Below are positions 1 through 64,000 of a stretch of 64,000 nt of DNA, in pieces (within the stretch, counting starts at the first letter, position 1; every line of letters begins with the position of its first letter). Position numbers and translations under genes: made by a program. Source of the stretch: Thermoanaerobaculia bacterium (lineage in GTDB: Bacteria; Acidobacteriota; Thermoanaerobaculia; Multivoradales; UBA5704). The notes under the pieces are model-generated. The model worked only from the letters and a program-made list of their open reading frames with translations, ran no database searches and was not told the DNA's origin. The stretch is taken from the NCBI GenBank assembly GCA_044226625.1, contig JBGAGQ010000017.1, positions 23,978 to 87,977 on the forward strand, read 5' to 3'.

Positions 1-984
1 GGCGAACGTGCCCACCAGGATTTGGAGACCGGCGAGGCTCGGGACGATCGCCGAGAGGACGACCAGCGCGAGCAAGAGAAGCGGCGGCAGGGCATGCAGC
101 CCGCCGATCAGGGCGCGAATCCGCAACGGCTGCTTCTTGAGCAGCAACAGGGCGAACAGAAACCACCGGTGCATCAGCTGTCGATAGTGCCTGCCGTCGC
201 GGACCGTCGTCTCGACCCAATGAGGCCTCGCGCTCTGGAAGATCGTTCCGCCGCTCGCGAGCACACCCTCCGCGACGGCGAGGTCGTCCGTAAGTGCCCT
301 CAACATCCCGCCGAACCCTCCTCCCTCGGTGAGCTTTTCCCTCCGCAACGCATACGCCATGCCGTTGATCGTGAGCGGATCTTGGACGGGGAGAAGCGGC
401 AGGTACGTCATCGCAGCGTTGTTGTCGACGAACTGGGCGAGCCACCGCGAAGGCCACCGTCCGTCGTCCAAGTACCCTGGCAGGCTCGTCGCGATCGAAT
501 GCCGTTCGAGCGCCGCGATCAGCGCCGCGAGCGTCCGACCCGGCATGCGCGTGTCGTCGTCGAGCACCAGGAAGACCGGCTCGGCGGTTGCCGCCCCTAA
601 CGCCACCCGAGCCGCTTCGAGCTTCCAGAGCTTCGGGTTCACGCCATCCGGCGGTTGGGGATGGATGGAGATCTCGATCTTCACTTTCGAATGCCGCGCC
701 GCCAGATCGCGGCAGATCCGCTGCGCTTCGAGGTCGTCCTCGTCGACGAGCCAGAGGAAGCGCGCGGCCGGCAACTCGTGGAGGTTGTCGCCGAGCACCG
801 CGCCGAGTCGGGGATCGCCCGAGAGGATCGGTTGCGCGATCGCGACCCCCGCGCCGTCGGACGGCGGGAGAACCTCCTCCTTCCGGGCGACGCGCACCGC
901 GAAGAGCGCTTTCGTTCCCGAGATCGCGAGATAGAGCGCAGCGACCGCAGCGAGCGCGGCCACGCCGGGGACAGGAGAGATCAT
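1..984 (-). CDS. Glycosyltransferase family 2/21 (ceramide-glucosyltransferase / HpnI-like); 3' end cut by window edge
   Basis: Not in the ORF track because it runs off the window. Manual minus-strand translation from ATG 984..982 gives MISPVPGVAALAAVAALYLAISG... with an N-terminal TM, VLDDDTRM (DxD), RQLMHRW (Q/RxxRW) and C-terminal hydrophobic segments. ATGA overlap with the stop of the upstream gene. Confidence 0.7.
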   Translation of the reverse strand, partial: MISPVPGVAALAAVAALYLAISGTKALFAVRVARKEEVLPPSDGAGVAIAQPILSGDPRLGAVLGDNLHELPAARFLWLVDEDDLEAQRICRDLAARHSKVKIEISIHPQPPDGVNPKLWKLEAARVALGAATAEPVFLVLDDDTRMPGRTLAALIAALERHSIATSLPGYLDDGRWPSRWLAQFVDNNAAMTYLPLLPVQDPLTINGMAYALRREKLTEGGGFGGMLRALTDDLAVAEGVLASGGTIFQSARPHWVETTVRDGRHYRQLMHRWFLFALLLLKKQPLRIRALIGGLHALPPLLLLALVVLSAIVPSLAGLQILVGTFA

Positions 985-1967
985 GCGTTCCGGTCCCGAG
1001 CGAGCTGCCAGCGGACGAACGCCTCGATCCCTTCGGCGAGCGACACCGACGGTGGGCCGAAATCGGCGAGCATCTTCGTCACGTCGAACGTCTTCGACCA
1101 GGCGAAGACCCCGACGCCGAAGCGGGTGATCGGCGGCTCGCCCGAAAGCCGGAAGAAGCGCCAGACGAGCTCCAGCACGGTCGCCGCGACGAAAGCCCTG
1201 CGGACCGAGACCGTCCGTTTCGGCGCGGGCAGGCCGAGCCGCTCGAACAGATCGAGCAGCAGCGGCTGGATCGCGACCGGTTCGGCGTTCGTCAGGTTGT
1301 AGACGCCGGAGAGATCGGAACGCAGGCACGCGGACAAGAGATAGTCCGCGAGCGTGTCGACGTAGATCAAGTCGCCGATCGCGGGCGGCGCATCGCCGGT
1401 GTCGAAGCGGGGGAGCTTCCCCTTTTTCGCCGCGGCGAGGATGCGCGGGAAGAGGACCGTGTCGCCGGGTCCAAACACCGCGCGCGGTCGGGCGATCAGC
1501 CACGAGCCCGGATAGGCCTGGACCAGGCGCTCCCCTTCGGCTTTCGTCTCGGCGTAGCGGTTTACGAACGCCGGCCCCACGGGGGACGCCTCGGAGAGGC
1601 CGAGCTGCGGGCCGTCGCGGTAGAGCACGGAGCTCGACGAGACGTAGATCAGCCGCGGTCGGCCGTTCGCGAGCGCGTACTCGATCACCCGGCGCGTCGC
1701 CTCGACGTTGTCGCGGCGGTACTCCTCGATCGTCCCCCAGGGAGTCGCCCGCGCCGCGGCGTGGAGGATCACGTCGGGGACGAACTCTGGATCGGACAAC
1801 CGATCGAACGGTCGCGAGAGGTCGATCGAGCTGTAGGTCGGGTCGGGCAGCGCCCGCCGTCCGATCCCATGAATCGCCAGGTCCGGCCGATCCCGAAACC
1901 GCGCGACGAACCGACCGCCGACGAAGCCGGAGGCTCCCGTGACGAGGATGCGCGTGACGTGCTTCAC
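981..1967 (-). CDS. NAD-dependent epimerase/dehydratase family SDR (reductase)
   Basis: ORF 981..1967. GTG start followed immediately by the Rossmann motif ILVTGASGFVGG. YAETK (YxxxK) catalytic motif. GTGA overlap with the upstream gene. Confidence 0.85.
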   Translation of the reverse strand: MKHVTRILVTGASGFVGGRFVARFRDRPDLAIHGIGRRALPDPTYSSIDLSRPFDRLSDPEFVPDVILHAAARATPWGTIEEYRRDNVEATRRVIEYALANGRPRLIYVSSSSVLYRDGPQLGLSEASPVGPAFVNRYAETKAEGERLVQAYPGSWLIARPRAVFGPGDTVLFPRILAAAKKGKLPRFDTGDAPPAIGDLIYVDTLADYLLSACLRSDLSGVYNLTNAEPVAIQPLLLDLFERLGLPAPKRTVSVRRAFVAATVLELVWRFFRLSGEPPITRFGVGVFAWSKTFDVTKMLADFGPPSVSLAEGIEAFVRWQLARDRNA

Positions 1968-3298
1968 GCCGCCGCCTCGGCCCGGTTGAGGCAGCGGATG
2001 CGCCGCCGCTTTTCACCGAGGGGAAGATCGGTCCAAGGATCGGCGAGGACGACCGGCGCTCGAATTCCGAGCCGCTTCGCCAAGGCTCCGATCTCCCGCT
2101 CGATCTCGATCATGACCGCCGGGCTCGTCGTCGCCAGCCGCCATCGGTTCCCCTCCTGCGTCACCCGGTACTCACCGAGCCCGTCGACGCGAGACATCGC
2201 GTTGCGCACCAGATCGGGAAACACGGCGACCGGCCCGCCCCCCTCGATCGCTATGCCCCAAAGCACGTCGTCCGCCCGGCCTTCGATGGCTTCCAGACTC
2301 AACGTCGGCCGGCCACACGAACATTCACCGTCGGCGAGCCGAAGCACGTCGTCCAGCCGATACCGCACCACCAGCTGCGTCGTGCGCGAAACGTCGGTCA
2401 CGATCGGCACGAACCGCCGCCGCTCCGCGTCGAGCCATTCCATCTCGAAAACCATCTGCTCCTCGTTCAGATGCACGCGCCCCGCGGGGCAGCTCGCGCC
2501 CAAGAATCCCTCGGTCGCCTGGTACACCTGCTGCACCGGCACGCCCCAGGCTTCCACAATCGCTCGAGCGTCCTCCGGCTCCAGAACCTCCGCGACCGAG
2601 ACGACCTGTCGCGGCGCAATGTGGAGAGCCCTTTCCGACAACCCTCCTCCCTCGGTGAGCTTTTTCAACACCGAGGCCGGCGCGACCAAGACATCCGGCG
2701 GGTGTGCGTTCAACCTCCGCAGGTGCTCTTCCCAAGGTGCCCACAAATCGAAGAACTGAAAATCGATCCGCGTGCTCCCGAGGGTGGTGTAGAGGTTGCT
2801 GTTCGCGCGGAGAAAAAAAGCGATCACCAAGGGAGGCCGGTTTCGGCCGATCACCTGACGCAACCCGTCCCGCGTCAGCAGACGGGCGAGCAGAAGCCCC
2901 GCCCAGCGAGCGCGTTCGGCCGCCGAGACGAGGAAGACGCCGCGCTGTCCGGAGGTGCCGCTGGAAAGGCCGACCGTCAGCTCCTCTCCGTCGACCGTAA
3001 GCGTCGGCCGGAAGTCGCGGCTCCGCTCCGCCTCGAGCGCTACGTCGAGAGCGCGATCGAGCGGCACGCCGAAGGTGTTGAAACCGGCGAAGTCGGCGAG
3101 CATCGTCCGCTTGTCGACGATCGGCAGCTGGTCGAACGGCTTGTCGACGAAGGGTTGGTAGAAGCGCGCCTGGGGAAGGGTTCTGGCCAGGAACTTCGCG
3201 AGCCGCCTTTGCTGCATTTCGAGGAGCGCGGCGCGGTCTTTCGGGTGCGGCCCCCAGCGCTCCCCAGCGAAGGCGGCGATCGAACGAAGGGAGGTCAT
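1964..3298 (-). CDS. F390-synthetase-related / PaaK-like adenylate-forming enzyme
   Basis: 444-aa ORF. LSSGTSGQRGVF phosphate-binding loop as in phenylacetate-CoA ligase / coenzyme F390 synthetase relatives. ATGA overlap with the MBL gene stop. Confidence 0.75.
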   Translation of the reverse strand: MTSLRSIAAFAGERWGPHPKDRAALLEMQQRRLAKFLARTLPQARFYQPFVDKPFDQLPIVDKRTMLADFAGFNTFGVPLDRALDVALEAERSRDFRPTLTVDGEELTVGLSSGTSGQRGVFLVSAAERARWAGLLLARLLTRDGLRQVIGRNRPPLVIAFFLRANSNLYTTLGSTRIDFQFFDLWAPWEEHLRRLNAHPPDVLVAPASVLKKLTEGGGLSERALHIAPRQVVSVAEVLEPEDARAIVEAWGVPVQQVYQATEGFLGASCPAGRVHLNEEQMVFEMEWLDAERRRFVPIVTDVSRTTQLVVRYRLDDVLRLADGECSCGRPTLSLEAIEGRADDVLWGIAIEGGGPVAVFPDLVRNAMSRVDGLGEYRVTQEGNRWRLATTSPAVMIEIEREIGALAKRLGIRAPVVLADPWTDLPLGEKRRRIRCLNRAEAAA

Positions 3299-4158
3299 CC
3301 TCGGCGCAACGCGTCGAACGTTTCGGTGCAGTGGGAGGGGACGATCGTGAGCTCAGGGTGACCCGTCGCGACCTTTTTCAGTCCTCCGAGCGTCGCCTTG
3401 TAGTCGCCCCAATCGGCGAACAACGGGCGGGCGAGGAAGGTGGGTAGGCGCTGCTCCCGCCAGGCGCGGGCCGACCAGCAAGAGTCGGCGGCGAGGAGGA
3501 CCGGGGCGTCCTCTTCGGTCCGCAGCAATACGCCCAGCTGCGCCGGACTGTGGCCGGGGAGCGGGATGCCGATCAGGCTTCGATCGCCGATCAGGTCGTA
3601 ACCTCTCGAAAACGGCGCGAAGGAGGGGCCGAGATCGACCGGCGCCAGCGAGTCGGCCAGATCGAGGCGCGACTCGAAGTCGTCCGGCAGGAGATCCGGC
3701 AGGACGCCGCGCCGGAGCGCCGCGAAGCCGCGGACGGCGTTCGGGCCTAGATGCGCCGCGACGTCCCGCTCGAGCGCGGTGAAGCAGGAACGCGGCAGGT
3801 CGCGCAGACCCGCCACGTGGTCGGCGTGTAGATGGGAGATGAGAACCCGGGAGATCTCCGGCAGGGCGACGCCGAGGGCGCGAAGCTGGGTTTCGAGGCG
3901 CTCCTCCTCGGGGAGACGGACGGGGGTGAGCCAGCGGTAGATGCGCCCGGGGAATCGCTCGGTTGCCTGCTCGAAGCGGTCCGCGTACCCCGTGTCGTAG
4001 AGGATCGGCCCGGCGGTGGGGTGGAGGATCAGCGCCACGAGCGCGGGGAAATCGATCGGGCCGAATCTACCGCCGCGGATCGTCACCCATTCGGGATGGC
4101 GGCAGCGGCCGACCCGGAGGAGCCGGAGCCCCACGCGCGGCTGCGGTCCGAGGCTCAA
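3295..4158 (-). CDS. MBL-fold metallo-hydrolase
   Basis: HLHADHVAG (HxHxDH) zinc motif, with later H and D ligands. The start is either TTG 4158 (overlapping the KASIII stop) or GTG 4134. Confidence 0.8.
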   Translation of the reverse strand: MSLGPQPRVGLRLLRVGRCRHPEWVTIRGGRFGPIDFPALVALILHPTAGPILYDTGYADRFEQATERFPGRIYRWLTPVRLPEEERLETQLRALGVALPEISRVLISHLHADHVAGLRDLPRSCFTALERDVAAHLGPNAVRGFAALRRGVLPDLLPDDFESRLDLADSLAPVDLGPSFAPFSRGYDLIGDRSLIGIPLPGHSPAQLGVLLRTEEDAPVLLAADSCWSARAWREQRLPTFLARPLFADWGDYKATLGGLKKVATGHPELTIVPSHCTETFDALRRG

Positions 4159-5186
4159 TAGCGAATTACCATGCCGCCGATCTGGATCCCCGCGCCGGTG
4201 CCGATGAGAAGCGCTGGGTCGCCACGGCGCAGCCGGCCGGAACGGACCGCCTCGTGGAGCGCGCTAGGCAACGACGCGCCTACCTGGTTGCCCTGACCGG
4301 CGAAGAGGTCGATCACCTGCTCCTTGCGAAGGTCGAAGCGGCGTCGCAGGTAGTCGAGGGCGTGACGGCTCGCCTGGTGCGGCACGACGACCGGGATGTC
4401 CGAGAGCGCGAGGCCGGATGCGTCGAGCAACGCTTCGAGAAACGAGGGGAGGCGCTCGGCGGCGAGGCGAAAGACCGCCTTGCCGTCCATTCGGAAGAGT
4501 GTGAGCGGGAGGTAGGGCCCGGCGATCCGCCCCGGGTGGTGACGCGAACCGCCCCCCGGGATCTCGCAGGTATGCGCACCGTCGGAGATCGTCGCGAAGG
4601 AGCTCGCGAGCAGGGCGGACGAGTCGCCGGGATCCGCCGGACCGACGACCGCTGCCGCCGCGCCATCTCCGAAGATTCCGCTCGCTTCGAGTTTGGTCCA
4701 ATCGAGTCCGCAGGAGGCGACGTCGGAGGAGACGATCAGGATCCGCCGATAACGGCCGGCCTCGATCAAGCAGGCCGCCGTATCGAGGGCGACCAGGAAG
4801 GAGAGGCAGCTCGCACCGATGTCGAAGGAGGGGATCGCGAAGTCGGAAAGGCCGAGCGCGCGATGGAGGAGCGCCCCATTGCACGGCATCGCCTGGTCCG
4901 GGGTGCCGGAAGCGGCGATCAGGCAGTCGAGGTCGGAAAGCTCGAGGCCGGCGGCGGCGAGCGCGCCGCGCGCGGCCTCAGCGCCGAGCGCCGCCGCGCT
5001 TCGCGTCTCGACGTACCGGCGCTCGACGCCGGTCTTCTTGCGCACCGTGCCCCGCGGAAGGCCGAGCGTGAGGTCGAGCTGCTCGCTCGGAACCTCGTCC
5101 GCCGGCAGCGCCGCTCCGGTTCCGAGCAGGCGCACGGCCCGCGGACGGAGCGGGGAACCGGGACGGGCGGACGGGCGGTTGATCAT
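4155..5186 (-). CDS. 3-oxoacyl-ACP synthase III (FabH-like KASIII) family condensing enzyme
   Basis: ORF 4155..5279 trimmed to ATG 5186 (MINRPSARPG...). Cys (DIGASCLSF), His (VVPHQAS) and Asn (GNQVGASLP) catalytic triad contexts. Confidence 0.85.
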   Translation of the reverse strand: MINRPSARPGSPLRPRAVRLLGTGAALPADEVPSEQLDLTLGLPRGTVRKKTGVERRYVETRSAAALGAEAARGALAAAGLELSDLDCLIAASGTPDQAMPCNGALLHRALGLSDFAIPSFDIGASCLSFLVALDTAACLIEAGRYRRILIVSSDVASCGLDWTKLEASGIFGDGAAAAVVGPADPGDSSALLASSFATISDGAHTCEIPGGGSRHHPGRIAGPYLPLTLFRMDGKAVFRLAAERLPSFLEALLDASGLALSDIPVVVPHQASRHALDYLRRRFDLRKEQVIDLFAGQGNQVGASLPSALHEAVRSGRLRRGDPALLIGTGAGIQIGGMVIRY

Positions 5187-5287
5187 CGTCGGAAAAGAGG
5201 CTTCAAAGTAGCACGCCTCGCTCCATCGACTACAGGTCGCGGGGTTCTGTACCCTGGCGTCGACGCCATCCGCTACCATCCCCCTCC

Positions 5288-7120
5288 ATGAGCTTCTCGT
5301 CCGACTCCGAGCGTCTCGAGGCGCTGGCCGGCCGGGTCCGCGAGCTGCCGGACCGGGCGGGGATCTACGTCTGGAAAGACGCCGCGGGCAAGGTCCTCTA
5401 CGTCGGCAAGGCGAAGTCGCTCAAGAAGCGGGTGGGCTCGTACCTCTCCCGCGACCTCGAGCCGCGGCTGGCGCAGATGGTCTACGAGGCGGTCGACATC
5501 GAGCACGTGATCACCGACTCTGAAGCCGAGGCGCTGCTGCTCGAAAACAACTTCATCAAAGAGAAGAAGCCGCGCTACAACGTCCTGCTGCGGGACGACA
5601 AGACCTATCCGTACCTGAAGCTCACGATGCGCGATGAGTTTCCGCGCATCGCCTTCACGCGGCGGATCGCGAACGACGGCGCCGAGTATTTCGGGCCGTA
5701 TCTCCCCGGCGGCCTCGCGCGGAAGGCGATCAAGCTGGTCCAGAAGCTGTTCCAGGTCCGCGTCTGCCGCATCGAGATCGACGGCGGGCTCGAGCGCCCG
5801 TGCCTCTACCACGGCATGCACCGATGCCTCGGGCCGTGCGTCGCGCGCCTGACCACGAGGGAGACCTACGCCGAGGCGGTCGCCCAGGCGCGGCTGTTCC
5901 TCGCCGGCAAGAACGACGTCCTGCTCAAGCGGTTGAAGCGCGAGATGCTCGACGCTTCCGACGCCTTCGAGTTCGAGCGCGCGGCGGCGCTTCGCGACAC
6001 GATCGCCGAGATCGAGTCGATCGGCCAACGGCGCAAGCTCTCCTCGGTCGACGGCGAAGACCTGGACGTCTACGGCGTCCACGTCTCGGGGGGCAACGCC
6101 GCCGTGGCGATCCTGGTGATGCGCGGCGGCCAGGTGCTCGACCGCCGCGAGCTGTTCTGGGAAAAGGTCGGCCAGATCGCGCCCGACGCCTTGCTGTCCG
6201 AGCTGCTGCCGCAGATCTACGACCGGACGACCTTCGTTCCCAAGGAGATCCACCTGCCGGTCCCGATCGAGGGGGAGGACGCGTTGCTCGACTGGCTGTC
6301 GGAGCGGAAGGGGGAGCGGGTCTACCTGCGGCTTCCGAGCCGCGGTCCGAAGGCGGAACGGCTGGCCCTCGCGGGGCATAACGCCCAACAGGCGCACCGC
6401 CGCCGCTTCCGCACCGGGGCGGTGGCGCCGGGCGCGATGGCGCTCGAGCGGCATCTGGAGCTCGCCGATCCGCCGCGGCGGATCGAGGGGTTCGACATCT
6501 CGCATTTCCAGGGGGGCGAGACGGTCGCTTCGATGGTGGTATGGGAAGAGGGGAAGATGCGGAAGGGGGACTATCGGAGCTTCAACATCCGGAGCGTTTC
6601 GGGCCCGGACGACTTCGCCTCGATGCGCGAGGCGGTCGAGCGGCGCTACCGGCGGGTCCTCGACGAGGTGGGCGCGATGCCCGACCTGATCCTGATCGAC
6701 GGCGGACGCGGCCAGCTGAACGCGGCGATCGAGGCGCTCGCGATCCTCGGAGTCGAGGACACGCCGATCCTCGGGCTTGCGAAGAGGGAGGAGGAGGTCT
6801 ACCTGCCGGAGCTTCCCGGTCCGCTCTGTCTGCCGAAGGACGACCCCGGGCTCCAGCTGCTCCAGCAGATCCGCGACGAGGCCCATCGGTTCGCGGTCTC
6901 CCGCCATCGCGCCCGCCGTTCCGCCAACCGGCTCCGGAGCCGGCTCGACGACCTCCCCGGGATTGGACCGCGGCGGAGGAAGCTCCTGCTCACCCGCTTT
7001 GGGAGCGTCGAAGGGGTCCGGCGCGCGCCCCTGTCCGAGCTCGAGGCGGCCGTGGGGCCCATGCTCGCTCGGCGGCTGGTCGAGGCCCTGCGGGCACAGG
7101 AAGCGGCCCCGGAAGCCTGA
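5288..7120 (+). CDS. uvrC: Excinuclease ABC subunit C
   Basis: 610 aa. GIY-YIG N-terminus (GIYVWKDAAGKVLYVGKAKSLKKRV), UVR region, C-terminal HhH (LDDLPGIGPRRRKLLLTRFGS). Confidence 0.95.
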   Translation: MSFSSDSERLEALAGRVRELPDRAGIYVWKDAAGKVLYVGKAKSLKKRVGSYLSRDLEPRLAQMVYEAVDIEHVITDSEAEALLLENNFIKEKKPRYNVLLRDDKTYPYLKLTMRDEFPRIAFTRRIANDGAEYFGPYLPGGLARKAIKLVQKLFQVRVCRIEIDGGLERPCLYHGMHRCLGPCVARLTTRETYAEAVAQARLFLAGKNDVLLKRLKREMLDASDAFEFERAAALRDTIAEIESIGQRRKLSSVDGEDLDVYGVHVSGGNAAVAILVMRGGQVLDRRELFWEKVGQIAPDALLSELLPQIYDRTTFVPKEIHLPVPIEGEDALLDWLSERKGERVYLRLPSRGPKAERLALAGHNAQQAHRRRFRTGAVAPGAMALERHLELADPPRRIEGFDISHFQGGETVASMVVWEEGKMRKGDYRSFNIRSVSGPDDFASMREAVERRYRRVLDEVGAMPDLILIDGGRGQLNAAIEALAILGVEDTPILGLAKREEEVYLPELPGPLCLPKDDPGLQLLQQIRDEAHRFAVSRHRARRSANRLRSRLDDLPGIGPRRRKLLLTRFGSVEGVRRAPLSELEAAVGPMLARRLVEALRAQEAAPEA

Positions 7121-7146
7121 TCTGCCAGATCCGGGCCGAGTCGGGC

Positions 7147-8565
7147 TCAGGCTTCGCGCAGCTCGAAGTAGGGCTCGAGCGCGATCTCGGGAGCGAGCGC
7201 CGCTCCGAGCCAGGGCGCGCCGTCGGCGACCGCGATCGGGTCGAGACCGAGGCCCGAGACCCGCGCGAAGACGTCGAGCAGGTTCGAGTCCCAGAGCAGG
7301 TTCGGCACCGCCGGCCCGATCCGTCCCCCCTCGATCCGGCGGGCGCCGTGAGCGACGGCGCGAAACGAGAGCGAGCTCGGATCGTGGACCACGAGCGGCG
7401 AGAGCGACGCGATCCACAGCCCTCCGTCGGCCGCGGCGAGGAGTTCGCCCAGCGGCTTCGCCGCCTCCGGCTCTCCGGCTCGGAGGGTGGGATGGAGGAC
7501 ACCCGACCGTTCGAGATCGATCGCCAGCGGAAGGTCGGCGAGCGTTGCGGGCACTTGGAGTCGATCGGCGAGCTCGCGGGATACCGCCGCGGCCCGAAAG
7601 ATCCCCGCGGAGATCATCTCGACCGGCAGGGCGGGGTTGCCGCGCAGATCGAACGGCAGGGCGAGCCCCCGGGGATCGGTCGCGTCGTCGATCAAGCTGA
7701 GCCGCCGGTTGGCCACTTGCTCGCCGAGATGACCGAAGAGCGGCCAAGCCTTCGCGTCACCTCGGGCGACCGCGTCGGCGATCGCCTGGGAGTCGAGCGC
7801 CGCGCGCGCGAAGGCGAGCGCGATCTGGGCCGCGGCCCGCGGCGCGAGCACGATCGGAGCGGGCTTTCCGGGTGGTGGCGAGAGCGCCGGATCGGCGCTC
7901 CGCGACCGGGCGAGCTCGAGCAGGGGACCGGGGCCGAGATCGGACAGCCGGCGGGCGACGCGCTCGGCGCTACCGGTCGCCGGGCCGCGGCCGATCCGTA
8001 GGGCCAGGGAGACGCCGGTCAACGCGGCGACGCGTGGGGCGCTCCCGGTCGCTGCGAAGCCGATCCTCCCTTCGCTCCAGCGAAGGTGAGCGGACTCGTC
8101 GGCGTCGAGGCCCTCCGACAGGAGCGCCTTGGCCTCGTCCGAGGACAGGCTGGCGATCTCGCCGTCCCAGAAGTCGTTCGGCTCGTCCGAGCCTGGCGCC
8201 GACCCCCGCCTCTTGGCGGAGGGATCGGTCACCTCGACCGGAGCGGGAGACAGGCGTCCGTCGGCGAGCGCCCGTCGAATCGCGGCGCCGAGCTCCGCGC
8301 GGTCGAGGGATGCCGCACGGTGATGACCGACCCGACCGCGCTCGACCGTCCGGACCACGAGGTTCAGCTCGTGTGTGGAGCGAGGCTCCAGCGCGGGGGC
8401 CGTTCTCCCTTTGGCGGGTTTGCCTCCGTCGACCCGGTCGGATCGCTCCTGGCGGTGGATCGCCTCCGCCCACGAGATCTCCGTGCGGTCGGCGGGGGAG
8501 TCCGCGATCGCCTGCGTCAAGATCTCGCGCGCGGTGGAGAGGGTCGGAAGGTTTAAGTTCGGCAC
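7147..8565 (-). CDS. TldD/PmbA-family putative metalloprotease/modulator (divergent)
   Basis: 472 aa. The C-terminal half follows the TldD/PmbA pattern (IVLAPRAAAQI..., LIDDATDPRGLALPFDLRGNP, GGLWIASLSPLVVHDPSSLSFRAVAHGARRIEGGRIG). The call rests on remembered family architecture only. Confidence 0.55.
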   Translation of the reverse strand: MPNLNLPTLSTAREILTQAIADSPADRTEISWAEAIHRQERSDRVDGGKPAKGRTAPALEPRSTHELNLVVRTVERGRVGHHRAASLDRAELGAAIRRALADGRLSPAPVEVTDPSAKRRGSAPGSDEPNDFWDGEIASLSSDEAKALLSEGLDADESAHLRWSEGRIGFAATGSAPRVAALTGVSLALRIGRGPATGSAERVARRLSDLGPGPLLELARSRSADPALSPPPGKPAPIVLAPRAAAQIALAFARAALDSQAIADAVARGDAKAWPLFGHLGEQVANRRLSLIDDATDPRGLALPFDLRGNPALPVEMISAGIFRAAAVSRELADRLQVPATLADLPLAIDLERSGVLHPTLRAGEPEAAKPLGELLAAADGGLWIASLSPLVVHDPSSLSFRAVAHGARRIEGGRIGPAVPNLLWDSNLLDVFARVSGLGLDPIAVADGAPWLGAALAPEIALEPYFELREA

Positions 8566-8639
8566 GGCGCGGGAGCATATCGTGAGCCGGTCGGTCGCGC
8601 CCCGAGTGGCCTAGCCTTTGCACCCTGGGCGCTGGCAGA

Positions 8640-10463
8640 ATGGCGAGCCTTGTGAAACGACCGAAAACTCTCTTCTCCAGCGCATCGCTCGCCGCGAGCT
8701 TGTCCCTGTTCTGCGCCGCCTCGGCCCTGTCGGCCGCCGCGCCGCCGCGATCCCGTACACCGGGGACGCCCATGCCCCACCTACCCTCGGCCCCGGCCGC
8801 CGCGGCTCCTCGAGAGGACGCCGCCGACCTCGTTTTCGAGCATGGCGTCTTCTACCCGGTCGACGTCCCGGGGCCCGTGCGTGGGAGCCTTGCGGTGCGC
8901 GAGGGAAAGATCGTCTACCTCGGCCCCGAGGAGACCGCCAAGCCGTTCCTCGGTCCGAAGACCCGGAGGATCGACCTCCGCGAACGGGCCGTCACCCCGG
9001 GTCTGATCGACGCGCACTCCCACCTCCTGGGTCTCGGTCGCGATCTGTCCCAGGTGGATCTGCGCGGCGCGACCTCGTTCGAAGAGGTCGTGCGGCGCGT
9101 CCGCGCCGCGGCGGCGAAGGTGCCCGCCGGATCCTGGGTCCGTGGCCGGGGATGGGACCAGAACCTTTGGCCCGGCCAGGCGTTTCCCGAGCATGGGGCG
9201 CTTTCGGCGGCCGTTCCCGACCATCCGGTCTGGCTCTCCCGGGTCGACGGCCACGCCGCGTTGCTCAACGAGCGGGCGCTCGAGCGGGTAGGGCTCGACG
9301 ATACGGCCAAAGATCCGTCGGGAGGCCGCTATCTCCGTGACGCCGCCGGACATCTTTCCGGCGTCCTGGTCGACAACGCGATGGACGTGCCGCCGAGCGA
9401 TGTCGCGCATCCCGGGCGAAATCCGTTCGACGCCAGCCCGGCCGAGCTCCAAGACGCGTTGGCCGCCGCTGGACGAGTCTGCGTGTCGCTCGGCCTCACG
9501 ACGGTGACCGACATGGGAGTGGACGGCGAGGCGATCGCCGCCTACCGCGCCCTGCGCGAGAAGAAAGCGCTCGCGCCGCGCGCGGCGCTCTTCCTGACCG
9601 ACGATCCCAACCTCCTGCAGAAGTGGTTCGAGCACGGTCCGCTGCTCGATCCGGAGGCGCGGCTCACGGTACGCGGCGTCAAGCTGTACGCCGACGGCGC
9701 GCTCGGCAGCCGCGGCGCGGCGCTGATCGAGCCGTACGCGGACGATCCGGGCAACGTGGGCTTGCTCACCGCCGGCCAAGATCACATGGCCGATATCGTC
9801 CGCCGCGCGGTGGGCGCGGGATTCCAAGTCGGAATCCATGCGATCGGCGACCGCGGCAATCTGGTGGCGCTGGACGCGCTCGAGCAGGGCCTCACCCGCC
9901 ACGCCTCGAACCGCTCGCTGGCGCCCGGCGATCCTCGCTGCCGGATCGAGCACGCGCAGGTGATGCGGTTGTCCGACATCCAGCGGATGGCGCGTCTCGG
10001 CATCATCGCCTCGATGCAGCCGACGCACGCGACCTCCGACATGCCGTGGGCGCCGGCGCGGCTCGGCGAGCGCCGGCTCGCGGGGGCGTACGCCTGGAGG
10101 AAAGTGCTCGCCGCGAACGGCCGGCTCGCTTTGGGCAGCGATTTTCCGGTCGAGTCTCCCGACCCGCGCCTGGGGCTCTACGCCGCGGTCACCCGGCAGG
10201 ATCTCCAGGGAAACCCGGCCGGAGGCTGGCTTCCGGACGAGAAGCTCACCCGCACCGAGGCGCTGCGCGGCTTTACGCTCGACGCCGCCCGGTCGATCTT
10301 CCTCGACGACCAGGTGGGCTCGCTCACGGTCGGCAAACGGGCCGACCTCGTGGTGTGGGGACGAGATCCCATGGAGGTCCCCGAGCGCGAGATCCCCGCG
10401 GCCGAGATCGATTTCACCTACGTCGACGGCGCGGCGGTCTACGCCCGCCCGGGAGCGAAGTGA
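8640..10463 (+). CDS. Secreted amidohydrolase-3 family metal-dependent hydrolase (YtcJ-like)
   Basis: 607 aa. N-terminal signal-like segment. GLIDAHSHLLG HxH motif, GWDQNLW, HAIGD, and a C-terminal GSDFPVE motif. Confidence 0.85.
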   Translation: MASLVKRPKTLFSSASLAASLSLFCAASALSAAAPPRSRTPGTPMPHLPSAPAAAAPREDAADLVFEHGVFYPVDVPGPVRGSLAVREGKIVYLGPEETAKPFLGPKTRRIDLRERAVTPGLIDAHSHLLGLGRDLSQVDLRGATSFEEVVRRVRAAAAKVPAGSWVRGRGWDQNLWPGQAFPEHGALSAAVPDHPVWLSRVDGHAALLNERALERVGLDDTAKDPSGGRYLRDAAGHLSGVLVDNAMDVPPSDVAHPGRNPFDASPAELQDALAAAGRVCVSLGLTTVTDMGVDGEAIAAYRALREKKALAPRAALFLTDDPNLLQKWFEHGPLLDPEARLTVRGVKLYADGALGSRGAALIEPYADDPGNVGLLTAGQDHMADIVRRAVGAGFQVGIHAIGDRGNLVALDALEQGLTRHASNRSLAPGDPRCRIEHAQVMRLSDIQRMARLGIIASMQPTHATSDMPWAPARLGERRLAGAYAWRKVLAANGRLALGSDFPVESPDPRLGLYAAVTRQDLQGNPAGGWLPDEKLTRTEALRGFTLDAARSIFLDDQVGSLTVGKRADLVVWGRDPMEVPEREIPAAEIDFTYVDGAAVYARPGAK

Positions 10464-11194
10464 AGCCTTCGAAGCATCTAAGACTGGTTTTCGGGCTGGC
10501 GCTCGCGGCGGCGGCGGGCGGAGCGCGCGGTGACGAGCCGTCGCTCCTGCGCCACCAGATGGTCGAGCAGCAGATCCGCCAGCGCGGGATCACGGACAAG
10601 CCCGTGCTCTCGGCGATGGACCACGTGCCGCGCCATCTGTTCGTCCCGGGTGCGGTGCCCTCCGACGCCTACGCCGACAAGCCGCTGCCGTTCGGGCCGA
10701 AGGGCAAATGGGGGACGATCTACCAGCCGTACGTGGTGGCGTTGATGACCGATCTGCTCGAGCTCACGCCGAAAGACAAGGTGCTGGAGATCGGCACCGG
10801 CTCGGGGTATCACGCGGCGATCCTGTCGCGCCTCGCTCGTGAGGTCTATTCGGTCGAGATCTCGCAGGCCGTGGCCGACCAAGCGGCCCATCGCCTGGTG
10901 TTGTTGGGTTTCAACAACGTGGCGGTGCGAGTGGGAGACGGTTATCAGGGTTGGCCGGAGAAAGGTCCGTTCGACGCGATCCTGCTCTCGGCGGCACCAC
11001 CGGACGAGATTCCGAAACCGCTGCTCGCCCAGCTGAAAAATGGAGGCCGTTTGGTAGCGCCCGTCGGGGACTTCTTCCAGGACCTCCAACTGATCACCAA
11101 GCGCCAGGACGGCACGATCGAGAAGCGAACGGTGAGCCCGGTGAGTCTGGCGCCGATGACTGGCAAGGTTCGCGACGGGCAGAACCGGAAATAG
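10460..11194 (+). CDS. pcm: Protein-L-isoaspartate O-methyltransferase
   Basis: This is the last 245 codons of track ORF 9623..11194; the N-terminal 279 codons of that ORF are out-of-frame overlap with the amidohydrolase. GTG 10460 overlaps the upstream TGA. SAM motif VLEIGTGSGYHAAILS and a typical Pcm C-terminus. Alternative start at ATG 10559. Confidence 0.88.
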   Translation: MKPSKHLRLVFGLALAAAAGGARGDEPSLLRHQMVEQQIRQRGITDKPVLSAMDHVPRHLFVPGAVPSDAYADKPLPFGPKGKWGTIYQPYVVALMTDLLELTPKDKVLEIGTGSGYHAAILSRLAREVYSVEISQAVADQAAHRLVLLGFNNVAVRVGDGYQGWPEKGPFDAILLSAAPPDEIPKPLLAQLKNGGRLVAPVGDFFQDLQLITKRQDGTIEKRTVSPVSLAPMTGKVRDGQNRK

Positions 11195-11307
11195 CCCTCG
11201 CTTCGAACATTGAGTCCGCGTGAGCGCGCGGGGCGAAGACTTCGACGCCTTTCGGTGCGCAGAGGGTGTCGCGTACCCGGCGGAATTCCCTCGTATACTC
11301 CCACGCC

Positions 11308-12333
11308 ATGTCCATTACCTTTGGAATCTTCTTCGGTTTCGTGACCTGGTTCATCGTCCGCTACCTGCTCGCCGGCCTGTACACGGTCGACCAGAACGAG
11401 CGGGCGGTCAAAACCGTGCTCGGGCGCGCCCAGCGGTTGCCCGGACAGTCGACGTTGCAGGACCCGATCGCGCAGGCCCTGCGGCCCGACGAACGCGATC
11501 GCTACAACTACCCGCAGGTGCGCGTGATCCCGCCGGGCGGCCCCTATTTCCGCTGGCCCTGGGAGCGCGTGCACAAGATCTCGGTCGCGACCAACACGCT
11601 CAACATGGCGTTCGATCCCGAAACGCCGAGCGCGAACTCCGGCGGCAAGCTGCTCGAGGCGGTCACGAAGGACCAGCTCAACACGGGGCTCACCGGGCAG
11701 ATCCGGTATCGGGTCTCCGAGCGGAATCTCTACGCCTATCTGTTCGGGGTGAAGAACCCGATCGCCCACGTGATGGGATATTTCGTCTCGATCCTGCGGG
11801 AGCGCATCTCGAATTTCGAGGCGCCGCATCCGTCGGGGCCGGTCGATCTGGAGAATCCGGTGAGCCCGCCGGTCCAGCTCGAGAGCCAACCTCCCGAGGC
11901 GACCGTCGTTTCCGGCATCTCGATCAACGACCTGCGCAAGAACCTTCGCGATCTGAACGATCACATGGACCGGGAGTGCCGCTCGTCCGCCGCTCGCTAC
12001 GGCATCACCCTCGACGCCTCCTTGATCACCGAGATCGATCCGCCAGCGGAGGTCGAATCCGCGCTGGCCGCGATCAACACCGCGCACAACCACGTCTCCT
12101 CGGACATCAGCCTGGCGCACGCGGCGGCGGACCAGAAGATCGTCCAGTCCAAGCGCGCGGTCGAGATCGAAACGCTCAAGGCGGAGGGTGAGGTCGAGCC
12201 GCTGGTGCGGCTCGCCGAGCAGCTCTCCGATTTGAAGAGGCAGGGACCGCATGCCCTCTCGGCGTACCTGAGGAACGTGCGGCTCGGCCTGTTCGGCAAG
12301 GCGCAGGACGCCTTCGTGGAGGTGAAGCGATGA
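11308..12333 (+). CDS. SPFH/Band-7 domain membrane protein (HflK/HflC/stomatin-like) 1
   Basis: ORF 11266..12333 trimmed to ATG 11308 (MSITFGIFFGFVTWFIV TM anchor). This is followed by YTVDQNERAVKTVLGR, typical of SPFH N-termini, and a coiled C-terminal region. Confidence 0.8.
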   Translation: MSITFGIFFGFVTWFIVRYLLAGLYTVDQNERAVKTVLGRAQRLPGQSTLQDPIAQALRPDERDRYNYPQVRVIPPGGPYFRWPWERVHKISVATNTLNMAFDPETPSANSGGKLLEAVTKDQLNTGLTGQIRYRVSERNLYAYLFGVKNPIAHVMGYFVSILRERISNFEAPHPSGPVDLENPVSPPVQLESQPPEATVVSGISINDLRKNLRDLNDHMDRECRSSAARYGITLDASLITEIDPPAEVESALAAINTAHNHVSSDISLAHAAADQKIVQSKRAVEIETLKAEGEVEPLVRLAEQLSDLKRQGPHALSAYLRNVRLGLFGKAQDAFVEVKR

Positions 12334-13223
12334 GCTTCCTGATCGCTGCGTTCGTCACGTTCCTCGTGATGATGTTCCTGGTGCCGTTTCTCCTCTGGGT
12401 GGTGCGCGTCCTCGGCCTTTACGCGATCGTCTACGAGCGGACCTGCCGCGTCTACGTGTTGTTCGGCAAGGTGATCGGTGTCCTCGACGAGCCGGGCCTC
12501 CACATCCTGCTGTTCAAGCTCGGACCGGCGGCGTTCCTGGTCAACTGGCTGGGCAAGTGCCACGTGCTCGACATGCGCCTCGATCAGGAATACTTGCGAA
12601 GCCAGCCGGTCAACTCCGAGGAAGGCGCGCCGATGGGGATCGGCGTCTGGTACGAGATGTACATCTCGGATCCGGTCGCCTTCCTGTTCAAGAACACCGA
12701 TCCCCGCGGCTCGCTGCGCGCCAACGTCAGCAACGCGACGGTCCGTTGCCTGTCGAACATGAAACTCGCCGACATGCTGGAGACGCGCCATCAGATGAGC
12801 GCCACGGTGCGCGCCGAGGTGTCGGAGAAGTCGCACGAGTGGGGGTACAAGCTCGGCTCGGTCTACGTCCGCAAGGTCCACTTCCGCGACGGCGGCATGA
12901 TCCGGCAGATCGAAGAAAAGGTGGTCAACCGTCTGCGCCAGGTCACCTCGGCGATCAAGCAGGACGGCGCTAATCAAGTGAGCATCATCACCAGCACCGC
13001 CGAGCGCCAGGCGGCGATCGAGTTCGCCAAGGCGAGCGCGATGCGACCGCAGATCGTCGGCGCCGCCTTGAACCAGATCTCGAAGGATCCGGAGATCGAG
13101 GCCGCCCTCTTCGAGATCCTCGAAAATCAGCGCTTGGTCGAGGGGAACGCGCGCGTCACCCTGATGCCCGAGGGAGGCGAGCTGCTCACGAACCTGCTCG
13201 CGGGCGGAGCGAAGCGCCTCTGA
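12330..13223 (+). CDS. SPFH/Band-7 domain membrane protein 2
   Basis: 297 aa. N-terminal TM, SPFH core (VYERTCRVYVLFGKV..., GYKLGSVYVRKVHF) and an Ala/Glu-rich tail. ATGA overlap with the preceding SPFH gene. Confidence 0.8.
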   Translation: MSFLIAAFVTFLVMMFLVPFLLWVVRVLGLYAIVYERTCRVYVLFGKVIGVLDEPGLHILLFKLGPAAFLVNWLGKCHVLDMRLDQEYLRSQPVNSEEGAPMGIGVWYEMYISDPVAFLFKNTDPRGSLRANVSNATVRCLSNMKLADMLETRHQMSATVRAEVSEKSHEWGYKLGSVYVRKVHFRDGGMIRQIEEKVVNRLRQVTSAIKQDGANQVSIITSTAERQAAIEFAKASAMRPQIVGAALNQISKDPEIEAALFEILENQRLVEGNARVTLMPEGGELLTNLLAGGAKRL

Positions 13224-13304
13224 TCCGAGCCGAGAGAGGGGCGCCGGTCTCGAACGGTCGGCGCCCCTCGAAGCCTTCCCGCCTCCGAGGCTCCTTTCCT
13301 TTCG

Positions 13305-14375
13305 ATGAACGCCGCCAAGACCGTCACGCCGTCGCAGTTGATGGACTTCCTGCTCAACGTGGCGGTCGTCCGTCCGGTCTTCATTTGGGGGCCGCCGGGG
13401 ATTGGCAAATCGAGCCTGGTCGCTCGGTTCGCCGAGCAGCTGGGCCTGCACTGCGTTTCCCTCCTCGGCAGCCAGCTCGCGCCGGAGGACCTGATCGGCG
13501 TGCCGCAGGTGACCGACGGCGTGAGCCGCTTCTGCCCCCCGGCCGAAATCGCGCGGAACGAGCCGTACTGCCTCTTCCTCGACGAGCTAAACGCCTGCTC
13601 GCACGAGGTTCAGAAGGCGTTCTACAGCTTGATCCACGAGCGCCGGATCGGCGAGTACCGCCTGCCCGAAGGGTCGATCGTGATCGGCGCCGGGAACCGG
13701 GCCCAGGACAGCGCGATCGTCAAACCGATGTCATCGGCGCTGCTGAATCGGATGGTTCACGTCCACCTGACCGTTTCGCACCGCGACTGGATGGCCTGGG
13801 CGCACACGAGCGACGTCCACCCGTTGGTGATCGAATACCTCGAGCTTCGTCCCGATCAGCTCTGGAGCGCGCCGCCTAAACACGAGGAGCCGTTTTCGAC
13901 CCCGCGTTCTTGGCACATGTTGAGCGACGCGCTTCATCAGTTCGGGGCGGGCATCCGCGACGAGGAGATCGAAGCGCTCGCTTACGGTTGTCTTTCACCG
14001 CAGCACGCGACGCAGCTCAAGGCGTTCGCCAAGCAGAAGCGAAGCCGTTTCGCGCTCCATGCCATCTTGAAAGGCGATTCCGGGTGGCCGCACGATCCGG
14101 CGGACCGCGATGTCCTCTACTTCCTCTCGCAGTCGTTTCGGACGCATCTGCAGCGCGAGCTGCCGCAAGATCCGCAGGGACTTCAGCCGCAGCACAAACA
14201 GCTTGCCCATCGCGGCAAGGCACTGCTCAAGGAGCTGGCCGCGATCAGCCTGGAGATGGCGCAGTTGGTCGTGGCGGAGGAGGGTGGCGACGCCGCGGCG
14301 GGGAACCTGCCGAGCTGGTTCCTGGTCGAGGTCGTTCGCGACCTGCCGCGCTTGGTCGAGAAACGTGCCCCGTAA
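13305..14375 (+). CDS. MoxR-like AAA+ ATPase (AAA_5 type)
   Basis: Walker A WGPPGIGKSS, Walker B CLFLDELN, sensor region GAGNRAQDSAIVKPMSSALLNRM. Confidence 0.85.
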   Translation: MNAAKTVTPSQLMDFLLNVAVVRPVFIWGPPGIGKSSLVARFAEQLGLHCVSLLGSQLAPEDLIGVPQVTDGVSRFCPPAEIARNEPYCLFLDELNACSHEVQKAFYSLIHERRIGEYRLPEGSIVIGAGNRAQDSAIVKPMSSALLNRMVHVHLTVSHRDWMAWAHTSDVHPLVIEYLELRPDQLWSAPPKHEEPFSTPRSWHMLSDALHQFGAGIRDEEIEALAYGCLSPQHATQLKAFAKQKRSRFALHAILKGDSGWPHDPADRDVLYFLSQSFRTHLQRELPQDPQGLQPQHKQLAHRGKALLKELAAISLEMAQLVVAEEGGDAAAGNLPSWFLVEVVRDLPRLVEKRAP

Positions 14376-16185
14376 ACCGGAAAAGCGGCGCGAGGACCCG
14401 GCCGATCAGGCGTATCGGGAGGGGACCGACGCGATCCGCAATCATCCGCTGTTCCTGCCGCTCACCTTTCGCACGGACTTCTACCGCAACGTCCACCAAA
14501 ACCTCTGCCCGCCGGGTGGTTGGGCGGTCGCCAACGTGCGGGGCCTCGTCTACTGCCACCCCAAGCGGCGGGCGAGCCCGGAGGAGTGGACCTGGGTGAT
14601 CGGACACTGCCTGCTCCACTATGGATTCGGGCATTTTCAGACTCGAGCCCGTCCCGACCTTTGGAACGTTGCCTGCGACTTCTTCATCGACCGCTTTCTC
14701 GCCGATTTGAAGCTGGGCCGGCGCCCCGCGGAGATCCCCGAGCTGAAGCTTCCACCCGGGGCGCCCGCGACCTCGGAAAACGCGCTGTACGACTGGCTGT
14801 TCGAAAACGGCGTTCCCGTGGAGCTTCGCGGCGGCGGGACCGCCGGACCGGGAGCGTTGGACCTTTCGTTCGAGGTGGACCGATGGCGGGGCAAGCTCAC
14901 GCCATACGGCAAAGAGTGGAGGGACGCGCTGGGCGCGGGGCTGCGCAACGCCGTCGCAGCGGCGGTCGACGTCGCGGGAGGTAAAGCGGCGAGCCTCACC
15001 GGGGCTACGGGGCCGACCACTCCTGCCCAACGCGGAAGGTCTTGGTTCATGACCCGCTATCCGCTGCTGGGAGCGCTCGCGGCCTCGTTCCGGCTGATCG
15101 AAGACGGCGAGGTCTGCCGCCGCCTGGACGTCCACGTGGCGGCGGTCGACGCCGAGGCGCGCGAGCTCTACGTCAACCCGCAGATCGGCATGGACGACGG
15201 CGAGGCTCGCTTCGTGATGGCTCACGAGCTGCTGCACGTTGGCCTCCGCCATCAGGCTCGCTGCCAGGGGCGCGATCCGTTCCTCTGGAACGTCGCGTGC
15301 GACTACGTCATCAATGCCTGGTTGGTGGAGATGGACGTGGGACGGCCGCCGGCTTTCGGAGTGCTGCTCGATCCGGAGCTGAAGGGGCTTTCGGCGGAAG
15401 CGATCTACGACCGGATCGTCGGCGACCTCCGCCGGTTTCGGAAGATTTCGACCTTGCGCGGTGTGGGCGTCGGCGACATCCTTCCGGGCAGAAACCCGCG
15501 CTGGTGGCAGGTAGGGGAGGGGGTGGCGCTCGATGAGCTCTACCGCAACTGCCTGACCCAGGGGCTGCTCTGGCACCGCGACCAATGTCGCGGTCTCCTC
15601 CCCGCCGGCCTGATCGAAGAGATCGAGGCGCTCGCGCAGCCGGTGATTCCGTGGGACGTGCAGCTTGCGCAGTGGTTCGATCACCGGTTCCCGCCCAAGG
15701 AGAAACGGCGCACCTATGCCCGTCCGAGCCGGCGCCAGATGGCGACTCCCGATCTGCCGCGACCTCGCTTGGCGCCCCTCGACGACGGCTCGATCCGCAC
15801 CTTCGCGGTGGTCCTCGATACCTCCGGAAGCATGGATCGGAAGCTCCTGGCCAAGGCGCTCGGCGTGATCGCGAGCTATGCCGCCTCGCACGAGGTCGAC
15901 GCCGTGCGGCTCGTGTTCTGCGACGCCGCCGCGTACGACGAGGGCTACGTCCGTGCGGAGGACATCGCGGGCCGGGTGCGGGTCAAGGGCCGCGGCGGCA
16001 CCGTCCTCATGCCCGGTATCGAGCTCCTCGAGAAGGCCCCGGATTTTCCGCGAAGCGGGCCGATCCTGTTGATCACCGACGGTTTCTGCGACGACCTCAC
16101 GATTCGCCGTGACCACGCCTATCTCGTGCCGGCGGGGAACTCTCTGCCCTTCTCTCCACGAGGTCCGGTGTTCGGGATTTCGTGA
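14365..16185 (+). CDS. VWA-domain protein with tandem DUF2201_N-type zincin-like domains (MoxR partner)
   Basis: Track ORF 14110..16185 trimmed to in-frame GTG 14365, overlapping the MoxR stop. HELLH at 15223..15237. A degenerate HCLLH at 14605..14619. C-terminal VWA with MIDAS residues (VLDTSGSM, GGT, ITDG). Confidence 0.8.
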   Translation: MPRKPEKRREDPADQAYREGTDAIRNHPLFLPLTFRTDFYRNVHQNLCPPGGWAVANVRGLVYCHPKRRASPEEWTWVIGHCLLHYGFGHFQTRARPDLWNVACDFFIDRFLADLKLGRRPAEIPELKLPPGAPATSENALYDWLFENGVPVELRGGGTAGPGALDLSFEVDRWRGKLTPYGKEWRDALGAGLRNAVAAAVDVAGGKAASLTGATGPTTPAQRGRSWFMTRYPLLGALAASFRLIEDGEVCRRLDVHVAAVDAEARELYVNPQIGMDDGEARFVMAHELLHVGLRHQARCQGRDPFLWNVACDYVINAWLVEMDVGRPPAFGVLLDPELKGLSAEAIYDRIVGDLRRFRKISTLRGVGVGDILPGRNPRWWQVGEGVALDELYRNCLTQGLLWHRDQCRGLLPAGLIEEIEALAQPVIPWDVQLAQWFDHRFPPKEKRRTYARPSRRQMATPDLPRPRLAPLDDGSIRTFAVVLDTSGSMDRKLLAKALGVIASYAASHEVDAVRLVFCDAAAYDEGYVRAEDIAGRVRVKGRGGTVLMPGIELLEKAPDFPRSGPILLITDGFCDDLTIRRDHAYLVPAGNSLPFSPRGPVFGIS

Positions 16186-16195
16186 GGAAAGGCGA

Positions 16196-16224
16196 GCCGC
16201 CTCCCGCGCTCGACGGGAGGCGAC
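16196..16224. terminator. GC-rich hairpin between convergent genes (possible terminator, no U-tract)
   Basis: cgcctcccg / cgggaggcg 9-bp stem with a 7-nt loop, directly after the VWA gene stop. Confidence 0.35.
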
Positions 16225-16245
16225 TCGAGGAATCGATCGCCTCGG

Positions 16246-16557
16246 TCAGACCGTGATCGGAACCGCCACGGTCCAGTTCGCCCCGACCGCCGTGCTCGCC
16301 GGCGCGGTGTAGGTTTTGGGTACGCCGCCCGTGGTGAGGGTCACTTTGAACGCCTGCGGGCCGCCCCAGTTGATCCCCACCATGATGAGGGTGTAAGCAC
16401 CCGGCGCCAGGATGGCCTGCGGACGGACCGTGTAGCTCACGGGGTCGTTGTAGCCCGATTTGATGTGGCAAATCTCCGAGCTTCCGGCGGGAGTGGAGGC
16501 CAGGATGTAGAGCTCGTTGTCCGTGGCGCTGACTTCGATCTTCGTGGTCTGGGACAT
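16246..16557 (-). CDS. Hypothetical small protein (103 aa, predicted beta-rich, no signal peptide)
   Basis: The ORF has a normal, not Arg/Pro-rich, composition (MSQTTKIEVSATDNELYILAST...). It sits in an otherwise gene-free slot, divergent from the deiodinase-like gene. I recognised no family. Confidence 0.5.
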   Translation of the reverse strand: MSQTTKIEVSATDNELYILASTPAGSSEICHIKSGYNDPVSYTVRPQAILAPGAYTLIMVGINWGGPQAFKVTLTTGGVPKTYTAPASTAVGANWTVAVPITV

Positions 16558-16720
16558 GACGCGATCTCCGGTGCCCGTCCGTCGAGAATCATTTCTCGCC
16601 GGCTGACGGGGAAGATCCGGTCAGGCGTCCGATGGGTTAGTGCATTCCAAAGTCGAAAAGCCGCGCCGTCGTCGATCCTTCGGCTCCGGTCCGTGTCAAG
16701 ATCGCTCCCGGAGGAGCACC

Positions 16721-17383
16721 ATGAAACCATCCACCAAGAAGGCGATTCGCTGGACGGCGATCGGTCTGGGCCTGGTCGTCGTCGCGGGCGTCACCTGGGC
16801 CTTGGTCACGATCGGACCGAGCAACGTCTGGGGAATGCTGCGCTACGACACGCGGAAAGAGGGGAAGCTTCAGGTCGGGGACTCGGCGCCCGATGTGGCG
16901 CTCCTCGCGCTCGACGGGAAGACGCGCGTCCACCTGCGCGAACGGGTGGGTGAACGGCCGCTCATCGTCATCTTCGGCAGCTACACCTGACCGCCTTTCC
17001 GGCGCTCGGTCGAGCGCCTCATCGATCTCCACCGCCGCTACGGCGACAAGGCCACGTTCGTCGCGGTCTACATCCGCGAAGCGCATCCGACCGACGAGTG
17101 GCAGATGGAAAGCAACGAAAAGGAAGACGTCTGCTATCCGCAGCCAAAGAGCACCGCGGCGCGGGTGGCGATTGCGAACGATTTCGTCCGCCGCTTCCAC
17201 TTTCCAATCCCGCTTTTGGTCGACCCGATCGAGAATCCGGCAGACAAGGTCTACGCCGGTTGGCCCGAGCGCTTCTATGTGATCGACGAGCAAGGGACGA
17301 TCGTCTACAAGGGAAAGACCGGCCCGTTCGGATTCCACCCCGAAGAAGTCGACGCCTGGCTCGCGAAGCGGTTCGCGAGCTGA
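16721..17383 (+). CDS. Iodothyronine-deiodinase-like thioredoxin-fold selenoprotein (Sec encoded by TGA 16988..16990)
   Basis: Track ORFs 16640..16990 and 17105..17383 share one frame, and TGA 16988 is the only stop between them. Read-through gives LIVIFGSYT-U-PPFRRS, then VAVYIREAHPTDEWQ and ERFYVIDEQGTIVYKGKTGPFGFHPEEV. GGAGGAG RBS before ATG 16721. N-terminal TM helix. Confidence 0.85.
17001..17018 (+). promoter_or_regulatory. Bacterial SECIS-like hairpin for UGA 16988
   Basis: GGCGCUC-GGUC-GAGCGCC, a perfect 7-bp stem starting 10 nt after the UGA. The GGUC apical loop resembles the E. coli fdhF SECIS loop as I recall it. Confidence 0.65.
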
Positions 17384-17511
17384 AAACGTGGGAACTCCCG
17401 AGCCTTCGCCGAAGGACAGACGGACTGCGTCGGGCCTCGTTCCGGCTCGCCGATCTAGAATGAGCCAGGATCATCGCGGTTCGTTCCCCTTCGACCGAGG
17501 AGCCCTTCTTC

Positions 17512-18396
17512 ATGAGCGTCGACAGCTTCCGCTTTGCCTCGCCGTTGATCAAGCGGTACTACCAGATGAGCCGGGTGACGAGGGAGCTGCCGATTCCTTT
17601 CACACGGCCGAGAAAGCCCATCTCTGAAAGTCGGATCTCGCTCGTCACGACGGGGGGCCTCTACCGCCGTGGCCATGACGAGCCGTTCGATCAAGACCGC
17701 GAGCGGCGCGAGCCGGCGTGGGGCGATCCGAGCTACCGCGCGATCCCGACCGACGTCGACTTGGCGGAGCTCGCGGTGGGCCATCTCCACATCAACCCGG
17801 ACGACCCCTCCGCCGATCCGAACATCCTCCTTCCGATCGACCGGATCAAGGAGCTCGTTGCGGACGGCAAAGTCGGCAGCCTCGGCGCCCGCGCCTACTC
17901 ATTCATGGGATACCAGGGCTTTCCCGCCGATCCTTCCGGTTGGAAGAAGATCTATGGACCGGAGGTGCTCGCGGCGCTCCAGGCCGATCGCGTGGACGCC
18001 CTCCTGCTCACCTCGGCCTGACTGGAGTGCGCGGCCAACGTGCCCGTGTTGGCACGTCTGTTCGAAGGCGGGGGGATCGCCACGGTCGTCGTGACCAACA
18101 TGCCCTTCTGGGCCGAACGGGTCGGAACCCCGCGAACGCTCGCCGTCGAGTTTCCTTTCGGTCACCCGCTCGGCGGCACGCACGATCGAGAGATGCAGCG
18201 GCGGGTGATCCTGGCGGCGCTCGAGCTCATCGAGCGAGCGAGCGCGCCGGGGGAGATCGAAGAGTTTCCGGAGAAGTGGGGCGGCTCGGTCGCCGAAGGG
18301 CGACGGATCTCCGAGCCGCGAATCCCCGCGCCGATCACCGCCCAGATGGGGCGCCACATCGGCGCGTTCCTGCGCGGCATGCGGCGTTCGGCCTGA
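17512..18396 (+). CDS. GrdB/PrdB-family (glycine/sarcosine/betaine/proline reductase component B-like) selenoprotein (Sec at TGA 18019..18021)
   Basis: Track ORFs 17512..18021 and 18040..18396 are in the same frame, separated only by TGA 18019. Read-through gives VDALLLTSA-U-LEC-AANVPVLARLFEGGGIATVVV and EFPFGHPLGG. This parallels the GrdB LTSTU-GTC...ERAGIPVV...PHPLGNP layout. Confidence 0.75.
18034..18053 (+). promoter_or_regulatory. SECIS-like hairpin for UGA 18019
   Basis: GCCAAC-GUGCCCGU-GUUGGC, a 6-bp stem beginning 12 nt after the UGA. The loop starts with G-U. Confidence 0.5.
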
Positions 18397-18490
18397 AGCG
18401 CGGCTTCGACTTCTCGCGGACGTTCGAGGCATCGATTGCGTATATCTCGGTACATTCGGGTTTTCCTGAGACTCCTTCCGGGGTGAGACG

Positions 18491-21199
18491 ATGAAAGTCA
18501 CCTTCGCGTATGCCGCCTTCGTGCGCCGATTCCTCTTTGCCTTCTCGTTCCTCTTCTTCTGCGGCGCCACGCTTCTCGTTCCTTTCGCCCGCGCCGTTTC
18601 CGGCGCGGCCAGCTCATCCCTTTCCGTGGAGCCGGTGGCGGACCTCGGCCCCCGGCCGGCGATTTCCCTGCGGACTTTGCCGCGGGGCGCGGTGCGAGTC
18701 GGGGACCGGATCTTCTTCTTCGCCTCGGACGAGGTATCACGTTCGGAGCTCTGGACCACCGACGGAACGCAGACGGGCACGCGGCGAGTCCTGGACGTCT
18801 CCGCCCTGGGAGTCGATTCCTCGATCGTCAGCGGGTCCGGACTGGTGGCGGCGCAAGGAAGGGCCTACTTTCAAACCCTCGATCCGCTCGCGGGCTTGCG
18901 GATCTGGAGGAGCGACGGCTCGCGAGAGGGGACGGTGCCGTTCTTCTCGTTGGATCTCTTCGATGACTTGGAACAGGCGCAGCCGCCGGAAGTCGTGACA
19001 GCGGCGTTGGGTCGTGATCTCCTATTCCTGAGGACGGGCGAGGAAGGGTTGTGGGACCTGTGGCGCACCGACGGCTCGCCGTCCGGGACTCGCCGTCTGG
19101 TGTCGCTGCCGGCTCCGTCGGCCTCGAGCTCCGGTGGGAGCCAGTTCTTTGAGGCGAAAGGGCGCGCGTATTTCGCGTTGCAAGATCAGTTCTCGACGGT
19201 GACGGATCTGTGGACGACCGCCGGAACGGCGGCCGGCACGGTTCGGCTCGCTTCCGTCCCTTCGCTACCGTCGGCACCGCGCCAGCCGGTCGCCGTGGGG
19301 GGGCGTCTCTTCTTCATCGGTTTCGAAGCGGATCACGGATTCGAGCTTTGGACCTCCGACGGCTCGCCCGCGGGTACGCGGATCGTCCGCGATCTGACGC
19401 CGGGACGGCGCAGAACGTTCTTCGAGCAGTTCTTTCCAGGACGGCGCGCCCTCTATTTCACCCTGTCAACGCCGAGCGGAAGGGAGCTTTGGCGGAGCGA
19501 CGGCAGCGAAGCCGGCACTTCCCGCCTGTCGACGGTCGACGGCACATTCGCCACACCCGCCGCGGAGGTCGAGGGCTCGCTGCTGTTCTTTCAGGCCGGC
19601 ACGCTCTGGCGCGCGCGCGGGACGGGCTCACCCCAACGTCTCGCACCGCGCCTCGATCCGTGCGGCCCGTCGGTCCTGGCCGCGGGCCGGTTCGAATTCT
19701 TCGCCGACGACGGCGCACGCGGCTGCCGTCTCTGGCGGAGCGACGGCACCGCCGGGGGTACCGTCCCGGCGGTCGCTTCACCAACCGATGCGTCGGAGGG
19801 GACGCTGGTCGCGCTCGAAGATCGTTTGGTCCTCTTCTCTCCCAACCTGTCGGAAATCCAGGTGATCGCCGGGGACCGCGTCATCCCGCTCCGGCGTCCG
19901 CGGGCCGAGCTTCGGTCGGGCGCCCCGACGTTCCTGGTCCCTTGGCAGGGCGGCATCGCCTTCGCGGCGAACGGCACGTCCCGTCGCGCGATCTACCGCT
20001 CCAACGGCACGGCGACGGGAACCCTTCCGATCGCCTCCGGGGACCTCTGGTCGCCGCTCTTCCTCGGTCTGCCTAGCGACCTCATTCCGCTGGGTGAAAA
20101 CCTCGCGTACCTGTCGCTCGATGGAGTCGGGTCTTCCGGTTCTTCACTTTCGGATACGAACCCAAAGCAGCTCGACGGCTATCCGGTCGGCGCCGCTCAT
20201 GACGGGCGCGTGCTCTTTTCCTTCGCCGGCCGCGCCTATTGGCTCACGCTCTCGGCCGACGGCCGCGACGTCGAGTTGCGAAGCACCGATGGCACGGAGG
20301 CGGGAACGGCGACCGTGAGCCGCCTCTTCGACGCGCCCGTCTCGCCGTTCGGTGGCGTGACCTACGTGCCCGATTTCTTCGTCGTCCGAGCTGAGCGCTA
20401 CCTCGCCTTCTTTTTCCCGGTCAACCCCAACGAGGTGTGGACGACCGACGGTACGGCGGCCGGTACGCGGAAAGCGGTTCGCCTCGACGGGCTCCACGAC
20501 GGCTTTCTGCACGCCGGGGTGGCGTTCGGCGACGGGATGCTGTTCTCGACTTGGGCGACCCAATCGCAACCTCGGATCTGGCTCACCGACGACTCGGCCC
20601 AAGGCGCTCATCCGATCGACAACTTGGCTATCCATTCCCTCGATCAGCGCCTGACTGCCGTGGGCCGCCTCGCGTTCTTCACCGCGAGGGATGGGGGAGG
20701 GGTGGAGCTTTGGGCGACCGATGGAACACCTTCGGGAGCTCATCGGGTTCGCGACATCGCGTCCGGGCGGCGCGGCTCGTATCCGCGCGACCTGACCGCC
20801 GTGGGCGATCGGCTGTTCTTCACCGCCGACGACGGAGCTTCCGGCCGCGAGCTCTGGTCGAGCGACGGCACGGCCGCGGGGACCGTCCGAGTCGCCGATC
20901 TGGTTCCCGGCCCCGGGGGCTCCTTCCCGCAAAAGCTGGCGGCCGTTTTGACCGAAGGTCCCGCCCCCGTGCTCGCCTTCGCGGCGAACGACGGCGTTCA
21001 CGGCCTGGAGCCCTGGCTCCTCGAAGCCGACGGAACGAGCGTCCGAATGTTGGCGGACGTGGCCCCCGGCTTCACCTCTTCGAGCCCGGCGGAATTCCTT
21101 TCCGTAGGCGCTCACCTCTATTTTGCCGCCACGACGCGTGCCACGGGACGGGAGCTTTGGAAGGCGACGCTCCAAGACCCTGAAAACACAACGCCTTAG
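18491..21199 (+). CDS. Secreted ELWxxDGT-repeat protein
   Basis: 902 aa. N-terminal signal-like hydrophobic region. About 15 copies of the (E)LWxxDG(T/S)xxGT motif (ELWTTDGTQTGT, ELWTSDGSPAGT, ELWATDGTPSGA, ELWSSDGTAAGT and others). Confidence 0.85.
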   Translation: MKVTFAYAAFVRRFLFAFSFLFFCGATLLVPFARAVSGAASSSLSVEPVADLGPRPAISLRTLPRGAVRVGDRIFFFASDEVSRSELWTTDGTQTGTRRVLDVSALGVDSSIVSGSGLVAAQGRAYFQTLDPLAGLRIWRSDGSREGTVPFFSLDLFDDLEQAQPPEVVTAALGRDLLFLRTGEEGLWDLWRTDGSPSGTRRLVSLPAPSASSSGGSQFFEAKGRAYFALQDQFSTVTDLWTTAGTAAGTVRLASVPSLPSAPRQPVAVGGRLFFIGFEADHGFELWTSDGSPAGTRIVRDLTPGRRRTFFEQFFPGRRALYFTLSTPSGRELWRSDGSEAGTSRLSTVDGTFATPAAEVEGSLLFFQAGTLWRARGTGSPQRLAPRLDPCGPSVLAAGRFEFFADDGARGCRLWRSDGTAGGTVPAVASPTDASEGTLVALEDRLVLFSPNLSEIQVIAGDRVIPLRRPRAELRSGAPTFLVPWQGGIAFAANGTSRRAIYRSNGTATGTLPIASGDLWSPLFLGLPSDLIPLGENLAYLSLDGVGSSGSSLSDTNPKQLDGYPVGAAHDGRVLFSFAGRAYWLTLSADGRDVELRSTDGTEAGTATVSRLFDAPVSPFGGVTYVPDFFVVRAERYLAFFFPVNPNEVWTTDGTAAGTRKAVRLDGLHDGFLHAGVAFGDGMLFSTWATQSQPRIWLTDDSAQGAHPIDNLAIHSLDQRLTAVGRLAFFTARDGGGVELWATDGTPSGAHRVRDIASGRRGSYPRDLTAVGDRLFFTADDGASGRELWSSDGTAAGTVRVADLVPGPGGSFPQKLAAVLTEGPAPVLAFAANDGVHGLEPWLLEADGTSVRMLADVAPGFTSSSPAEFLSVGAHLYFAATTRATGRELWKATLQDPENTTP

Positions 21200-21380
21200 A
21201 AATGGGGACGGGGGCCTGACCGCGTTTTCAAGGCGCCATGGCATGAAGGCTGCACTTTATCGAGGGCGGAACCGGCCCCCGAGAGGGTCGGACATGAATC
21301 CAAACGAAGGCCGCGGTTCCCATTGCTTGCGATTCGGAGATTTCGTTGCGAGCTGCGGTCGAGAGAAAAGGAGACATGGC

Positions 21381-21788
21381 ATGCGAACCCTGAAATCGAC
21401 ACTTTACGTACTTGGTACGGCGGCGTTGCTTACGCTTCCGTTGCAGGCCAACGCGGCGGCGGCCCCTCCGATGAAGACTCCTCCCGCGACCACGGCACCT
21501 GCGGCGCCGGCGGAGAACGTCCAAACCTGGACCGGCTGGATCACCGACAACTGCGACGGCGTGCATGGCGCGTCGGCCGACAACACCAAGGCGAAGGTTC
21601 AGGGTTGCAAGGAACGCGGCGGTCGCGTGGTGTTCTACAACCTCTCGGACAAGCGTTTCTACGATCTCGACAATCTCGACCTCGCGCTGGACAACGTCGG
21701 TCACCTGGTGACCGTGAAGGGAGTCCGGGACTACAACCTGATCAAGGTCGACTCGATCGTTCCGGACGGCGCGCAGAATCCAAGCTAA
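21381..21788 (+). CDS. Small secreted hypothetical protein (135 aa)
   Basis: Track ORF 21123..21788 trimmed to ATG 21381, preceded by AAAGGAGA. Signal peptide MRTLKSTLYVLGTAALLTLPLQANA. Followed by a strong intrinsic terminator. Confidence 0.6.
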   Translation: MRTLKSTLYVLGTAALLTLPLQANAAAAPPMKTPPATTAPAAPAENVQTWTGWITDNCDGVHGASADNTKAKVQGCKERGGRVVFYNLSDKRFYDLDNLDLALDNVGHLVTVKGVRDYNLIKVDSIVPDGAQNPS

Positions 21789-21828
21789 CGAGCTTCCCGG
21801 CCGGTTAACCGGCTCTCCTCCCCGCTCC

Positions 21829-21863
21829 GCGCGGTGCCTCCCCTCCGGCACCGCGCTTTTTTT
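21829..21863 (+). terminator. Rho-independent terminator
   Basis: gcgcggtgcc / ggcaccgcgc perfect 10-bp stem with an 8-nt loop, followed by TTTTTTT. Confidence 0.8.
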
Positions 21864-22001
21864 AGGCCCCTTTCCAGCGCAAGCGCTTCTTCGCGTTCGT
21901 GCTATCCTCCCCGCACTACTTTCGGTAGAGCTTTTCGGATCCCTCGTCCTTCTCGACGCCCGCTCGGGCGCCAAGGTTGGAGATTTCCTGGGAGGTCTGC
22001 G

Positions 22002-25000
22002 ATGGCGTTCAAGCGGTGGCTCTGGTCCGTCTTCTTTCCGCTGTTCGTCGCCTTGACGCTTCCCGCGTTCGGGCCGGTCACCGAGGTCGGCGCGCAGCCC
22101 GCGATTCCCTCGGGCGACATCTGCTCGGCGGACCTCCCGCTTCCCAGCGCTTTTCCCGCGAACAAGTCGGAGTACGAGATCATCCTCGGCCGCTTTTTCC
22201 GGGCGAAGTGTTACGAGAAGCTCGGTTGGCCGCACGATAAGCAGTTGCGGCCCACAGGGCCGACGGTGGCGGCGCTCGCCGCCGGAACGACCGATCCTCA
22301 CATGCCGCCCGCCTGGCAGACGACCACGCTCGGCACCCACACCACCGTGGTCATCTACTACTCGCCGGACGTCTTTCGCTGGATGTGCGAGACCGAGGCG
22401 CGGCACGATCCGAAATTCGTCGCCCAGTGCAAGGTGCGCTGCCCGACCTGCAGGCTCGAATCGGAAGGTACGGTTGCGCCGATCGCGCCGATCGCCGACG
22501 GCTCGATGATCATCAAGCTGATGTACGGCGCGACATCGGCCGAGGATCTCGAGAACCCGCAGGTGCCGACCGGCGAGGCGAACATGTTCGCCCACATGGT
22601 CAAAGACGCGAAGGCCTCGAAGGACGGTTGGTTCTGGGGCAACTGGGATCCGCAGGCGACCGAGTTCTCGCAGCTCGACTGGCCGCCGCCGGTGAACCTG
22701 CCGTATCCGTGGATGGGCTTCGGCTACTACTGCATGAACTGCCACGCCTCGGCCAAAGCCGAGTCGACGTTCTCGGATCTCAACAACGTGCTCGGCGACC
22801 CGGACACGTTCACCAAGTTCTATTTCCAGGACCAGCCGCCGATTCCTACGGTCGGGGCCAAAGAGCCGCCACCGATCGAGATGAAGTCGGCGCACGAGCG
22901 GTTCGAGGCGCTCCAGAACCTTCAGGCGCTCGGCACCGGCCCGCTGTGGAACGAGGTTCCCTGGCCGAACTCGGCGGTCAACCGGGTGAGCCAGCCCTCT
23001 TCGACCTATCGGCAGAGCTTCCTTTCGACCTACGGCGCGAAGCGGATCGTGCCTCCCGATTCGAAGACGATCCTGCCGCTCTACATGCCGCCTGAAGTTT
23101 ACGACCACCGATTCCCCGGGCCCGTGGCGCCGCCGCCGTTCATGACCTCCGATCAGTGCGTCGGCTGCCACGCGGCGGGCTCGACCGGTATCCACTTCGA
23201 CATGACGGTCCAGAAGCCCGATCAGCCGGCGTTCACCAACCTGGTGAACATCGCCGAATACGGCGAGTGGCGCAGCTCGCCGATGGGGCTCGGTGGGCGC
23301 GATCCGATCTTCTTTTCCCAGCTCGAAACGGAGCAGGCGGCGCACCCCGCGCTCGCGAAGCTCGCGCCCGACCTCTGCCTCCATTGCCACGGCGTCATGG
23401 GGCAGCGGCAGTTCTGCCTCGACCAGTTCCCCGACCGCGAGAAAGGGAACGCCGTCTGCAACAACACGGACCTCCTGGGGTTGAACCAGGACTCGCAGCC
23501 GATCGTGCCGCGGCGCCTGTTCACGCGCGAGCAGGTGAACGCCATCCCGTTCCGGGCGAAGACCGAACAGGACTTGCAGAACGCCAAATACGGCGGTCTC
23601 GCGCGCGACGGGATTTCGTGCACCACCTGCCACCACATCGAGATCGATCCGAAGACTCCCATCGGCCACACCTTCACCGGCGATTTCCGGACCGGTCCGG
23701 ACGACGTCCTCCACGGGCCGTTCGACAAGCCGCAGCAGGTGCCGATGGATCACACGCTCGGCAGCAAGCCGATCGAGTACCCGCTGATCCGCTCGTCGAA
23801 AGTCTGCGGTAGCTGCCACAGCGTCGTGCTCCCCGTGTTCGACGGCGACAAGCCGTGGGTGCGCCCCGGCGGCAAAAAGCCGGAGATCATCATCGAGCAG
23901 GCGACCTATCCGGAGTGGGTCTTCAGCGACTTCCGCGACGACGGGCCGACGCCGCGCTCCTGCCAGAGCTGCCACATGGCGTCCTCCTACCCGGGGCTGC
24001 CGTCGCCACTTACGAGCAAGATCGCCTCGATCCAAGAGGCGAGCAACATGCCGCAGACGGAGAACCGTCTTCCGCAGTCCGACATCGACCTCCAGCCGCG
24101 CTCGCCCTACGGCCGGCACACGCTGGTCGGTCTGAACGTCTTCTTCAACCAGTTCGCCCAGCAGTTCCCCGACATCCTCGGCATTCGGATTCAAGATCCG
24201 ATGCTCGGTGGCACCGGCATCGCGCCGCTCACCACCACCTACAACTCGATGATTCAGCAGGCGGACACGGGGACCGCGACGGCGGAGGTGACGGGCGTGC
24301 GGCAGACGGCGGATGCGCTCGTGGCGGACGTCAAAGTCACGAACCTCGCCGGGCACAAATTCCCCTCCGGCGTCGGCTTCCGTCGCGCGTTCCTGACCTT
24401 CGAGGTGCTCGATTCGGCGGGCAACGACCTTTGGATCTCCGGCCGCAGCACGGACGACGGCGTGATCGTCGGGCCGGACGGCTCGCCGATCGCGGGCGAG
24501 TTCATGTGGGGCAACGAGTGCACACCAGTCCCGGGCAAGGACCAGAAAACCCAGCCGCATTACGAGACGATCACCCGGCAGGATCAGGTCCAGATCTATC
24601 AGGAGCTGGTACGCGACCCGCGCGGCCGGCTCACCACGAGCTTCCTTTCGCTCGCGAACGAAGTGAAGGACAACCGCCTCCTACCGCGGGGCTGGACGCC
24701 GAGCGTCCAGCTGGCGGAGATGGACGGCCTCGGCAGCCCCAAGCTCTCCGCCGCGGCTCTCGTCCACCGCGTGCTCCCTGACCTGCCCGACGGCAAAGGC
24801 GGGACGGTCGACGACCCCTGGTACAAGCCGGTCTCTGAAGGGGGCAAAGGCGGGGGAGGGGACGAGCTGGTCTACGCCGTGCCGCTCAAGGATCTCAAAG
24901 GAACCGCGGTCTCCGTGCGCGTCACCCTCTACTACCAGTCGATTCCGCCGTTCTACCTCCAGGACCGCTTCTGCTCGACCCCGAACCGGCCGGACACCTC

Positions 25001-25157
25001 ACGCCTCTTCTTCCTCGCCGGGCACACGGACCTCTCCGGAACCCGGGCCGAAGGGTGGAAGCTCTCGGTGGTCTCGTCGGGGAGGGTGGCGGTGGAAACG
25101 AAGGCGGCGTCCGTCGAGCCTCCGCGAGAAGCGAGGCGTGGGGGTGGGAGTCGGTAG
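22002..25157 (+). CDS. Large secreted multiheme c-type cytochrome (six CxxCH)
   Basis: Track ORF 21834..25157 trimmed to ATG 22002 (GGGAGG RBS; signal peptide MAFKRWLWSVFFPLFVALTLPAFG). Heme motifs CMNCH, CVGCH, CLHCH, CTTCH, CGSCH, CQSCH. Confidence 0.85.
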   Translation: MAFKRWLWSVFFPLFVALTLPAFGPVTEVGAQPAIPSGDICSADLPLPSAFPANKSEYEIILGRFFRAKCYEKLGWPHDKQLRPTGPTVAALAAGTTDPHMPPAWQTTTLGTHTTVVIYYSPDVFRWMCETEARHDPKFVAQCKVRCPTCRLESEGTVAPIAPIADGSMIIKLMYGATSAEDLENPQVPTGEANMFAHMVKDAKASKDGWFWGNWDPQATEFSQLDWPPPVNLPYPWMGFGYYCMNCHASAKAESTFSDLNNVLGDPDTFTKFYFQDQPPIPTVGAKEPPPIEMKSAHERFEALQNLQALGTGPLWNEVPWPNSAVNRVSQPSSTYRQSFLSTYGAKRIVPPDSKTILPLYMPPEVYDHRFPGPVAPPPFMTSDQCVGCHAAGSTGIHFDMTVQKPDQPAFTNLVNIAEYGEWRSSPMGLGGRDPIFFSQLETEQAAHPALAKLAPDLCLHCHGVMGQRQFCLDQFPDREKGNAVCNNTDLLGLNQDSQPIVPRRLFTREQVNAIPFRAKTEQDLQNAKYGGLARDGISCTTCHHIEIDPKTPIGHTFTGDFRTGPDDVLHGPFDKPQQVPMDHTLGSKPIEYPLIRSSKVCGSCHSVVLPVFDGDKPWVRPGGKKPEIIIEQATYPEWVFSDFRDDGPTPRSCQSCHMASSYPGLPSPLTSKIASIQEASNMPQTENRLPQSDIDLQPRSPYGRHTLVGLNVFFNQFAQQFPDILGIRIQDPMLGGTGIAPLTTTYNSMIQQADTGTATAEVTGVRQTADALVADVKVTNLAGHKFPSGVGFRRAFLTFEVLDSAGNDLWISGRSTDDGVIVGPDGSPIAGEFMWGNECTPVPGKDQKTQPHYETITRQDQVQIYQELVRDPRGRLTTSFLSLANEVKDNRLLPRGWTPSVQLAEMDGLGSPKLSAAALVHRVLPDLPDGKGGTVDDPWYKPVSEGGKGGGGDELVYAVPLKDLKGTAVSVRVTLYYQSIPPFYLQDRFCSTPNRPDTSRLFFLAGHTDLSGTRAEGWKLSVVSSGRVAVETKAASVEPPREARRGGGSR

Positions 25158-25174
25158 GACCCGGAGTGGATCGT

Positions 25175-25198
25175 AGGGGCGGAGCTGCCTCCGCCCCT
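25175..25198 (+). terminator. GC-rich hairpin right after the cytochrome stop (terminator-like, no U-tract)
   Basis: aggggcggag / ctccgcccct 10-bp stem with loop ctgc. Confidence 0.4.
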
Positions 25199-25271
25199 CC
25201 TCCCGACGTAATCGATCGTTGGTTCGTCGGCGGCAGAGAGGCGCTGTCGGCGAGAGCTTCACGCGCAGCAT

Positions 25272-25519
25272 CGGCCCAACGGGCCGAAAGAATCCAGCCC
25301 AGGGCTGAGGCCGAAGGCCAATGCCCTGGGTGGAAAGGCATCAGGTGCGGCGGCCTGAAAGGCCGCTAGATCGATGGCGGCGAAAGGCCCACCCGCGGAG
25401 CGCGCAATTGCGCCCCGTCTAGCGGCCTTTCAGGCCGCGGGAATTTGTGGTCTTTCGGTCCCAGGGCATCGGCCTTCGGCCTCAGCCCTGGGCTAGATTC
25501 TGCCGGCCCGTTGGGCCGG
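25272..25519. repeat. Nested inverted repeat of about 250 bp built from small palindromes (REP/BIME- or MITE-like)
   Basis: Outer arms 25272..25330 and 25460..25519 are reverse complements apart from a few mismatches. Inner arms 25350..25370 and 25418..25438 are perfect (gcggcctgaaaggccgctaga / tctagcggcctttcaggccgc). Each arm carries its own mini-hairpins (cggccc-aac-gggccg, ggcc-gaa-ggcc, gcggcc-tgaaa-ggccgc). Confidence 0.85.
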
Positions 25520-25713
25520 TTCACTGCGGCCGACCCACGGCGTCGAGCCCGGCGTGATCCGTATCACGATGTCGTCGCCTTGGGCGATCTGCGGCCCGGA
25601 GGGCCCGTCCTGGCACCCCGCCGACGACCTGGTGCTGGCCGTGCTGTACAAGTTCCTCAAGGATTGCAGGGCTCTTGGCGGTGCACTCCGTTCGGACGGT
25701 GGGCGCGACGGCC

Positions 25714-26478
25714 TCAGCCGGAGAACAGCACGCTCAGGCAGGTGACGCTCCCCTCCGCCTTCTGAAGCTCCGAGACGTCGACGGTGACGATCTCCGCGCC
25801 ACGCTCGGCGAGGAGGTGGCGTGTGTGAGGGAAGCCCGCGGGGAGGAGTACGCGGTCGGCGAGTGTGAGGGTGTTTGCGCCCCACGGTTCGTCGTCGGGG
25901 AGCGCGACGACTTCTCCATGGAGAGTGGACGTGTCCACCCAAGCGGGATTCGCAAGGAAGAACCCGGCCGCGTAGGTGACTCCCGTCTTGAGGTGGAGGC
26001 AGTCGGTGAGCGGGACCGATACCACCGCATAACCGTACGGGCGAAGCGCCACGGCGAGCGCCTCGTGCGCCTCCGGATTGGTGCGGGCGGAGCGTCCGAC
26101 ATAGAGGGTTTTGCCGACCCGGAGGACGTCGCCCCCTTCGAGCCGTGCTTCCGGCGGCAGGTGGAGGAGCGGCCGGTAGCGGCCGACGGATTCAGCGACG
26201 CTTTCGACCTCGCCTTCGCGGCTCGGAGCGCCCGGGTGGCCGACGATCGCGAGCTCGTCCAGGACGACGATCGGATCTTCGACGAAGACCGCGTCGGGCT
26301 GGTCGGGGAGATCCGGGAGCCATTCGATCTCGTACCCCGCCGCCTCGAGCGCGGCGACGTACGCCCGATGTTGCGCGGCGGCCTTCGGCAGGTCGATCGA
26401 CTCACGGTTGCGAAACGAAAGCTCGCAGTCGGCGAGCGACCGGCTGACGGGACGGACGATCGCGTGAAGGCTCGTCAT
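25714..26478 (-). CDS. Dimethylarginine dimethylaminohydrolase / amidinotransferase-fold enzyme
   Basis: 254 aa. Typical DDAH layout (VRPVSRSLADCELSF..., AVFVEDP, GGDVLRVGKTLYVGRSARTN, C-terminal catalytic Cys in GSVTCLSVL). Confidence 0.85.
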   Translation of the reverse strand: MTSLHAIVRPVSRSLADCELSFRNRESIDLPKAAAQHRAYVAALEAAGYEIEWLPDLPDQPDAVFVEDPIVVLDELAIVGHPGAPSREGEVESVAESVGRYRPLLHLPPEARLEGGDVLRVGKTLYVGRSARTNPEAHEALAVALRPYGYAVVSVPLTDCLHLKTGVTYAAGFFLANPAWVDTSTLHGEVVALPDDEPWGANTLTLADRVLLPAGFPHTRHLLAERGAEIVTVDVSELQKAEGSVTCLSVLFSG

Positions 26479-26484
26479 CTCGAC

Positions 26485-27132
26485 TCAGCGTTTCTTCCGG
26501 CCGCGTGCGGACCCGGGCCGAGAGGACGGAGCCGGGACGGGCTCTAACCGTTCCCCGCGAAGATCGGCGAGATAGAAACCCGCCCAGAGGAGGAACGGCA
26601 GGCCGAGCTTGAAAGGGAGGTCCAATAGGTGCTTCAAGAGGCCGTAGAAATTCTGGGCGAACGCACCATAGTGGGCGGCGCTCCAGGCGCCGAGTCCCGT
26701 CGCGTATTCGGCCTTGACGATCAAGAAGACGAGCAAAATGTCGAACAGCACGGTGATGCCGATCGCCCAGGCGAGGTTCTCGAGCTTCCGCCGCCACGGG
26801 ACGCCGGGGATCGCGAGGAACAGCGTACCGACGAGGATCAGGTGGAAGTGGACGTCGGTGACCTGGAAGCCGTGGACGAGGCTTTTCGACGGCGGAAAGT
26901 CGCGCCGCTGGACGAACGCCGAGTCGCGGTCGCGCGGCAGGAGGTTCGTGGCGTCCGGGCTCTCGGTGAGGTGGAGGAGCGACTGAGCGCCTCCCAAGAG
27001 CAGCCGGTTGTAGAGCGGTGTGGCGAGGAACCAGACGACCGCGACCGGCACGATCAGCAGCAGGAGATTCCGCACGAATCCCGGCAGTTGGGGCCGGGCG
27101 GCGGCTTCGAGATCGCCGATGGGCTCGGTCAT
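26485..27132 (-). CDS. Polytopic membrane protein, likely an exosortase-associated partner
   Basis: Track ORF 26485..27762 trimmed to ATG 27132 (MTEPIGDLEAAARPQLPGF...). About four TM segments. Lies immediately downstream of the exosortase gene. Confidence 0.55.
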   Translation of the reverse strand: MTEPIGDLEAAARPQLPGFVRNLLLLIVPVAVVWFLATPLYNRLLLGGAQSLLHLTESPDATNLLPRDRDSAFVQRRDFPPSKSLVHGFQVTDVHFHLILVGTLFLAIPGVPWRRKLENLAWAIGITVLFDILLVFLIVKAEYATGLGAWSAAHYGAFAQNFYGLLKHLLDLPFKLGLPFLLWAGFYLADLRGERLEPVPAPSSRPGSARGRKKR

Positions 27133-27176
27133 ACGGTCAACGCTCGCGTCGTTCCGTTGAAACGGCGACCGGTCCG

Positions 27177-27734
27177 TTAGGCCGCGCTCTCGCCCGAGGC
27201 CGCCGGGTGGGGAAGGCGGTTCGCCCAGTAGATCCAGAGCAGGACGCTCGCGAGGATGACCACCGTCTGCCAGATCACCGTATGCGACGCGTTGAAGATC
27301 TTGGGGAAGTAGACGCCGGTGAGGTAGAGGGCGACCACGCGCACCAGGTTGATCGCCTGGATCGCGACGATACCGAGGATTAGACCTTTGAGCTTCGATT
27401 TCCAAGGCGCGGGAAAGGCGAGGACGGCGGCGAGGAAGATCAGCATCGCCTCCACCCCGTTGCAGCCGTTCTTGATGTTCACCGAGAAGCGTTTGCCGTG
27501 GATCAGCGTCCCCTCCTGCGTCACTCCCTGGCCGATCGCCTTGAGCACCCCGGCGCTCGCCGAAGCGACTCCGCCGGTGAAGGGCTCGATCGCGTGGTCG
27601 TTTACCCAGTTTAGCGAGATCAGGGCGAAGCTCGCTCCGAGGATCACCGCGAACAGGACGAGAAAACGGATCTCGCGTCGGTTTTTCTGGAAGAAGCCCT
27701 GGGTCGAGCTCGAGTCCGTGGGGGAGGTGGTCAT
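27177..27734 (-). CDS. Small exosortase/archaeosortase-family transpeptidase (XrtH-like size)
   Basis: 185 aa. Conserved Cys (IKNGCNGVEA), Arg (INLVRVVALY) and His (NASHTVIW) in the order expected for exosortases. Multi-TM. Confidence 0.75.
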   Translation of the reverse strand: MTTSPTDSSSTQGFFQKNRREIRFLVLFAVILGASFALISLNWVNDHAIEPFTGGVASASAGVLKAIGQGVTQEGTLIHGKRFSVNIKNGCNGVEAMLIFLAAVLAFPAPWKSKLKGLILGIVAIQAINLVRVVALYLTGVYFPKIFNASHTVIWQTVVILASVLLWIYWANRLPHPAASGESAA

Positions 27735-27926
27735 GCGACGTGATTCTCCAGAAAAAGGCCATTCCTCGGCCGGTTCACCCTCCGCGTTCCCTCTGCCCGC
27801 GGTTCAGCCGCGGTGGGGCCGCGAGGGGACAGCCGCTTGAATTCGAACCCGGTGGATTCTATCGCTAGAGGCCTCGGTTTGACCTTCCGCCCTGGGCCGC
27901 CATATCCTCCGCCGGGTTCCAACGAC

Positions 27927-28487
27927 ATGCAGAAAGCTCTCACCCCGAAAGCGACGATCCTCGAAGCCCCTGAAATGGCGCGGATCGTCCGTCGGATGGC
28001 GGGGGAGATCGCGGAGAAGAACCGCGGCGTCAAGGACCTCCTTCTGATCGGCATCCGCACGCGCGGCGTGCCGCTCGCCGAGTCGCTCGCCCAGGAGATC
28101 GGCCGGATGGAGGGGCACGCGGTTCCGACCGGCGTGCTCGACATCACCCTCTACCGGGACGACCTGTCGACGATCGGGCAGCACCCCCTGGTCAAAGAGA
28201 CCCACCTGCCGCCGATCGACGGCGCGGTCGTGGTCCTTTGCGACGACGTGCTCTATACCGGGCGGACCGTGCGCGCCGCCCTCGATCATCTGGTCGACTA
28301 CGGCCGGCCGCGCGCCGTGCAGCTTGCCGTGCTGGTCGACCGGGGGCACCGGGAGCTGCCGATCCAGGCGGATTTCGTCGGCCGCGTCGTGCCGACCTCG
28401 GCCGACGAGGTGGTCGAGGTCGCTTTCCCGTCGACTGACGGCGGTGCCGAGCAGGTCCGCATCCTCGAACGGACCTCCGCTTCCTGA
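27927..28487 (+). CDS. pyrR: Bifunctional pyr operon regulator / uracil phosphoribosyltransferase
   Basis: Track ORF 27813..28487 trimmed to ATG 27927. PRPP motif [24 protein letters not shown] junction with pyrB. Confidence 0.9.
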
Positions 28488-29449
28488 TGTCGACCGAAAC
28501 GCCCCCTTCGCCGGTTCGCTGGACCCGGAAGGACCTGCTCGGGATCGCCGAGCTGTCGCCGGAGGAGATCCAGCTGATCCTGGATACGGCGCTCTCGCTC
28601 CAGGCGATCGAGAAGCGGCCGATCAAGAAGGTCCCGACGCTCCGCGGAAAGACGGTGATCAACCTCTTCTTCGAGGCGTCGACCCGAACCCGGTCGAGCT
28701 TCGAGATCGCGGAGAAGCGCCTCTCGGCCGATACGCTCAACTTCTCGGCCTCCGGTTCCGCGCTCGAGAAGGGCGAGAGCCTGATCGACACGGCGCTCAA
28801 CCTCGAAGCGATGGCGCCGGATATGATCGTGATCCGGCACAAACATCCGGGAGCTCCCCACCTGCTCGCCCGGCGCCTCAAATCGGGGGTGGTGAATGCC
28901 GGCGACGGCGCGCACGAGCACCCGACCCAGGCGCTGCTCGACGCGTTCACGATCCTCCAGAAGAAGGGGCGGATCGCGGGGCTCAAGGTGGCGATCGTCG
29001 GTGACATCGGCCATAGCCGCGTGGTGCGCTCGAACGTCCACCTGCTCACCAAGCTCGGCGCGCGCGTGGTGGTCGCCGGCCCGCGGACGCTGATGCCGGT
29101 CGAGATGGAGAAGATGGGAGTCGAGGTCTGCTACTCGCTCGACGAGGCGTTGCGCGACGCCGACGTGGTGATGATGTTGCGCATCCAGATCGAGAGGGGA
29201 GGCGGTACGGCTTTCCCGTCGGTCCGCGAATATTTCCAGATGTTCGGCCTGTCCAAGGCGCGCCTGTCGCTCGCCAAGGACGACGCGATCATCATGCACC
29301 CCGGGCCGATGAACCGCGGGGTGGAGATTTCGAGCGAGGTGGCGGACGGTCCCTGGTCGGTGATCCTCGAACAGGTGGCCAACGGGGTCGCGGTCCGAAT
29401 GGCGGTGCTCTACCTGCTGTCCGGCGCGCATGAGGAGATCGGTCGATGA
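28487..29449 (+). CDS. pyrB: Aspartate carbamoyltransferase catalytic subunit
   Basis: [21 protein letters not shown] and HPGPMNRG motifs. Confidence 0.95.
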
Positions 29450-30729
29450 GCAGGGCGTTGATCCAGGGAGGTCGTCTGGTCGATCCGAGCCAGGGGCTCG
29501 ACGGGCGGCTCGACCTGTTGATCGAGGACGGCGTGGTGGCACGGATCGACGAGCGGATCGAACCGCTGGAAGGCGTCGAGCCGTTCGACGCCACCGGCCT
29601 GGTTGTCTCGCCCGGTCTGATCGACATCCACGTCCACCTGCGCGAGCCGGGCTTCGAATACAAAGAGACCGTTCAAACGGGGACCCGCGCGGCGGCGGCC
29701 GGCGGGTTCACTTCCGTCGCCTGCATGGCGAATACCGATCCGGTGCACGACAATCGCTCGGTCACCGGCCACATCCTCTCGGAAGCCGAGCGCTGGGGTT
29801 ACGCGCGGGTCTATCCGATCGGCGCAATCAGCAAGGGGCTGCTGGGCGTCGAGCTCGCCGAGATCGGCGAGATGGTAAACGCCGGCGCGGTCGCGGTGTC
29901 GGACGACGGCAAGCCCGTGATGAACGCCGAGCTGATGCGCCGGGCGTTGCTCTACGCCCAGCATTTCGGCATCCCGGTGATCCAGCACGCCGAGGACCTG
30001 CATCTTTCGGGCAAAGGCGTGATGCACGAAGGGGAGTGGTCGACCCGGCTCGGCCTCGAAGGAATTCCGGGATCGGCCGAGGACGTGATGGTCGCGCGCG
30101 ACCTGATCCTCCTCGAAGATTCGGGCGGCCGCTACCACGTGGCGCACCTCTCCACCGCGCGAAGCCTGGAGCTCGTGCGGCGCGCGAAGGCCAAGGGCAT
30201 TCCGGTCACCTGCGAGGTGACACCCCACCATCTCGTGCTCACCGACGAAGAGGTGGCGAAGACCTCGTTCTCCACCCAGACCAAGATGAAGCCGCCGCTC
30301 CGCTCCGAGCGCGATCGCGTGGCCATGATCGAGGGGCTGGTCGACGGTACGATCGACGCGATCGCCTCGGATCACGCGCCGCATCACGCCGACGAGAAAG
30401 AAGTCGAGTACAACTGCGCCCCGTTCGGCATCCTGGGCCTTGAGACGACCCTGCCGCTCTGCCTCACCCGTCTGGTCCACGCCGGGGTGATCTCGCTCTC
30501 CCGCTTCGTCGAGCTGCTCACCATCGGCCCGGCTAAAGCGCTGAACCTCCCCGTCGGCTCGCTCGCGCCAGGGAAACCCGCCGACGTGACGATCTTCGAC
30601 CCCGACCGTGAAGTCGTGATCGAGCCCGAATCCTTCCGCAGCAAGAGCCGCAACACCCCTTTCGGAGGCTGGAAGCTCAAGGGAGCGCCGGTCGCAACGT
30701 TTCTCTCGGGGCGGCGGGTCGTCCTGTAA
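29446..30729 (+). CDS. pyrC: Dihydroorotase
   Basis: [14 protein letters not shown], and DHAPH near the C-terminus. ATGA overlap with pyrB. Confidence 0.95.
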
Positions 30730-30932
30730 CCGATAGATTTTTCGTAGAGCAGCATCTCCGCGCGGCGGCATCGCCGGGCGCCCTCTGTCCCGCTGTTCAC
30801 TCTGAAGGCTGCCGGGATTGAGGTTCAAGAACGGGGACCTGCCCGAGCTGGCGCGTGCGGGAGAAGCCCTGTTGGACGAGTAGTCCGGTAAAGCACCAGA
30901 CATTCCAGGCCTCTCGACTTCTAAGGTCGATG

Positions 30933-32510
30933 TCAGACCTGTCGCGGTAACCGCACCTCGATCGTCGCCCCACCCATCCGTCCAGAGAGGGCGCGGACGT
31001 TACCTCCGTAGCCTTCGACGATCGCGCGGACGATGGCGAGGCCGAGGCCGGAGTGGGCGCTTGCGGCGCGGCCTTCGGGGCGGGAGGAGAAGAAGCGTTC
31101 GAAGACGCGTTCGCGGTCGGCCTCCGGGATTCCTGGGCCCTGGTCGGAGATTTCGACGCCGACTTGGGTGTCGGAGGAGCGAAGTCGGATCGCGATCGTT
31201 CCCTGCGGCGGCGAGAAGCTCGCGGCGTTGTCGAGGAGGTTTTCGAACGCCTGGGCAAGGCGATCGGGGCTCGCGCGGGTCCAGTGCTTCTCGTCGGGGA
31301 TGTCCAGCTCGAACCGTAGCGTCGGATAGCGCAGCTTGAATCCTTCGACCAGGCCGGCGAGGAGATCGCTCAACACCAGTCGCTCGGTCGGCTCGGCCTC
31401 GAGGCGGGCGTCGATCGCGGTGATCTCGGCGACGCTTCCGAGCAATCGTTCGAGGCGGGAGATCTCGGCGAGGGCCAGGTGAGAGAGCCGGACCCGCTCG
31501 GCGGGCTCGCTTTCGCCGTCGAGCAGCTCGATCGCGTTGCGGATCGCCGCGAGCGGGTTCTTGAACTCGTGCGCCACGTCGGCTGCGAACGATTCGATGA
31601 AGCCAAGGTGCCCTTGGAGACGCGCGGTGAGCGCTTCGAGCGCGCGAGCGAGCTCGCCGATCTCGTCCCGCCGTTTCGATCCTCGGAACCGGCCGCGCAG
31701 TCGGCCGCGGCGGTCGACCAAGTCGGCGGCCTGGGACGAAAGCTGTGCCACCGGCCGGCTGATCGTCGTCGCGAGCAGGAAGGAGAGGAGGATCGCCGCA
31801 CCGATCGAGACGAGAAGGATTTCGAAGATCCGGAGGCGCACCGCGTAGAGAGAGCGCAGTACGCGCACGGTCGATTGGGTGACGACGACGGCGCCGATCA
31901 CTTTCCCGCCTCCCCGAATCGGAATCGCGCTGTGCAGGGTGAGCGACCGTTGGCCGGGCGAACGCTCGACCCCTCCGCCGTAGCGGCCGGAGAGCGCGGC
32001 GGAGAGCGCCGTGGCGAGGCCGCTCTTCCGGGTCTCGGCACGCGGCGATCGCGTCGAGGGCGCCGCGTTCCGGGCCGCGAAGAGCGGCTCGGTGAAGCGG
32101 AAGATCGCCGCCCCCAGGCGGTAGACGAGGCTGCGCCGCTCGGGAGAGTCGCGCGCTGCCTCTCCTCCCGGATCGCTCGCATAGCGATCGGCGGGCGGCG
32201 GCTTCGCAGGAGCGCCCCGGCTCGAATCCGCGAGCAAGCCGCGGGCGTCGTAGACGCGCAGGCGGCTTTCGGTCCGCGCTTCGAGCCGGCCGAGCAACGC
32301 CCCGGCGTCGGTCGGTGTCAGCTCGGCCCTCCCGCCGAGCGCGGCCGAGACGAGACGCCCCTGCTGCACCATGGCCTTCTCCTGCTGGGTGAGCAGTTCC
32401 CGTTCGTAGAGGTCGAGGTAGAACAGGCCCGAAACGGGGAGGAACACGAGCAGAAGGTTGAACAGGAGCAGCCGCGTCGAGAGGCGCGACACCAGGCGCG
32501 GTCGCATCAT
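30933..32510 (-). CDS. Sensor histidine kinase (TM-periplasmic-TM-HAMP-HisKA-HATPase)
   Basis: H-box FAADVAHEFKNPLAAI. N box NLLDNAASFS. G boxes DQGPGI and GLGLAIV. Confidence 0.9.
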   Translation of the reverse strand: MMRPRLVSRLSTRLLLFNLLLVFLPVSGLFYLDLYERELLTQQEKAMVQQGRLVSAALGGRAELTPTDAGALLGRLEARTESRLRVYDARGLLADSSRGAPAKPPPADRYASDPGGEAARDSPERRSLVYRLGAAIFRFTEPLFAARNAAPSTRSPRAETRKSGLATALSAALSGRYGGGVERSPGQRSLTLHSAIPIRGGGKVIGAVVVTQSTVRVLRSLYAVRLRIFEILLVSIGAAILLSFLLATTISRPVAQLSSQAADLVDRRGRLRGRFRGSKRRDEIGELARALEALTARLQGHLGFIESFAADVAHEFKNPLAAIRNAIELLDGESEPAERVRLSHLALAEISRLERLLGSVAEITAIDARLEAEPTERLVLSDLLAGLVEGFKLRYPTLRFELDIPDEKHWTRASPDRLAQAFENLLDNAASFSPPQGTIAIRLRSSDTQVGVEISDQGPGIPEADRERVFERFFSSRPEGRAASAHSGLGLAIVRAIVEGYGGNVRALSGRMGGATIEVRLPRQV

Positions 32511-32600
32511 GCCCGGCCTCGGAAGCTCACGCGGTTGACGGCAGACGATCGGTTGGTGCGGCTCGCCTGATGACTCATCGGAGGTCGCGCAACCGGCGGG

Positions 32601-33314
32601 TCAATCAGGCTCCCGAAGCCGATAGCCGAGGCCGTAGACGGTCTCGATCGCCTCGGCTCCCGCAGGGTCGGCTTCCGCGAGCTTCTTGCGCAGCCGCTTG
32701 ACGTGGCTGTCGATCGTCCGCTCGGAGACGTAGGCGTCGTAAGGATAGCCCTCCTGCATCAGCTGGGCGCGCGTCTTGACGTGCCCCGGCCGCCGGGCAA
32801 GGGCGGCAAGCAGGGTGAACTCGGTGACCGTGAGGTCGAGTGCCGTCTCGCCCGAGCGCGCTCGGTAGCGTTTGGGATCCAGCGTGAGCGCGCCGACGTG
32901 GATCAGCTGCTCGGGCTCTTCGGGCTCCGCGGCGTGGGCCGCGCGGCGCAGCAGGACCTTCACCCTCGCGACCATCTCGCGGAGCGAAAACGGCTTGCAG
33001 AGGTAGTCGTCCGCCCCCAGCTCCAGGCCGAGCACCCGGTCGAACTCCTCGTCTCGCGAGGTGACGAAGAGAATCGGCAGACGTTCCGAATGCGCACGCA
33101 GCCGGCGGCAGAGCTCGCGCCCGTCGAGGCCCGGCAGGAGGATGTCGAGGATCGCCAGGTCCGGAAGCCCTCGCTCGAAAGAGGTCCAGGCGGCCAGACC
33201 GTCGGCGTACGGTTCGACCCGATAGCCTTCGCGGGCGAGCGCCGTGCGCATCGTCTCGCGCACGCCTTCCTCGTCCTCGACCAGAGCGATCCGGGCTCCG
33301 CTAGGGGGTGTCAT
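32601..33314 (-). CDS. OmpR/PhoB-family response regulator
   Basis: Track ORF trimmed to ATG 33314 (MTPPSGARIALVEDEEG). Receiver Asp in ILDILLPGLDG. Winged-helix tail YGLGYRL. Confidence 0.9.
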   Translation of the reverse strand: MTPPSGARIALVEDEEGVRETMRTALAREGYRVEPYADGLAAWTSFERGLPDLAILDILLPGLDGRELCRRLRAHSERLPILFVTSRDEEFDRVLGLELGADDYLCKPFSLREMVARVKVLLRRAAHAAEPEEPEQLIHVGALTLDPKRYRARSGETALDLTVTEFTLLAALARRPGHVKTRAQLMQEGYPYDAYVSERTIDSHVKRLRKKLAEADPAGAEAIETVYGLGYRLREPD

Positions 33315-33487
33315 GTCGCGAAACTCTAGCCCAGCCTCGCCGCGATGGCCCTCGCGCCACGATTTCGCCATGATCTTCCTCGGCGATGCCATCCATCGGC
33401 CGCACCACGTCCTTCGCGCTTCGCTCGAATGGCCGCGAACCGGGCGCCGGCCTTTGGTGCCGCGCGTCAGATCGGAGGGACTCTGAG

Positions 33488-34909
33488 ATGTTCGAAACGG
33501 AACGGCCGCGCTCTTGGCGCGACTCGAAATTGATCAAGGTGATGGGCGTCGGGATTCTGGTGCTGCTGCTCCTGATTCCGCTCGCCATGGTGCACGGCCT
33601 GGTGAGCGAACGGCAGCAGCGCCAGCTGTCGGTCGAGCAGGAGCTCGCTTCCGTCTGGGGTGGCGCCCAGAAAATCGGCGGACCGGTGCTCACGGTTCCC
33701 TACAGCTCGCTCTGCGACGTGCAGTCGACGGCGCCGAACGGGCAGATGACTCACGTGCTCGAGAACTGCGAGAAGCAGGCGCATTTCCTTCCGGAGACGT
33801 TGTCGATCGAGGGGCGGGTCGTGCCGGAAGTCCGTTCGCGCGGAATCTTCGACGTGGTCGTCTACCGGACCGAGCTCAAGATCTCGGGAACGTTCGCGCC
33901 TCCGAACTTCGACGAGCTCGCGCGCGACGCCACGGCGGGGGCGGGGGGGCCGGTCGGGGAGCCCCACAGGGAGCGCGCGTCCCTCGGAATGGGGATCCCC
34001 GATCTCCGTGGCATCCGGGGCCGGGTCGACCTCGACTGGCACGGAAGGAAGGTTGCGTTCTCGCCCGGCGCGGCGGATCCGAATCTCTGGGCCACGGGGC
34101 TCCGGGCGCCGCTCGCCGTCGTCGCGGGCGACCTCACCAAGGCCCCCGACGGTGGCCGCATTCCGTTTGCCTTCACGATCAATCTGGCCGGCTCCAGCCG
34201 GCTCGATGTGCTGCCGTTCGGTCGGCAGACCCACGTCCGGCTCGCCTCGTCCTGGGGGAGCCCGGGGTTCACCGGCGCGTTCCTCCCTGAGACGCGGCAG
34301 GTCGGGAAAGACGGCTTCAACGCCACCTGGAACGTCTCGTACTACGGCCGGAGCTATCCGCAACTCTGGTCTTCGGAACAGACCCCCGAGCTCTCCTCGG
34401 CGATCAACGGCTCGGCGTTCGGTGTCGACTTCGTCCAGCCGGTCGACGTCTATCAGCAGACCGAGCGGTCGGTGAAATACGGCGCGCTCTTCCTGGTGCT
34501 CACCTTCGTCACCTTCTTCCTCTTCGAGTTGTTCCAACCGATCCGGGTCCACCCGGTGCAGTACCTGATGGTCGGCTCGGCGCTCTGCCTGTTCTACGTG
34601 TTGTTGCTGTCGGTCGCCGAGCAGCTTTCGTTTGCGATCGCGTACCTGATCGCTGGAGGGGCGACGGTGGCGCTGCTGGGCGCCTACGCCGGAGCGGTGC
34701 TCAAGAGCGCAGCCCGCGCGACGGTTTTCGCGGGGGTCCTCGCGATGCTCTATGCCTACCTCTATGTCCTCCTCCAGGCGGAGGACTACGCGCTTCTGCT
34801 CGGCTCGGTCGGCCTGTTCCTGATCCTCGCTCTGGTGATGTTGATCACGCGCAAGGTCGATTGGTACGGCGGGACGCCGTCGGCGGCCGGAGCGACGAGA
34901 GCGGTTTAG
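33488..34909 (+). CDS. creD: CreD-family inner-membrane protein
   Basis: Track ORF trimmed to ATG 33488 (GGAGGGA RBS). N-terminal TM, large periplasmic region and a C-terminal bundle of TM helices. LVSERQQRQ near the N-terminus is typical of CreD. Divergent from the two-component pair. Confidence 0.75.
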   Translation: MFETERPRSWRDSKLIKVMGVGILVLLLLIPLAMVHGLVSERQQRQLSVEQELASVWGGAQKIGGPVLTVPYSSLCDVQSTAPNGQMTHVLENCEKQAHFLPETLSIEGRVVPEVRSRGIFDVVVYRTELKISGTFAPPNFDELARDATAGAGGPVGEPHRERASLGMGIPDLRGIRGRVDLDWHGRKVAFSPGAADPNLWATGLRAPLAVVAGDLTKAPDGGRIPFAFTINLAGSSRLDVLPFGRQTHVRLASSWGSPGFTGAFLPETRQVGKDGFNATWNVSYYGRSYPQLWSSEQTPELSSAINGSAFGVDFVQPVDVYQQTERSVKYGALFLVLTFVTFFLFELFQPIRVHPVQYLMVGSALCLFYVLLLSVAEQLSFAIAYLIAGGATVALLGAYAGAVLKSAARATVFAGVLAMLYAYLYVLLQAEDYALLLGSVGLFLILALVMLITRKVDWYGGTPSAAGATRAV

Positions 34910-34938
34910 AAAGAGCCGCCCAGGATTCACTGGGGCCG

Positions 34939-34983
34939 CGAAATCGGGTGGAGCCGCGTATGATGCGGTCCACCCGGATTTCG
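34939..34983. other. Long near-perfect intergenic hairpin of about 19 bp
   Basis: cgaaatcgggtggagccgc - gtatgat - gcggtccacccggatttcg, with one bulge on each side. Lies between creD and the Ni/Co transporter gene. Confidence 0.7.
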
Positions 34984-35020
34984 TGGACGGACTTTCGCCG
35001 GGAAGAGAGGATTCGGGCGG

Positions 35021-35779
35021 ATGTTCGGTCTCGACGAATGGCTGGTCGCGCAGAACGCCACCGGGGCGATGGCGCTCGTGGTGGCCTTGTTGCTCGGCCT
35101 TCGGCACGCGACCGATCCCGACCATCTGACGGCGATCTCGACTCTCGTCCTTTCGGACCGGCGCGACGGCACTCGCCGGGCGACCAGGCTCGGCTTAGCC
35201 TGGGGGCTGGGGCATGCGACGACGCTCTTCGTCTTCGGTCTGCCGGTCATCCTGTTTCGAAGCTACCTGCCGAAAGCCGTCCAGGCGGCGGCGGAGGCCA
35301 CCATCGGTCTGGTGATCGCGGCCCTCGCGATCCGCCTTCTGTTGCGCTGGCGCCGCGGCGCCTTCCACATCCATCCCCACGAGCACGAGGGACGGCTCCA
35401 TGCCCATCCCCACGCGCACGAGCTGCGGGCCGATTCGGAGCACGACTCGGTGAGGGCCCATGGGCATCGCCATGCCGAATCGCTGGGCCGCTCGCCGCTC
35501 ACCGCATTCGGGATCGGTCTGCTACACGGGATCGGCGGTTCGGCTGCGGTGGGAGTCTTGCTGGTCGGAGCGGTGGCAGGTCGGGGACGAGGCGTGCTCG
35601 CGCTCTTACTGTTCGCGGCCGCGACGGCGGTTTCGATGGCGCTGGTCTCGTCGGCGTTCGGCTACGCTCTCGCGCGCGGTCCGCTCTCGCGTCTGCTCGT
35701 GCGCTGGGTCCCGCTGTTCGGGGTGTCGGGGGTGCTTTTCGGTCTCTGGTACGCCTACGCCGCGTTGCTCGGGATTTAG
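35021..35779 (+). CDS. NicO/RcnA-family nickel/cobalt transporter with His-rich loop
   Basis: LRHATDPDH (HX4DH signature) and WGLGHATT. Central loop HIHPHEHEGRLHAHPHAHELRADSEHDSVRAHGHRHAE. Confidence 0.75.
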   Translation: MFGLDEWLVAQNATGAMALVVALLLGLRHATDPDHLTAISTLVLSDRRDGTRRATRLGLAWGLGHATTLFVFGLPVILFRSYLPKAVQAAAEATIGLVIAALAIRLLLRWRRGAFHIHPHEHEGRLHAHPHAHELRADSEHDSVRAHGHRHAESLGRSPLTAFGIGLLHGIGGSAAVGVLLVGAVAGRGRGVLALLLFAAATAVSMALVSSAFGYALARGPLSRLLVRWVPLFGVSGVLFGLWYAYAALLGI

Positions 35780-35844
35780 CTCCAAGGAGAGCTTCCGGGA
35801 TTGCCCTCGGATCGTCGGAGAGTCGATTCACGCGAGCGCCAACG

Positions 35845-35877
35845 AAAAACGGCGCCTCGTGACCTTCGAGGCGCCGT
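35845..35877 (-). terminator. Rho-independent terminator of the small secreted protein gene
   Basis: acggcgcctcg / cgaggcgccgt 11-bp stem. On the minus strand it is followed by TTTTT (plus-strand aaaaa 35845..35849). Confidence 0.6.
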
Positions 35878-35942
35878 CTCGTCCTGACTCAAGTCTTCAA
35901 TATTCCTCAACCCGTGCCGAGACCGGCGCGGGATGGTGTCGT

Positions 35943-36311
35943 TTACTCCTCTTCTCCCGAGTCGGCCTGGCACTGGACCAGCTCTTTGCTGGTGATCGTC
36001 CAGGTGCCCTTGCCGCCGCAGATGTCGACCGCTTCGACGACGCACTCGTCGCCCTCTTCGTCGACGAGCTTGACGTCATAGGTATCGCACGGAATGTTGG
36101 AAAGCTTGAAAGACTCGTTCGTGCCGATCACGTCATCGCGCAGCTGGTCCGGGCCCCACTCCTCCTGCTCGGCGGGGGAGAGGAAGAACTGATGGATCTC
36201 CCACTCGCTCTTGTTGACGACCGTCACAGTGGCGTTAGCGGCGGAGGCGGCAGTCGGAAGAGCCGCAGCGATGGCGCAGAGCCCTCCCACGAGCAACACG
36301 ATCTTCTTCAA
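35943..36311 (-). CDS. Small secreted acidic Cys-containing hypothetical protein (122 aa)
   Basis: Signal peptide MKKIVLLVGGLCAIAAALPTAASA. Non-shadow composition. Has its own terminator. Confidence 0.65.
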   Translation of the reverse strand: MKKIVLLVGGLCAIAAALPTAASAANATVTVVNKSEWEIHQFFLSPAEQEEWGPDQLRDDVIGTNESFKLSNIPCDTYDVKLVDEEGDECVVEAVDICGGKGTWTITSKELVQCQADSGEEE

Positions 36312-36371
36312 GAGATTCTCCTTTCGGTGTAGGCCTAGAGGATACCACGCGCCGAGCTAGAATTCGCCGCG

Positions 36372-39119
36372 ATGTGGCCTTCCGCACGCTCCTCCGCCCT
36401 CTGTTTTTGCCTCGTCGCCACGGCTTTTTCACCCGCTTCTTCGCCGGCCCAAATCGCACCCTCGTCCCATTTTTCCGTGCCGATCGACGTGGTGGATGGG
36501 AAGGGGAAGAGCGTCGAGGAGATCTCCGCCTCCGACCTGGAGGTCGTCGTCGGCAACGGACTGCCGGCGTCCGCCGTAGATCTCGGCCGGATGACCCCGG
36601 ACCGGCCATGGCGGATCGTCCTGTACTTCGATCGCGTGACGAGCGGTACCCGCTCTTTGCGCGCGGCGGCGGACGTGCTCTCGGAGCAGCTGCCGGCTCT
36701 CGTGGCTTCCGGCGAGGTGGAGGTCGTCGTCGCGGAGCCCGCTCCGCGGGAGCTGGTTCCGCCGACGCGCTCGGCGGCAGCGCTCGAAGAGGCGCTTGCC
36801 CAGCTCTTCGTCACCGTGGAGGGGCGCGACGACTTGCGCGAAGGGAGGGCTCGCTTCGCGGCCCGCGCGGCGGAAGCGGGGTCCGTTCGTCGTGGTGGTG
36901 AAGCGGAGGAGGCGCTGGCCGCCGAGCAGCGGACGGCGCTTCGGCAGCAGGATCGATTCCTGACCTTTCTGGCCCAGCCGGCTTCCGAAGCGGAGAATTC
37001 CACCGCCCCTCCGGGACCGCGCGCGGTCGTGCTCGTGAGCGACGGCTATGACCTCGATCCGGCTCCCGCCTACGGGCTCTCGCAAGCAGGGATTCCGCCT
37101 CTCGATCGCGCGGCGCGGGCGACCGCCGATGCCGCCGCGGATCTGGGTTGGACCGTCTTCGCGCTACGTCTTGGCGATGAAAAACTGCCGGACACCCGGC
37201 GGTGGGGGCTCGCGCCAATGCAAGGGGGCCTCGGCGGGCGCGTGACCTTGCCGGTGCCGGGCCCACCGGTCCCCCTCGAGCGAGCGCTTCCGTCGCTCGC
37301 CGATCCGGAGGCTCCGCTGCGTCTCCTCACGGAGGCGAGCGGCGGCGCGATGGCCGCGTCGCGCGGCGCCGTGTCGTCCCTCATCGCCTCGTTGAGCCGC
37401 CGCTGGCTCCTCACCTGGGACGGCCCGGAGATCGCGCCAGGAACGGGAGTGCCGCTCGAAATCCGAGTGAAGAAGGCGGGGCGGTTCGCGCTCGCCCCGC
37501 GACGCCTCGGTACGGGAGTCCCGGCCGAGGTGGCGGCGGCGCGGGGACGGTCGCTGCTTGCGGGCGACGACCTGGACCTCGATTTCGATCTCAAAGCTGA
37601 ACGTGTGTCGGAGGCGGAGTCGTCGCCCGCCGCTCCGGCGCCGACACCCAATGCGGAGCCGTCTGCACGGATCGAGGCGCGCATGGAGAAGCTGGCGGAC
37701 GATCCGGCGCTTCGCTTCACCCGCCTCGCCGATCTCTTATCGCCGCCGCAGGCGCTCGAGCCGCCGTCTTCATCGTCGGGAGATCCCGCTGCCGTGTCCT
37801 CGGAGGTACGGGTCGCGCGCTGGCCCCTCGCCCCCAGCGATCCCGGCCGTGGAGTCCTGATCGTCGACGATCCACGGACGGGGAGATTGGGCGCGGCGCT
37901 GATCGAGAGGCCGGAAGCCGAGGAGCCTGCCGTTCTGGCCGAGGCCGAGGCCTCTTCGTCCCGCGCGACGGCTCCGGTCCGCCGGCCGAAGAACGGCCTC
38001 ACCGTGCGCATTCTTCGTCCGTTGCCCGGAAGGGCCGCGGGACCGGTCGAGGTCGAGGCCGACGTGCGCTGGGCGTCCGAAGCGCGGCTCGAACGGGTGG
38101 AGTTCTTCTGGGATGACGAGCTTCAGGCGACCGCGTACGAGGCGCCGTTCCGTCGATCCGTGCCGGTGCCGCGCGACGGCACGGTGGGATTTTTGCGCGT
38201 CGCGGCCCGTTTGGCCGACGGAACGATCGCCGACGACGCCGTCCTGATGAACGCCGGCGCGGCGGGGGAGCGGGTCGACGTCCGGCTGGTCGAAGTACCG
38301 GTAATCGTCACCGATCGCGACGGCCGGCCCGTTCGGGGCCTCGCGCGCGAGGATTTTCGGCTCAAGAGAAACGGCACGCCGCAGGAGATCGCGGGATTCG
38401 CCGACGCGGGGGACCTGCCTCTCACCCTTGCGCTCGCGGTCGATTCCTCGGCGAGCATGTTTCTCAAGCTTCCGCGCGTCGAGCGCGCGGCGCGTTCGCT
38501 TCTCCTCTCGGCGCTCGCGCCTCGCGATCGGGCTCTGCTGATCGATTTCGACTCCTCGCCGCGGCTGGTCTCGCATCCCACGCGAGACCTGGCTTCCGTC
38601 GCGGAAGCGCTCTCGTCGCTCTCGGCCGACGGCGGCACGGCGCTTTGGAGCGCCGTGAGCTTCGGGCTTTCGGAGCTTTCGGGAGTGGCCGGAAGGAAAG
38701 CTTTGGTGGTCTATTCCGATGGTGTGGGCGAGGAGGACCCGACCTCCTACGGCGAGTGCCTTCGCGCCGCGCGGTCGGCCCGCGTGCCGGTCTATCTGGT
38801 CCTTTCCGCCTCGCTTTCGGCGCGGAAGGCGGGATCGCTTCTGCGCGAGCCGCTCGGCGAGAAGCTCGAGCGGCTGGCCCGGGCGACGGGGGGCGACGCG
38901 ATCTTCCTCGACGCAAGCTTGGGAGCGGATCCCGGGCCGACCGACGACCTCTCGTCGGTCTACCGGCGCATCCTCGCGGAGCTTCGAAGCCAATACGTCC
39001 TCACGTTCTATCCGCCGGAAGGGAGCAGCGACAGCTGGCAAGACTTGGCGGTCGAGGTGAAAAAGCCGGGCCTTTCGGCTCGCGCGCTCGAGGGGTACGT
39101 GCCCCGACACTCACGCTGA
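36372..39119 (+). CDS. Acidobacterial-type VWA-domain protein (915 aa, internally duplicated N-module)
   Basis: Signal peptide. C-terminal module VDVRLVEVPVIVTDRDGRPVRGLAREDFRLKRNGTPQEIAGF followed by VWA (LAVDSSASM, GGTALW, VVYSDG) and SQYVLTFYP. The N-terminal part repeats the beta-module pattern (FSVPIDVVDGKGKSVEEISASDLEVVV). Confidence 0.8.
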   Translation: MWPSARSSALCFCLVATAFSPASSPAQIAPSSHFSVPIDVVDGKGKSVEEISASDLEVVVGNGLPASAVDLGRMTPDRPWRIVLYFDRVTSGTRSLRAAADVLSEQLPALVASGEVEVVVAEPAPRELVPPTRSAAALEEALAQLFVTVEGRDDLREGRARFAARAAEAGSVRRGGEAEEALAAEQRTALRQQDRFLTFLAQPASEAENSTAPPGPRAVVLVSDGYDLDPAPAYGLSQAGIPPLDRAARATADAAADLGWTVFALRLGDEKLPDTRRWGLAPMQGGLGGRVTLPVPGPPVPLERALPSLADPEAPLRLLTEASGGAMAASRGAVSSLIASLSRRWLLTWDGPEIAPGTGVPLEIRVKKAGRFALAPRRLGTGVPAEVAAARGRSLLAGDDLDLDFDLKAERVSEAESSPAAPAPTPNAEPSARIEARMEKLADDPALRFTRLADLLSPPQALEPPSSSSGDPAAVSSEVRVARWPLAPSDPGRGVLIVDDPRTGRLGAALIERPEAEEPAVLAEAEASSSRATAPVRRPKNGLTVRILRPLPGRAAGPVEVEADVRWASEARLERVEFFWDDELQATAYEAPFRRSVPVPRDGTVGFLRVAARLADGTIADDAVLMNAGAAGERVDVRLVEVPVIVTDRDGRPVRGLAREDFRLKRNGTPQEIAGFADAGDLPLTLALAVDSSASMFLKLPRVERAARSLLLSALAPRDRALLIDFDSSPRLVSHPTRDLASVAEALSSLSADGGTALWSAVSFGLSELSGVAGRKALVVYSDGVGEEDPTSYGECLRAARSARVPVYLVLSASLSARKAGSLLREPLGEKLERLARATGGDAIFLDASLGADPGPTDDLSSVYRRILAELRSQYVLTFYPPEGSSDSWQDLAVEVKKPGLSARALEGYVPRHSR

Positions 39120-39179
39120 AGCCGAACGCCGCCGCGTGAAACAGGTCCCCGAGGACCGGCGTAGTGGAGAGCGACGCCC

Positions 39180-41648
39180 TTGGGGGAAACTCTCATGCGC
39201 TCGCTTCTCGACGACCTCAAATACGCACTTCGCTTGCTTCGGAAAAGCCCCGGTTTCGCTTCGGCCTCGATCCTCACGCTAGCGCTCGCCATCGGCGCCA
39301 ACACGGCGATTTTTTCGGTGGCCTACGGCATTTTGCTCGCGCCGCCGCCGTTTCCCGATCCTGAACGCCTCGCCGAGGTGCTCCGCAAATTCTCGCAAGG
39401 GACGGTGCCGTCGGTTTCCTCGACCCGTTTCTTCTATTGGCGCGAAAACAGCAAGGCGTTCTCCGACCTCGCCGTTTACGACGACATCGGCTCGGGCTTC
39501 AACTTGACCGGCGACGGCAAGCCGGAGCGGATCGTCGGCTCTCGTGTCTCGCGCGATTTCTTCCGCGTCTTGAGGGTCAATCCCACCCTCGGCCGCTCCT
39601 TCGCCGCGGAGGAAGACGCTCCTGGTGGGCCGCGGGCCGTGGTCCTCTCCGACGCCCTGTGGCACCGCCGTTTCGGAGGCGATCCCAAGGCGGTCGGGCG
39701 GGTGATTCAGTTGAACGGCGATCCATACTCGGTCGTGGGGGTGATGCCCGCCTCGTTCCGCTACCCTCCGACCGCCGAGCTTTGGACGGCTCTTCAGGCG
39801 AACCCCGCGACGACCGAGGTGGCCAACTATCTGCGTTTGATGGGCCGGCTCGCCCCAGGAAAGAGCTTGGAGGAAGCGCAGGCGGAAGCGCCGCTTCTCG
39901 CCAAGTCGCTCGGCAAGCGCTATCCCAACCTCCCCTTCTCGCCCGACGAGAGCGCGACGGTGCAGAGCCTGCAAGACCGATTGGGGCGCGGGGTGCGACC
40001 TGCGCTCGTAATCCTGCTCGGTGCGGTCGGCTGTGTTCTGCTCATTGCCTGCGTCAACATCGCGAACCTTCAGCTCGCCCGCGGCGCCGCCAGGCAGCGC
40101 GAGCTCGCGATCCGCTCAGCGCTCGGCGCGGGATCGCGGCGAATCTCTCGGCAACTGCTCACCGAAAGCCTGCTCCTCGCTCTGGTCGGCGGAGCGATCG
40201 GCGTCGGCCTCGGGGCACTGGCGATTCGGCCGCTGCTCGCGCTGTCGCCCGTACCGCTCAACCCTCTCCGGCCGATCGAGGTCAACGGCGGCGTGCTCGC
40301 CTTCGCTCTCGGCTTGTCACTCCTTTCAGGGCTCCTCTTCGGCCTCGCCCCAGCCCTTCAGGTGCTGCGCTCCGAGGTGGCCGATCCGCTGCGCGAGGGG
40401 GCGGGCCGCATCACCCTGGGCAAGAAAGGGCTTCTCGCTCGCAGGTTGCTCGTCGTGGGCGAGGTGGCGCTCGCGCTCGTCCTTCTGGTCGGCGCGAGCT
40501 TGCTCGCCAAGAGCTTCGTCGGCATGGTGAGGACGAATCCAGGGATCGAGGTCGACGGCGTCCTCACGCAAAAGATCTCCCTGCCGGAGAAGCGCTACGG
40601 CGATCCTGCCGCTCTCGATCGCTTCGCCCGGGAGACTTCGGAAAGGGTGGCGGCCCTGCCTGGAGTGGAGAGCGCCGCTTTCGCGAGCACGCTGCCTCTC
40701 GAAGACGGTCCCGACATGTTCTTCATGGTCGAGGGGCGCGATCCCAACGCGGCCGACGCCGGTTTCGATCCTCAGATCCGGATCGTGAGCGAGGGCTATT
40801 TCGCGGCGATGGGGATTCCGATCGTTCGCGGGCGCGGCTTCGATTCGAGCGATCGGGCCGACTCGGCGCCGGTCGTGGTCTTGAATCAGGCGGCGGCGAA
40901 GCTGATCTGGCCCAAAGGGGATCCTCTCGCCGGCCGCTTGATCATGGGATCGCCAAAGGTTCCGGAGCTGTCGGACATGCGGCCTCGGCCGGTCGTCGGC
41001 ATCGTCGGCGACGTTCGCGAATCGGGTCTCCAGCAACCGCCTCCTCCGGTCGTCTACCTCGCCGCCGGCCAGGTGCCTGAAGGGCTTCTCACTCTGCTGG
41101 TCCGCTTGATCCCCGCCTCTTTCGTGGTACGTGGACAGGGCTCGCCAGAGGCGCTCGCGGCTCCGGTCGCCAAGGCGATCTGGTCGGTCGACCCTGACCT
41201 GCCCGTAACCAACGTGCTCACCATGCGCGAGGTGCTCCGGCGCTCAGTCGGTAGCGACTCGTGGAACGCGGCGTTGCTCGGGATCCTCGCCCTCGCGGCG
41301 CTCGCCCTCGCGGCGATCGGCATCTACGGAGTGCTCTCGTTCCTCGTCGAGCAGCGCACGCGAGAGATCGGCGTTCGCATGGCGCTCGGCGCGAGCGCCC
41401 GCGAGGTCACCCGCCTGGTCCTCCAGCAAGGGGGCGTGCCGGTCGGAATCGGGCTGCTGCTCGGTCTCGGCGGGGCATTCGCGTTGACCCGATATCTCGA
41501 GAGCTTGGTCTACGGAATGAGCGTCCGCGATCCGCTCGCCTTCGTCCTGGGCGCCGGCTCGCTCGGGGCGGTCGCGCTGTTCGCGAGCTTCGTTCCGGCG
41601 CGTCGAGCGAGCCGGCTCGACCCGCTGGTGGCGTTGCGGCGGGACTAG
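39180..41648 (+). CDS. ADOP-family duplicated orphan permease (MacB/FtsX-like, two FtsX halves)
   Basis: Canonical N-terminus LLDDLKYALRLLRKSPGFASASILTLALAIGANTAIFSV. 822 aa with two MacB-periplasmic/FtsX units. The start may instead be ATG 39195. Confidence 0.9.
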   Translation: MGETLMRSLLDDLKYALRLLRKSPGFASASILTLALAIGANTAIFSVAYGILLAPPPFPDPERLAEVLRKFSQGTVPSVSSTRFFYWRENSKAFSDLAVYDDIGSGFNLTGDGKPERIVGSRVSRDFFRVLRVNPTLGRSFAAEEDAPGGPRAVVLSDALWHRRFGGDPKAVGRVIQLNGDPYSVVGVMPASFRYPPTAELWTALQANPATTEVANYLRLMGRLAPGKSLEEAQAEAPLLAKSLGKRYPNLPFSPDESATVQSLQDRLGRGVRPALVILLGAVGCVLLIACVNIANLQLARGAARQRELAIRSALGAGSRRISRQLLTESLLLALVGGAIGVGLGALAIRPLLALSPVPLNPLRPIEVNGGVLAFALGLSLLSGLLFGLAPALQVLRSEVADPLREGAGRITLGKKGLLARRLLVVGEVALALVLLVGASLLAKSFVGMVRTNPGIEVDGVLTQKISLPEKRYGDPAALDRFARETSERVAALPGVESAAFASTLPLEDGPDMFFMVEGRDPNAADAGFDPQIRIVSEGYFAAMGIPIVRGRGFDSSDRADSAPVVVLNQAAAKLIWPKGDPLAGRLIMGSPKVPELSDMRPRPVVGIVGDVRESGLQQPPPPVVYLAAGQVPEGLLTLLVRLIPASFVVRGQGSPEALAAPVAKAIWSVDPDLPVTNVLTMREVLRRSVGSDSWNAALLGILALAALALAAIGIYGVLSFLVEQRTREIGVRMALGASAREVTRLVLQQGGVPVGIGLLLGLGGAFALTRYLESLVYGMSVRDPLAFVLGAGSLGAVALFASFVPARRASRLDPLVALRRD

Positions 41649-41834
41649 AGGCCGCAGCCACACCCCAGAGCGTCGCGGGCGATCCGGTTCATTGGATCGC
41701 CTTCGGGCCTTGGGGATTCACCTCGTTTCCCCCGTCCCGCCTTGCGGCGGCATCCGTCGATTTGCCACAATGCGGCGACGGGCGCGAGACGCTCCTCCCG
41801 CGGTCCTCCATCCTCCGGAACAACGAGGGAATCC

Positions 41835-42932
41835 ATGTCTGAAAAGATCCAGTTCTTCCTTCCCGGCCCGACCTATGTCCTCGAAGAGGTTCGGCAGGCG
41901 ATGACGAAGCCGATGGTCGGCCACCGTTCGGCGGGCTTCAAGACCTTCTATCTGGGCCTCTCGGCGAAGCTGCCGAAGCTCCTCCGCACCTCGGGCGACG
42001 TGATGGTCGCCTCCGGCAGCTCGACGCTCGTGATGGAGAGCGCGGTCGTCTCTTGCGTTCCGCAATCCGTACTGAACCTCACCTGCGGCGCGTTTTCCGA
42101 GCGCTGGCACAAGATCAGTAAATCGGTGGGCAAGGACGCCGACAAGCTCGCGTTCCCCTGGGGCCAGCCGATCGATCCGGATCTGGTGCGGAAGGCCCTC
42201 GAGCGGAAGAAATACGACGCGGTCACGATGGTCCACAACGAGACCTCGACCGGCGTGATGAGCCCGATCGCCGACGTCGCCCGCGTGATCCGCGAATCGA
42301 GCGACGCGCTGGTGATCGTCGACGCGGTCTCTTCGCTCGGCGGCGCGCCAGTCGAGACGGAGGCCTGGGGGATCGACATCACGCTCGCGGGCACCCAGAA
42401 GGCGATCGCCGTGCCGCCCGGGCTCACCGTCTTCACCCTGTCCGATCGCGCCGCGGAGCAAGCCGCCAAGGTCCCCTTCCGGGGCTTCTACACCGACCTG
42501 CTCAATTACCGGGACAAGCATCGCGAGGGCGGGTTCATCACCACGCCGGCGATTCCGCTCCTCTACGCGCTCGACCGGCAGATGGACGTCATCCTCGCCG
42601 AGGGAATGGAGGCGCGGTGGGAGCGCCATGCCGCGCTACAGAAGCAGACGGCGGATTGGGCCGCCGCCCGCAGCATCTCGTTCGCTTCGGCCGAAGGCGC
42701 CCGGTCGCTCACCGTGAGCTGCTTCACCGCTCCCGAAGGACTCGACCCGCAGGCGCTCACCAAGGCGCTCACGGCGCGTGGCACGACGATCGGCGGTGGT
42801 TATGGCGATTGGAAACCGACGACTTTCCGCATCGGCCATATGGGCGAGGTGCGCGAGAGCGACCTCACGGCGTTGCTCGCCCAGATCGACGAAGAGATGG
42901 CTCGCCTGACGGCTCCGGCCGCGATCGCCTGA
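41835..42932 (+). CDS. Class V aminotransferase (phosphoserine / serine-glyoxylate aminotransferase type)
   Basis: Track ORF trimmed to ATG 41835 (MSEKIQFFLPGPTYV). PLP-Lys context LAGTQKAIAVPPG. Lies directly upstream of the SerA domain gene. Confidence 0.85.
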   Translation: MSEKIQFFLPGPTYVLEEVRQAMTKPMVGHRSAGFKTFYLGLSAKLPKLLRTSGDVMVASGSSTLVMESAVVSCVPQSVLNLTCGAFSERWHKISKSVGKDADKLAFPWGQPIDPDLVRKALERKKYDAVTMVHNETSTGVMSPIADVARVIRESSDALVIVDAVSSLGGAPVETEAWGIDITLAGTQKAIAVPPGLTVFTLSDRAAEQAAKVPFRGFYTDLLNYRDKHREGGFITTPAIPLLYALDRQMDVILAEGMEARWERHAALQKQTADWAAARSISFASAEGARSLTVSCFTAPEGLDPQALTKALTARGTTIGGGYGDWKPTTFRIGHMGEVRESDLTALLAQIDEEMARLTAPAAIA

Positions 42933-42938
42933 ACTTCG

Positions 42939-45059
42939 ATGCCCGATTCGATCCCGTCCACGAACCTGCCCACGACCTCGCAGCCGATGCCGAAGATCCT
43001 GATCGCCGACCCCCTCGACCCCTACGGGCTCGAGCTCTTGACCAAGGCCGGCGCGGAGATCCGCGTCGTGGCGCGCGACGAGCGCGGCCGGCTCGCCGAG
43101 CTGATCGCCGACGTCGACGCCCTCGTCGTCCGGAGCGCCACGCAGGTGACCGCCGAGCTGATGCAGGCGGGAAAGAACCTCAAGGCGGTCGGGCGTGCGG
43201 GCGTCGGGGTCGACAACGTGGACGTCGGAGCCGCCGCCGAGCTCGGCATCCCGGTGGTGAACGCTCCGACCGCGAACCTCACCTCGGCGACCGAGCACAC
43301 CCTGGCTCTGTTGCTCGCGCTGGCCCGCCAGGTGCCGGCCGCCGACGCGTCGATGAAGCGCGGGGAATGGGACCGGACGAGCTTCCTAGGAACCGAGCTC
43401 GACGGCAAGACGCTCGGGGTGGTCGGCTTCGGTCGTATCGGCCAGCGCGTCGCCGAGCGGGCCAAGTCGTTCGGCATGTCGATCGTCGCCGCCGATCCCT
43501 ACGGGGATGCCGAAGTCGCCCGCCGCCTCGGCGTCGAGCTCGTTTCGATCGACGAGCTGATCGCTCGGGCGGACGCGATCACGCTCCACACCCCGCTCAT
43601 CGAGGCGACCCGCAACGTCATTTCGCGCGAGCGGATCGCCGCGATGAAGCCGGGGACGTTGCTGGTCAACTGCGCGCGGGGCGGGTTGATCGACGACCAG
43701 GCGCTGCTCGAAGCGCTCGATGCCGGAACGATCGGCGGCGCGGCGTTCGACGTGTACGAAAAGGAGCCGCCGGTCGACCGTCGGCTCGCGGAGCACCCGC
43801 GGGTAGTCGCGACACCGCACATCGGCGCTCAAACGCGGGAGGCCCAGCGGCGCATCTCGGAGGAGATGGCCCATCGGCTCCTGCCGCTCCTCGGCCTCAA
43901 GGTGCCCGCCTCGGCTTCTATGGCGGCGACGGCTCCTATGGCGGCCGGGCCGACGCCGAACACGGCCACCGGGAAGCTCCGGGTAGGCGTCATCTTCGGC
44001 GGCCGGAGCGTGGAACATCAGGTTTCGCTCCGCTCGGCCCGCACCGTGGTCCAGGGTCTCGAAGAGGCTGGGTATACCCCCGTGCCTTTGGCGATCGCGG
44101 AAGACGGTTGCTGGCTCTCGCCGGAGCGGTCGGCGGCGATCCTGCTCGACGGGGCGTTGGCCGTGCCGCCCGAGGGCAAGTCCGTCGCCTCGACCCTGGG
44201 CGCGCTGACCGGGGCCTCGGTCGATGCGCTCTTTCCGATCGTCCATGGCACCTGGGGTGAGGACGGCACGTTGCAAGGGCTTTGCGAGATGCTCGACCTC
44301 CCCTATGTGGGGCCGGGCGTCGCGACGAGCGCCCTCGCGATGGACAAGCGGCTCGCCAAGCGCCAGTTGCGCGCGGCCGGCGTGCCGGTGGTCGACGACG
44401 AGACGACCGACCGCGCGGGGTTCGAGCGCGACCGGGAGGAGATCGTCCGCCGGGCCTCCCGATTCCCTTACCCGCTGTTCGTCAAGCCGAGCGTCGGCGG
44501 CTCGAGTGTCGGCGTCGCCAAGGTCGAGCGTCCGGAAGACCTCGCGGCCGCCGTCGAGCTCGCGCTTCGATTCGACGAGGCGGTGCTCGTCGAGCGCGGT
44601 GTCCGGGGGCGCGAGCTTGAATGTGCCGTGCTCGGCGGCGCCGGCCGCATTGAGGCCTCCGGAGTCGGTGAGATCGTCCCGGGGAATGCCTTCTACGACT
44701 ACGCGGACAAATACCTGCAGGACACCGCCCGGCTGATCGCCCCGGCCGAGATCTCTCGGGAGGTCGAAGAGAGGCTACGCTCGATCGCGGTCGCCGCCTT
44801 CGACGCCCTTGGCGGCTCGGGGATGGCCCGGGTCGATTTCTTCCTCGAGGGCGAAGATCTCTACGTCAACGAGATCAACACCCTGCCCGGTTTCACCAGC
44901 ATCTCGATGTACCCGCGCCTCTGGGGGCTCTCGGGTCTCCCGCTGCCGAAGCTCGTGGGCCGGTTGGTGGAGATCGCGATCGAGCGCCATGCCGAGCGTC
45001 GCCGGCTCGACGCCGGGATCAAGCAGTTCCTGGGAGAGCTCGCCGCAGCCTCCTCCTAG
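42939..45059 (+). CDS. serA-ddl: Single ORF encoding D-3-phosphoglycerate dehydrogenase (short form) fused to D-alanine--D-alanine ligase
   Basis: N-terminal part: GVGVDNVD, GFGRIGQRVA and TPHIGAQT (2-hydroxyacid dehydrogenase). Ala/Pro linker at about 43900..43973. C-terminal part: LRVGVIFGGRSVEHQVSL, HGTWGEDGTLQG, VKPSVGGSSVGV and NEINTLPGFT (Ddl). There is no stop codon between the two parts. Confidence 0.8.
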   Translation: MPDSIPSTNLPTTSQPMPKILIADPLDPYGLELLTKAGAEIRVVARDERGRLAELIADVDALVVRSATQVTAELMQAGKNLKAVGRAGVGVDNVDVGAAAELGIPVVNAPTANLTSATEHTLALLLALARQVPAADASMKRGEWDRTSFLGTELDGKTLGVVGFGRIGQRVAERAKSFGMSIVAADPYGDAEVARRLGVELVSIDELIARADAITLHTPLIEATRNVISRERIAAMKPGTLLVNCARGGLIDDQALLEALDAGTIGGAAFDVYEKEPPVDRRLAEHPRVVATPHIGAQTREAQRRISEEMAHRLLPLLGLKVPASASMAATAPMAAGPTPNTATGKLRVGVIFGGRSVEHQVSLRSARTVVQGLEEAGYTPVPLAIAEDGCWLSPERSAAILLDGALAVPPEGKSVASTLGALTGASVDALFPIVHGTWGEDGTLQGLCEMLDLPYVGPGVATSALAMDKRLAKRQLRAAGVPVVDDETTDRAGFERDREEIVRRASRFPYPLFVKPSVGGSSVGVAKVERPEDLAAAVELALRFDEAVLVERGVRGRELECAVLGGAGRIEASGVGEIVPGNAFYDYADKYLQDTARLIAPAEISREVEERLRSIAVAAFDALGGSGMARVDFFLEGEDLYVNEINTLPGFTSISMYPRLWGLSGLPLPKLVGRLVEIAIERHAERRRLDAGIKQFLGELAAASS

Positions 45060-45157
45060 CCACCTCTTGGCCTTGCCGGCGGAGCCGCTTTGAGCGCTCA
45101 CGCCGGCCGGGCAAACTTTCCGGTCGACGGTAGGCCGAAGATTGGTAATCTCCGAAC

Positions 45158-46042
45158 GTGCACTTCACCGACCTCGTTCTTGCTCGGGCGCGGGAAAGAT
45201 CGCCGCTCGTCCTCGGAATCGATCCCGATTTCATCCTGATGCCTCCGGCCCTCCGGCCGGGGGAAGGAGCCACGGCGGGCGAGATATCGCGCCGCTTGGT
45301 GGCTTTCACCGAGTTGGTCCTCGAGGCGGCCGCGCCTTATTGCTGCGCGGCCAAGCCGCAGAGCGCCTTCTTCGAGCAGCATGGGAGCGCGGGCGTCGCG
45401 GCGCTCGCCGAATGTATGGCGAAGATCCGCGCCGCCGGCTTGCCGATCTTGCTCGACGTGAAGCGCGGCGACATCGGGTCGACGGCGGCGGCCTACGCCC
45501 GCGGTTACCTCGGCGACACCGATCTCGCGGCGGATGCCATCACGGTCAATCCCTTCCTCGGAAGCGACTCCCTCGCGCCCTTCGTCGGTGCCGCGACGGC
45601 TTCGGGCAAGGGCGTCTTCGTCCTGGTCAAGACCTCGAATCCCGGCTCGCGAGATCTGATGGATCTCGAGGTCACCGGCGGCACGGTCTCGGCCCGACTC
45701 GCCCGACAGGTCGAGCAGGCGACGAGCCTCGGGGTCGGCTCGAGCGGATACGGACTCATCGGAGCGGTCGTCGGCTCGACCTACCCCGGGCAGGCCGCGG
45801 CGTTACGCGGGCTAATGCCGCACGCTCCGGTTCTCGTGCCCGGCCTGGGAGCCCAAGGAGGCTCACTCGACGCGGTTCGCGCCGTGGCCGGTGCCGACGG
45901 AGGAGGGGTGCTCGTCCCCGTATCGCGGCGTCTCACCTATCCGACGTCGGAGGAGATCACCGCGGCTGGTGGCTACGCCGCGGCCGTGCGCGCGAATGCC
46001 CAGCGTTTCGCCGAGGAGCTTCGGGGCGCTCTCGACGGGTAG
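45158..46042 (+). CDS. pyrF: Orotidine 5'-phosphate decarboxylase (type 2)
   Basis: GTG start. LVLGIDP, LLDVKRGDIGST and VLVKTSNPG motifs. Confidence 0.9.
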   Translation: MHFTDLVLARARERSPLVLGIDPDFILMPPALRPGEGATAGEISRRLVAFTELVLEAAAPYCCAAKPQSAFFEQHGSAGVAALAECMAKIRAAGLPILLDVKRGDIGSTAAAYARGYLGDTDLAADAITVNPFLGSDSLAPFVGAATASGKGVFVLVKTSNPGSRDLMDLEVTGGTVSARLARQVEQATSLGVGSSGYGLIGAVVGSTYPGQAAALRGLMPHAPVLVPGLGAQGGSLDAVRAVAGADGGGVLVPVSRRLTYPTSEEITAAGGYAAAVRANAQRFAEELRGALDG

Positions 46043-46134
46043 GCGAGGCGGCGGACGGCGTGTCCCCCTTTCGGCTCCCGTTCGCACAGGAGCGATAGCC
46101 ACTCGCCAAGCAGCCCGCCCTCGAACCTCCTCTC

Positions 46135-49100
46135 GTGCCGCCGCCCCTCGATCCACCGACCGCTGAGCGGCGGGAGCTTCCCACGGAACCGCCTCTTCGG
46201 GCGCCGATGGCGCTCGGCCAAGAGGCGCTCTGGTTCCTCTCGAAGCTCGCTCCGGACTCCCGCGCCTACCATCTCTGCGGTGCCGCCCGGCTCGTCGAGC
46301 CCCTCGCTCCGGGCCTTCCCGAGTCGCTCCGGCACGCGTTCTCAGAGCTCTCCGCGCGACATCCGGCTCTCCGCACGACGTTCGGCGAAGGCGAGGACGG
46401 GCGTCCGGAACAGCGGATCGGTGAGGCCCCGGGCATCCCCTTTCGATTCGAGGTTGCCGCGGGAACTACGGAATCCGAAGCGCTCTTGGCGGCGCACCTC
46501 GATCTTCCGTTCGATCTCGGCCGCGGGCCCCTCGCGCGGGCCGGGCTGATCGCGAACGGCGACGAGGCGGTGCTCTGGCTTGCGGCGCACCACCTGGTCG
46601 CCGATTTCTGGTCGCTCGCGGTGATGCTCCGAGATCTCGGAGAGGTTCTCGCGGCCCAACGTGCGGACCTCGCTCCAGGGGATCCCGCGCCGGAACGTGA
46701 GGCCGAGGGTACTCCCGGGAAGCGCGGAGGCGGCGGTCCGCAGCTCACCTATGCGCAGTGGGCGCTCTGGCAACGGGACCGCGCGGAACGAGAGGAGGGG
46801 CGGCGCGAGCTGGAGGCCTGGCGCCGTCTTCTCGCGGGAGAGCTGCCGCCGCTGGAGCTGCCGACGGATCGGCCGCGGCGCCCCAGGGAGACCTGGGCAG
46901 GGGGGGCCGTCGACATCAGCTTGAGCGAGAAGGCGACGCGGGCGCTCGCGCAGATCGCGAGAGGCGGCAAGACGAACCTATTCGCCGCGATCGTGACGGC
47001 GTTTCAAGCGTTTCTCGGCCGCCTGTCCGGACAGGACGAGCTGATCGTGGGTACTCCGACCTCCGGACGGTTCGGCGCTCGGGTCGCCGACCAGGTCGGA
47101 TATTTCGTCAACCCGGTGCCGATCCGAGCCGATCTCTCGGGAGATCCCTCGATTCAGGGGTTGTTGGCGCGCCAGCGGTCGGTCGTCCAGGCCGCGCTCG
47201 CGCTGCAGGCTTTTCCATTTTCCCGATTGGCCGAAGAGATCCAGGCGGAGCGCCAGACCGGGCGCGCGCCACTCTTCGACGTCATGCTCGCCTATGAGAA
47301 AGCGCGCGGTGGAGAGGGCTTCTGGGGCTTCGCGCTCGGCTTGCCCGGAATGCGCGTCGACCTCGGCGGCCTGGCGCTCGAATCGCTGCGGGTCGAGCCG
47401 TCGGGTTCGCCGTTCGACCTCTCGCTCGCGGTTGCGGAGGTCGGCGGCGGCCTCGCCGGCTCGTTGCGCTACTCGGAGGAGCTGTTCGACCGGTCGACGA
47501 TCGAGCGCTGGTCGCGCTGGCTCATGCGTTGGCTCGAGTGGATCGCCGCGGCGCCTGCTCGGCGGTTGTCCGAGGTGCCCTATTTCTCGGCGGAGGAGAG
47601 TGCGGAGCTCTGGGCGGATCGAGGGCGCGAGGAAGGACCAGAGCCGCGGGAAAGGCGGATCCACGACTTCGTCGAGACGTGGGCGCGGGAGCGGCCGGCG
47701 GCGCCGGCTTTGGAGTCGGAGCATGAGCCGGGGCGGCGGTACACGTGGGCGGATTTGGACGCGCACACCGATCGGCTGGCGCGGCGGTTGGCGGGGTTGG
47801 GTGTCGGACCGGAGAAGGTGGTCGGAGTTTCGATAGAGCGCTCGGTCGATCGAGTGTTGGCGATGGTCGCGATCTGGAAGGCGGGCGGGTGCTATCTGCC
47901 GATCGATCCGGAGTTGCCGGTCGAGAGACGACGGCTGATGGTGGTGGATTCGGGGACGGTAGCGCTGGTCGGCCGGAGTGCCTACTGGGAGGACCTGACG
48001 TCGGGGTGGGAGGGGTGGCACGGGCGCGTAGCGCCGCTTCTTCTCAGGAAGGAGAGTGGGCTTCCAGAGACGGAGGACTTCGGACCGGAAGAGCTGCCTC
48101 GATCGGCGGTGGCGGAAAACCTTGCGTATCTGATTTATACGTCCGGGTCGACGGGGACTCCGAAGGGCGTGGGAATCAGCCATCGCCATGCCGTGGGGCA
48201 CTTTGCGGCGGCATCGCGGTTCTATCGAATGGATGGGACCGACCGGGTGGTGCAGTTCGCCTCCGCAAGCTTCGACGTTTCGATGGAGCAGGTGGGCGTC
48301 GCGTTGGCGAGTGGGGGCGAATTGGTGGTGCGCGGACCGGAACTGCCGAATCCGTTGGAGCTTTCGGCGTGGATGACGCGTTGGGGCATTACGAACGCGA
48401 ACCTTCCGACCGCCGTTTGGACGGAGTGGAGCCGGGCGGAAGATCCGCTGCCCGAGGGTTTGCGGGTGCTGGTCACGGGCGGCGAGGCGATGACCCCCGC
48501 GGCGGCGGAGCGGTTTCGGAAACGGATGGCGATGCGGCCGACGTCTCCCGTGGTCTTCAACGGCTACGGTCCGACGGAGACGGTGGTGACCGCCACCTGC
48601 TTCGACCTCAGAGGCGAGATTTCGGACGGCAGCGCCGTTTCGATCGGAATGCTGCTTCCGAGGCGGCATGGTGCGGTTGTCGATCGACGGGGCCATCTCC
48701 TTCCCCTGGGAATTCCGGGCGAGCTCGCTCTCGGCGGCCTGCTCGCGCGGGGGTATCTCGATCGGCCGGACCTCACGGCCGAGCGGTTCCGTCCCGACTT
48801 TCTGGCCGGGGCGCCGGTCGGAGGCCGCCTCTACCACACCGGCGACCGCGTCCGGCTTCGGCTCGACGGTACGCTCGATTACCTCGGCCGCATCGATCAA
48901 CAGATCAAGATCCGGGGCATCCGCATCGAACCGGGGGAGATCGAGGCCGCCATCGAAACGCACCCGGCGATCCGGGAGGCGATCGTCTTCGCCCGCGAGT
49001 CGTCGCTCGGTCTCCGGCTGATCGCCTGGGTTCGACGGGTAGAAGGAGCGACGGAGGACGAGGCGGCGCCCGCTGTGCTGCGCGCGTTCCTCAAAGATCG

Positions 49101-52100
49101 GCTCCCCGAGGCGATGGTGCCGGTGGCGTTCGTCGCGGTCGAAGAGTGGCCGATCGGAGCGAGCGGCAAGGTCGATCGGCGCGCGTTGCCGGAGCCGAGT
49201 TTCGCGAGCGGAGAGGCCGAGCGAATCGCGCCTCGGACGCCGCTCGAAGTCGAGATCGAAAGATTGTTCGCCGAGCTTCTCGGGTGCGCGGAGGTTGGCG
49301 CCGAAGAGGACTTCTTTGCGCTCGGTGGGCATTCGCTCCTGGTGACGCAGCTGGTTTCGCGGATTCGGCGGGGGTTTGGGGTGGAGTTGGGCCTTGCGGA
49401 GCTGTTTGCTGGGGCGACCGTCGCGGGGATTGCGGCGCGGGTGGCTTCGGAGAAGGAAAAGCGAAAGCTCATCGAGGGGAGTGAGGTCCAAGCGATCGAG
49501 AGGGTAGCGCGCGGGTCGGACGACGTGCCGCTGTCGTTTGCTCAGGAGCGGTTGTGGTTCGTCGATCGACTGGAGCCCGGACGGGCGACGTACAACGTCG
49601 GGTTTCGGTTGGTACTCGGAGGCGAGCTAAGGGTGCCCGCGTTGGAGGCGGCGCTCGCCACTGTGGTCGCACGGCACGAGCCGTTGCGAACGCGGTATGC
49701 GCAACCGGGGGACGTCGCCCGGCAGGAGGTCGATCCTCCTTCGGTGAGCTTTTCGCGCTGGCCGCTCGTCGATCTCGCGGCGGTGCTCGATGCGGGAAGA
49801 CCGGTCGAAGCGGCGCGCATCGGGCGAAACGAGGGTCGCCGACCGTTCGACCTCGCACGAGGTCCGGTGTGGCGCGCCGTGCTGGCCCGCCGCGGCCCGG
49901 CGCTCCATGACGCGATCTTCACCTTCCACCACATAGCGATCGACGGCTGGTCGCTCGCGGTTTTCTCGCGCGAGATCGCCGAGGTCTACTCGTCCTTCGT
50001 CGAGAAGCGCCCCGCACGTCTTCCTGAGCTGCCGATCACCTACGCGGACTGGGCGATCTGGCAGAGGCGCCACCTCTCGGGCGAGCGCTACGAGCGCGAG
50101 CTTTCCTGGAGGCGATCGCACCTCAAGGGCGCGCCGGAGGCGACCGAGCTTCCCGTCGATCGCCCGCGACCGGCCGTGCCGAAACGGAACGCTGCCCAGG
50201 TCCGCCGCACTCTGCCGTCTCAGTTGGCAAAGTCGATCGCCACCCGCGCGAACGCCGAAGCCTCGACTCCCTTCATGATGCTTTTCGCAGCCTGGGCAGG
50301 CCTCCTGAGCCGCCTAGGTTCGGGCACCGATCTCGTGATCGGAACCCCGATCGCGAACCGCAACCGCGCCGAGACGGAAGGCCTGATCGGGTTCTTCGTC
50401 AACTCGCTCGCGATCCGGGTAACCGCCGATCCCTCCGCGCCGTTACGGTCGTTGGTCTCCTCCGTGCGGGAGGCGTCGGTCGGAGCGTTCGCTCACCAGG
50501 ACTTCCCGTTCGAGAGATTGGTAGCGGAGCTCGGCGTCACGCGCGGAGGAAACGTCCCACCGATCTACCAGGTTTCGTTCGCATTCCAGAACCTCCCGGT
50601 GCCTGTGATGCTGCCAGGGCTGACGACGACGGTCGAAGAGCTGGACGGCGGCGCAGCGAAGCTCGATCTCGGGTTGGTGGTGACGCCGGTCGAAGATCGG
50701 CTGGAAGCGCAGTTGGAAGTGAACCTCGATCTGTTCGATCCAGCGACCGGAGCGCGGCTGCTGGCCGGGTTCGAGCGAATGGCCTGGGAGTTGACAGAGG
50801 CCCCGGAGCGGCTGCTCGCTGAAGCCGAGCTTCTGGGGCGGGCGGAGCGGCATCAACTGCTCTACGAATGGAATGAGGGCGGGGGACAGTTGCCCGGCCG
50901 GGTCATTCACGACTTCGTGCGGCGGTGGGCTCGCGAACGGCCGGACGCGTTGGCGTTGGAGTCGGAGCATGAGCCGGGGCGGCTGTACTCGTGGGCGGAG
51001 CTGGACACGCATACCGAACGTATGGCGCGGCGGTTGGTGGGGCTGGGTGTGGGCCCGGAGAGGGTCGTCGGGGTTTCGATCGAGCGGTCGGTCGATCGCG
51101 TATTGGGGATGGTGGCGATTTGGAAGGCGGGCGGTTGCTATCTGCCGATCGATCCGGAGTTGCCGGTCGAGAGACGACGGTTGTTGGTGGTGGATTCGGG
51201 GGCGGTGGCGGTCGTTGGCCGGAGTGCCTACTGGGAGGATCTGACGTCGGGGTGGGACGGGTGGCACGGTCGGGTGGCGCCGCTGCTTGTCAGTAAGGAG
51301 GGAGGGCTTCCGGAGGGGGAGGACTTCGGAGCGGAAGAGCGGGCTCGATGGGCGGTGGCGGAAAACCTTGCGTATCTGATCTATACGTCGGGGTCGACCG
51401 GGACTCCGAAGGGCGTGGGGATCAGCCATCGGCATGCGGTGGGACATTTCGTGGCCGCGTCTGGGTTCTATCGGATGGATGGGAGCGACCGGGTGGTGCA
51501 GTTCGCCTCCGCGAGCTTCGACGTTTCGATGGAGCAGGTGGGCGTCGCGTTGGCGAGTGGGGGCGCATTGGTCGTGCGCGGGCCTGAGATGCCGAATCCC
51601 TTGGAGCTTTCGGCTTGGATGACGCGGTGGGGCATCACGAACGCGAACCTTCCGACGGCTGTTTGGACCGAGTGGAGCCAGGCTGAGGATCCCCTGCCCG
51701 AGGGGTTGCGGGTGCTGGTGACGGGCGGCGAGGCGATGACCCCCGCGGCCGCGGAGCGATTCCGGAAACGGATGGCGATGCGGCCGACGTCTCCCGTGGT
51801 CTACAACGGCTATGGCCCGACGGAGACGGTGGTCACCGCCACCTGTTACGACCTCCGCTTTGGGCGCCTCTCGGAATCGGGCTCGGTTTCGATCGGCCGC
51901 CTCTTGCCGAGTCGCACGGGCTACGTGGTTGACGGGGAGGACCGGCTGGTACCGCTGGGCGGAATCGGCGAGCTGGTGCTGGGTGGTCTGCTCGCGCGAG
52001 GCTATCTCGATCGTCCAGACCTTACGGCCGAGCGATTCCGTCCCAATCCCTTCACTGACAAAGACGGCGAGAGGCTGTATCGAACCGGCGACCGCGTTCG

Positions 52101-55100
52101 GCAGCGGGGCGACGGTAGCTTCGACTATCTGGGCCGACTCGATCAGCAGATCAAGATCCGCGGTTTCCGGATCGAGCCGGGGGAGATCGAAGCGGCGCTC
52201 GAAGCGTATCCGCACATCAAAGAAGCGATCGTGCTGGCCCGCGACTCGGCCGCGACGGGCAAACGGTTGATCGCCTGGGTACGACGCGCCGGAGACGGCG
52301 CCAACCCTCACGCCACGTCCGACTCGCTGTCCTCCGAGCTGAGCTCATTCCTCAAGGGTCGATTGCCCGACTACATGGTGCCGATGGCGATCGTCGAGGT
52401 CGACGAGTGGCCGCTTTCGCCATCGGGCAAGATCGATCGGCGCGCTCTGCCCGATCCTGCGTTCCAAGAGACATTCGAGAAGATTGCACCGCGCACGCCG
52501 ACGGAAGAGATCGTCGCGGGGATGTTCGGGGAGCTTCTCGGCGCCTCCGACGTCGGGGCCGAGGCCGATTTCTTCGCCCTCGGTGGCCACTCGCTGCTCG
52601 CGACGCAGTTGGCGTCCCGCATCCGAAAGACGTTCGGCGTCGAGCTTCCCCTCGCAGAGCTTTTTTCGGGTTCGACGGTCGCGCAAATCGCCGAGCGGAT
52701 CGAGGCGGCCTCGGGCGCGGCTCCGGCGCCGGCGATCGTTCGTGCGGCCGACGCCGAACGGGAGGGTGTTCTCTCCTTCGCCGAGGAGCGCCTTTGGTTC
52801 CTGGACCGGTTGGCGCCGGGACGATCGACGTACAACGTCGGTTTCCGCCTCTCGCTCAGGGGGCCCCTGGTGCCGTCAGCGCTGCGCTCCGCGTTGGCCG
52901 GGGTGGTGAGCCGGCACGCTCCGCTTCGGAGCCGATTCGGGGAGCGAGAGGGAATTCCTTTCACGACGATCGGGCCCGCGGAGGCTATGGATGGCTTCCG
53001 CCTCCCGAAGATCGATCTTTCGGTTCTCGGGTCGAAACGGAAGAGAGAAGGCGCGCGGGTGGCCGCTGCGGAAGGGCGGCGTTCGTTCGATCTTTCGCGC
53101 GGGCCGGTTGTTCGCGCGACGCTCGTGCGCATCGACACGGAGCGCCACGATCTGCTGGTGGTCTTTCACCACATCGCAACGGACGGCTGGTCGCTCTCGG
53201 TCTTCTCGCGCGAGGTGGCCGAGCTGTATGCCGCCGCGGTCGAAGGACGCCTGGCGGTGCTCCCGCCGTTGTCGATCGAGTACGCCGACTGGGCGGTCTG
53301 GCAGCGCGCGTGGCTCTCGGGTAAGAAGTATGCCGGGGAGCTCTCGTGGTGGCGAAGCCGGCTCGAGGGCATGCCGGAGACGATCGACCTGCCGAGCGAT
53401 CGGCCGCGGCCTCGGGGTGAGGCGATGCATGCCGCCGAATGGGTACGCCGCGATCTCGGTAGCGACTTGGCCGCACGGATCGGCGCGCGGGCTCGTGCCT
53501 CGGGCTCGACGCCGTTCATGGTTTTGCTCGCGGCGTGGGCGGGTCTCCTTTCGCGGCTGGGGGCGGGTGGCGACGTTCCCGTCGGGGCGCCGATCGCGAA
53601 TCGCAACCGGTCTGAGATCGAAGGTCTGATCGGGTTCTTCGTCAACTCGTTGGTGATGAGGGTCCGGGCGGAGGCCGGCGCCACGCTCGGGATTCTCCTC
53701 GAAAACGCGCGGGAGACCGCGCTCGCGGCGTATGCCCATCAGGATTTCCCCTTCGATCGGCTGGTCGGCGACCGGGCGGGCGCGCGCGGAGGGGGAGCGC
53801 CGCCGATGTTCCAGACCTCGCTGGTCTTCCAGAACCTCCCCGAGACGGCGGAGCTGCCGGGGCTCTTGGCGACGATCGAACCGCTCGACGGTGGCGTCGC
53901 CAAGCTCGACCTGTCGTTGGTGATCACCCCACGCAGAGCGGAGGACGGTTCCGGCTTGTCCGCCCTCCTGGAGATCGATCTCGATGTGTTCGACCCCGCG
54001 ACGGGCGCGCGGCTTCTCGCCGGTTTCGAGCGTCTTTCGGAGCAAATGGCAAACCAACCCGATCGGCTTCTCGCCGAGGCGGAGCTGCTTGCCCTCGAGG
54101 AGCGGCATCAGCTGCTCGTCGAATGGAACGATGGCGCGGCGGGGTTTCGCGCCCCGGTGCTCTGCATCCACGACTTCGTACGGAAGTGGGCGCGGGAACG
54201 GCCCGACGGTTTGGCTCTCGAGTCCGTGCATGAGCCCGGGAGACGCTACACCTGGGCGGAGCTGGAGGCGCACACGGAACGGCTCTCCCGACGGCTCACG
54301 GCGCTCGGTGTGGGACCGGAGGGGGTGGTCGCCGTGTCGCTCCCCTGGTCGGTCGATCGCCTGCTTGCGATGGTTGCGATTTGGAAGGCGGGAGGCTGTT
54401 ATCTGCCGGTCGATCCGGAGCTACCCGTCGAGCGACGGAGGCTCCTTCTGATGGATTCCGCGGCGGTGGCGTTCGTCGGCCGCACGGCTTTCTGGAACGA
54501 GCTAATGGAGGAATGGGAACCGCGGGGCGCGGGTTTCGCGCCGCTCCTACTCGATGAAGCTAGCGGTTTGCCTCTGGAGTCTGGACCGGAGGGGAATTCG
54601 CGCGAGGCCGCGCCCCAGGGCCTGGCCTACCTGATCTACACGTCGGGTTCGACGGGAACGCCGAAGGGAGTTGCGGTCTCGCACGAGGACGCGGTGGGGC
54701 ATTTCGCTTCGGCCGCCGCGTTCTATCGCATGGATGCAAGCGAGCGGGTGATCCAGTTTGCCTCGGCGAGCTTCGACGTCTCGATGGAACAGGTGGGAAC
54801 GGCCCTCGCCTGCGGCGGCACGTTGGTCGTGCGCGGGCCGGAGCTGCCGCCCCCGCTCGATTTGACCGATTGGCTGGAGCGCCATCGGATCACGCATGCG
54901 AATTTGCCGACGGCGGTCTGGGCCGAGTGGAGCCGCGCGGACGGACCGCTGCCGCGGGATCTGCGGGTGCTGGTGACGGCGGGCGAGGTGATGTCGCCCC
55001 AGGCCGCGGAGCGCTTTCTCGTCCGGGCCGCGGAGAGCGATGTGCCGCCGAGGATCTTGAACGGCTACGGACCGACCGAGGCCGTGGTGATCGCGACCTG

Positions 55101-58100
55101 CCACGACATCGCGCAGGGCCGGCTGCCGGAGTCGGGCTCGGTCTCGATCGGCCGTAGCCTGCCCGGGCGCTCGGCGTTGGTGATCGATGGGTCCGGAACC
55201 ATCCAGCCCCTCGGCGGCCGCGGCGAGCTTGCGCTGGGAGGTTTTCTCGCACGGGGATATCTCGGACGTCCGGATCTCACCGCCGAGCGATTCCGCCCCG
55301 ATCCGTTCGGCGCGGACCGCGGGAGTCCGGGGGCTCGCCTCTACTGGACTGGAGACCGGGTCCGTATCGCCGGCTCGGGCGCGATCGATTTCTTCGGCCG
55401 CATCGACCAGCAGGTGAAGATCCGCGGCTTCCGCATCGAGCCGGGGGAGATCGAATCGGCGCTCGCCGACGCTCCAGGGGTCGGAGAGGCGATCGTCCTC
55501 GCGCGGGCGGGTGCGACGGGCGAGGCGCGGTTGCTCGCCTGGTATCGGCCGGCCTCGTCGAAGGAGGTTCCGGTCGATCCGACGGAGCTGCGGCGGTTCC
55601 TCGCGGCGCGGCTGCCCGACTACATGGTCCCGGCGGCGTTCGTCGCCGTCGAGGGGTGGCCGAAGAGCCCGAGCGGGAAGATCGACAAGAGGGCGCTGCC
55701 GGAGCCGGAGGTGGAGGCCGCGCGCTACGTCGCGCCGCGGACTCCGATCGAGCGGGGCCTCGCCGAGGCGTTCTCCGAGATGCTGGGGGTCGTGGAGGTC
55801 GGGGCGGACGACGACTTCTTCGCGCTCGGTGGGCACTCGCTGCTTGCGACGCGTCTGGTCTCGCGGATTCGGCGGGAGTTTGGGGTGGAGTTGGGCCTGG
55901 CGGAATTGTTCGCTGGCGCGACGGTCTCGGGGATTGCGGCGCGGGTGGCCGCGGAACGGGAAAAGCAAAAGCTCATTGAGGGGAGTGAGGTCGGAGCGAT
56001 CGAGCGTCGGGGGGGCGGCTCGGATGTGGTGCCGCTGTCGTTTGCTCAGGAACGATTGTGGTTCATCGATCGCTCGGAGCCCGGGCGGGCGACCTATAAC
56101 GTCGGGTTTCGACTGGTGCTCGGGGGCGAGCTGTGCGTACCCGCGTTGGAGACGGCGCTCGCTGCCCTGGTCGCTCGGCACGAGCCGCTGCGCACGCGGT
56201 ACGCGCAACCGGGAGATGTCGCTCGGCAGGAGATCGATCCACCTTCGCCGAGATTCTCAAGCCTTTCGCGTGTCGATCTTGAGGCGATCTCGAGGGTCAA
56301 TCGGTCCTTTTCCGTAGGGGCGGAGCTTGCCTCCGCCCGCGAGCATCGCAATCCAATGGCGGAGGCAAGCTCGGCCCCTACGTTGGGTGAGTTCGTCTCA
56401 TCCATTGCGTCGGTCGAGGCGGCGCGGATCGGCCGCCTGCTCGGGCGTCGACCGTTCGACCTCGGCCGTGGACCGGTGATGCGGGCGATATTGGTCCGGC
56501 GAGGGCCGGCGCTCCACGACGCGATCTTCACCTTCCACCACATTGCGATCGACGGCTGGTCGCTCGCGGTCTTCTCCCGCGAGATCGCCGAGGCCTATTC
56601 CTCCTTCGTCGACAATCGAACGGCACGACTTATCGATCTGCCGATCTCCTACGCGGACTGGGCGATCTGGCAGCGGCGCCAGCTCTCCGGCGAGCGCTAC
56701 GAGCGCGAGCTCGTCTGGTGGAGAACTCAACTCGAAGGCGCGCCGGAGGCGATCGAGCTTGCGGTCGATCGGCCCCGGCCCTCCTCTCCGAAGCGGCAAG
56801 CTGCGCAAGTTTGCCGCTCGCTGCCGCCGCAGCTGGCAACCTCGATCGCCGCCCGCGCGAACGCCGAAGCCTCGACCCCCTTCATGATGCTTTTGGCAGC
56901 CTGGGCAGGCCTCCTGAGCCGCCTGGGGGCGGGCCGTGACCTCGTGATCGGCACCCCGATCGCGAACCGCAACCGCGCGGAAACGGAAGGCCTGATCGGC
57001 TTCTTCGTCAATTCTCTCGCGATCCGGGTGACCGCCGATCCGACCGCGCCGATGAGGTCGCTCCTGTCCTCGGTTCGCGAAGCGTCGTTCGGGGCGTTCG
57101 CCCATCAGGACTTCCCCTTCGAGCGGTTGGTAGCGGAGCTCGGCGTTGCCCGAGGAGGAAATGTCCCGCCGATCTATCAGGTGTCGTTCGCGTTTCAGAA
57201 CCTCCCTGCTCCGGTGATGCTGCCGGGTCTGACGACAACGATCGAAGAGCTGGACGGCGGAACGGCGAAGCTCGATCTCGGGCTGGTGGTGACGCCCTTC
57301 GAGGACCGACTGGAAGCGCAGTTGGAGGTCAACCTCGATCTGTTCGATCCGGCCACCGGCGCGCGGTTGCTGGCCAAGTTCGAGCGGATGGCGCGGGAGT
57401 TGGCGGAGGCCCCGGAGAGGCCGTTGGCAGAAGCGGAGCTTCTGGGGCCGTTGGAGCGGCACCAACTGCTCTATGAATGGAATGAGGGCGGAGCGGAGTT
57501 GCCGGAACGGATCCTTCACGCCTTCCTGCGACGGTGGGCTCGCGAACGACCTACGGCGTCGGCGTTGGAGTCGGAACATGAGCCGGGACGGGTGTACTCG
57601 TGGTCGGAGTTGGATGCCCATACGGACCGATTGGCGCGGCGGCTGGCGGGGTTGGGCGTGGGGCCGGAGTGGGTGGTCGGGGTTTCGCTGGAACGGTCGG
57701 TCGATCGTGTGTTGGCGATGGTGGCGATTTGGAAAGCGGGTGGGTGCTATATGCCGATCGATCCCGAGCTTCCCGTCGAGAGACGACGGTTGTTGGTGGC
57801 AGATTCGGGAGCGGTGGCGGTAGTGACTCGCGTTGCCTTCTGGGGGGACCTTACGTCGGATTGGGAGGGGTGGCACGGACGGGTGGCGCCGCTTCTCCTC
57901 GGTAAAGAGGATGGCCTTCCGGAGGGCGGGTACTTCGGGCCGGAAGAGAGTCCTCGATCGGCGCTGGCGGAAAACCTTGCGTATCTGATCTATACGTCGG
58001 GTTCGACGGGGATGCCGAAGGGCGTGGGCGTGAGCCACCGAGCCGCGGCGGGGCATTTTGCGGCGGCGAAGGCTTTTTACGGACTGGGGGATAGGGACCG

Positions 58101-61100
58101 AATCGTCCAGTTCGCGGAGGCGAGCTTCGACGTTTCGATGGAGCAGGTGGGCCTGTCGCTCGCCTGCGGCTGCGCGCTGGTGGTGCGAGGTCCGGCGCTG
58201 CCCCTGGATCTTCCGGCTTGGCTCGACCGGTTGGCGATCACCGACGCGAACCTGCCGACCGCCGTCTGGAGCGAATGGGCGCATTCCGACGCTCCGATCC
58301 CCGAGGCGCTTCGTGTTCTGGTCGTCGGCGGAGAGGCGATGGCTCCCGCCGCCGCGGTCCGCTTTCGAGAAAAGCTGGCCGAATGCGGGCGCCCGCCGCG
58401 GCTGCTCAACGCGTACGGGCCGACCGAGGCGGTCGTGACCGCCACGGCTTTCGATCTCCGTCAGGGGCCACTGCCCGAGTCGGGTTCGATCTCCATCGGT
58501 CGGCTCCTACCGGGCCGGACGGGTTACGTGGTGGATGAGGAGGGCCGGCTTGCACCGCTCGGCGGAATCGGCGAGCTGGTGTTGGGCGGACTGCTCGCGC
58601 GAGGGTATCTCGATCGACCGGACCTCACGGCCGAGCGATTCCGTCCCAACCCTTTTGCCGGCGAGGACGGTGAGAGGCTCTATCGCACCGGCGACCGCGT
58701 GCGGCAGCGGGGCGAGGGATCGTTCGATTACCTGGGCCGGATCGACCAGCAGATCAAGGTCCGCGGCTTCCGCATCGAGCCGGGGGAGATCGAAGCCGCC
58801 CTCGAATCGCACCCGCAGATCCAAGAGGCGATCGTCCTCGCACGCGAATCCGTGGGCGTGGGAAAGCGTTTGATCGCTTGGCTCCGACGGACCCTCACGG
58901 CCGAATCGTCGCGCGACGAGAAGGGATGGACCGCCGACCTGCGGGCCTATCTCATGGGTAGGCTGCCGGAGTACATGGTGCCTTCGGCGTTCGTCGCGGT
59001 GGAACGGTGGCCCGTCTCCCCGAGTGGAAAAATTGATCGCCGCGCCCTTCCAGATCCGGTCTTCGCCGAGGAGGCCCGGGAGCGGACCGCCCCACGGACG
59101 CCCACCGAAGAGATCGTGGCGGGACTCTTCGCCGAGCTACTTGGGGCATCCGATCTCGGATCGGAGGCGGACTTCTTCGCGCTCGGCGGCCATTCGCTGC
59201 TGGCGACCCGCTTGGTCTCCAGGGTACGAAAGATTTTTGAGGTCGAGCTCCCCCTCGCCGAGCTGTTTTCGGTTTCGACGGTGGCGGGCGTCGCCTCCCG
59301 GATCGACTCTTTGCGCGGGTCCGGATCTCCTTCGGCGCTTCAGATGGCGCCGCCGCTCTTGCCGCCGCCGCGCCGCCCGGCTGAGATACCACTTTCGTTC
59401 GCCCAGGAGCGGCTGTGGTTCCTCGATCGGCTCGAGCCTGGAAGCGCGACGTACAACGCCGGGCTTCGTCTGAGGCTTGGGGGGGAGTTCGACGAGACGG
59501 CGCTGCTCGAGGCCCTTCGAACGCTGATCGCGCGACACGAACCGCTACGCACCCGGATCGTCGAGTCGAACGGGGGGCCGATCCAGGCGATCGACCCTGC
59601 AACGGAGGCCGCGCGGGCTTTTCGCTGGCCGCGCGTCGACCTGGCGGGGATCTCTCCGAAGGCCGAAGGAGAGGCCGCGCGCCTCGCCCGGTCGGAGGGC
59701 CGGCGCCCGTTCGACCTCGCGCGATCCTCCATGTTGCGCGCGGCTCGGGTGGTGCTCGGCACCGGGCGATGCGACCTGCTCCTCGTCTTCCACCACATCG
59801 CGACGGACGGTTGGTCGCTCGGCATCTTCTCCCGCGAGTTGGTGGAGCTCTATACCGCTTGGATCGAGCATCGAAAGCCGGCGCTCGCCGCACTGCCGCT
59901 CGGTTACGCCGATTGGTCGCTCTGGCAGCGGGCGTGGCTCTCGGGCGCGGTGTACGAGCGAGAGCTCGCCTGGTGGCGCGAACGTCTCGCGGGAGCGCCC
60001 GAGGCACTCGATTTGCCGTTCGATCATCCGCGCCCCGCGTACCCTTCCCGCAGAGGATGGTCGGTCGAGGGCAAGCTCGCCGAAGAGCTTTCGGGGCGAC
60101 TCGCGGCGTGCGCCGGAAGCGTGGGAGCGACGCTTTCGATGGTTTTGCTCGCGGCTTGGTGCGCGCTTCTCGAACGCTTCGGCGCCGGGCTCGATCAGGT
60201 GCTCGCGATGCCGATCGCGAATCGGAACCGTTCGGAAACCGAGGGCTTGGTCGGCTTCTTCGTCAACACGCTCGCCCTGAGGATCGAGATCCCGAGACGG
60301 AACGTCGCGCTCGGAGATCTCATCTCACGCGTCCGGGACGCGTCGCTCGCGGCCTACGCCCATCAAGACTTTCCGTTCGAGAAATTGGCGGAGCGCGGGG
60401 GAACGCCTCCGGGTCAGGTCTCCTTCGCGTTTCAGAACCTCCCGGAGCCGGTCGTCCTGCCCGGCGTGGAGATGACCGCGGAGGAGCTCTCCGGGGAGGG
60501 CGCGAAGTTCGATCTCGGCTTGATCGTGGTTCCAGGGCGGAACTCCGGTGATTCGATGAGGACACGGATCGAGATCTCGCTCGACCGGTTCGACCCGGCG
60601 ACGGGGGCTCGGTTGCTCGCCGCGTTCGAGCGGATGGCGGTGGCGGTGGCCGGACATCCGGAGCGAGCGCTGGGTGACGTGGAGGTTTTCGGGCCGGCGG
60701 AGCGGCACCAGATGCTCTGCGAATGGAACGCGAGCGGGTGGGAGAGGGGTTGGGAGAGGGCCGCGTTCGTAGAGGCTCGCGTGCAGGACTTCGTGACGCG
60801 GTGGGCTCGTGAGCGGCCGGAGGCCCTCGCGTTGAAGTCGGAGCACGAACCGGCGAGAGGAGTTTCTTGGGCTGCGCTGGAGGAGCACACGGATGCGCTC
60901 GCTCGGCGGCTCGCGGGGCTGGGTGTCGGACCGGAAAAGGTGGTCGCGGTGTCGTTGGATTGGTCGGTCGATCGGGTCTTGGCGATGGTCGCTGTTTGGA
61001 AGGCGGGCGGGTGTTATCTACCGGTCGATCCGGTCCTGCCGGTGGAGCGGCAACGATTGTTGGTGGTGGATTCCGGGGCGGTAGTCGTGGTCAGCCGCGG

Positions 61101-64000
61101 TGCCTTCTTGGAGGGCCTGACGGCGGGTTGGGAGGGGTGGAGCGGGAGGGTCGCGCCGCTTCTTCTCAGTAAGGAGAGTGGGCTTCCGGAGGGGGTGGAC
61201 TTCGGAGCGGCGGTGGCTCCTCGGAAGGTGGTGGCGGAAAACCTTGCTTATCTGATCTATACCTCGGGGTCGACGGGGATGCCGAAAGGGGTCGGGGTCG
61301 CGCATGGCGAGGCGGTGAGGCATTTCGCTTCGTCGGTGGAACGGTATGGATGGAGCGAGCGCGATCGAGTGGCCTTGTTGGGAGCGATGAGCTTCGATCT
61401 TTCGGTCGATCAGGTGGGATGTGCATTGGCCGCGGGGGCGACGCTCGTCGTTCGCGGGCCGGAGATGCCGGCGCCGTCCGAGTTCTCGGCTTGGTTGGAG
61501 CGGCTGCAGATTTCTTGCGTGACGATGCCCACGCCGCTGTTTGCCGAATGGACGCGAAGCGATCGGCCGCTGCCGGAAGCTTTGCGGATGTTCTACGCCG
61601 GAGGCGAGGCGATGCCGGCCGAGGCGGCGAGTCGGCTGAGGGAACGGGTCGAGCGGGGTTCTTCTCTCTTGGCGCTCAACGCCTATGGACCGACCGAGGC
61701 GGTAGTTGCGGCGACCTGCCATGACGTCTTGCGGGGCGCGCTTCCGGAAGTGGGTTCGGTTTCGATCGGCCGCTTGCTGCCAGGGCGCGTGGGCTTCGTC
61801 GTCGACGAAGTCGGGAACCCGGTGCCGCTCGGAGGGACCGGCGAGCTGGCGCTCGGCGGACCGCTCGCGCGAGGGTATCTCGATCGGCCGGACCTTACGG
61901 CCGAGCGATTCCGTCCCAACCCCTTTACTGACAAAGACGGCGAGAGGCTCTATCGCACCGGCGACCGCGTAAGGCAGCGGGGCGACGGCACCTTCGATCA
62001 CCTCGGCCGGCTCGATCAACAGGTGAAGATCCGCGGCTTCCGCATCGAGCTGGGCGAGATCGAAGCGGCGCTCGCCGCGCATCCTCAGGTGATCGATTCG
62101 GTCGTTGCGGTGCGCGAGGCACCAAAGATCGGGGACCGACTGGTCGCTTGGGTTCGCCTGCGAGAGCAGGTCAAAGGGCCGGACTTACGTGCGCACCTGG
62201 CGAGGATCCTGCCGGAGTACATGGTGCCGGCGGCCTTCGTCGAGGTCGAGGTTTGGCCGTTGACGCCTTCGGGGAAGATCGACCGGCGGGCGCTGCCCGA
62301 TCCGGTCTTCGACGGCGAGGTGGGCAAGAGCACGGCGCCTCGCACGCCGATCGAGGAGATCCTGGCGGGAGTGTTCGGGGAATTGCTCGGAGTCGGTGGG
62401 GTCGGAGTGGATGGCGATTTCTTCGCGCTTGGTGGGCATTCGTTGCTCGCGACGCGATTGGTTTCGCGGGTGCGCGAGGTCTTCGGAATCGAGCTGCCGC
62501 TGGCGGAGGTTTTCGCGCGCTCGACAGTCGAGGGCGTGGCAGCGGCGGTGGAAGAAAAGCTCAACGAGGGGAAGAGGGCCGAACCGATTGCGCGCGGGGC
62601 GAGCGAGTCGGACGAGGTGCCGTTGTCTTTCGCGCAGGAGCGATTGTGGTTCCTCGATCGATTGGAGCCGGGCTCGGCGGCGTACAACATCGGTTTTCGA
62701 TTGACGCTCGAAGGGGCACTGTCGGTGCCGGCCCTGGAGGCCGCGCTCTCGCATGTCGTCGCACGGCACGAGCCGTTGCGGACGCGCTACGTGCAGGTCG
62801 GAGACGTGGCGCGGCAGATCGTCGATCCGCCTTCGACGAGTTTTTCGCGCTTTCCGTGCGTCGATCTGCAGGGGATTTCGCCTATCGACTCGCCTATGTC
62901 GGCTGGATCCGTCGTGTCGGACGAGGCCGCGCGAATCGGTGGCCTTCTCGGCCGCAGGCCGTTCGACCTCGCGCGCGGTCCGGTGGTGCGCGTGCTTTTG
63001 GTCCGCCGCGGCCCGGCGCTCCACGACGCGATCTTCAGCTTCCATCACATCGCAATCGACGGCTGGTCGATGTCGGTCTTCTCGCGCGAGATCGCTGAGG
63101 CCTACACCTCCTTCGTTGAAAAGAGAGCGGCGCACCTGCCGGGCCTGCCGATCTCTTACTCGGACTGGACCCTCTGGCAGCGGCGCCAGCTCTCGGGTGA
63201 GCGTTACGAGCGCGAGCTCGCTTGGTGGAAAGCCCGGCTGGCCGGCGCGCCGGAGGCGCTCGAGTTGCCGACGGACCGACCGCGGCCGTCCGCCCCGAAG
63301 CGCCGAGCGGCAATCGCCCGATGCTTGCTACCGCCCGAGCTAGCACGAACGATCCGCACGCGCGCGAACGCCGAAGCCTCAACTCCCTTCATGATGCTTT
63401 TGGCAGCCTGGGCAGGCCTCTTGAGCCGCCTGGGTTCGGGCCGCGATCTGGTGATCGGCACGCCGATCGCAAACCGCAATCGCGCCGAGACCGAAGGCCT
63501 GATCGGCTTCTTCGTCAACTCGCTGGCCCTCCGGATAACTGCCGATCCTTCCGCGCCCCTGCGCTCGTTGCTGACCCATGCGCGCGAAGCCTCGATCGGC
63601 GCGTTCGCGCATCAGGACTTCCCGTTCGAGCGTCTAGTGGCGGAGCTGGGCGTCGCGCGCGGAGGGAACGTCCCGCCGATCTATCAGGTGTCGTTCGCGT
63701 TCCAAAACCTGCCGGATGTGGCACCAGAGGCGTTTAACCTCCCGGGATTGGAGACCACCGTTGCGGGCCTCTCCGGCGGAGCGGCAAAGCTCGATCTCGC
63801 TCTCGTGGTGTCGCCGGTCCAAGAGGGTTGGCTCGCCGAGCTGGAGCTGAACACGGATCAGTTCGATCCGGCGACCGGCGCGCGGCTGCTGGCCGGGTTC
63901 GAGCGGATGGCACGGGTCGTGGCGGAAGCTCCCGAGCAGCGGCTTGCCGAGGCGGAGCTTCTGGGGCGACTGGAGCGGCATCAACTGCTCTATGAATGGA
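46135..64000 (+). CDS. Giant non-ribosomal peptide synthetase, 5' complete, 3' end beyond window (C-A-T x5 + C6...)
   Basis: The frame with codon starts at 46135+3n is open from the TAG at 46096..46098 to the window end. No track ORF exists in this frame because no stop occurs. Start is GTG 46135 or ATG 46207. Six HHxxxD motifs, five A3 motifs (LAYLIYTSGSTG[TM]PKGV) and five FFALGGHSLL carrier motifs are all in this frame. Confidence 0.95.
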   Translation, partial: MPPPLDPPTAERRELPTEPPLRAPMALGQEALWFLSKLAPDSRAYHLCGAARLVEPLAPGLPESLRHAFSELSARHPALRTTFGEGEDGRPEQRIGEAPGIPFRFEVAAGTTESEALLAAHLDLPFDLGRGPLARAGLIANGDEAVLWLAAHHLVADFWSLAVMLRDLGEVLAAQRADLAPGDPAPEREAEGTPGKRGGGGPQLTYAQWALWQRDRAEREEGRRELEAWRRLLAGELPPLELPTDRPRRPRETWAGGAVDISLSEKATRALAQIARGGKTNLFAAIVTAFQAFLGRLSGQDELIVGTPTSGRFGARVADQVGYFVNPVPIRADLSGDPSIQGLLARQRSVVQAALALQAFPFSRLAEEIQAERQTGRAPLFDVMLAYEKARGGEGFWGFALGLPGMRVDLGGLALESLRVEPSGSPFDLSLAVAEVGGGLAGSLRYSEELFDRSTIERWSRWLMRWLEWIAAAPARRLSEVPYFSAEESAELWADRGREEGPEPRERRIHDFVETWARERPAAPALESEHEPGRRYTWADLDAHTDRLARRLAGLGVGPEKVVGVSIERSVDRVLAMVAIWKAGGCYLPIDPELPVERRRLMVVDSGTVALVGRSAYWEDLTSGWEGWHGRVAPLLLRKESGLPETEDFGPEELPRSAVAENLAYLIYTSGSTGTPKGVGISHRHAVGHFAAASRFYRMDGTDRVVQFASASFDVSMEQVGVALASGGELVVRGPELPNPLELSAWMTRWGITNANLPTAVWTEWSRAEDPLPEGLRVLVTGGEAMTPAAAERFRKRMAMRPTSPVVFNGYGPTETVVTATCFDLRGEISDGSAVSIGMLLPRRHGAVVDRRGHLLPLGIPGELALGGLLARGYLDRPDLTAERFRPDFLAGAPVGGRLYHTGDRVRLRLDGTLDYLGRIDQQIKIRGIRIEPGEIEAAIETHPAIREAIVFARESSLGLRLIAWVRRVEGATEDEAAPAVLRAFLKDRLPEAMVPVAFVAVEEWPIGASGKVDRRALPEPSFASGEAERIAPRTPLEVEIERLFAELLGCAEVGAEEDFFALGGHSLLVTQLVSRIRRGFGVELGLAELFAGATVAGIAARVASEKEKRKLIEGSEVQAIERVARGSDDVPLSFAQERLWFVDRLEPGRATYNVGFRLVLGGELRVPALEAALATVVARHEPLRTRYAQPGDVARQEVDPPSVSFSRWPLVDLAAVLDAGRPVEAARIGRNEGRRPFDLARGPVWRAVLARRGPALHDAIFTFHHIAIDGWSLAVFSREIAEVYSSFVEKRPARLPELPITYADWAIWQRRHLSGERYERELSWRRSHLKGAPEATELPVDRPRPAVPKRNAAQVRRTLPSQLAKSIATRANAEASTPFMMLFAAWAGLLSRLGSGTDLVIGTPIANRNRAETEGLIGFFVNSLAIRVTADPSAPLRSLVSSVREASVGAFAHQDFPFERLVAELGVTRGGNVPPIYQVSFAFQNLPVPVMLPGLTTTVEELDGGAAKLDLGLVVTPVEDRLEAQLEVNLDLFDPATGARLLAGFERMAWELTEAPERLLAEAELLGRAERHQLLYEWNEGGGQLPGRVIHDFVRRWARERPDALALESEHEPGRLYSWAELDTHTERMARRLVGLGVGPERVVGVSIERSVDRVLGMVAIWKAGGCYLPIDPELPVERRRLLVVDSGAVAVVGRSAYWEDLTSGWDGWHGRVAPLLVSKEGGLPEGEDFGAEERARWAVAENLAYLIYTSGSTGTPKGVGISHRHAVGHFVAASGFYRMDGSDRVVQFASASFDVSMEQVGVALASGGALVVRGPEMPNPLELSAWMTRWGITNANLPTAVWTEWSQAEDPLPEGLRVLVTGGEAMTPAAAERFRKRMAMRPTSPVVYNGYGPTETVVTATCYDLRFGRLSESGSVSIGRLLPSRTGYVVDGEDRLVPLGGIGELVLGGLLARGYLDRPDLTAERFRPNPFTDKDGERLYRTGDRVRQRGDGSFDYLGRLDQQIKIRGFRIEPGEIEAALEAYPHIKEAIVLARDSAATGKRLIAWVRRAGDGANPHATSDSLSSELSSFLKGRLPDYMVPMAIVEVDEWPLSPSGKIDRRALPDPAFQETFEKIAPRTPTEEIVAGMFGELLGASDVGAEADFFALGGHSLLATQLASRIRKTFGVELPLAELFSGSTVAQIAERIEAASGAAPAPAIVRAADAEREGVLSFAEERLWFLDRLAPGRSTYNVGFRLSLRGPLVPSALRSALAGVVSRHAPLRSRFGEREGIPFTTIGPAEAMDGFRLPKIDLSVLGSKRKREGARVAAAEGRRSFDLSRGPVVRATLVRIDTERHDLLVVFHHIATDGWSLSVFSREVAELYAAAVEGRLAVLPPLSIEYADWAVWQRAWLSGKKYAGELSWWRSRLEGMPETIDLPSDRPRPRGEAMHAAEWVRRDLGSDLAARIGARARASGSTPFMVLLAAWAGLLSRLGAGGDVPVGAPIANRNRSEIEGLIGFFVNSLVMRVRAEAGATLGILLENARETALAAYAHQDFPFDRLVGDRAGARGGGAPPMFQTSLVFQNLPETAELPGLLATIEPLDGGVAKLDLSLVITPRRAEDGSGLSALLEIDLDVFDPATGARLLAGFERLSEQMANQPDRLLAEAELLALEERHQLLVEWNDGAAGFRAPVLCIHDFVRKWARERPDGLALESVHEPGRRYTWAELEAHTERLSRRLTALGVGPEGVVAVSLPWSVDRLLAMVAIWKAGGCYLPVDPELPVERRRLLLMDSAAVAFVGRTAFWNELMEEWEPRGAGFAPLLLDEASGLPLESGPEGNSREAAPQGLAYLIYTSGSTGTPKGVAVSHEDAVGHFASAAAFYRMDASERVIQFASASFDVSMEQVGTALACGGTLVVRGPELPPPLDLTDWLERHRITHANLPTAVWAEWSRADGPLPRDLRVLVTAGEVMSPQAAERFLVRAAESDVPPRILNGYGPTEAVVIATCHDIAQGRLPESGSVSIGRSLPGRSALVIDGSGTIQPLGGRGELALGGFLARGYLGRPDLTAERFRPDPFGADRGSPGARLYWTGDRVRIAGSGAIDFFGRIDQQVKIRGFRIEPGEIESALADAPGVGEAIVLARAGATGEARLLAWYRPASSKEVPVDPTELRRFLAARLPDYMVPAAFVAVEGWPKSPSGKIDKRALPEPEVEAARYVAPRTPIERGLAEAFSEMLGVVEVGADDDFFALGGHSLLATRLVSRIRREFGVELGLAELFAGATVSGIAARVAAEREKQKLIEGSEVGAIERRGGGSDVVPLSFAQERLWFIDRSEPGRATYNVGFRLVLGGELCVPALETALAALVARHEPLRTRYAQPGDVARQEIDPPSPRFSSLSRVDLEAISRVNRSFSVGAELASAREHRNPMAEASSAPTLGEFVSSIASVEAARIGRLLGRRPFDLGRGPVMRAILVRRGPALHDAIFTFHHIAIDGWSLAVFSREIAEAYSSFVDNRTARLIDLPISYADWAIWQRRQLSGERYERELVWWRTQLEGAPEAIELAVDRPRPSSPKRQAAQVCRSLPPQLATSIAARANAEASTPFMMLLAAWAGLLSRLGAGRDLVIGTPIANRNRAETEGLIGFFVNSLAIRVTADPTAPMRSLLSSVREASFGAFAHQDFPFERLVAELGVARGGNVPPIYQVSFAFQNLPAPVMLPGLTTTIEELDGGTAKLDLGLVVTPFEDRLEAQLEVNLDLFDPATGARLLAKFERMARELAEAPERPLAEAELLGPLERHQLLYEWNEGGAELPERILHAFLRRWARERPTASALESEHEPGRVYSWSELDAHTDRLARRLAGLGVGPEWVVGVSLERSVDRVLAMVAIWKAGGCYMPIDPELPVERRRLLVADSGAVAVVTRVAFWGDLTSDWEGWHGRVAPLLLGKEDGLPEGGYFGPEESPRSALAENLAYLIYTSGSTGMPKGVGVSHRAAAGHFAAAKAFYGLGDRDRIVQFAEASFDVSMEQVGLSLACGCALVVRGPALPLDLPAWLDRLAITDANLPTAVWSEWAHSDAPIPEALRVLVVGGEAMAPAAAVRFREKLAECGRPPRLLNAYGPTEAVVTATAFDLRQGPLPESGSISIGRLLPGRTGYVVDEEGRLAPLGGIGELVLGGLLARGYLDRPDLTAERFRPNPFAGEDGERLYRTGDRVRQRGEGSFDYLGRIDQQIKVRGFRIEPGEIEAALESHPQIQEAIVLARESVGVGKRLIAWLRRTLTAESSRDEKGWTADLRAYLMGRLPEYMVPSAFVAVERWPVSPSGKIDRRALPDPVFAEEARERTAPRTPTEEIVAGLFAELLGASDLGSEADFFALGGHSLLATRLVSRVRKIFEVELPLAELFSVSTVAGVASRIDSLRGSGSPSALQMAPPLLPPPRRPAEIPLSFAQERLWFLDRLEPGSATYNAGLRLRLGGEFDETALLEALRTLIARHEPLRTRIVESNGGPIQAIDPATEAARAFRWPRVDLAGISPKAEGEAARLARSEGRRPFDLARSSMLRAARVVLGTGRCDLLLVFHHIATDGWSLGIFSRELVELYTAWIEHRKPALAALPLGYADWSLWQRAWLSGAVYERELAWWRERLAGAPEALDLPFDHPRPAYPSRRGWSVEGKLAEELSGRLAACAGSVGATLSMVLLAAWCALLERFGAGLDQVLAMPIANRNRSETEGLVGFFVNTLALRIEIPRRNVALGDLISRVRDASLAAYAHQDFPFEKLAERGGTPPGQVSFAFQNLPEPVVLPGVEMTAEELSGEGAKFDLGLIVVPGRNSGDSMRTRIEISLDRFDPATGARLLAAFERMAVAVAGHPERALGDVEVFGPAERHQMLCEWNASGWERGWERAAFVEARVQDFVTRWARERPEALALKSEHEPARGVSWAALEEHTDALARRLAGLGVGPEKVVAVSLDWSVDRVLAMVAVWKAGGCYLPVDPVLPVERQRLLVVDSGAVVVVSRGAFLEGLTAGWEGWSGRVAPLLLSKESGLPEGVDFGAAVAPRKVVAENLAYLIYTSGSTGMPKGVGVAHGEAVRHFASSVERYGWSERDRVALLGAMSFDLSVDQVGCALAAGATLVVRGPEMPAPSEFSAWLERLQISCVTMPTPLFAEWTRSDRPLPEALRMFYAGGEAMPAEAASRLRERVERGSSLLALNAYGPTEAVVAATCHDVLRGALPEVGSVSIGRLLPGRVGFVVDEVGNPVPLGGTGELALGGPLARGYLDRPDLTAERFRPNPFTDKDGERLYRTGDRVRQRGDGTFDHLGRLDQQVKIRGFRIELGEIEAALAAHPQVIDSVVAVREAPKIGDRLVAWVRLREQVKGPDLRAHLARILPEYMVPAAFVEVEVWPLTPSGKIDRRALPDPVFDGEVGKSTAPRTPIEEILAGVFGELLGVGGVGVDGDFFALGGHSLLATRLVSRVREVFGIELPLAEVFARSTVEGVAAAVEEKLNEGKRAEPIARGASESDEVPLSFAQERLWFLDRLEPGSAAYNIGFRLTLEGALSVPALEAALSHVVARHEPLRTRYVQVGDVARQIVDPPSTSFSRFPCVDLQGISPIDSPMSAGSVVSDEAARIGGLLGRRPFDLARGPVVRVLLVRRGPALHDAIFSFHHIAIDGWSMSVFSREIAEAYTSFVEKRAAHLPGLPISYSDWTLWQRRQLSGERYERELAWWKARLAGAPEALELPTDRPRPSAPKRRAAIARCLLPPELARTIRTRANAEASTPFMMLLAAWAGLLSRLGSGRDLVIGTPIANRNRAETEGLIGFFVNSLALRITADPSAPLRSLLTHAREASIGAFAHQDFPFERLVAELGVARGGNVPPIYQVSFAFQNLPDVAPEAFNLPGLETTVAGLSGGAAKLDLALVVSPVQEGWLAELELNTDQFDPATGARLLAGFERMARVVAEAPEQRLAEAELLGRLERHQLLYEW
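46207..49470 (+). other. NRPS module 1: N-terminal (starter-position) C domain, A1, T1
   Basis: C: AHHLVADFWS (HH codons 46588..46593). A: WKAGGCYLPIDP, A3 at 48121..48171, FDVSMEQV, NGYGPTE, YHTGDRVR, GRIDQQIKIRGIRIEPGEIE, GKVDRRALP. T: Ser codon 49333..49335. Confidence 0.9.
49525..52720 (+). other. NRPS module 2 (C2-A2-T2)
   Basis: VPLSFAQERLWF. HH codons 49927..49932. A3 at 51367..51417. T Ser codon 52591..52593. Confidence 0.9.
52768..55960 (+). other. NRPS module 3 (C3-A3-T3)
   Basis: LSFAEERLWFL. HH codons 53167..53172. A3 at 54622..54672. T Ser codon 55837..55839. Confidence 0.9.
56029..59330 (+). other. NRPS module 4 (C4-A4-T4)
   Basis: VPLSFAQERLWF. HH codons 56536..56541. A3 at 57976..58026. 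T Ser codon 59194..59196. Confidence 0.9.
59386..62570 (+). other. NRPS module 5 (C5-A5-T5)
   Basis: IPLSFAQERLWFL. HH codons 59791..59796. A3 at 61243..61293. T Ser codon 62440..62442. Confidence 0.9.
62617..64000 (+). other. NRPS C6 domain (start of module 6, continues beyond window)
   Basis: VPLSFAQERLWFL. HH codons 63043..63048. Ends in the C-A linker ERHQLLYEW at the window edge. Confidence 0.9.

Follow-up and report, generated by a model that had tools for sequence, protein, structure and literature searches.

Is the TGA at 16988..16990 the end of one gene, with a second fragment lying behind it, or is it read as selenocysteine within a single gene? The question arises in a stretch of 64,000 nucleotides from a Thermoanaerobaculia bacterium, here called the window, in which the ORF listing shows two fragments in a common frame, 16640..16990 and 17105..17383. 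An initial annotation of this DNA held that the TGA is the only stop between the two, and translation bears this out: 16721..17383 on the + strand gives 220 codons with a single internal stop, the TGA, preceded by FGSYT and followed by PPF. The best explanation, and in our judgement a highly probable one, is that 16721..17383 is one gene, encoding a selenoprotein of 220 residues in the bacterial "deiodinase-like" family.

One reading frame across a conserved UGA

The features that define the gene are as follows.

16710..16716, + strand: Shine-Dalgarno-like GGAGGAG, 4 nt upstream of ATG 16721, read from the sequence
16721..17383, + strand: full coding sequence of the deiodinase-like selenoprotein, 220 codons with Sec90 among them, terminator TGA 17381..17383
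16988..16990, + strand: in-frame UGA, read as Sec90, in the motif FGS-Y-T-U-P-P-F; TGA in 81/81 sequences

The true start is supported as ATG 16721, not GTG 16640, because the GGAGGAG precedes that ATG; the closest orthologues (L001-L005) share an MK(P/T).. N-terminus with the window protein. A tblastn search of GTDB species genomes gave 540 matches, and 80 of these genomic loci, mostly from Acidobacteriota of the class Thermoanaerobaculia, were inspected. Together with the window they make up the 81 sequences referred to here, and several of the orthologue counts below use 79. Residues 1-220 are matched across the stop at 59-84% identity, and TGA is found at the identical codon in all 80 loci. 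Conservation of the protein extends to either side of the TGA and is high over residues 80-220, and around the codon F85, G86, S87, T89, P91, P92 and F93 are invariant in the orthologue alignment. More distant homologues (P0002-P0005) have Cys in the UGA column, within FG(S/G)FTCPPF. The proposal that this UGA stands for selenocysteine gains much from these two observations, the constancy of the codon and its Cys counterparts. Five further clusters (P0001, P0006-P0008 and P0010) have W in the same column, which is probably the result of gene calls that translate TGA as Trp.

Might the TGA nevertheless be a true stop? If it were, this would be a pseudogene, or else a pair of separate genes, one for an 89-residue membrane peptide and one for a C-terminal fragment starting at ATG 17105. 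Gene callers proceed on this basis: over 100 close homologue clusters consist of C-terminal fragments 121-161 aa long, and such fragments account for most of the database homologues. The initial annotation had anticipated that callers would split the gene, and the fragments, like the five W calls, show that they do. As an account of the gene itself, a true stop strikes us as extremely improbable. The codon is kept at the same place in sequences from different species, and the conservation on its 5' side takes in the catalytic FGS.T motif directly next to it. The C-terminal fragment alone would lack the active-site half of the fold, and its supposed initiator, Met129, is a conserved internal residue of a WQM motif without a Shine-Dalgarno sequence. 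Full-length Cys forms, moreover, exist. A reassigned genetic code was also considered, and was rejected, since TGA still terminates the window gene and 54/79 orthologues; a codon that also ends the deiodinase-like gene is not a reassigned one.

A covarying hairpin and the decoding of the UGA

How might the ribosome be directed to insert selenocysteine here? The initial annotation pointed to a perfect hairpin downstream of the UGA, and the hairpin is readily located.

17001..17018, + strand: bacterial SECIS hairpin GGCGCUC/GGUC/GAGCGCC, 7-bp stem, apical loop GGUC at 17008..17011

It begins 10 nt after the UGA, and its loop begins 17 nt after. Taken as a single sequence the hairpin folds at -14.3 kcal/mol; it is not a unique optimum there, because an alternative fold of the same sequence reaches -14.7, and against shuffles its z-score is only -1.7 to -1.9. 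The significance of the hairpin therefore rests on comparison among sequences. A published model of bacterial SECIS elements sets limits of a 3-9 nt loop with G in loop position 1 or 2, an upper stem of 4-16 bp, a UGA-to-loop distance of 16-37 nt and an energy of -7.5 kcal/mol or lower (PMC13188914), and the window hairpin lies within all of them. A 6-bp core hairpin at or below -7.5 kcal/mol is found in 78/79 sequences, and RNAalifold, run on the 79 sequences, independently predicts the hairpin, with a consensus 6-bp stem and a GGUC loop. Of the cells in the alignment of the stem 86% are paired, against 31-67% in slid controls; the covariation score was reached by 0/500 shuffles, and three of the seven pairs have changed on both sides (19-26 as UA, GC or UG; 18-27 as CG or GC; 15-30 as GC, CG or AU). 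Synonymous sites within the hairpin are frozen, R95 being CGC in 98%, S96 UCG in 99%, V97 GUC in 99% and E98 GAG in 100%, whereas at nearby Arg, Val and Glu positions the top codon accounts for only 45-87%. Of the four Cys forms, just one has the peptide SVER.

The hairpin had been likened to the SECIS element of E. coli fdhF. That comparison is sound: the fdhF sequence used matches fdhF in E. coli genomes at 100% and folds with a GGUC loop. Both elements lie directly 3' of the UGA and both carry a GGUC apical tetraloop, starting 17 nt after the UGA in the window and 18 nt after it in fdhF. The stems differ. The window stem is a perfect, G+C-rich helix of 7 bp without a bulged U, while fdhF has the bulged U17, which contributes to SelB binding; and the window hairpin, unlike fdhF, is without an extended lower stem reaching back to the UGA. 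We infer SelB-dependent insertion of selenocysteine at 16988..16990. The hairpin would form just 3' of the translating ribosome, and its GGUC loop would bind SelB·GTP·Sec-tRNA(Sec), so that selenocysteine would be delivered to the UGA in competition with RF2, as in E. coli fdhF. Rfam gave no SECIS match, either across the whole window at gathering thresholds or in 16850..17150 at E-value thresholds; its single hit was a chance snoRNA (E 2.6), and we take the Rfam result as uninformative. Rfam is not known to hold a general bacterial SECIS model.

Does the organism decode UGA as selenocysteine elsewhere? The next gene downstream suggests that it may.

17512..18396, + strand: PrdB/GrdB-like second selenoprotein gene, split, with in-frame TGA 18019..18021 in the motif TSA-U-LEC (UxxC)

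This gene matches Pfam GRDB (E 3.3e-9) and, at 118.7 bits, NCBIfam PrdB, under the equivalog cut-off of 300. Nearly all close homologues of its product end at exactly 169 aa, the UGA position is C in P0132 and W in P0221, and 18 nt beyond the UGA there begins a hairpin whose loop is GUGCCCGU. The arrangement is evidence that the genome decodes UGA as selenocysteine. The PrdB-like neighbour was syntenic in none of the related loci, and when the genes within ±5 kb were clustered at 79 loci, every neighbour family was confined to 18 loci or fewer, with no functional linkage. The recurrent neighbours, on inspection of their sequences, resemble an OmpR-type response regulator, an aminotransferase and an M20-type peptidase. 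When the window was scanned for other read-through TGAs by GC3 on both sides, nothing convincing emerged besides 16988; the scan is insensitive, since its filter also missed the PrdB-like gene.

The selenocysteine machinery itself was sought close by. The 64-kb window and some 1.4 Mb of related loci yielded no selA, selB, selD or tRNA-Sec: ARAGORN reported no tRNA-Sec in the window and 80 loci, and tblastn with E. coli SelA, SelB and SelD gave no match at E <= 1e-5 in the window and loci. One locus, L022, gave a 98-nt "tRNA-Ala" call in ARAGORN that looks like a probable false positive. Selenoproteins are on record for the phylum Acidobacteria (PMC1794560).

These searches bear on another way of reading the codon, in which an opal-suppressor or allo-tRNA reads the UGA, or a tRNA(Cys) that mimics tRNA(Sec) does so, and position 90 would be Cys or Trp, or some other amino acid. 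Acidobacteria are reported to have unusual suppressor-type allo-tRNAs, and other phyla a SelC*-type tRNA(Cys) (PMC5389517), and the lack of a tRNA-Sec or sel genes in the window and related loci agrees with such decoding. Even so, we regard it as very unlikely. A general suppressor would need no hairpin, and general suppression would be costly because TGA is the terminator of the window gene itself and of most of its orthologues. In spacing and in its GGUC loop the hairpin, in turn, matches a SelB-binding SECIS, and selection acts on it at the RNA level. The adjoining PrdB-like UxxC gene belongs to a classic selenoprotein family and has the same arrangement, and the deiodinase-like family has been published as a selenoprotein family (PMC1088965).

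Kinship with the deiodinases and the membrane anchor

With selenocysteine at position 90, what kind of protein would the gene make? The read-through protein scores 124.5 bits against Pfam T4_deiodinase (PF00837; cut-off 27, E 5.7e-36), over profile positions 68-236 of 237, and its best sequence matches in the PDB are the catalytic cores of mouse Dio2 (9h48, E 2.3e-22) and Dio3 (4tr3, E 8e-22), with few-gap alignments over chain residues 19-178 of Dio3 and 40-191 of Dio2. The family assignment made at the outset is supported. Two blocks that the initial annotation considered typical of vertebrate deiodinases, VYIREAHPTDEW and ERFYVIDEQGTIVYKGKTGPFGFHPEEV, are both present in the translation of 16721..17383, and the PDB sequence search aligns them to Dio3 blocks, YIEEAHPSDGW and a second one. 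Dio1-3 (4TR3, 9H48) and the window protein have in common the FGS.TUPPF, EAHP.D.W and (F/P)ER.Y blocks. The EAHP.DEW block is kept, as is the deiodinase-specific insertion, and both are invariant among the orthologues.

The fold was approached through a homologue, the Cys form P0005, which is 57% identical to the window protein and has an AlphaFold model with pLDDT 89.6. The structures closest to this model, which is of the homologue and not of the window protein, are Dio2 and Dio3, at TM 0.78-0.80 and E 5e-14 and 1e-13, against 4e-9 for the next fold class. Those next neighbours of the P0005 model are ResA, DsbE, Etrx and 1-Cys Prx. NCBIfam NF038285 (deiodinase_rel) aligns with the C-terminal 160 residues at E 2.2e-60; the score of 205 bits falls short of the cut-off of 250, and the match is limited to profile positions 177-338 of 347. 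The window protein is without some 175 N-terminal positions of that profile and has a single membrane helix instead.

16751..16819, + strand: single N-terminal hydrophobic helix, about residues 11-33, of signal-anchor type, preceded by K2, K6, K7 and R10

Mean Kyte-Doolittle hydropathy over residues 13-31 is 2.28. An N-terminal helix is present in 67/70 orthologues with enough N-terminal sequence, and the P0005 model has one at residues 3-25. The initial annotation described the topology as the same as that of eukaryotic deiodinases, and this stands insofar as Dio1-3 likewise have one N-terminal membrane helix. The orientation may be the reverse. Charges beside the helix, +2.8 on its N side and +1.6 on its C side, mildly favour a predicted arrangement with the N-terminus in and the catalytic domain outside the cytoplasm, whereas the catalytic domains of mammalian Dio1 and Dio2 face the cytosol.

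ResA and TlpA, too, have an N-terminal anchor and behind it a thioredoxin-fold domain. Is the product, then, an extracytoplasmic oxidoreductase of the ResA/TlpA type, or a peroxiredoxin-type oxidoreductase or peroxidase, with the same recoding of the UGA and no dehalogenase-type chemistry? We hold this to be a serious alternative, if one to which we would give somewhat less than even chances. Pfam Redoxin (37.1 bits) and AhpC-TSA (30.5 bits) are likewise above their cut-offs, the structural neighbours that come second to Dio2 and Dio3 are of these types, and the authors of the 2005 description of the family proposed "a redox function" (PMC1088965). There are nevertheless several features that sit badly with it. 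The motif is U-P-P-F, and it is neither CxxC nor UxxC because the +3 position is Phe93, which is invariant. Compared with the ResA/TlpA/CcmG oxidoreductases, which resemble the window protein in architecture and are second-best neighbours of the P0005 model, the window protein has Sec for Cys and carries the deiodinase-specific insertion, with identity of just 13-22%; the NCBIfam ResA match is weak (22.9 against a cut-off of 170). No ResA or Prx comes near Dio2 and Dio3 as a match, and the insertion and EAHP.DEW block have been retained. All of this is compatible with peroxidase or disulfide chemistry.

Active site, substrate and place in the family

How much of the deiodinase active site has been kept? 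A proton relay has been proposed that consists, in Dio2, of Ser127, Thr129, Tyr157, Glu160, His162 and His182 (PMC11592359). Five of the six are kept in the window protein and are invariant (S87, T89, Y117, E120 and H122, the last equivalent to His202 of Dio3); the sixth, His182, aligns with an invariant Pro142. In Dio3, Arg275 is part of a proposed substrate clamp with His202 (PMC11592359). The clamp is incomplete in the window protein: His202 is kept as H122, while Arg275 aligns to Thr200, in a column that is Pro in 60/79 and Thr in 16/79 orthologues. The loss of this arginine and of the relay histidine is a further point on the side of an oxidoreductase or peroxidase. Cys239 and Cys168 of Dio3 are also missing, and the window protein has another invariant cysteine.

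17132..17134, + strand: codon (TGC) for Cys138, candidate resolving cysteine, invariant throughout the Sec-containing clade; C in 79/79 orthologues

Cys138, which could be a resolving cysteine, is missing from the Cys-form homologues P0002-P0004, which have VVYAQP there. The SECIS elements, too, are of different kinds, a short in-frame hairpin in the window and a 3'-UTR element in Dio1-3.

The catalytic chemistry and the substrate class we infer by analogy with the deiodinases. The product would consist of the N-terminal membrane helix and a thioredoxin/peroxiredoxin-type fold with the deiodinase-specific insertion. By homology, the Sec90 selenolate would be tuned by the conserved network of Ser87, Thr89, Tyr117, Glu120 and His122, and would attack an electrophilic substrate atom to give a selenenyl intermediate. 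Cys138 may resolve that intermediate to a selenenyl-sulfide, and an external thiol reductant would then regenerate the enzyme. The substrate is not expected to be a thyroid hormone. It could be a halogenated phenolic compound, undergoing reductive dehalogenation of the deiodinase type, or a peroxide or a disulfide; the sequence mildly favours the halogenated phenolic, because the deiodinase-specific catalytic residues are retained. A literature search found no biochemical study of any bacterial deiodinase-like member.

What does the gene add to what is known of the family? Bacterial deiodinase-like selenoproteins, with Cys homologues and a bacterial SECIS, were described from the Sargasso Sea by Zhang, Fomenko and Gladyshev in 2005 (PMC1088965); the family appeared again in the GOS survey of 2008 (PMC2398784) and is listed in reviews (PMC9312934, PMC13188914). 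The published family and the window gene share the PF00837 domain, a UGA-encoded Sec at the deiodinase active-site position, Cys homologues and a bacterial-type SECIS immediately downstream, so that knowledge of the family is unchanged in kind. Marine metagenomes were the source of the examples published so far, 4 and 22 sequences, whereas the window gene belongs to a large clade, mostly of Acidobacteriota metagenome-assembled genomes (Thermoanaerobaculia, Holophagales). The reviews give the family motif as UxxC; the window protein, compared by description, has U-P-P-F as in the vertebrates, together with the distal Cys138.

Several consequences follow. The gene is systematically mis-annotated: in public protein sets, over a hundred clusters of close homologues are truncated, and a few carry a false Trp, so that counts of selenoproteins in Acidobacteriota are too low. 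The alignment of UGA and hairpin in 81 sequences is a clean example of a covarying SECIS, and could be used for model training. One might go further, and suppose that this soil Acidobacteriota clade consists of extracytoplasmic, membrane-anchored selenoenzymes that reductively dehalogenate natural iodinated or brominated phenolics by means of Sec90 and Cys138, and that this activity is ancestral to that of the thyroid-hormone deiodinases of animals. We think this combined proposal unlikely to be correct as a whole; if it were true, the cycling of iodine and organohalogens in soil would include a step that depends on selenium. Deiodinase-like enzymes are, in any event, common in one bacterial lineage, with Sec in every one of the inspected loci. 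Since most of the deiodinase catalytic network survives in the clade without the proposed hormone-binding Arg, the clade is a candidate system for the study of deiodinase chemistry as it may have been before thyroid hormones.

Reading frame and the conserved in-frame UGA

The deiodinase-like gene at 16721..17383 is most probably a genuine Sec-encoding gene. As the initial annotation had it, two ORFs, 16640..16990 and 17105..17383, share one frame, and both the ORF list and our translation bear this out: among the 220 codons there is one internal TGA, in the context IVIFGSYT*PPFRRSVER, where it would specify Sec90. Translation likely starts at ATG 16721 rather than at GTG 16640, because GGAGGAG lies upstream of the ATG and the N-terminus MK[PT].. 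is common to the window protein and its closest orthologues, loci L001-L005. The terminator is TGA 17381..17383. TGA also terminates 54 of the 79 orthologues, and the codon retains its stop meaning alongside the in-frame use.

Features of the selenoprotein region (window positions)
16710..16716, +, Shine-Dalgarno-like GGAGGAG (sequence)
16721..17383, +, putative deiodinase-like selenoprotein CDS, 220 codons (translation)
residues about 11-33, +, N-terminal hydrophobic helix (seen in 67/70 orthologues)
16988..16990, +, in-frame UGA (translation; TGA kept in 80 loci)
17001..17018, +, hairpin GGCGCUC-GGUC-GAGCGCC (sequence, folding, covariation)
17512..18396, +, putative PrdB/GrdB-like split selenoprotein gene, next downstream (translation; one in-frame TGA, 18019..18021)

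When GTDB was scanned with one genome for each species, 540 stretches encoding a relative were returned, and the best 80 were inspected. All 80 have TGA at the identical codon, and in the orthologue alignment protein conservation flanks that codon both upstream and downstream. Nearly all of these 80 are Acidobacteriota MAGs (Thermoanaerobaculia, Holophagales); a few are labelled Polyangiaceae, Planctomycetota or Pseudomonadota.

How do such genes appear in protein databases? In a search of 5.8 billion proteins, the closest relatives (66-83% identity) were almost all fragments of 121-161 aa; they match the query over its C-terminal 48-56% alone, and are therefore the downstream halves of likewise split genes, the fate at the hands of standard gene callers that had been foreseen. 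Full-length matches are more distant (50-57% identity). At the Sec position P0002-P0005 have Cys, whereas P0001, P0006-P0008 and P0010, the last of them truncated at its N-terminus, have Trp. The Trp forms are probably gene calls made with a TGA=Trp code, an annotation artefact that disguises selenoproteins as ordinary full-length proteins. The Cys form P0005, from a 1,159-bp JGI contig, keeps RRSVER, the peptide that overlaps the hairpin in Sec forms, and may represent a recent Sec-to-Cys conversion.

The probable SECIS hairpin

The hairpin proposed in the initial annotation is present, its stem starting 10 nt and its loop 17 nt after the UGA. It fits the published bacterial SECIS model on all four counts: a loop of 3-9 nt whose first or second base is G, a stem of 4-16 bp, a UGA-to-loop distance of 16-37 nt, and an energy of -7.5 kcal/mol or lower (PMC13188914, Fig. 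2). The likeness to E. coli fdhF also held up: the fdhF SECIS, for which we used a sequence matching fdhF in E. coli genomes at 100%, folds with the same GGUC apical loop, 18 nt after its UGA. Rfam gave no SECIS match in the whole window or in 16850..17150.

In single sequence the hairpin is unremarkable (-14.3 kcal/mol versus -14.7 for an alternative fold; z-score about -1.8), and its weight comes from comparative data. Unguided RNAalifold on 79 sequences returned a 6-bp stem with the GGUC loop, and the proposed 7-bp stem has 86% of cells paired, against 31-67% with slid partners. Both bases have changed in three of the pairs (19-26, UA to GC; 18-27, CG to GC; 15-30, GC, CG or AU), and none of 500 shuffles reached the observed covariation score. 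The U-A to G-C change alters the protein, replacing Ser96 and Glu98 by Ala in loci L062, L065 and L069. At synonymous sites the hairpin core is frozen (R95 CGC 98%, S96 UCG 99%, V97 GUC 99%, E98 GAG 100%), whereas at nearby Arg, Val and Glu positions the most frequent codon reaches only 45-87%. The peptide SVER is missing from three of the four Cys forms.

Protein family, invariant residues and possible chemistry

Entered in profile searches with U replaced by C, the window protein matched Pfam T4_deiodinase, the profile suggested at the outset, over residues 45-217 (E 5.7e-36; 124.5 bits, cut-off 27), with weaker matches to the superfamily models Redoxin and AhpC-TSA. The match to NCBIfam NF038285, 'deiodinase family protein', is below cut-off (205 versus 250 bits) and limited to the C-terminal half of the model. 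Among proteins of solved structure, the closest in sequence are mouse Dio2 (9h48, E 2.3e-22) and Dio3 (4tr3, E 8e-22), with alignments of 150-164 residues. A structure model of P0005, 57% identical to the window protein, was built from a 43-sequence alignment (pLDDT 89.6, pTM 0.84; N-terminal helix at residues 3-25). In a Foldseek search of the PDB, Dio3 and Dio2 ranked highest (E 5e-14 and 1e-13, TM 0.78-0.80), followed by ResA-, DsbE- and Prx-type proteins from E 4e-9.

Of the eukaryotic deiodinase topology claimed for this protein, the analysis shows the architecture only, a single N-terminal helix. In ResA/TlpA-type proteins the catalytic domain lies outside the cytoplasm. Here the higher mean flanking charge on the N side of the helix (+2.8, versus +1.6 on the C side) mildly and weakly favours an N-in orientation, which would likewise put the catalytic domain outside.

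Across 79 Sec forms the invariant residues are F85, G86, S87, T89, U90, P91, P92 and F93; Y117, E120, A121, H122, D125, E126 and W127; C138, Y139, Q141 and P142; also W181, P182, E183 and R184; and G201 and P202. We mapped the catalytic network of Dio2/Dio3 (PMC11592359) through sequence alignments. Of the proposed proton relay, the clade keeps Ser, Thr, Tyr, Glu and one His; the second relay histidine aligns with invariant Pro142. Dio3 Arg275, which belongs to the proposed substrate clamp (PMC11592359), corresponds to Thr200 (Pro or Thr across the clade), and Dio3 Cys239 and Cys168 have no counterpart. The clade has Cys138, invariant in the Sec forms, within the deiodinase-specific insertion; its motif is UPPF with a distal invariant Cys, in contrast to the UxxC listed for the family in reviews.

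What reaction might such an enzyme catalyze? Most likely, the selenolate would attack an electrophilic atom to form a selenenyl intermediate, which Cys138 would resolve to a selenenyl-sulfide, and an external thiol reductant would regenerate the enzyme. Thyroid hormone would seem to be ruled out as substrate. Halophenol dehalogenation is mildly favoured, since the deiodinase-specific block is retained; chemistry on peroxides or disulfides is roughly as possible. Neighbouring genes gave no functional clue, each neighbour family being confined to at most 18 of the 79 loci. In 18 of the 79 a gene that by eye resembles an OmpR-type response regulator, and that is absent from the window, lies divergently upstream; in locus L035 it is a 353-aa minus-strand ORF that spans the Sec codon, extending 979 nt upstream of it and 80 nt beyond.

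Neighbouring genes, probable Sec decoding and the known family

The next gene downstream reads ...LLLTSA-U-LEC... around its TGA, and has a hairpin 18 nt after the UGA with a loop beginning GU. Its product matches Pfam GRDB; the match to NCBIfam PrdB scores under the equivalog cut-off. Close homologues are almost all exactly 169 aa, and therefore cut at the TGA; among full-length relatives, P0132 has Cys at the Sec position (CPDC) and P0221 has Trp, the latter a public gene call probably made with the same TGA=Trp code. Of the bacterial selenoproteins known, UxxC proteins of the PrdB-like type rank with the most abundant (PMC2398784). In none of the 80 related loci is the downstream gene in synteny with the deiodinase-like one.

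Because two such UGA genes lie side by side, it is very likely that the source genome decodes Sec. In the 64-kb window and the 80 loci, tRNA-Sec was not found and SelA, SelB and SelD gave no tblastn match. An ARAGORN call in locus L022 (7366..7463, a 98-nt 'tRNA-Ala(tgc)') is likely a false positive, judged by its unusual length and sequence appearance. A 2006 census records selenoproteins in Acidobacteria (PMC1794560).

Elsewhere in the window, 18491..21199 (+) encodes a 902-aa protein built of ELWxxDGT repeats, which NCBIfam TIGR04534 matches in 7 stretches (E 6e-114); the protein has a hydrophobic N-terminal segment and no Pfam match. Just upstream of the selenoprotein genes, 11266..16185 (+) looks like a MoxR-VWA type module: it comprises two Band 7/SPFH genes, a MoxR-type AAA ATPase gene (13305..14375, +) and a gene whose product combines DUF2201 metallopeptidase and VWA-like domains (14110..16185, +). 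The ORFs 21228..24560 (-) and 21834..25157 (+), each of about 1,100 aa, overlap almost completely on opposite strands; the minus-strand ORF has no Pfam or NCBIfam match.

The deiodinase-like selenoprotein family is already known, and the window gene is a further member. Bacterial members, along with Cys homologues and SECIS elements of the bacterial type, were described in 2005 from Sargasso Sea sequences, and their authors suggested that the function is a redox one, distinct from hormone deiodination (PMC1088965). The GOS analysis listed 22 Sec and 21 Cys forms (PMC2398784), and the family is included in reviews of 2022 and 2026 (PMC9312934, PMC13188914). Our literature search found neither a biochemical study of any bacterial member nor a paper tying Thermoanaerobaculia to selenoproteins. 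To the known family the present case makes modest additions: a uniform Sec form throughout a large, mainly Acidobacteriota clade (the best 80 of 540 loci), the UPPF motif with its distal Cys, and a very well conserved SECIS with an fdhF-type GGUC loop.

Follow-up and report, generated by a model that had tools for sequence, protein, structure and literature searches.

The DNA analysed here, a stretch of 64,000 nucleotides from a Thermoanaerobaculia bacterium that is referred to in the following as the window, has a G+C content of 67.7% and carries on its forward strand the coding sequence of a PrdB-like candidate selenoprotein at positions 17512..18396. A Shine-Dalgarno-like GAGGAG (17497..17502, + strand) can be read from the sequence 9 nt 5′ of the ATG. 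The first open reading frame (17512..18021, + strand) encodes 169 amino acids and ends at an in-frame TGA at 18019..18021, after which the frame is open up to the terminating TGA at 18394-18396. When this internal triplet on the + strand is taken as the codon for selenocysteine 170 (U170), the coding sequence comprises 294 codons and the read-through peptide is ...VDALLLTSA-U-LEC-AANVPVLARLFEGGGIATVVVTNMPFWAERVGTPRTLAVEFPFGHPLGG... or, over a longer extent, ...LLLTSA-U-LEC-AANVPVLARLFEGGGIATVVV...EFPFGHPLGG. The TGC at 18028..18030 (+ strand) encodes Cys173, the second position of a U-x-x-C motif and the putative resolving cysteine. It had been claimed in an earlier note on this DNA, made from the letters alone, that two open reading frames lie here in one frame and are split only by the TGA at 18019..18021, and both the coordinates and the peptide were confirmed exactly. 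TGA is also the ordinary stop codon of many genes of the window, for example uvrC (7120) and an amidohydrolase gene (10463), and is therefore not a reassigned codon in this organism. A scan for promoters and terminators between 16200 and 18700 gave nothing above shuffle expectation.

A scan of one genome per GTDB species yielded 213 relatives of the gene, the best 80 loci of which are designated L005-L084. Two Acidobacteriota metagenome-assembled genomes (MAGs), from the Holophagales (78% identity) and the Thermoanaerobaculia (76% identity), and one Actinomycetes MAG are among these best 80 of 213 relatives, and nearly all others belong to the Chloroflexota, mostly to the Anaerolineae. Matches of the read-through protein in tblastn at 60-78% identity span about 287-294 residues (L001, L005-L008). 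Codon 170 is TGA in 79 of the 79 loci with a complete gene, and Cys173 is invariant in the same 79 loci. The half downstream of the TGA is demonstrably translated, with a mean pairwise amino-acid identity over the 79 loci of 0.61 downstream of the TGA and 0.61 upstream of it. The motif of the family is U-P-[DE]-C and that of the window copy is U-L-E-C. A proline directly follows the selenocysteine position in 78 of the 79 relatives, and the window has CTG (Leu171) at 18022..18024, which is either a genuine, functionally odd variant of the active site or an error of sequencing or assembly. One locus, L084 (JAIWHF010000117.1), lies on a contig that was binned as a Methanosarcinales archaeon and carries an Anaerolineales-type copy of the gene. 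Its 57 nt from the TGA onwards are identical to those of L059 and L065 and differ by one base from those of L077, and the contig name reports a coverage of 0.33; L084 is probably mis-binned rather than archaeal.

With four exceptions, the 120 best database homologues have lengths of 167-191 residues, most of them exactly 169, and stop at the same place; the matching 118-residue C-terminal open reading frames carry the annotation 'hypothetical protein' throughout. The four exceptions are full-length. One of them, P0012, shares 42% identity with the window protein and has a Cys codon, TGT, at the selenocysteine site. P0101 has a tryptophan there in the database, but its DNA (L166) has TGA, and translation of the locus with table 11 does not reproduce the deposited protein; therefore the gene caller used another code. 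In the remaining two, P0009 and P0011, the region around the site is missing from the alignment. Some public gene calls thus translate the selenocysteine TGA as tryptophan, namely P0101 and probably also P0378. A more distant full-length homologue, P0358, has TGC (Cys) at the site. With P0012 as query, 1081 representatives were found library-wide at E values up to 1e-3, many of them full-length proteins of 240-495 residues with C-P-x-C at the selenocysteine column. Of 53 distant homologues that were examined, 46 match Pfam GRDB, most have CxxC at this column, and all match the PrdB model below its cut-off except P0396. The comparison with cysteine-containing homologues proposed in the earlier note thus placed cysteine at the selenocysteine column in P0012, in P0358 and in most of the 53 distant homologues. 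The clade found here is almost exclusively selenocysteine-type and is dominated by Anaerolineae. The 118-residue C-terminal fragments were left out of the protein alignment, in which MAFFT had wrongly placed their first 19 residues at the end of the N-terminal half. The gene contains an internal quasi-repeat, 17959..18015 and 18040..18096 (residues 150-168 and 177-195), in which GPxVAxxLxAxxVDxxLLT before the selenocysteine resembles VPVLARxxExxGxxTxxVT after it, strongly enough for MAFFT to stack the C-terminal fragments on the wrong segment. The two units may represent two similar helix-strand elements flanking the active site.

Downstream of the TGA a family-conserved SECIS-like hairpin, CGUGCC[CGUGUU]GGCACG, is located at 18039..18056 on the + strand, as identified from the RNAalifold consensus of 80 sequences, base pairing and synonymous constraint. 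Its stem is formed by 18039-18044 and 18051-18056 and its loop by 18045-18050, and an additional pair, A18038-U18057, extends the stem in the window. The hairpin starts 17 nt after the UGA, and the loop CGUGUU starts 23 nt after it and contains GU. The bacterial SECIS model has an apical loop that contains G/U and lies 16-37 nt downstream of the UGA; the loop of the window hairpin fits this description in position and GU content. In the gap-free alignment of 80 sequences the consensus is CGUGCC[CGUGYU]GGCRCG; the six core pairs are standard in 78-80 of the 80 sequences, and one of them, a compensated pair, varies between U-A, U-G and C-G (56/20/4) and is broken in none. Pairing over all seven pairs of the extended stem was 90% and fell to 13-46% when the 3′ arm was shifted by 1-3 columns. 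The strongest evidence for the conserved hairpin is the synonymous constraint on stem and loop: the codon entropies of V177 (0.10 bits), P178 (0 bits), V179 (0 bits) and A181 (0.89 bits) are the four lowest of the 70 conserved four-fold columns of the gene that served as reference (mean 1.60 bits, sd 0.39). As an isolated 24-mer the window hairpin folds at −11.2 kcal/mol (z = −3.0). When the same stretch was folded for other members, a TGA relative reached −9.9 kcal/mol, whereas P0012 (TGT) and P0358 (TGC) reached −5.6 and −2.3 kcal/mol, respectively, against −11.2 kcal/mol for the window; the hairpin is degraded or lost in both cysteine-codon homologues examined.

The hairpin that had been put forward in the earlier note, GCCAAC-GUGCCCGU-GUUGGC at 18034-18053, starting 12 nt after the UGA, is present in the window, and the two hairpins are mutually exclusive there, the minimum free energy and centroid structures being different. 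Single-sequence folding z-scores around the UGA are non-significant in this 68% G+C context, so only comparative data tell the two hairpins apart. In the alignment of 80 sequences only 70% of the cells of the alternative hairpin pair; 59 sequences have lost its outer G-C pair and 50 one of its A-U pairs, and none of the 80 shows a compensatory change. The claim that the gene has a SECIS-like hairpin of its own therefore stands as far as a stem-loop just downstream of the TGA is concerned, but the register 18034-18053 is unconserved and has to be replaced by 18039-18056. An Rfam scan of 16500-18600 at E values up to 10 returned two chance-level matches only and no SECIS family.

A second gene with a conserved in-frame TGA is located 1 kb upstream. 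It encodes a membrane-anchored deiodinase-like selenoprotein (16721..17383, + strand; TGA at 16988-16990, hairpin at 17001-17018) with the motif FGSYT-U-PPF, scoring 124.5 bits with Pfam T4_deiodinase and 205 bits, below the cut-off of 250, with the NCBIfam model deiodinase_rel. Its hairpin, GGCGCUC[GGUC]GAGCGCC, starts 10 nt after the UGA. The TGA is kept in 78 of 78 soil-metagenome relatives where the site was found, and among 64 distinct sequences the hairpin core CGCUC[GGUC]GAGCG is paired in 57-62. The deiodinase-like selenoproteins of bacteria have been recognised as a family before (PMC1088965). The occurrence of a second, unrelated gene with a conserved in-frame TGA and a hairpin argues that the organism decodes selenocysteine. 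The adjacency of the deiodinase-like and the PrdB-like gene is unique to the window among the loci compared; a functional link between the two was considered and rejected, the adjacency being absent from L001, L005, L006 and 80 metagenome loci of the deiodinase-like gene. Pfam scans of the approximately 30 open reading frames detected no selA, selB or selD within the 64-kb window, and no selC was found in it either. ARAGORN found no tRNA in the window, and no tRNA-Sec in the window or in 60 related loci.

A UGA that is conserved in 79 of 79 loci and is replaced by Cys in some homologues is the pattern by which bacterial selenoprotein genes are recognised. Incorporation of selenium at U170 and binding of SelB can be inferred. 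A ribosome arriving at UGA170 would encounter the hairpin 17 nt downstream, within the sequence for the conserved peptide N-V-P-V-L-A-R, which would direct selenocysteine insertion. By analogy with bacterial SECIS elements, the hairpin would recruit SelB with Sec-tRNA(Sec), and after Sec170 translation would run for another 124 codons. Alternatively, another amino acid might be inserted at the UGA, such as Trp, Cys or Gly through near-cognate or suppressor decoding, with the hairpin merely aiding read-through, and the database tryptophan in P0101 and the fact that no selenocysteine machinery was seen within the window could be taken to speak for this. However, the tryptophan is a caller artefact over a TGA in the DNA, the homologues with a sense codon carry cysteine, which is the usual counterpart of selenocysteine, the position aligns with the known selenocysteine site of PrdB, and TGA terminates many genes of the window, so that decoding as another amino acid is highly improbable. 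Even less credence is given to a pseudogene with a nonsense mutation or to two independent genes of 169 aa and 118 aa, the latter starting at GTG 18040, although this is how automatic annotation presents the locus everywhere, as a 169-aa 'GRDB' open reading frame and a 118-aa 'hypothetical protein'. Against such a split stand the invariance of the TGA across three phyla, the conservation of the six codons between TGA and GTG (P-[DE]-C-A-x-N) with the invariant Cys173, and the continuity of the cysteine homologues across the site. Moreover, no conserved Shine-Dalgarno sequence precedes the GTG, a GGAG being present only where codon 172 is GAG, and the invariance of GTG 18040 is explained by its location within the hairpin stem.

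The family assignment was based on profile and pairwise searches with the read-through protein. Pfam GRDB (PF07355) was matched with 37 bits (E = 3.3e-9; gathering threshold 22 bits) by residues 28-168 on profile positions 214-346 of 347; this profile ends at the selenocysteine site and covers the N-terminal half only. The best NCBIfam match was TIGR04483, the equivalog model of D-proline reductase PrdB, with 118.7 bits and thus below the equivalog cut-off of 300 bits, in an alignment that crosses the TGA (protein residues 30-255, model positions 20-233 of 238). TIGR01918, the glycine/betaine/sarcosine/D-proline reductase selenoprotein B subfamily, scored 46.5 bits against a cut-off of 65.45, and the models of GrdB, GrdF and GrdH and of 'various selenoprotein B' were all below their cut-offs, with only the C-terminal halves of the models aligned. 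P0396, from a HMMER search of the whole library, scores 453.2 bits on TIGR04483 and is a genuine PrdB in its cysteine form with the motif GGCGTCHRS. The window protein is 30% identical to P0396 over 241 residues (BLASTP, E = 2e-38), and U170 and C173 fall exactly on the two cysteines of its C-G-T-C. Two further statements of the earlier note, namely membership of the GRDB/PrdB family and collinearity of the selenocysteine position with reductase component B, are upheld by the Pfam score and by this alignment. Judged from its sequence, the product is a short-form PrdB-like member of the GRDB superfamily and is an equivalog neither of PrdB nor of a Grd protein B.

A sequence search of the PDB with the read-through protein gave nothing at E values up to 1. 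A confident AlphaFold2 model of the cysteine homologue P0012 (pLDDT 81, pTM 0.83) has an alpha/beta fold; structural statements rest on this model of a 42% identical protein and not on the window protein itself, the alignment of the C-terminal half being shallow. The positions corresponding to U170 and C173 are predicted to lie in a loop between a beta-strand (163-167) and a helix (176-186). A strand-loop-helix placement of this kind is typical of redox-active CxxC centres. Foldseek comparison of the P0012 model with the PDB gave no match at E values up to 1e-3, and all TM scores were below 0.3 (FtsZ and KaiC as noise).

The neighbourhood was analysed for reductase partners at two levels. Pfam scans of the approximately 30 open reading frames of the window detected no GRDA, Gly_reductase (PrdA/GrdE), GrdC/D or PrdC, in agreement with the observation in the earlier note that no grd or prd partner is visible there. 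Clustering of all open reading frames within 7 kb in 81 loci showed wide sharing only of the two gene halves and of open reading frames overlapping them; no other cluster exceeded 15 of the 81 loci, the count reached by the next most frequent neighbour. The eight recurrent neighbour clusters that were scanned comprise GDPD, an acyl-CoA ligase fusion, a polysaccharide deacetylase, a ferredoxin-like protein, an M3 peptidase, an enoyl-CoA hydratase, an ABC ATPase and a protein of the exo/endonuclease-phosphatase family. Consequently, no partner of the prdA, grdA or grdE type is present in the window or among the recurrent neighbours scanned within 7 kb of the 81 loci. The recurrent neighbours reflect lineage synteny and not a system, and at the level of the neighbourhood (7 kb, 81 loci) both the locus and the clade as a whole are correctly called 'orphan'.

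By analogy with PrdB, the product can be inferred to be a selenol/thiol redox enzyme. Its selenolate would attack an electrophilic centre of the substrate, Cys173 would resolve the adduct to a selenenyl-sulfide, and a thiol reductant, e.g. thioredoxin, would re-reduce the latter; the mechanism of PrdB that serves as the basis here is that of Kabisch et al. 1999 as summarised in passages of PMC1088965 and PMC13188914. Proteins of the U-P-[DE]-C clade appear to act with no pyruvoyl partner of the PrdA/GrdE type encoded nearby, which makes classic D-proline or glycine reductase chemistry less likely. The region 17512..18396 is thus likely to constitute one short PrdB-like selenoprotein of 294 residues with hairpin-directed selenocysteine, acting as a stand-alone redox enzyme. 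A more far-reaching proposal, to which slightly less than an even chance is given, is that the U-P-[DE]-C clade represents a self-sufficient selenoenzyme whose chemistry is unlike that of the Stickland reductases and which has no pyruvoyl partner. The near-obligate use of selenocysteine, with a cysteine codon only in P0012 among the four full-length proteins of the 120 best homologues and in the distant P0358, would then point to a reaction that cysteine cannot support. If this proposal is correct, an uncharacterised selenium-dependent activity is common in soils and sediments (Anaerolineae, Acidobacteriota).

The competing explanation is that the protein is the B subunit of a canonical Stickland-type reductase for D-proline, glycine, sarcosine or betaine, whose PrdA/GrdE, GrdA and electron-transfer partners have their genes at other places in the genome. 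PrdB is indeed the best profile match, the active-site U/CxxC is collinear with that of a genuine PrdB, and JGI pipelines label the homologues 'D-proline reductase (dithiol) PrdB'. Nevertheless, this explanation is considered unlikely. The scores fall far short of the PrdB equivalog cut-off (118.7 versus 300 bits) and of that of TIGR01918 (46.5 versus 65.45 bits), the motif is U-P/L-[DE]-C and not C/U-G-T-C, and relative to PrdB the protein has approximately 25 extra N-terminal and 40 extra C-terminal residues. Neither the window nor the set of recurrent neighbours within 7 kb of the gene at 81 loci includes a prd or grd partner, whereas the literature gives grdA-grdB and prdB-prdC as typical operons (PMC13188914).

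The short PrdB-like selenoprotein was also compared with known systems. With the D-proline reductase PrdB of the Clostridium sticklandii and C. difficile type (TIGR04483) it shares the superfamily PF07355, a similar size class, the columns of the Sec/Cys and of the second Cys of U/CxxC, and an in-frame UGA closely followed by a hairpin. It differs from it by the window motif U-L-E-C (family motif U-P-[DE]-C) instead of C/U-G-T-C, by its N- and C-terminal extensions, by the lack of prdA, prdC and prdD/E/F nearby in the 81 loci, and by its hosts, which are Acidobacteriota, Chloroflexota and one Actinomycetes MAG and not clostridia. The pyruvoyl proprotein PrdA and PrdC/D/E/F, which are encoded with prdB in a D-proline reductase system, are accordingly missing from the window and from the recurrent neighbours within 7 kb at the 81 loci. 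In the case of GrdB, GrdF and GrdH (TIGR01917/01918, NF040794/5) the window protein matches the C-terminal half including the selenocysteine region (model positions approximately 215-420), but with 294 residues compared to approximately 430 for GrdB it lacks the N-terminal 210 or so residues. The motif U-L-E-C-A-A-N, moreover, has no third cysteine, in contrast to the UxxCxxC quoted for GrdB (PMC13188914), and none of grdA, grdE, grdC and grdD, which would make up a glycine reductase complex, is encoded within the window. Stand-alone CxxC GRDB-like proteins such as P0358, P0366 and P0376 are full-length, collinear proteins of 240-495 aa with C-P-x-C at the selenocysteine column; unlike the window protein they use cysteine, one Cys being lost in some of them, their identity is 25-40%, and the one examined for the hairpin, P0358, does not have it.

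Proteins of this kind have been recorded repeatedly in environmental DNA. 'Proline reductase PrdB' with UxxC and pfam07355 ranked third in abundance among the selenoprotein families of the Sargasso Sea with 42 sequences (PMC1088965), PrdB homologues were among the top selenoprotein families of the GOS data with 235 Sec and 110 Cys forms (PMC2398784), and homologues were listed in Anaeromyxobacter dehalogenans and Geobacter uraniumreducens, which are not Stickland fermenters (PMC1794560). The likeness of the window gene to this environmental PrdB family is one of description (pfam07355 and UxxC) and not of sequence comparison. The novelty that the earlier note implied for the kind of protein does not hold, since UxxC pfam07355 PrdB homologues have been catalogued since 2005 (PMC1088965, PMC2398784, PMC1794560), and the window gene is a further, ordinary member of a widespread family. 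What the present analysis adds is the correct register of the SECIS-like element and its exceptional conservation, the near-exclusive use of selenocysteine in the clade, the absence of a linked partner in 81 loci and the leucine after the selenocysteine that is found in the window only; the contribution is an added member and a cleaner description of the recoding element, and no new principle. The practical relevance lies in annotation, as the family is abundant and nearly always uses selenocysteine. In public databases this gene, like hundreds of similar ones, appears as two entries, a truncated 'GRDB/PrdB' open reading frame and a 118-residue 'hypothetical protein', and AACGUGCCCGUGYUGGCRCG over the peptide N-V-P-V-L-A-R provides a simple and specific signature for the repair of such split calls. 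JGI labels the N-terminal halves 'D-proline reductase (dithiol) PrdB', and in Acidobacteriota and Chloroflexota the label 'D-proline reductase' probably misleads metabolic reconstructions.

With regard to its genomic context, the PrdB-like gene is a syntenic chromosomal gene of an Acidobacteriota genome (Thermoanaerobaculia/Holophagales-like). In the closest genomes, L001 and L006, the gene order is Band7-Band7-...-PrdB-like-multihaem/P460-like-DDAH, and compared to these the window has two extra segments, 13305-17383 and 18491-21199. A pair of a MoxR-type AAA ATPase and a DUF2201 VWA/metallopeptidase is encoded at 13305..16185 (+ strand) and an ELWxxDGT-repeat protein (TIGR04534, 372 bits) at 18491..21199 (+ strand); both are absent from L001 and L006 and look like insertions specific to the window genome. 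Further downstream, a multihaem protein of 1,107 residues with several CxxCH motifs and a cytochrome P460-like domain is encoded at 21834..25157 (+ strand), and its match to the ExtKL multihaem (seleno)protein model is negligible (E = 2.7e-4). A link between the PrdB-like gene and this multihaem/P460-like protein was rejected, as the association is conserved only in L001 and L006 and not in L005 or the Chloroflexota. The end of the window is occupied by the single open frame of a giant non-ribosomal peptide synthetase (46099..64000, + strand), which exceeds 5,900 codons, runs off the end of the stretch and comprises condensation, adenylation and thiolation domains within its first 1,300 residues.
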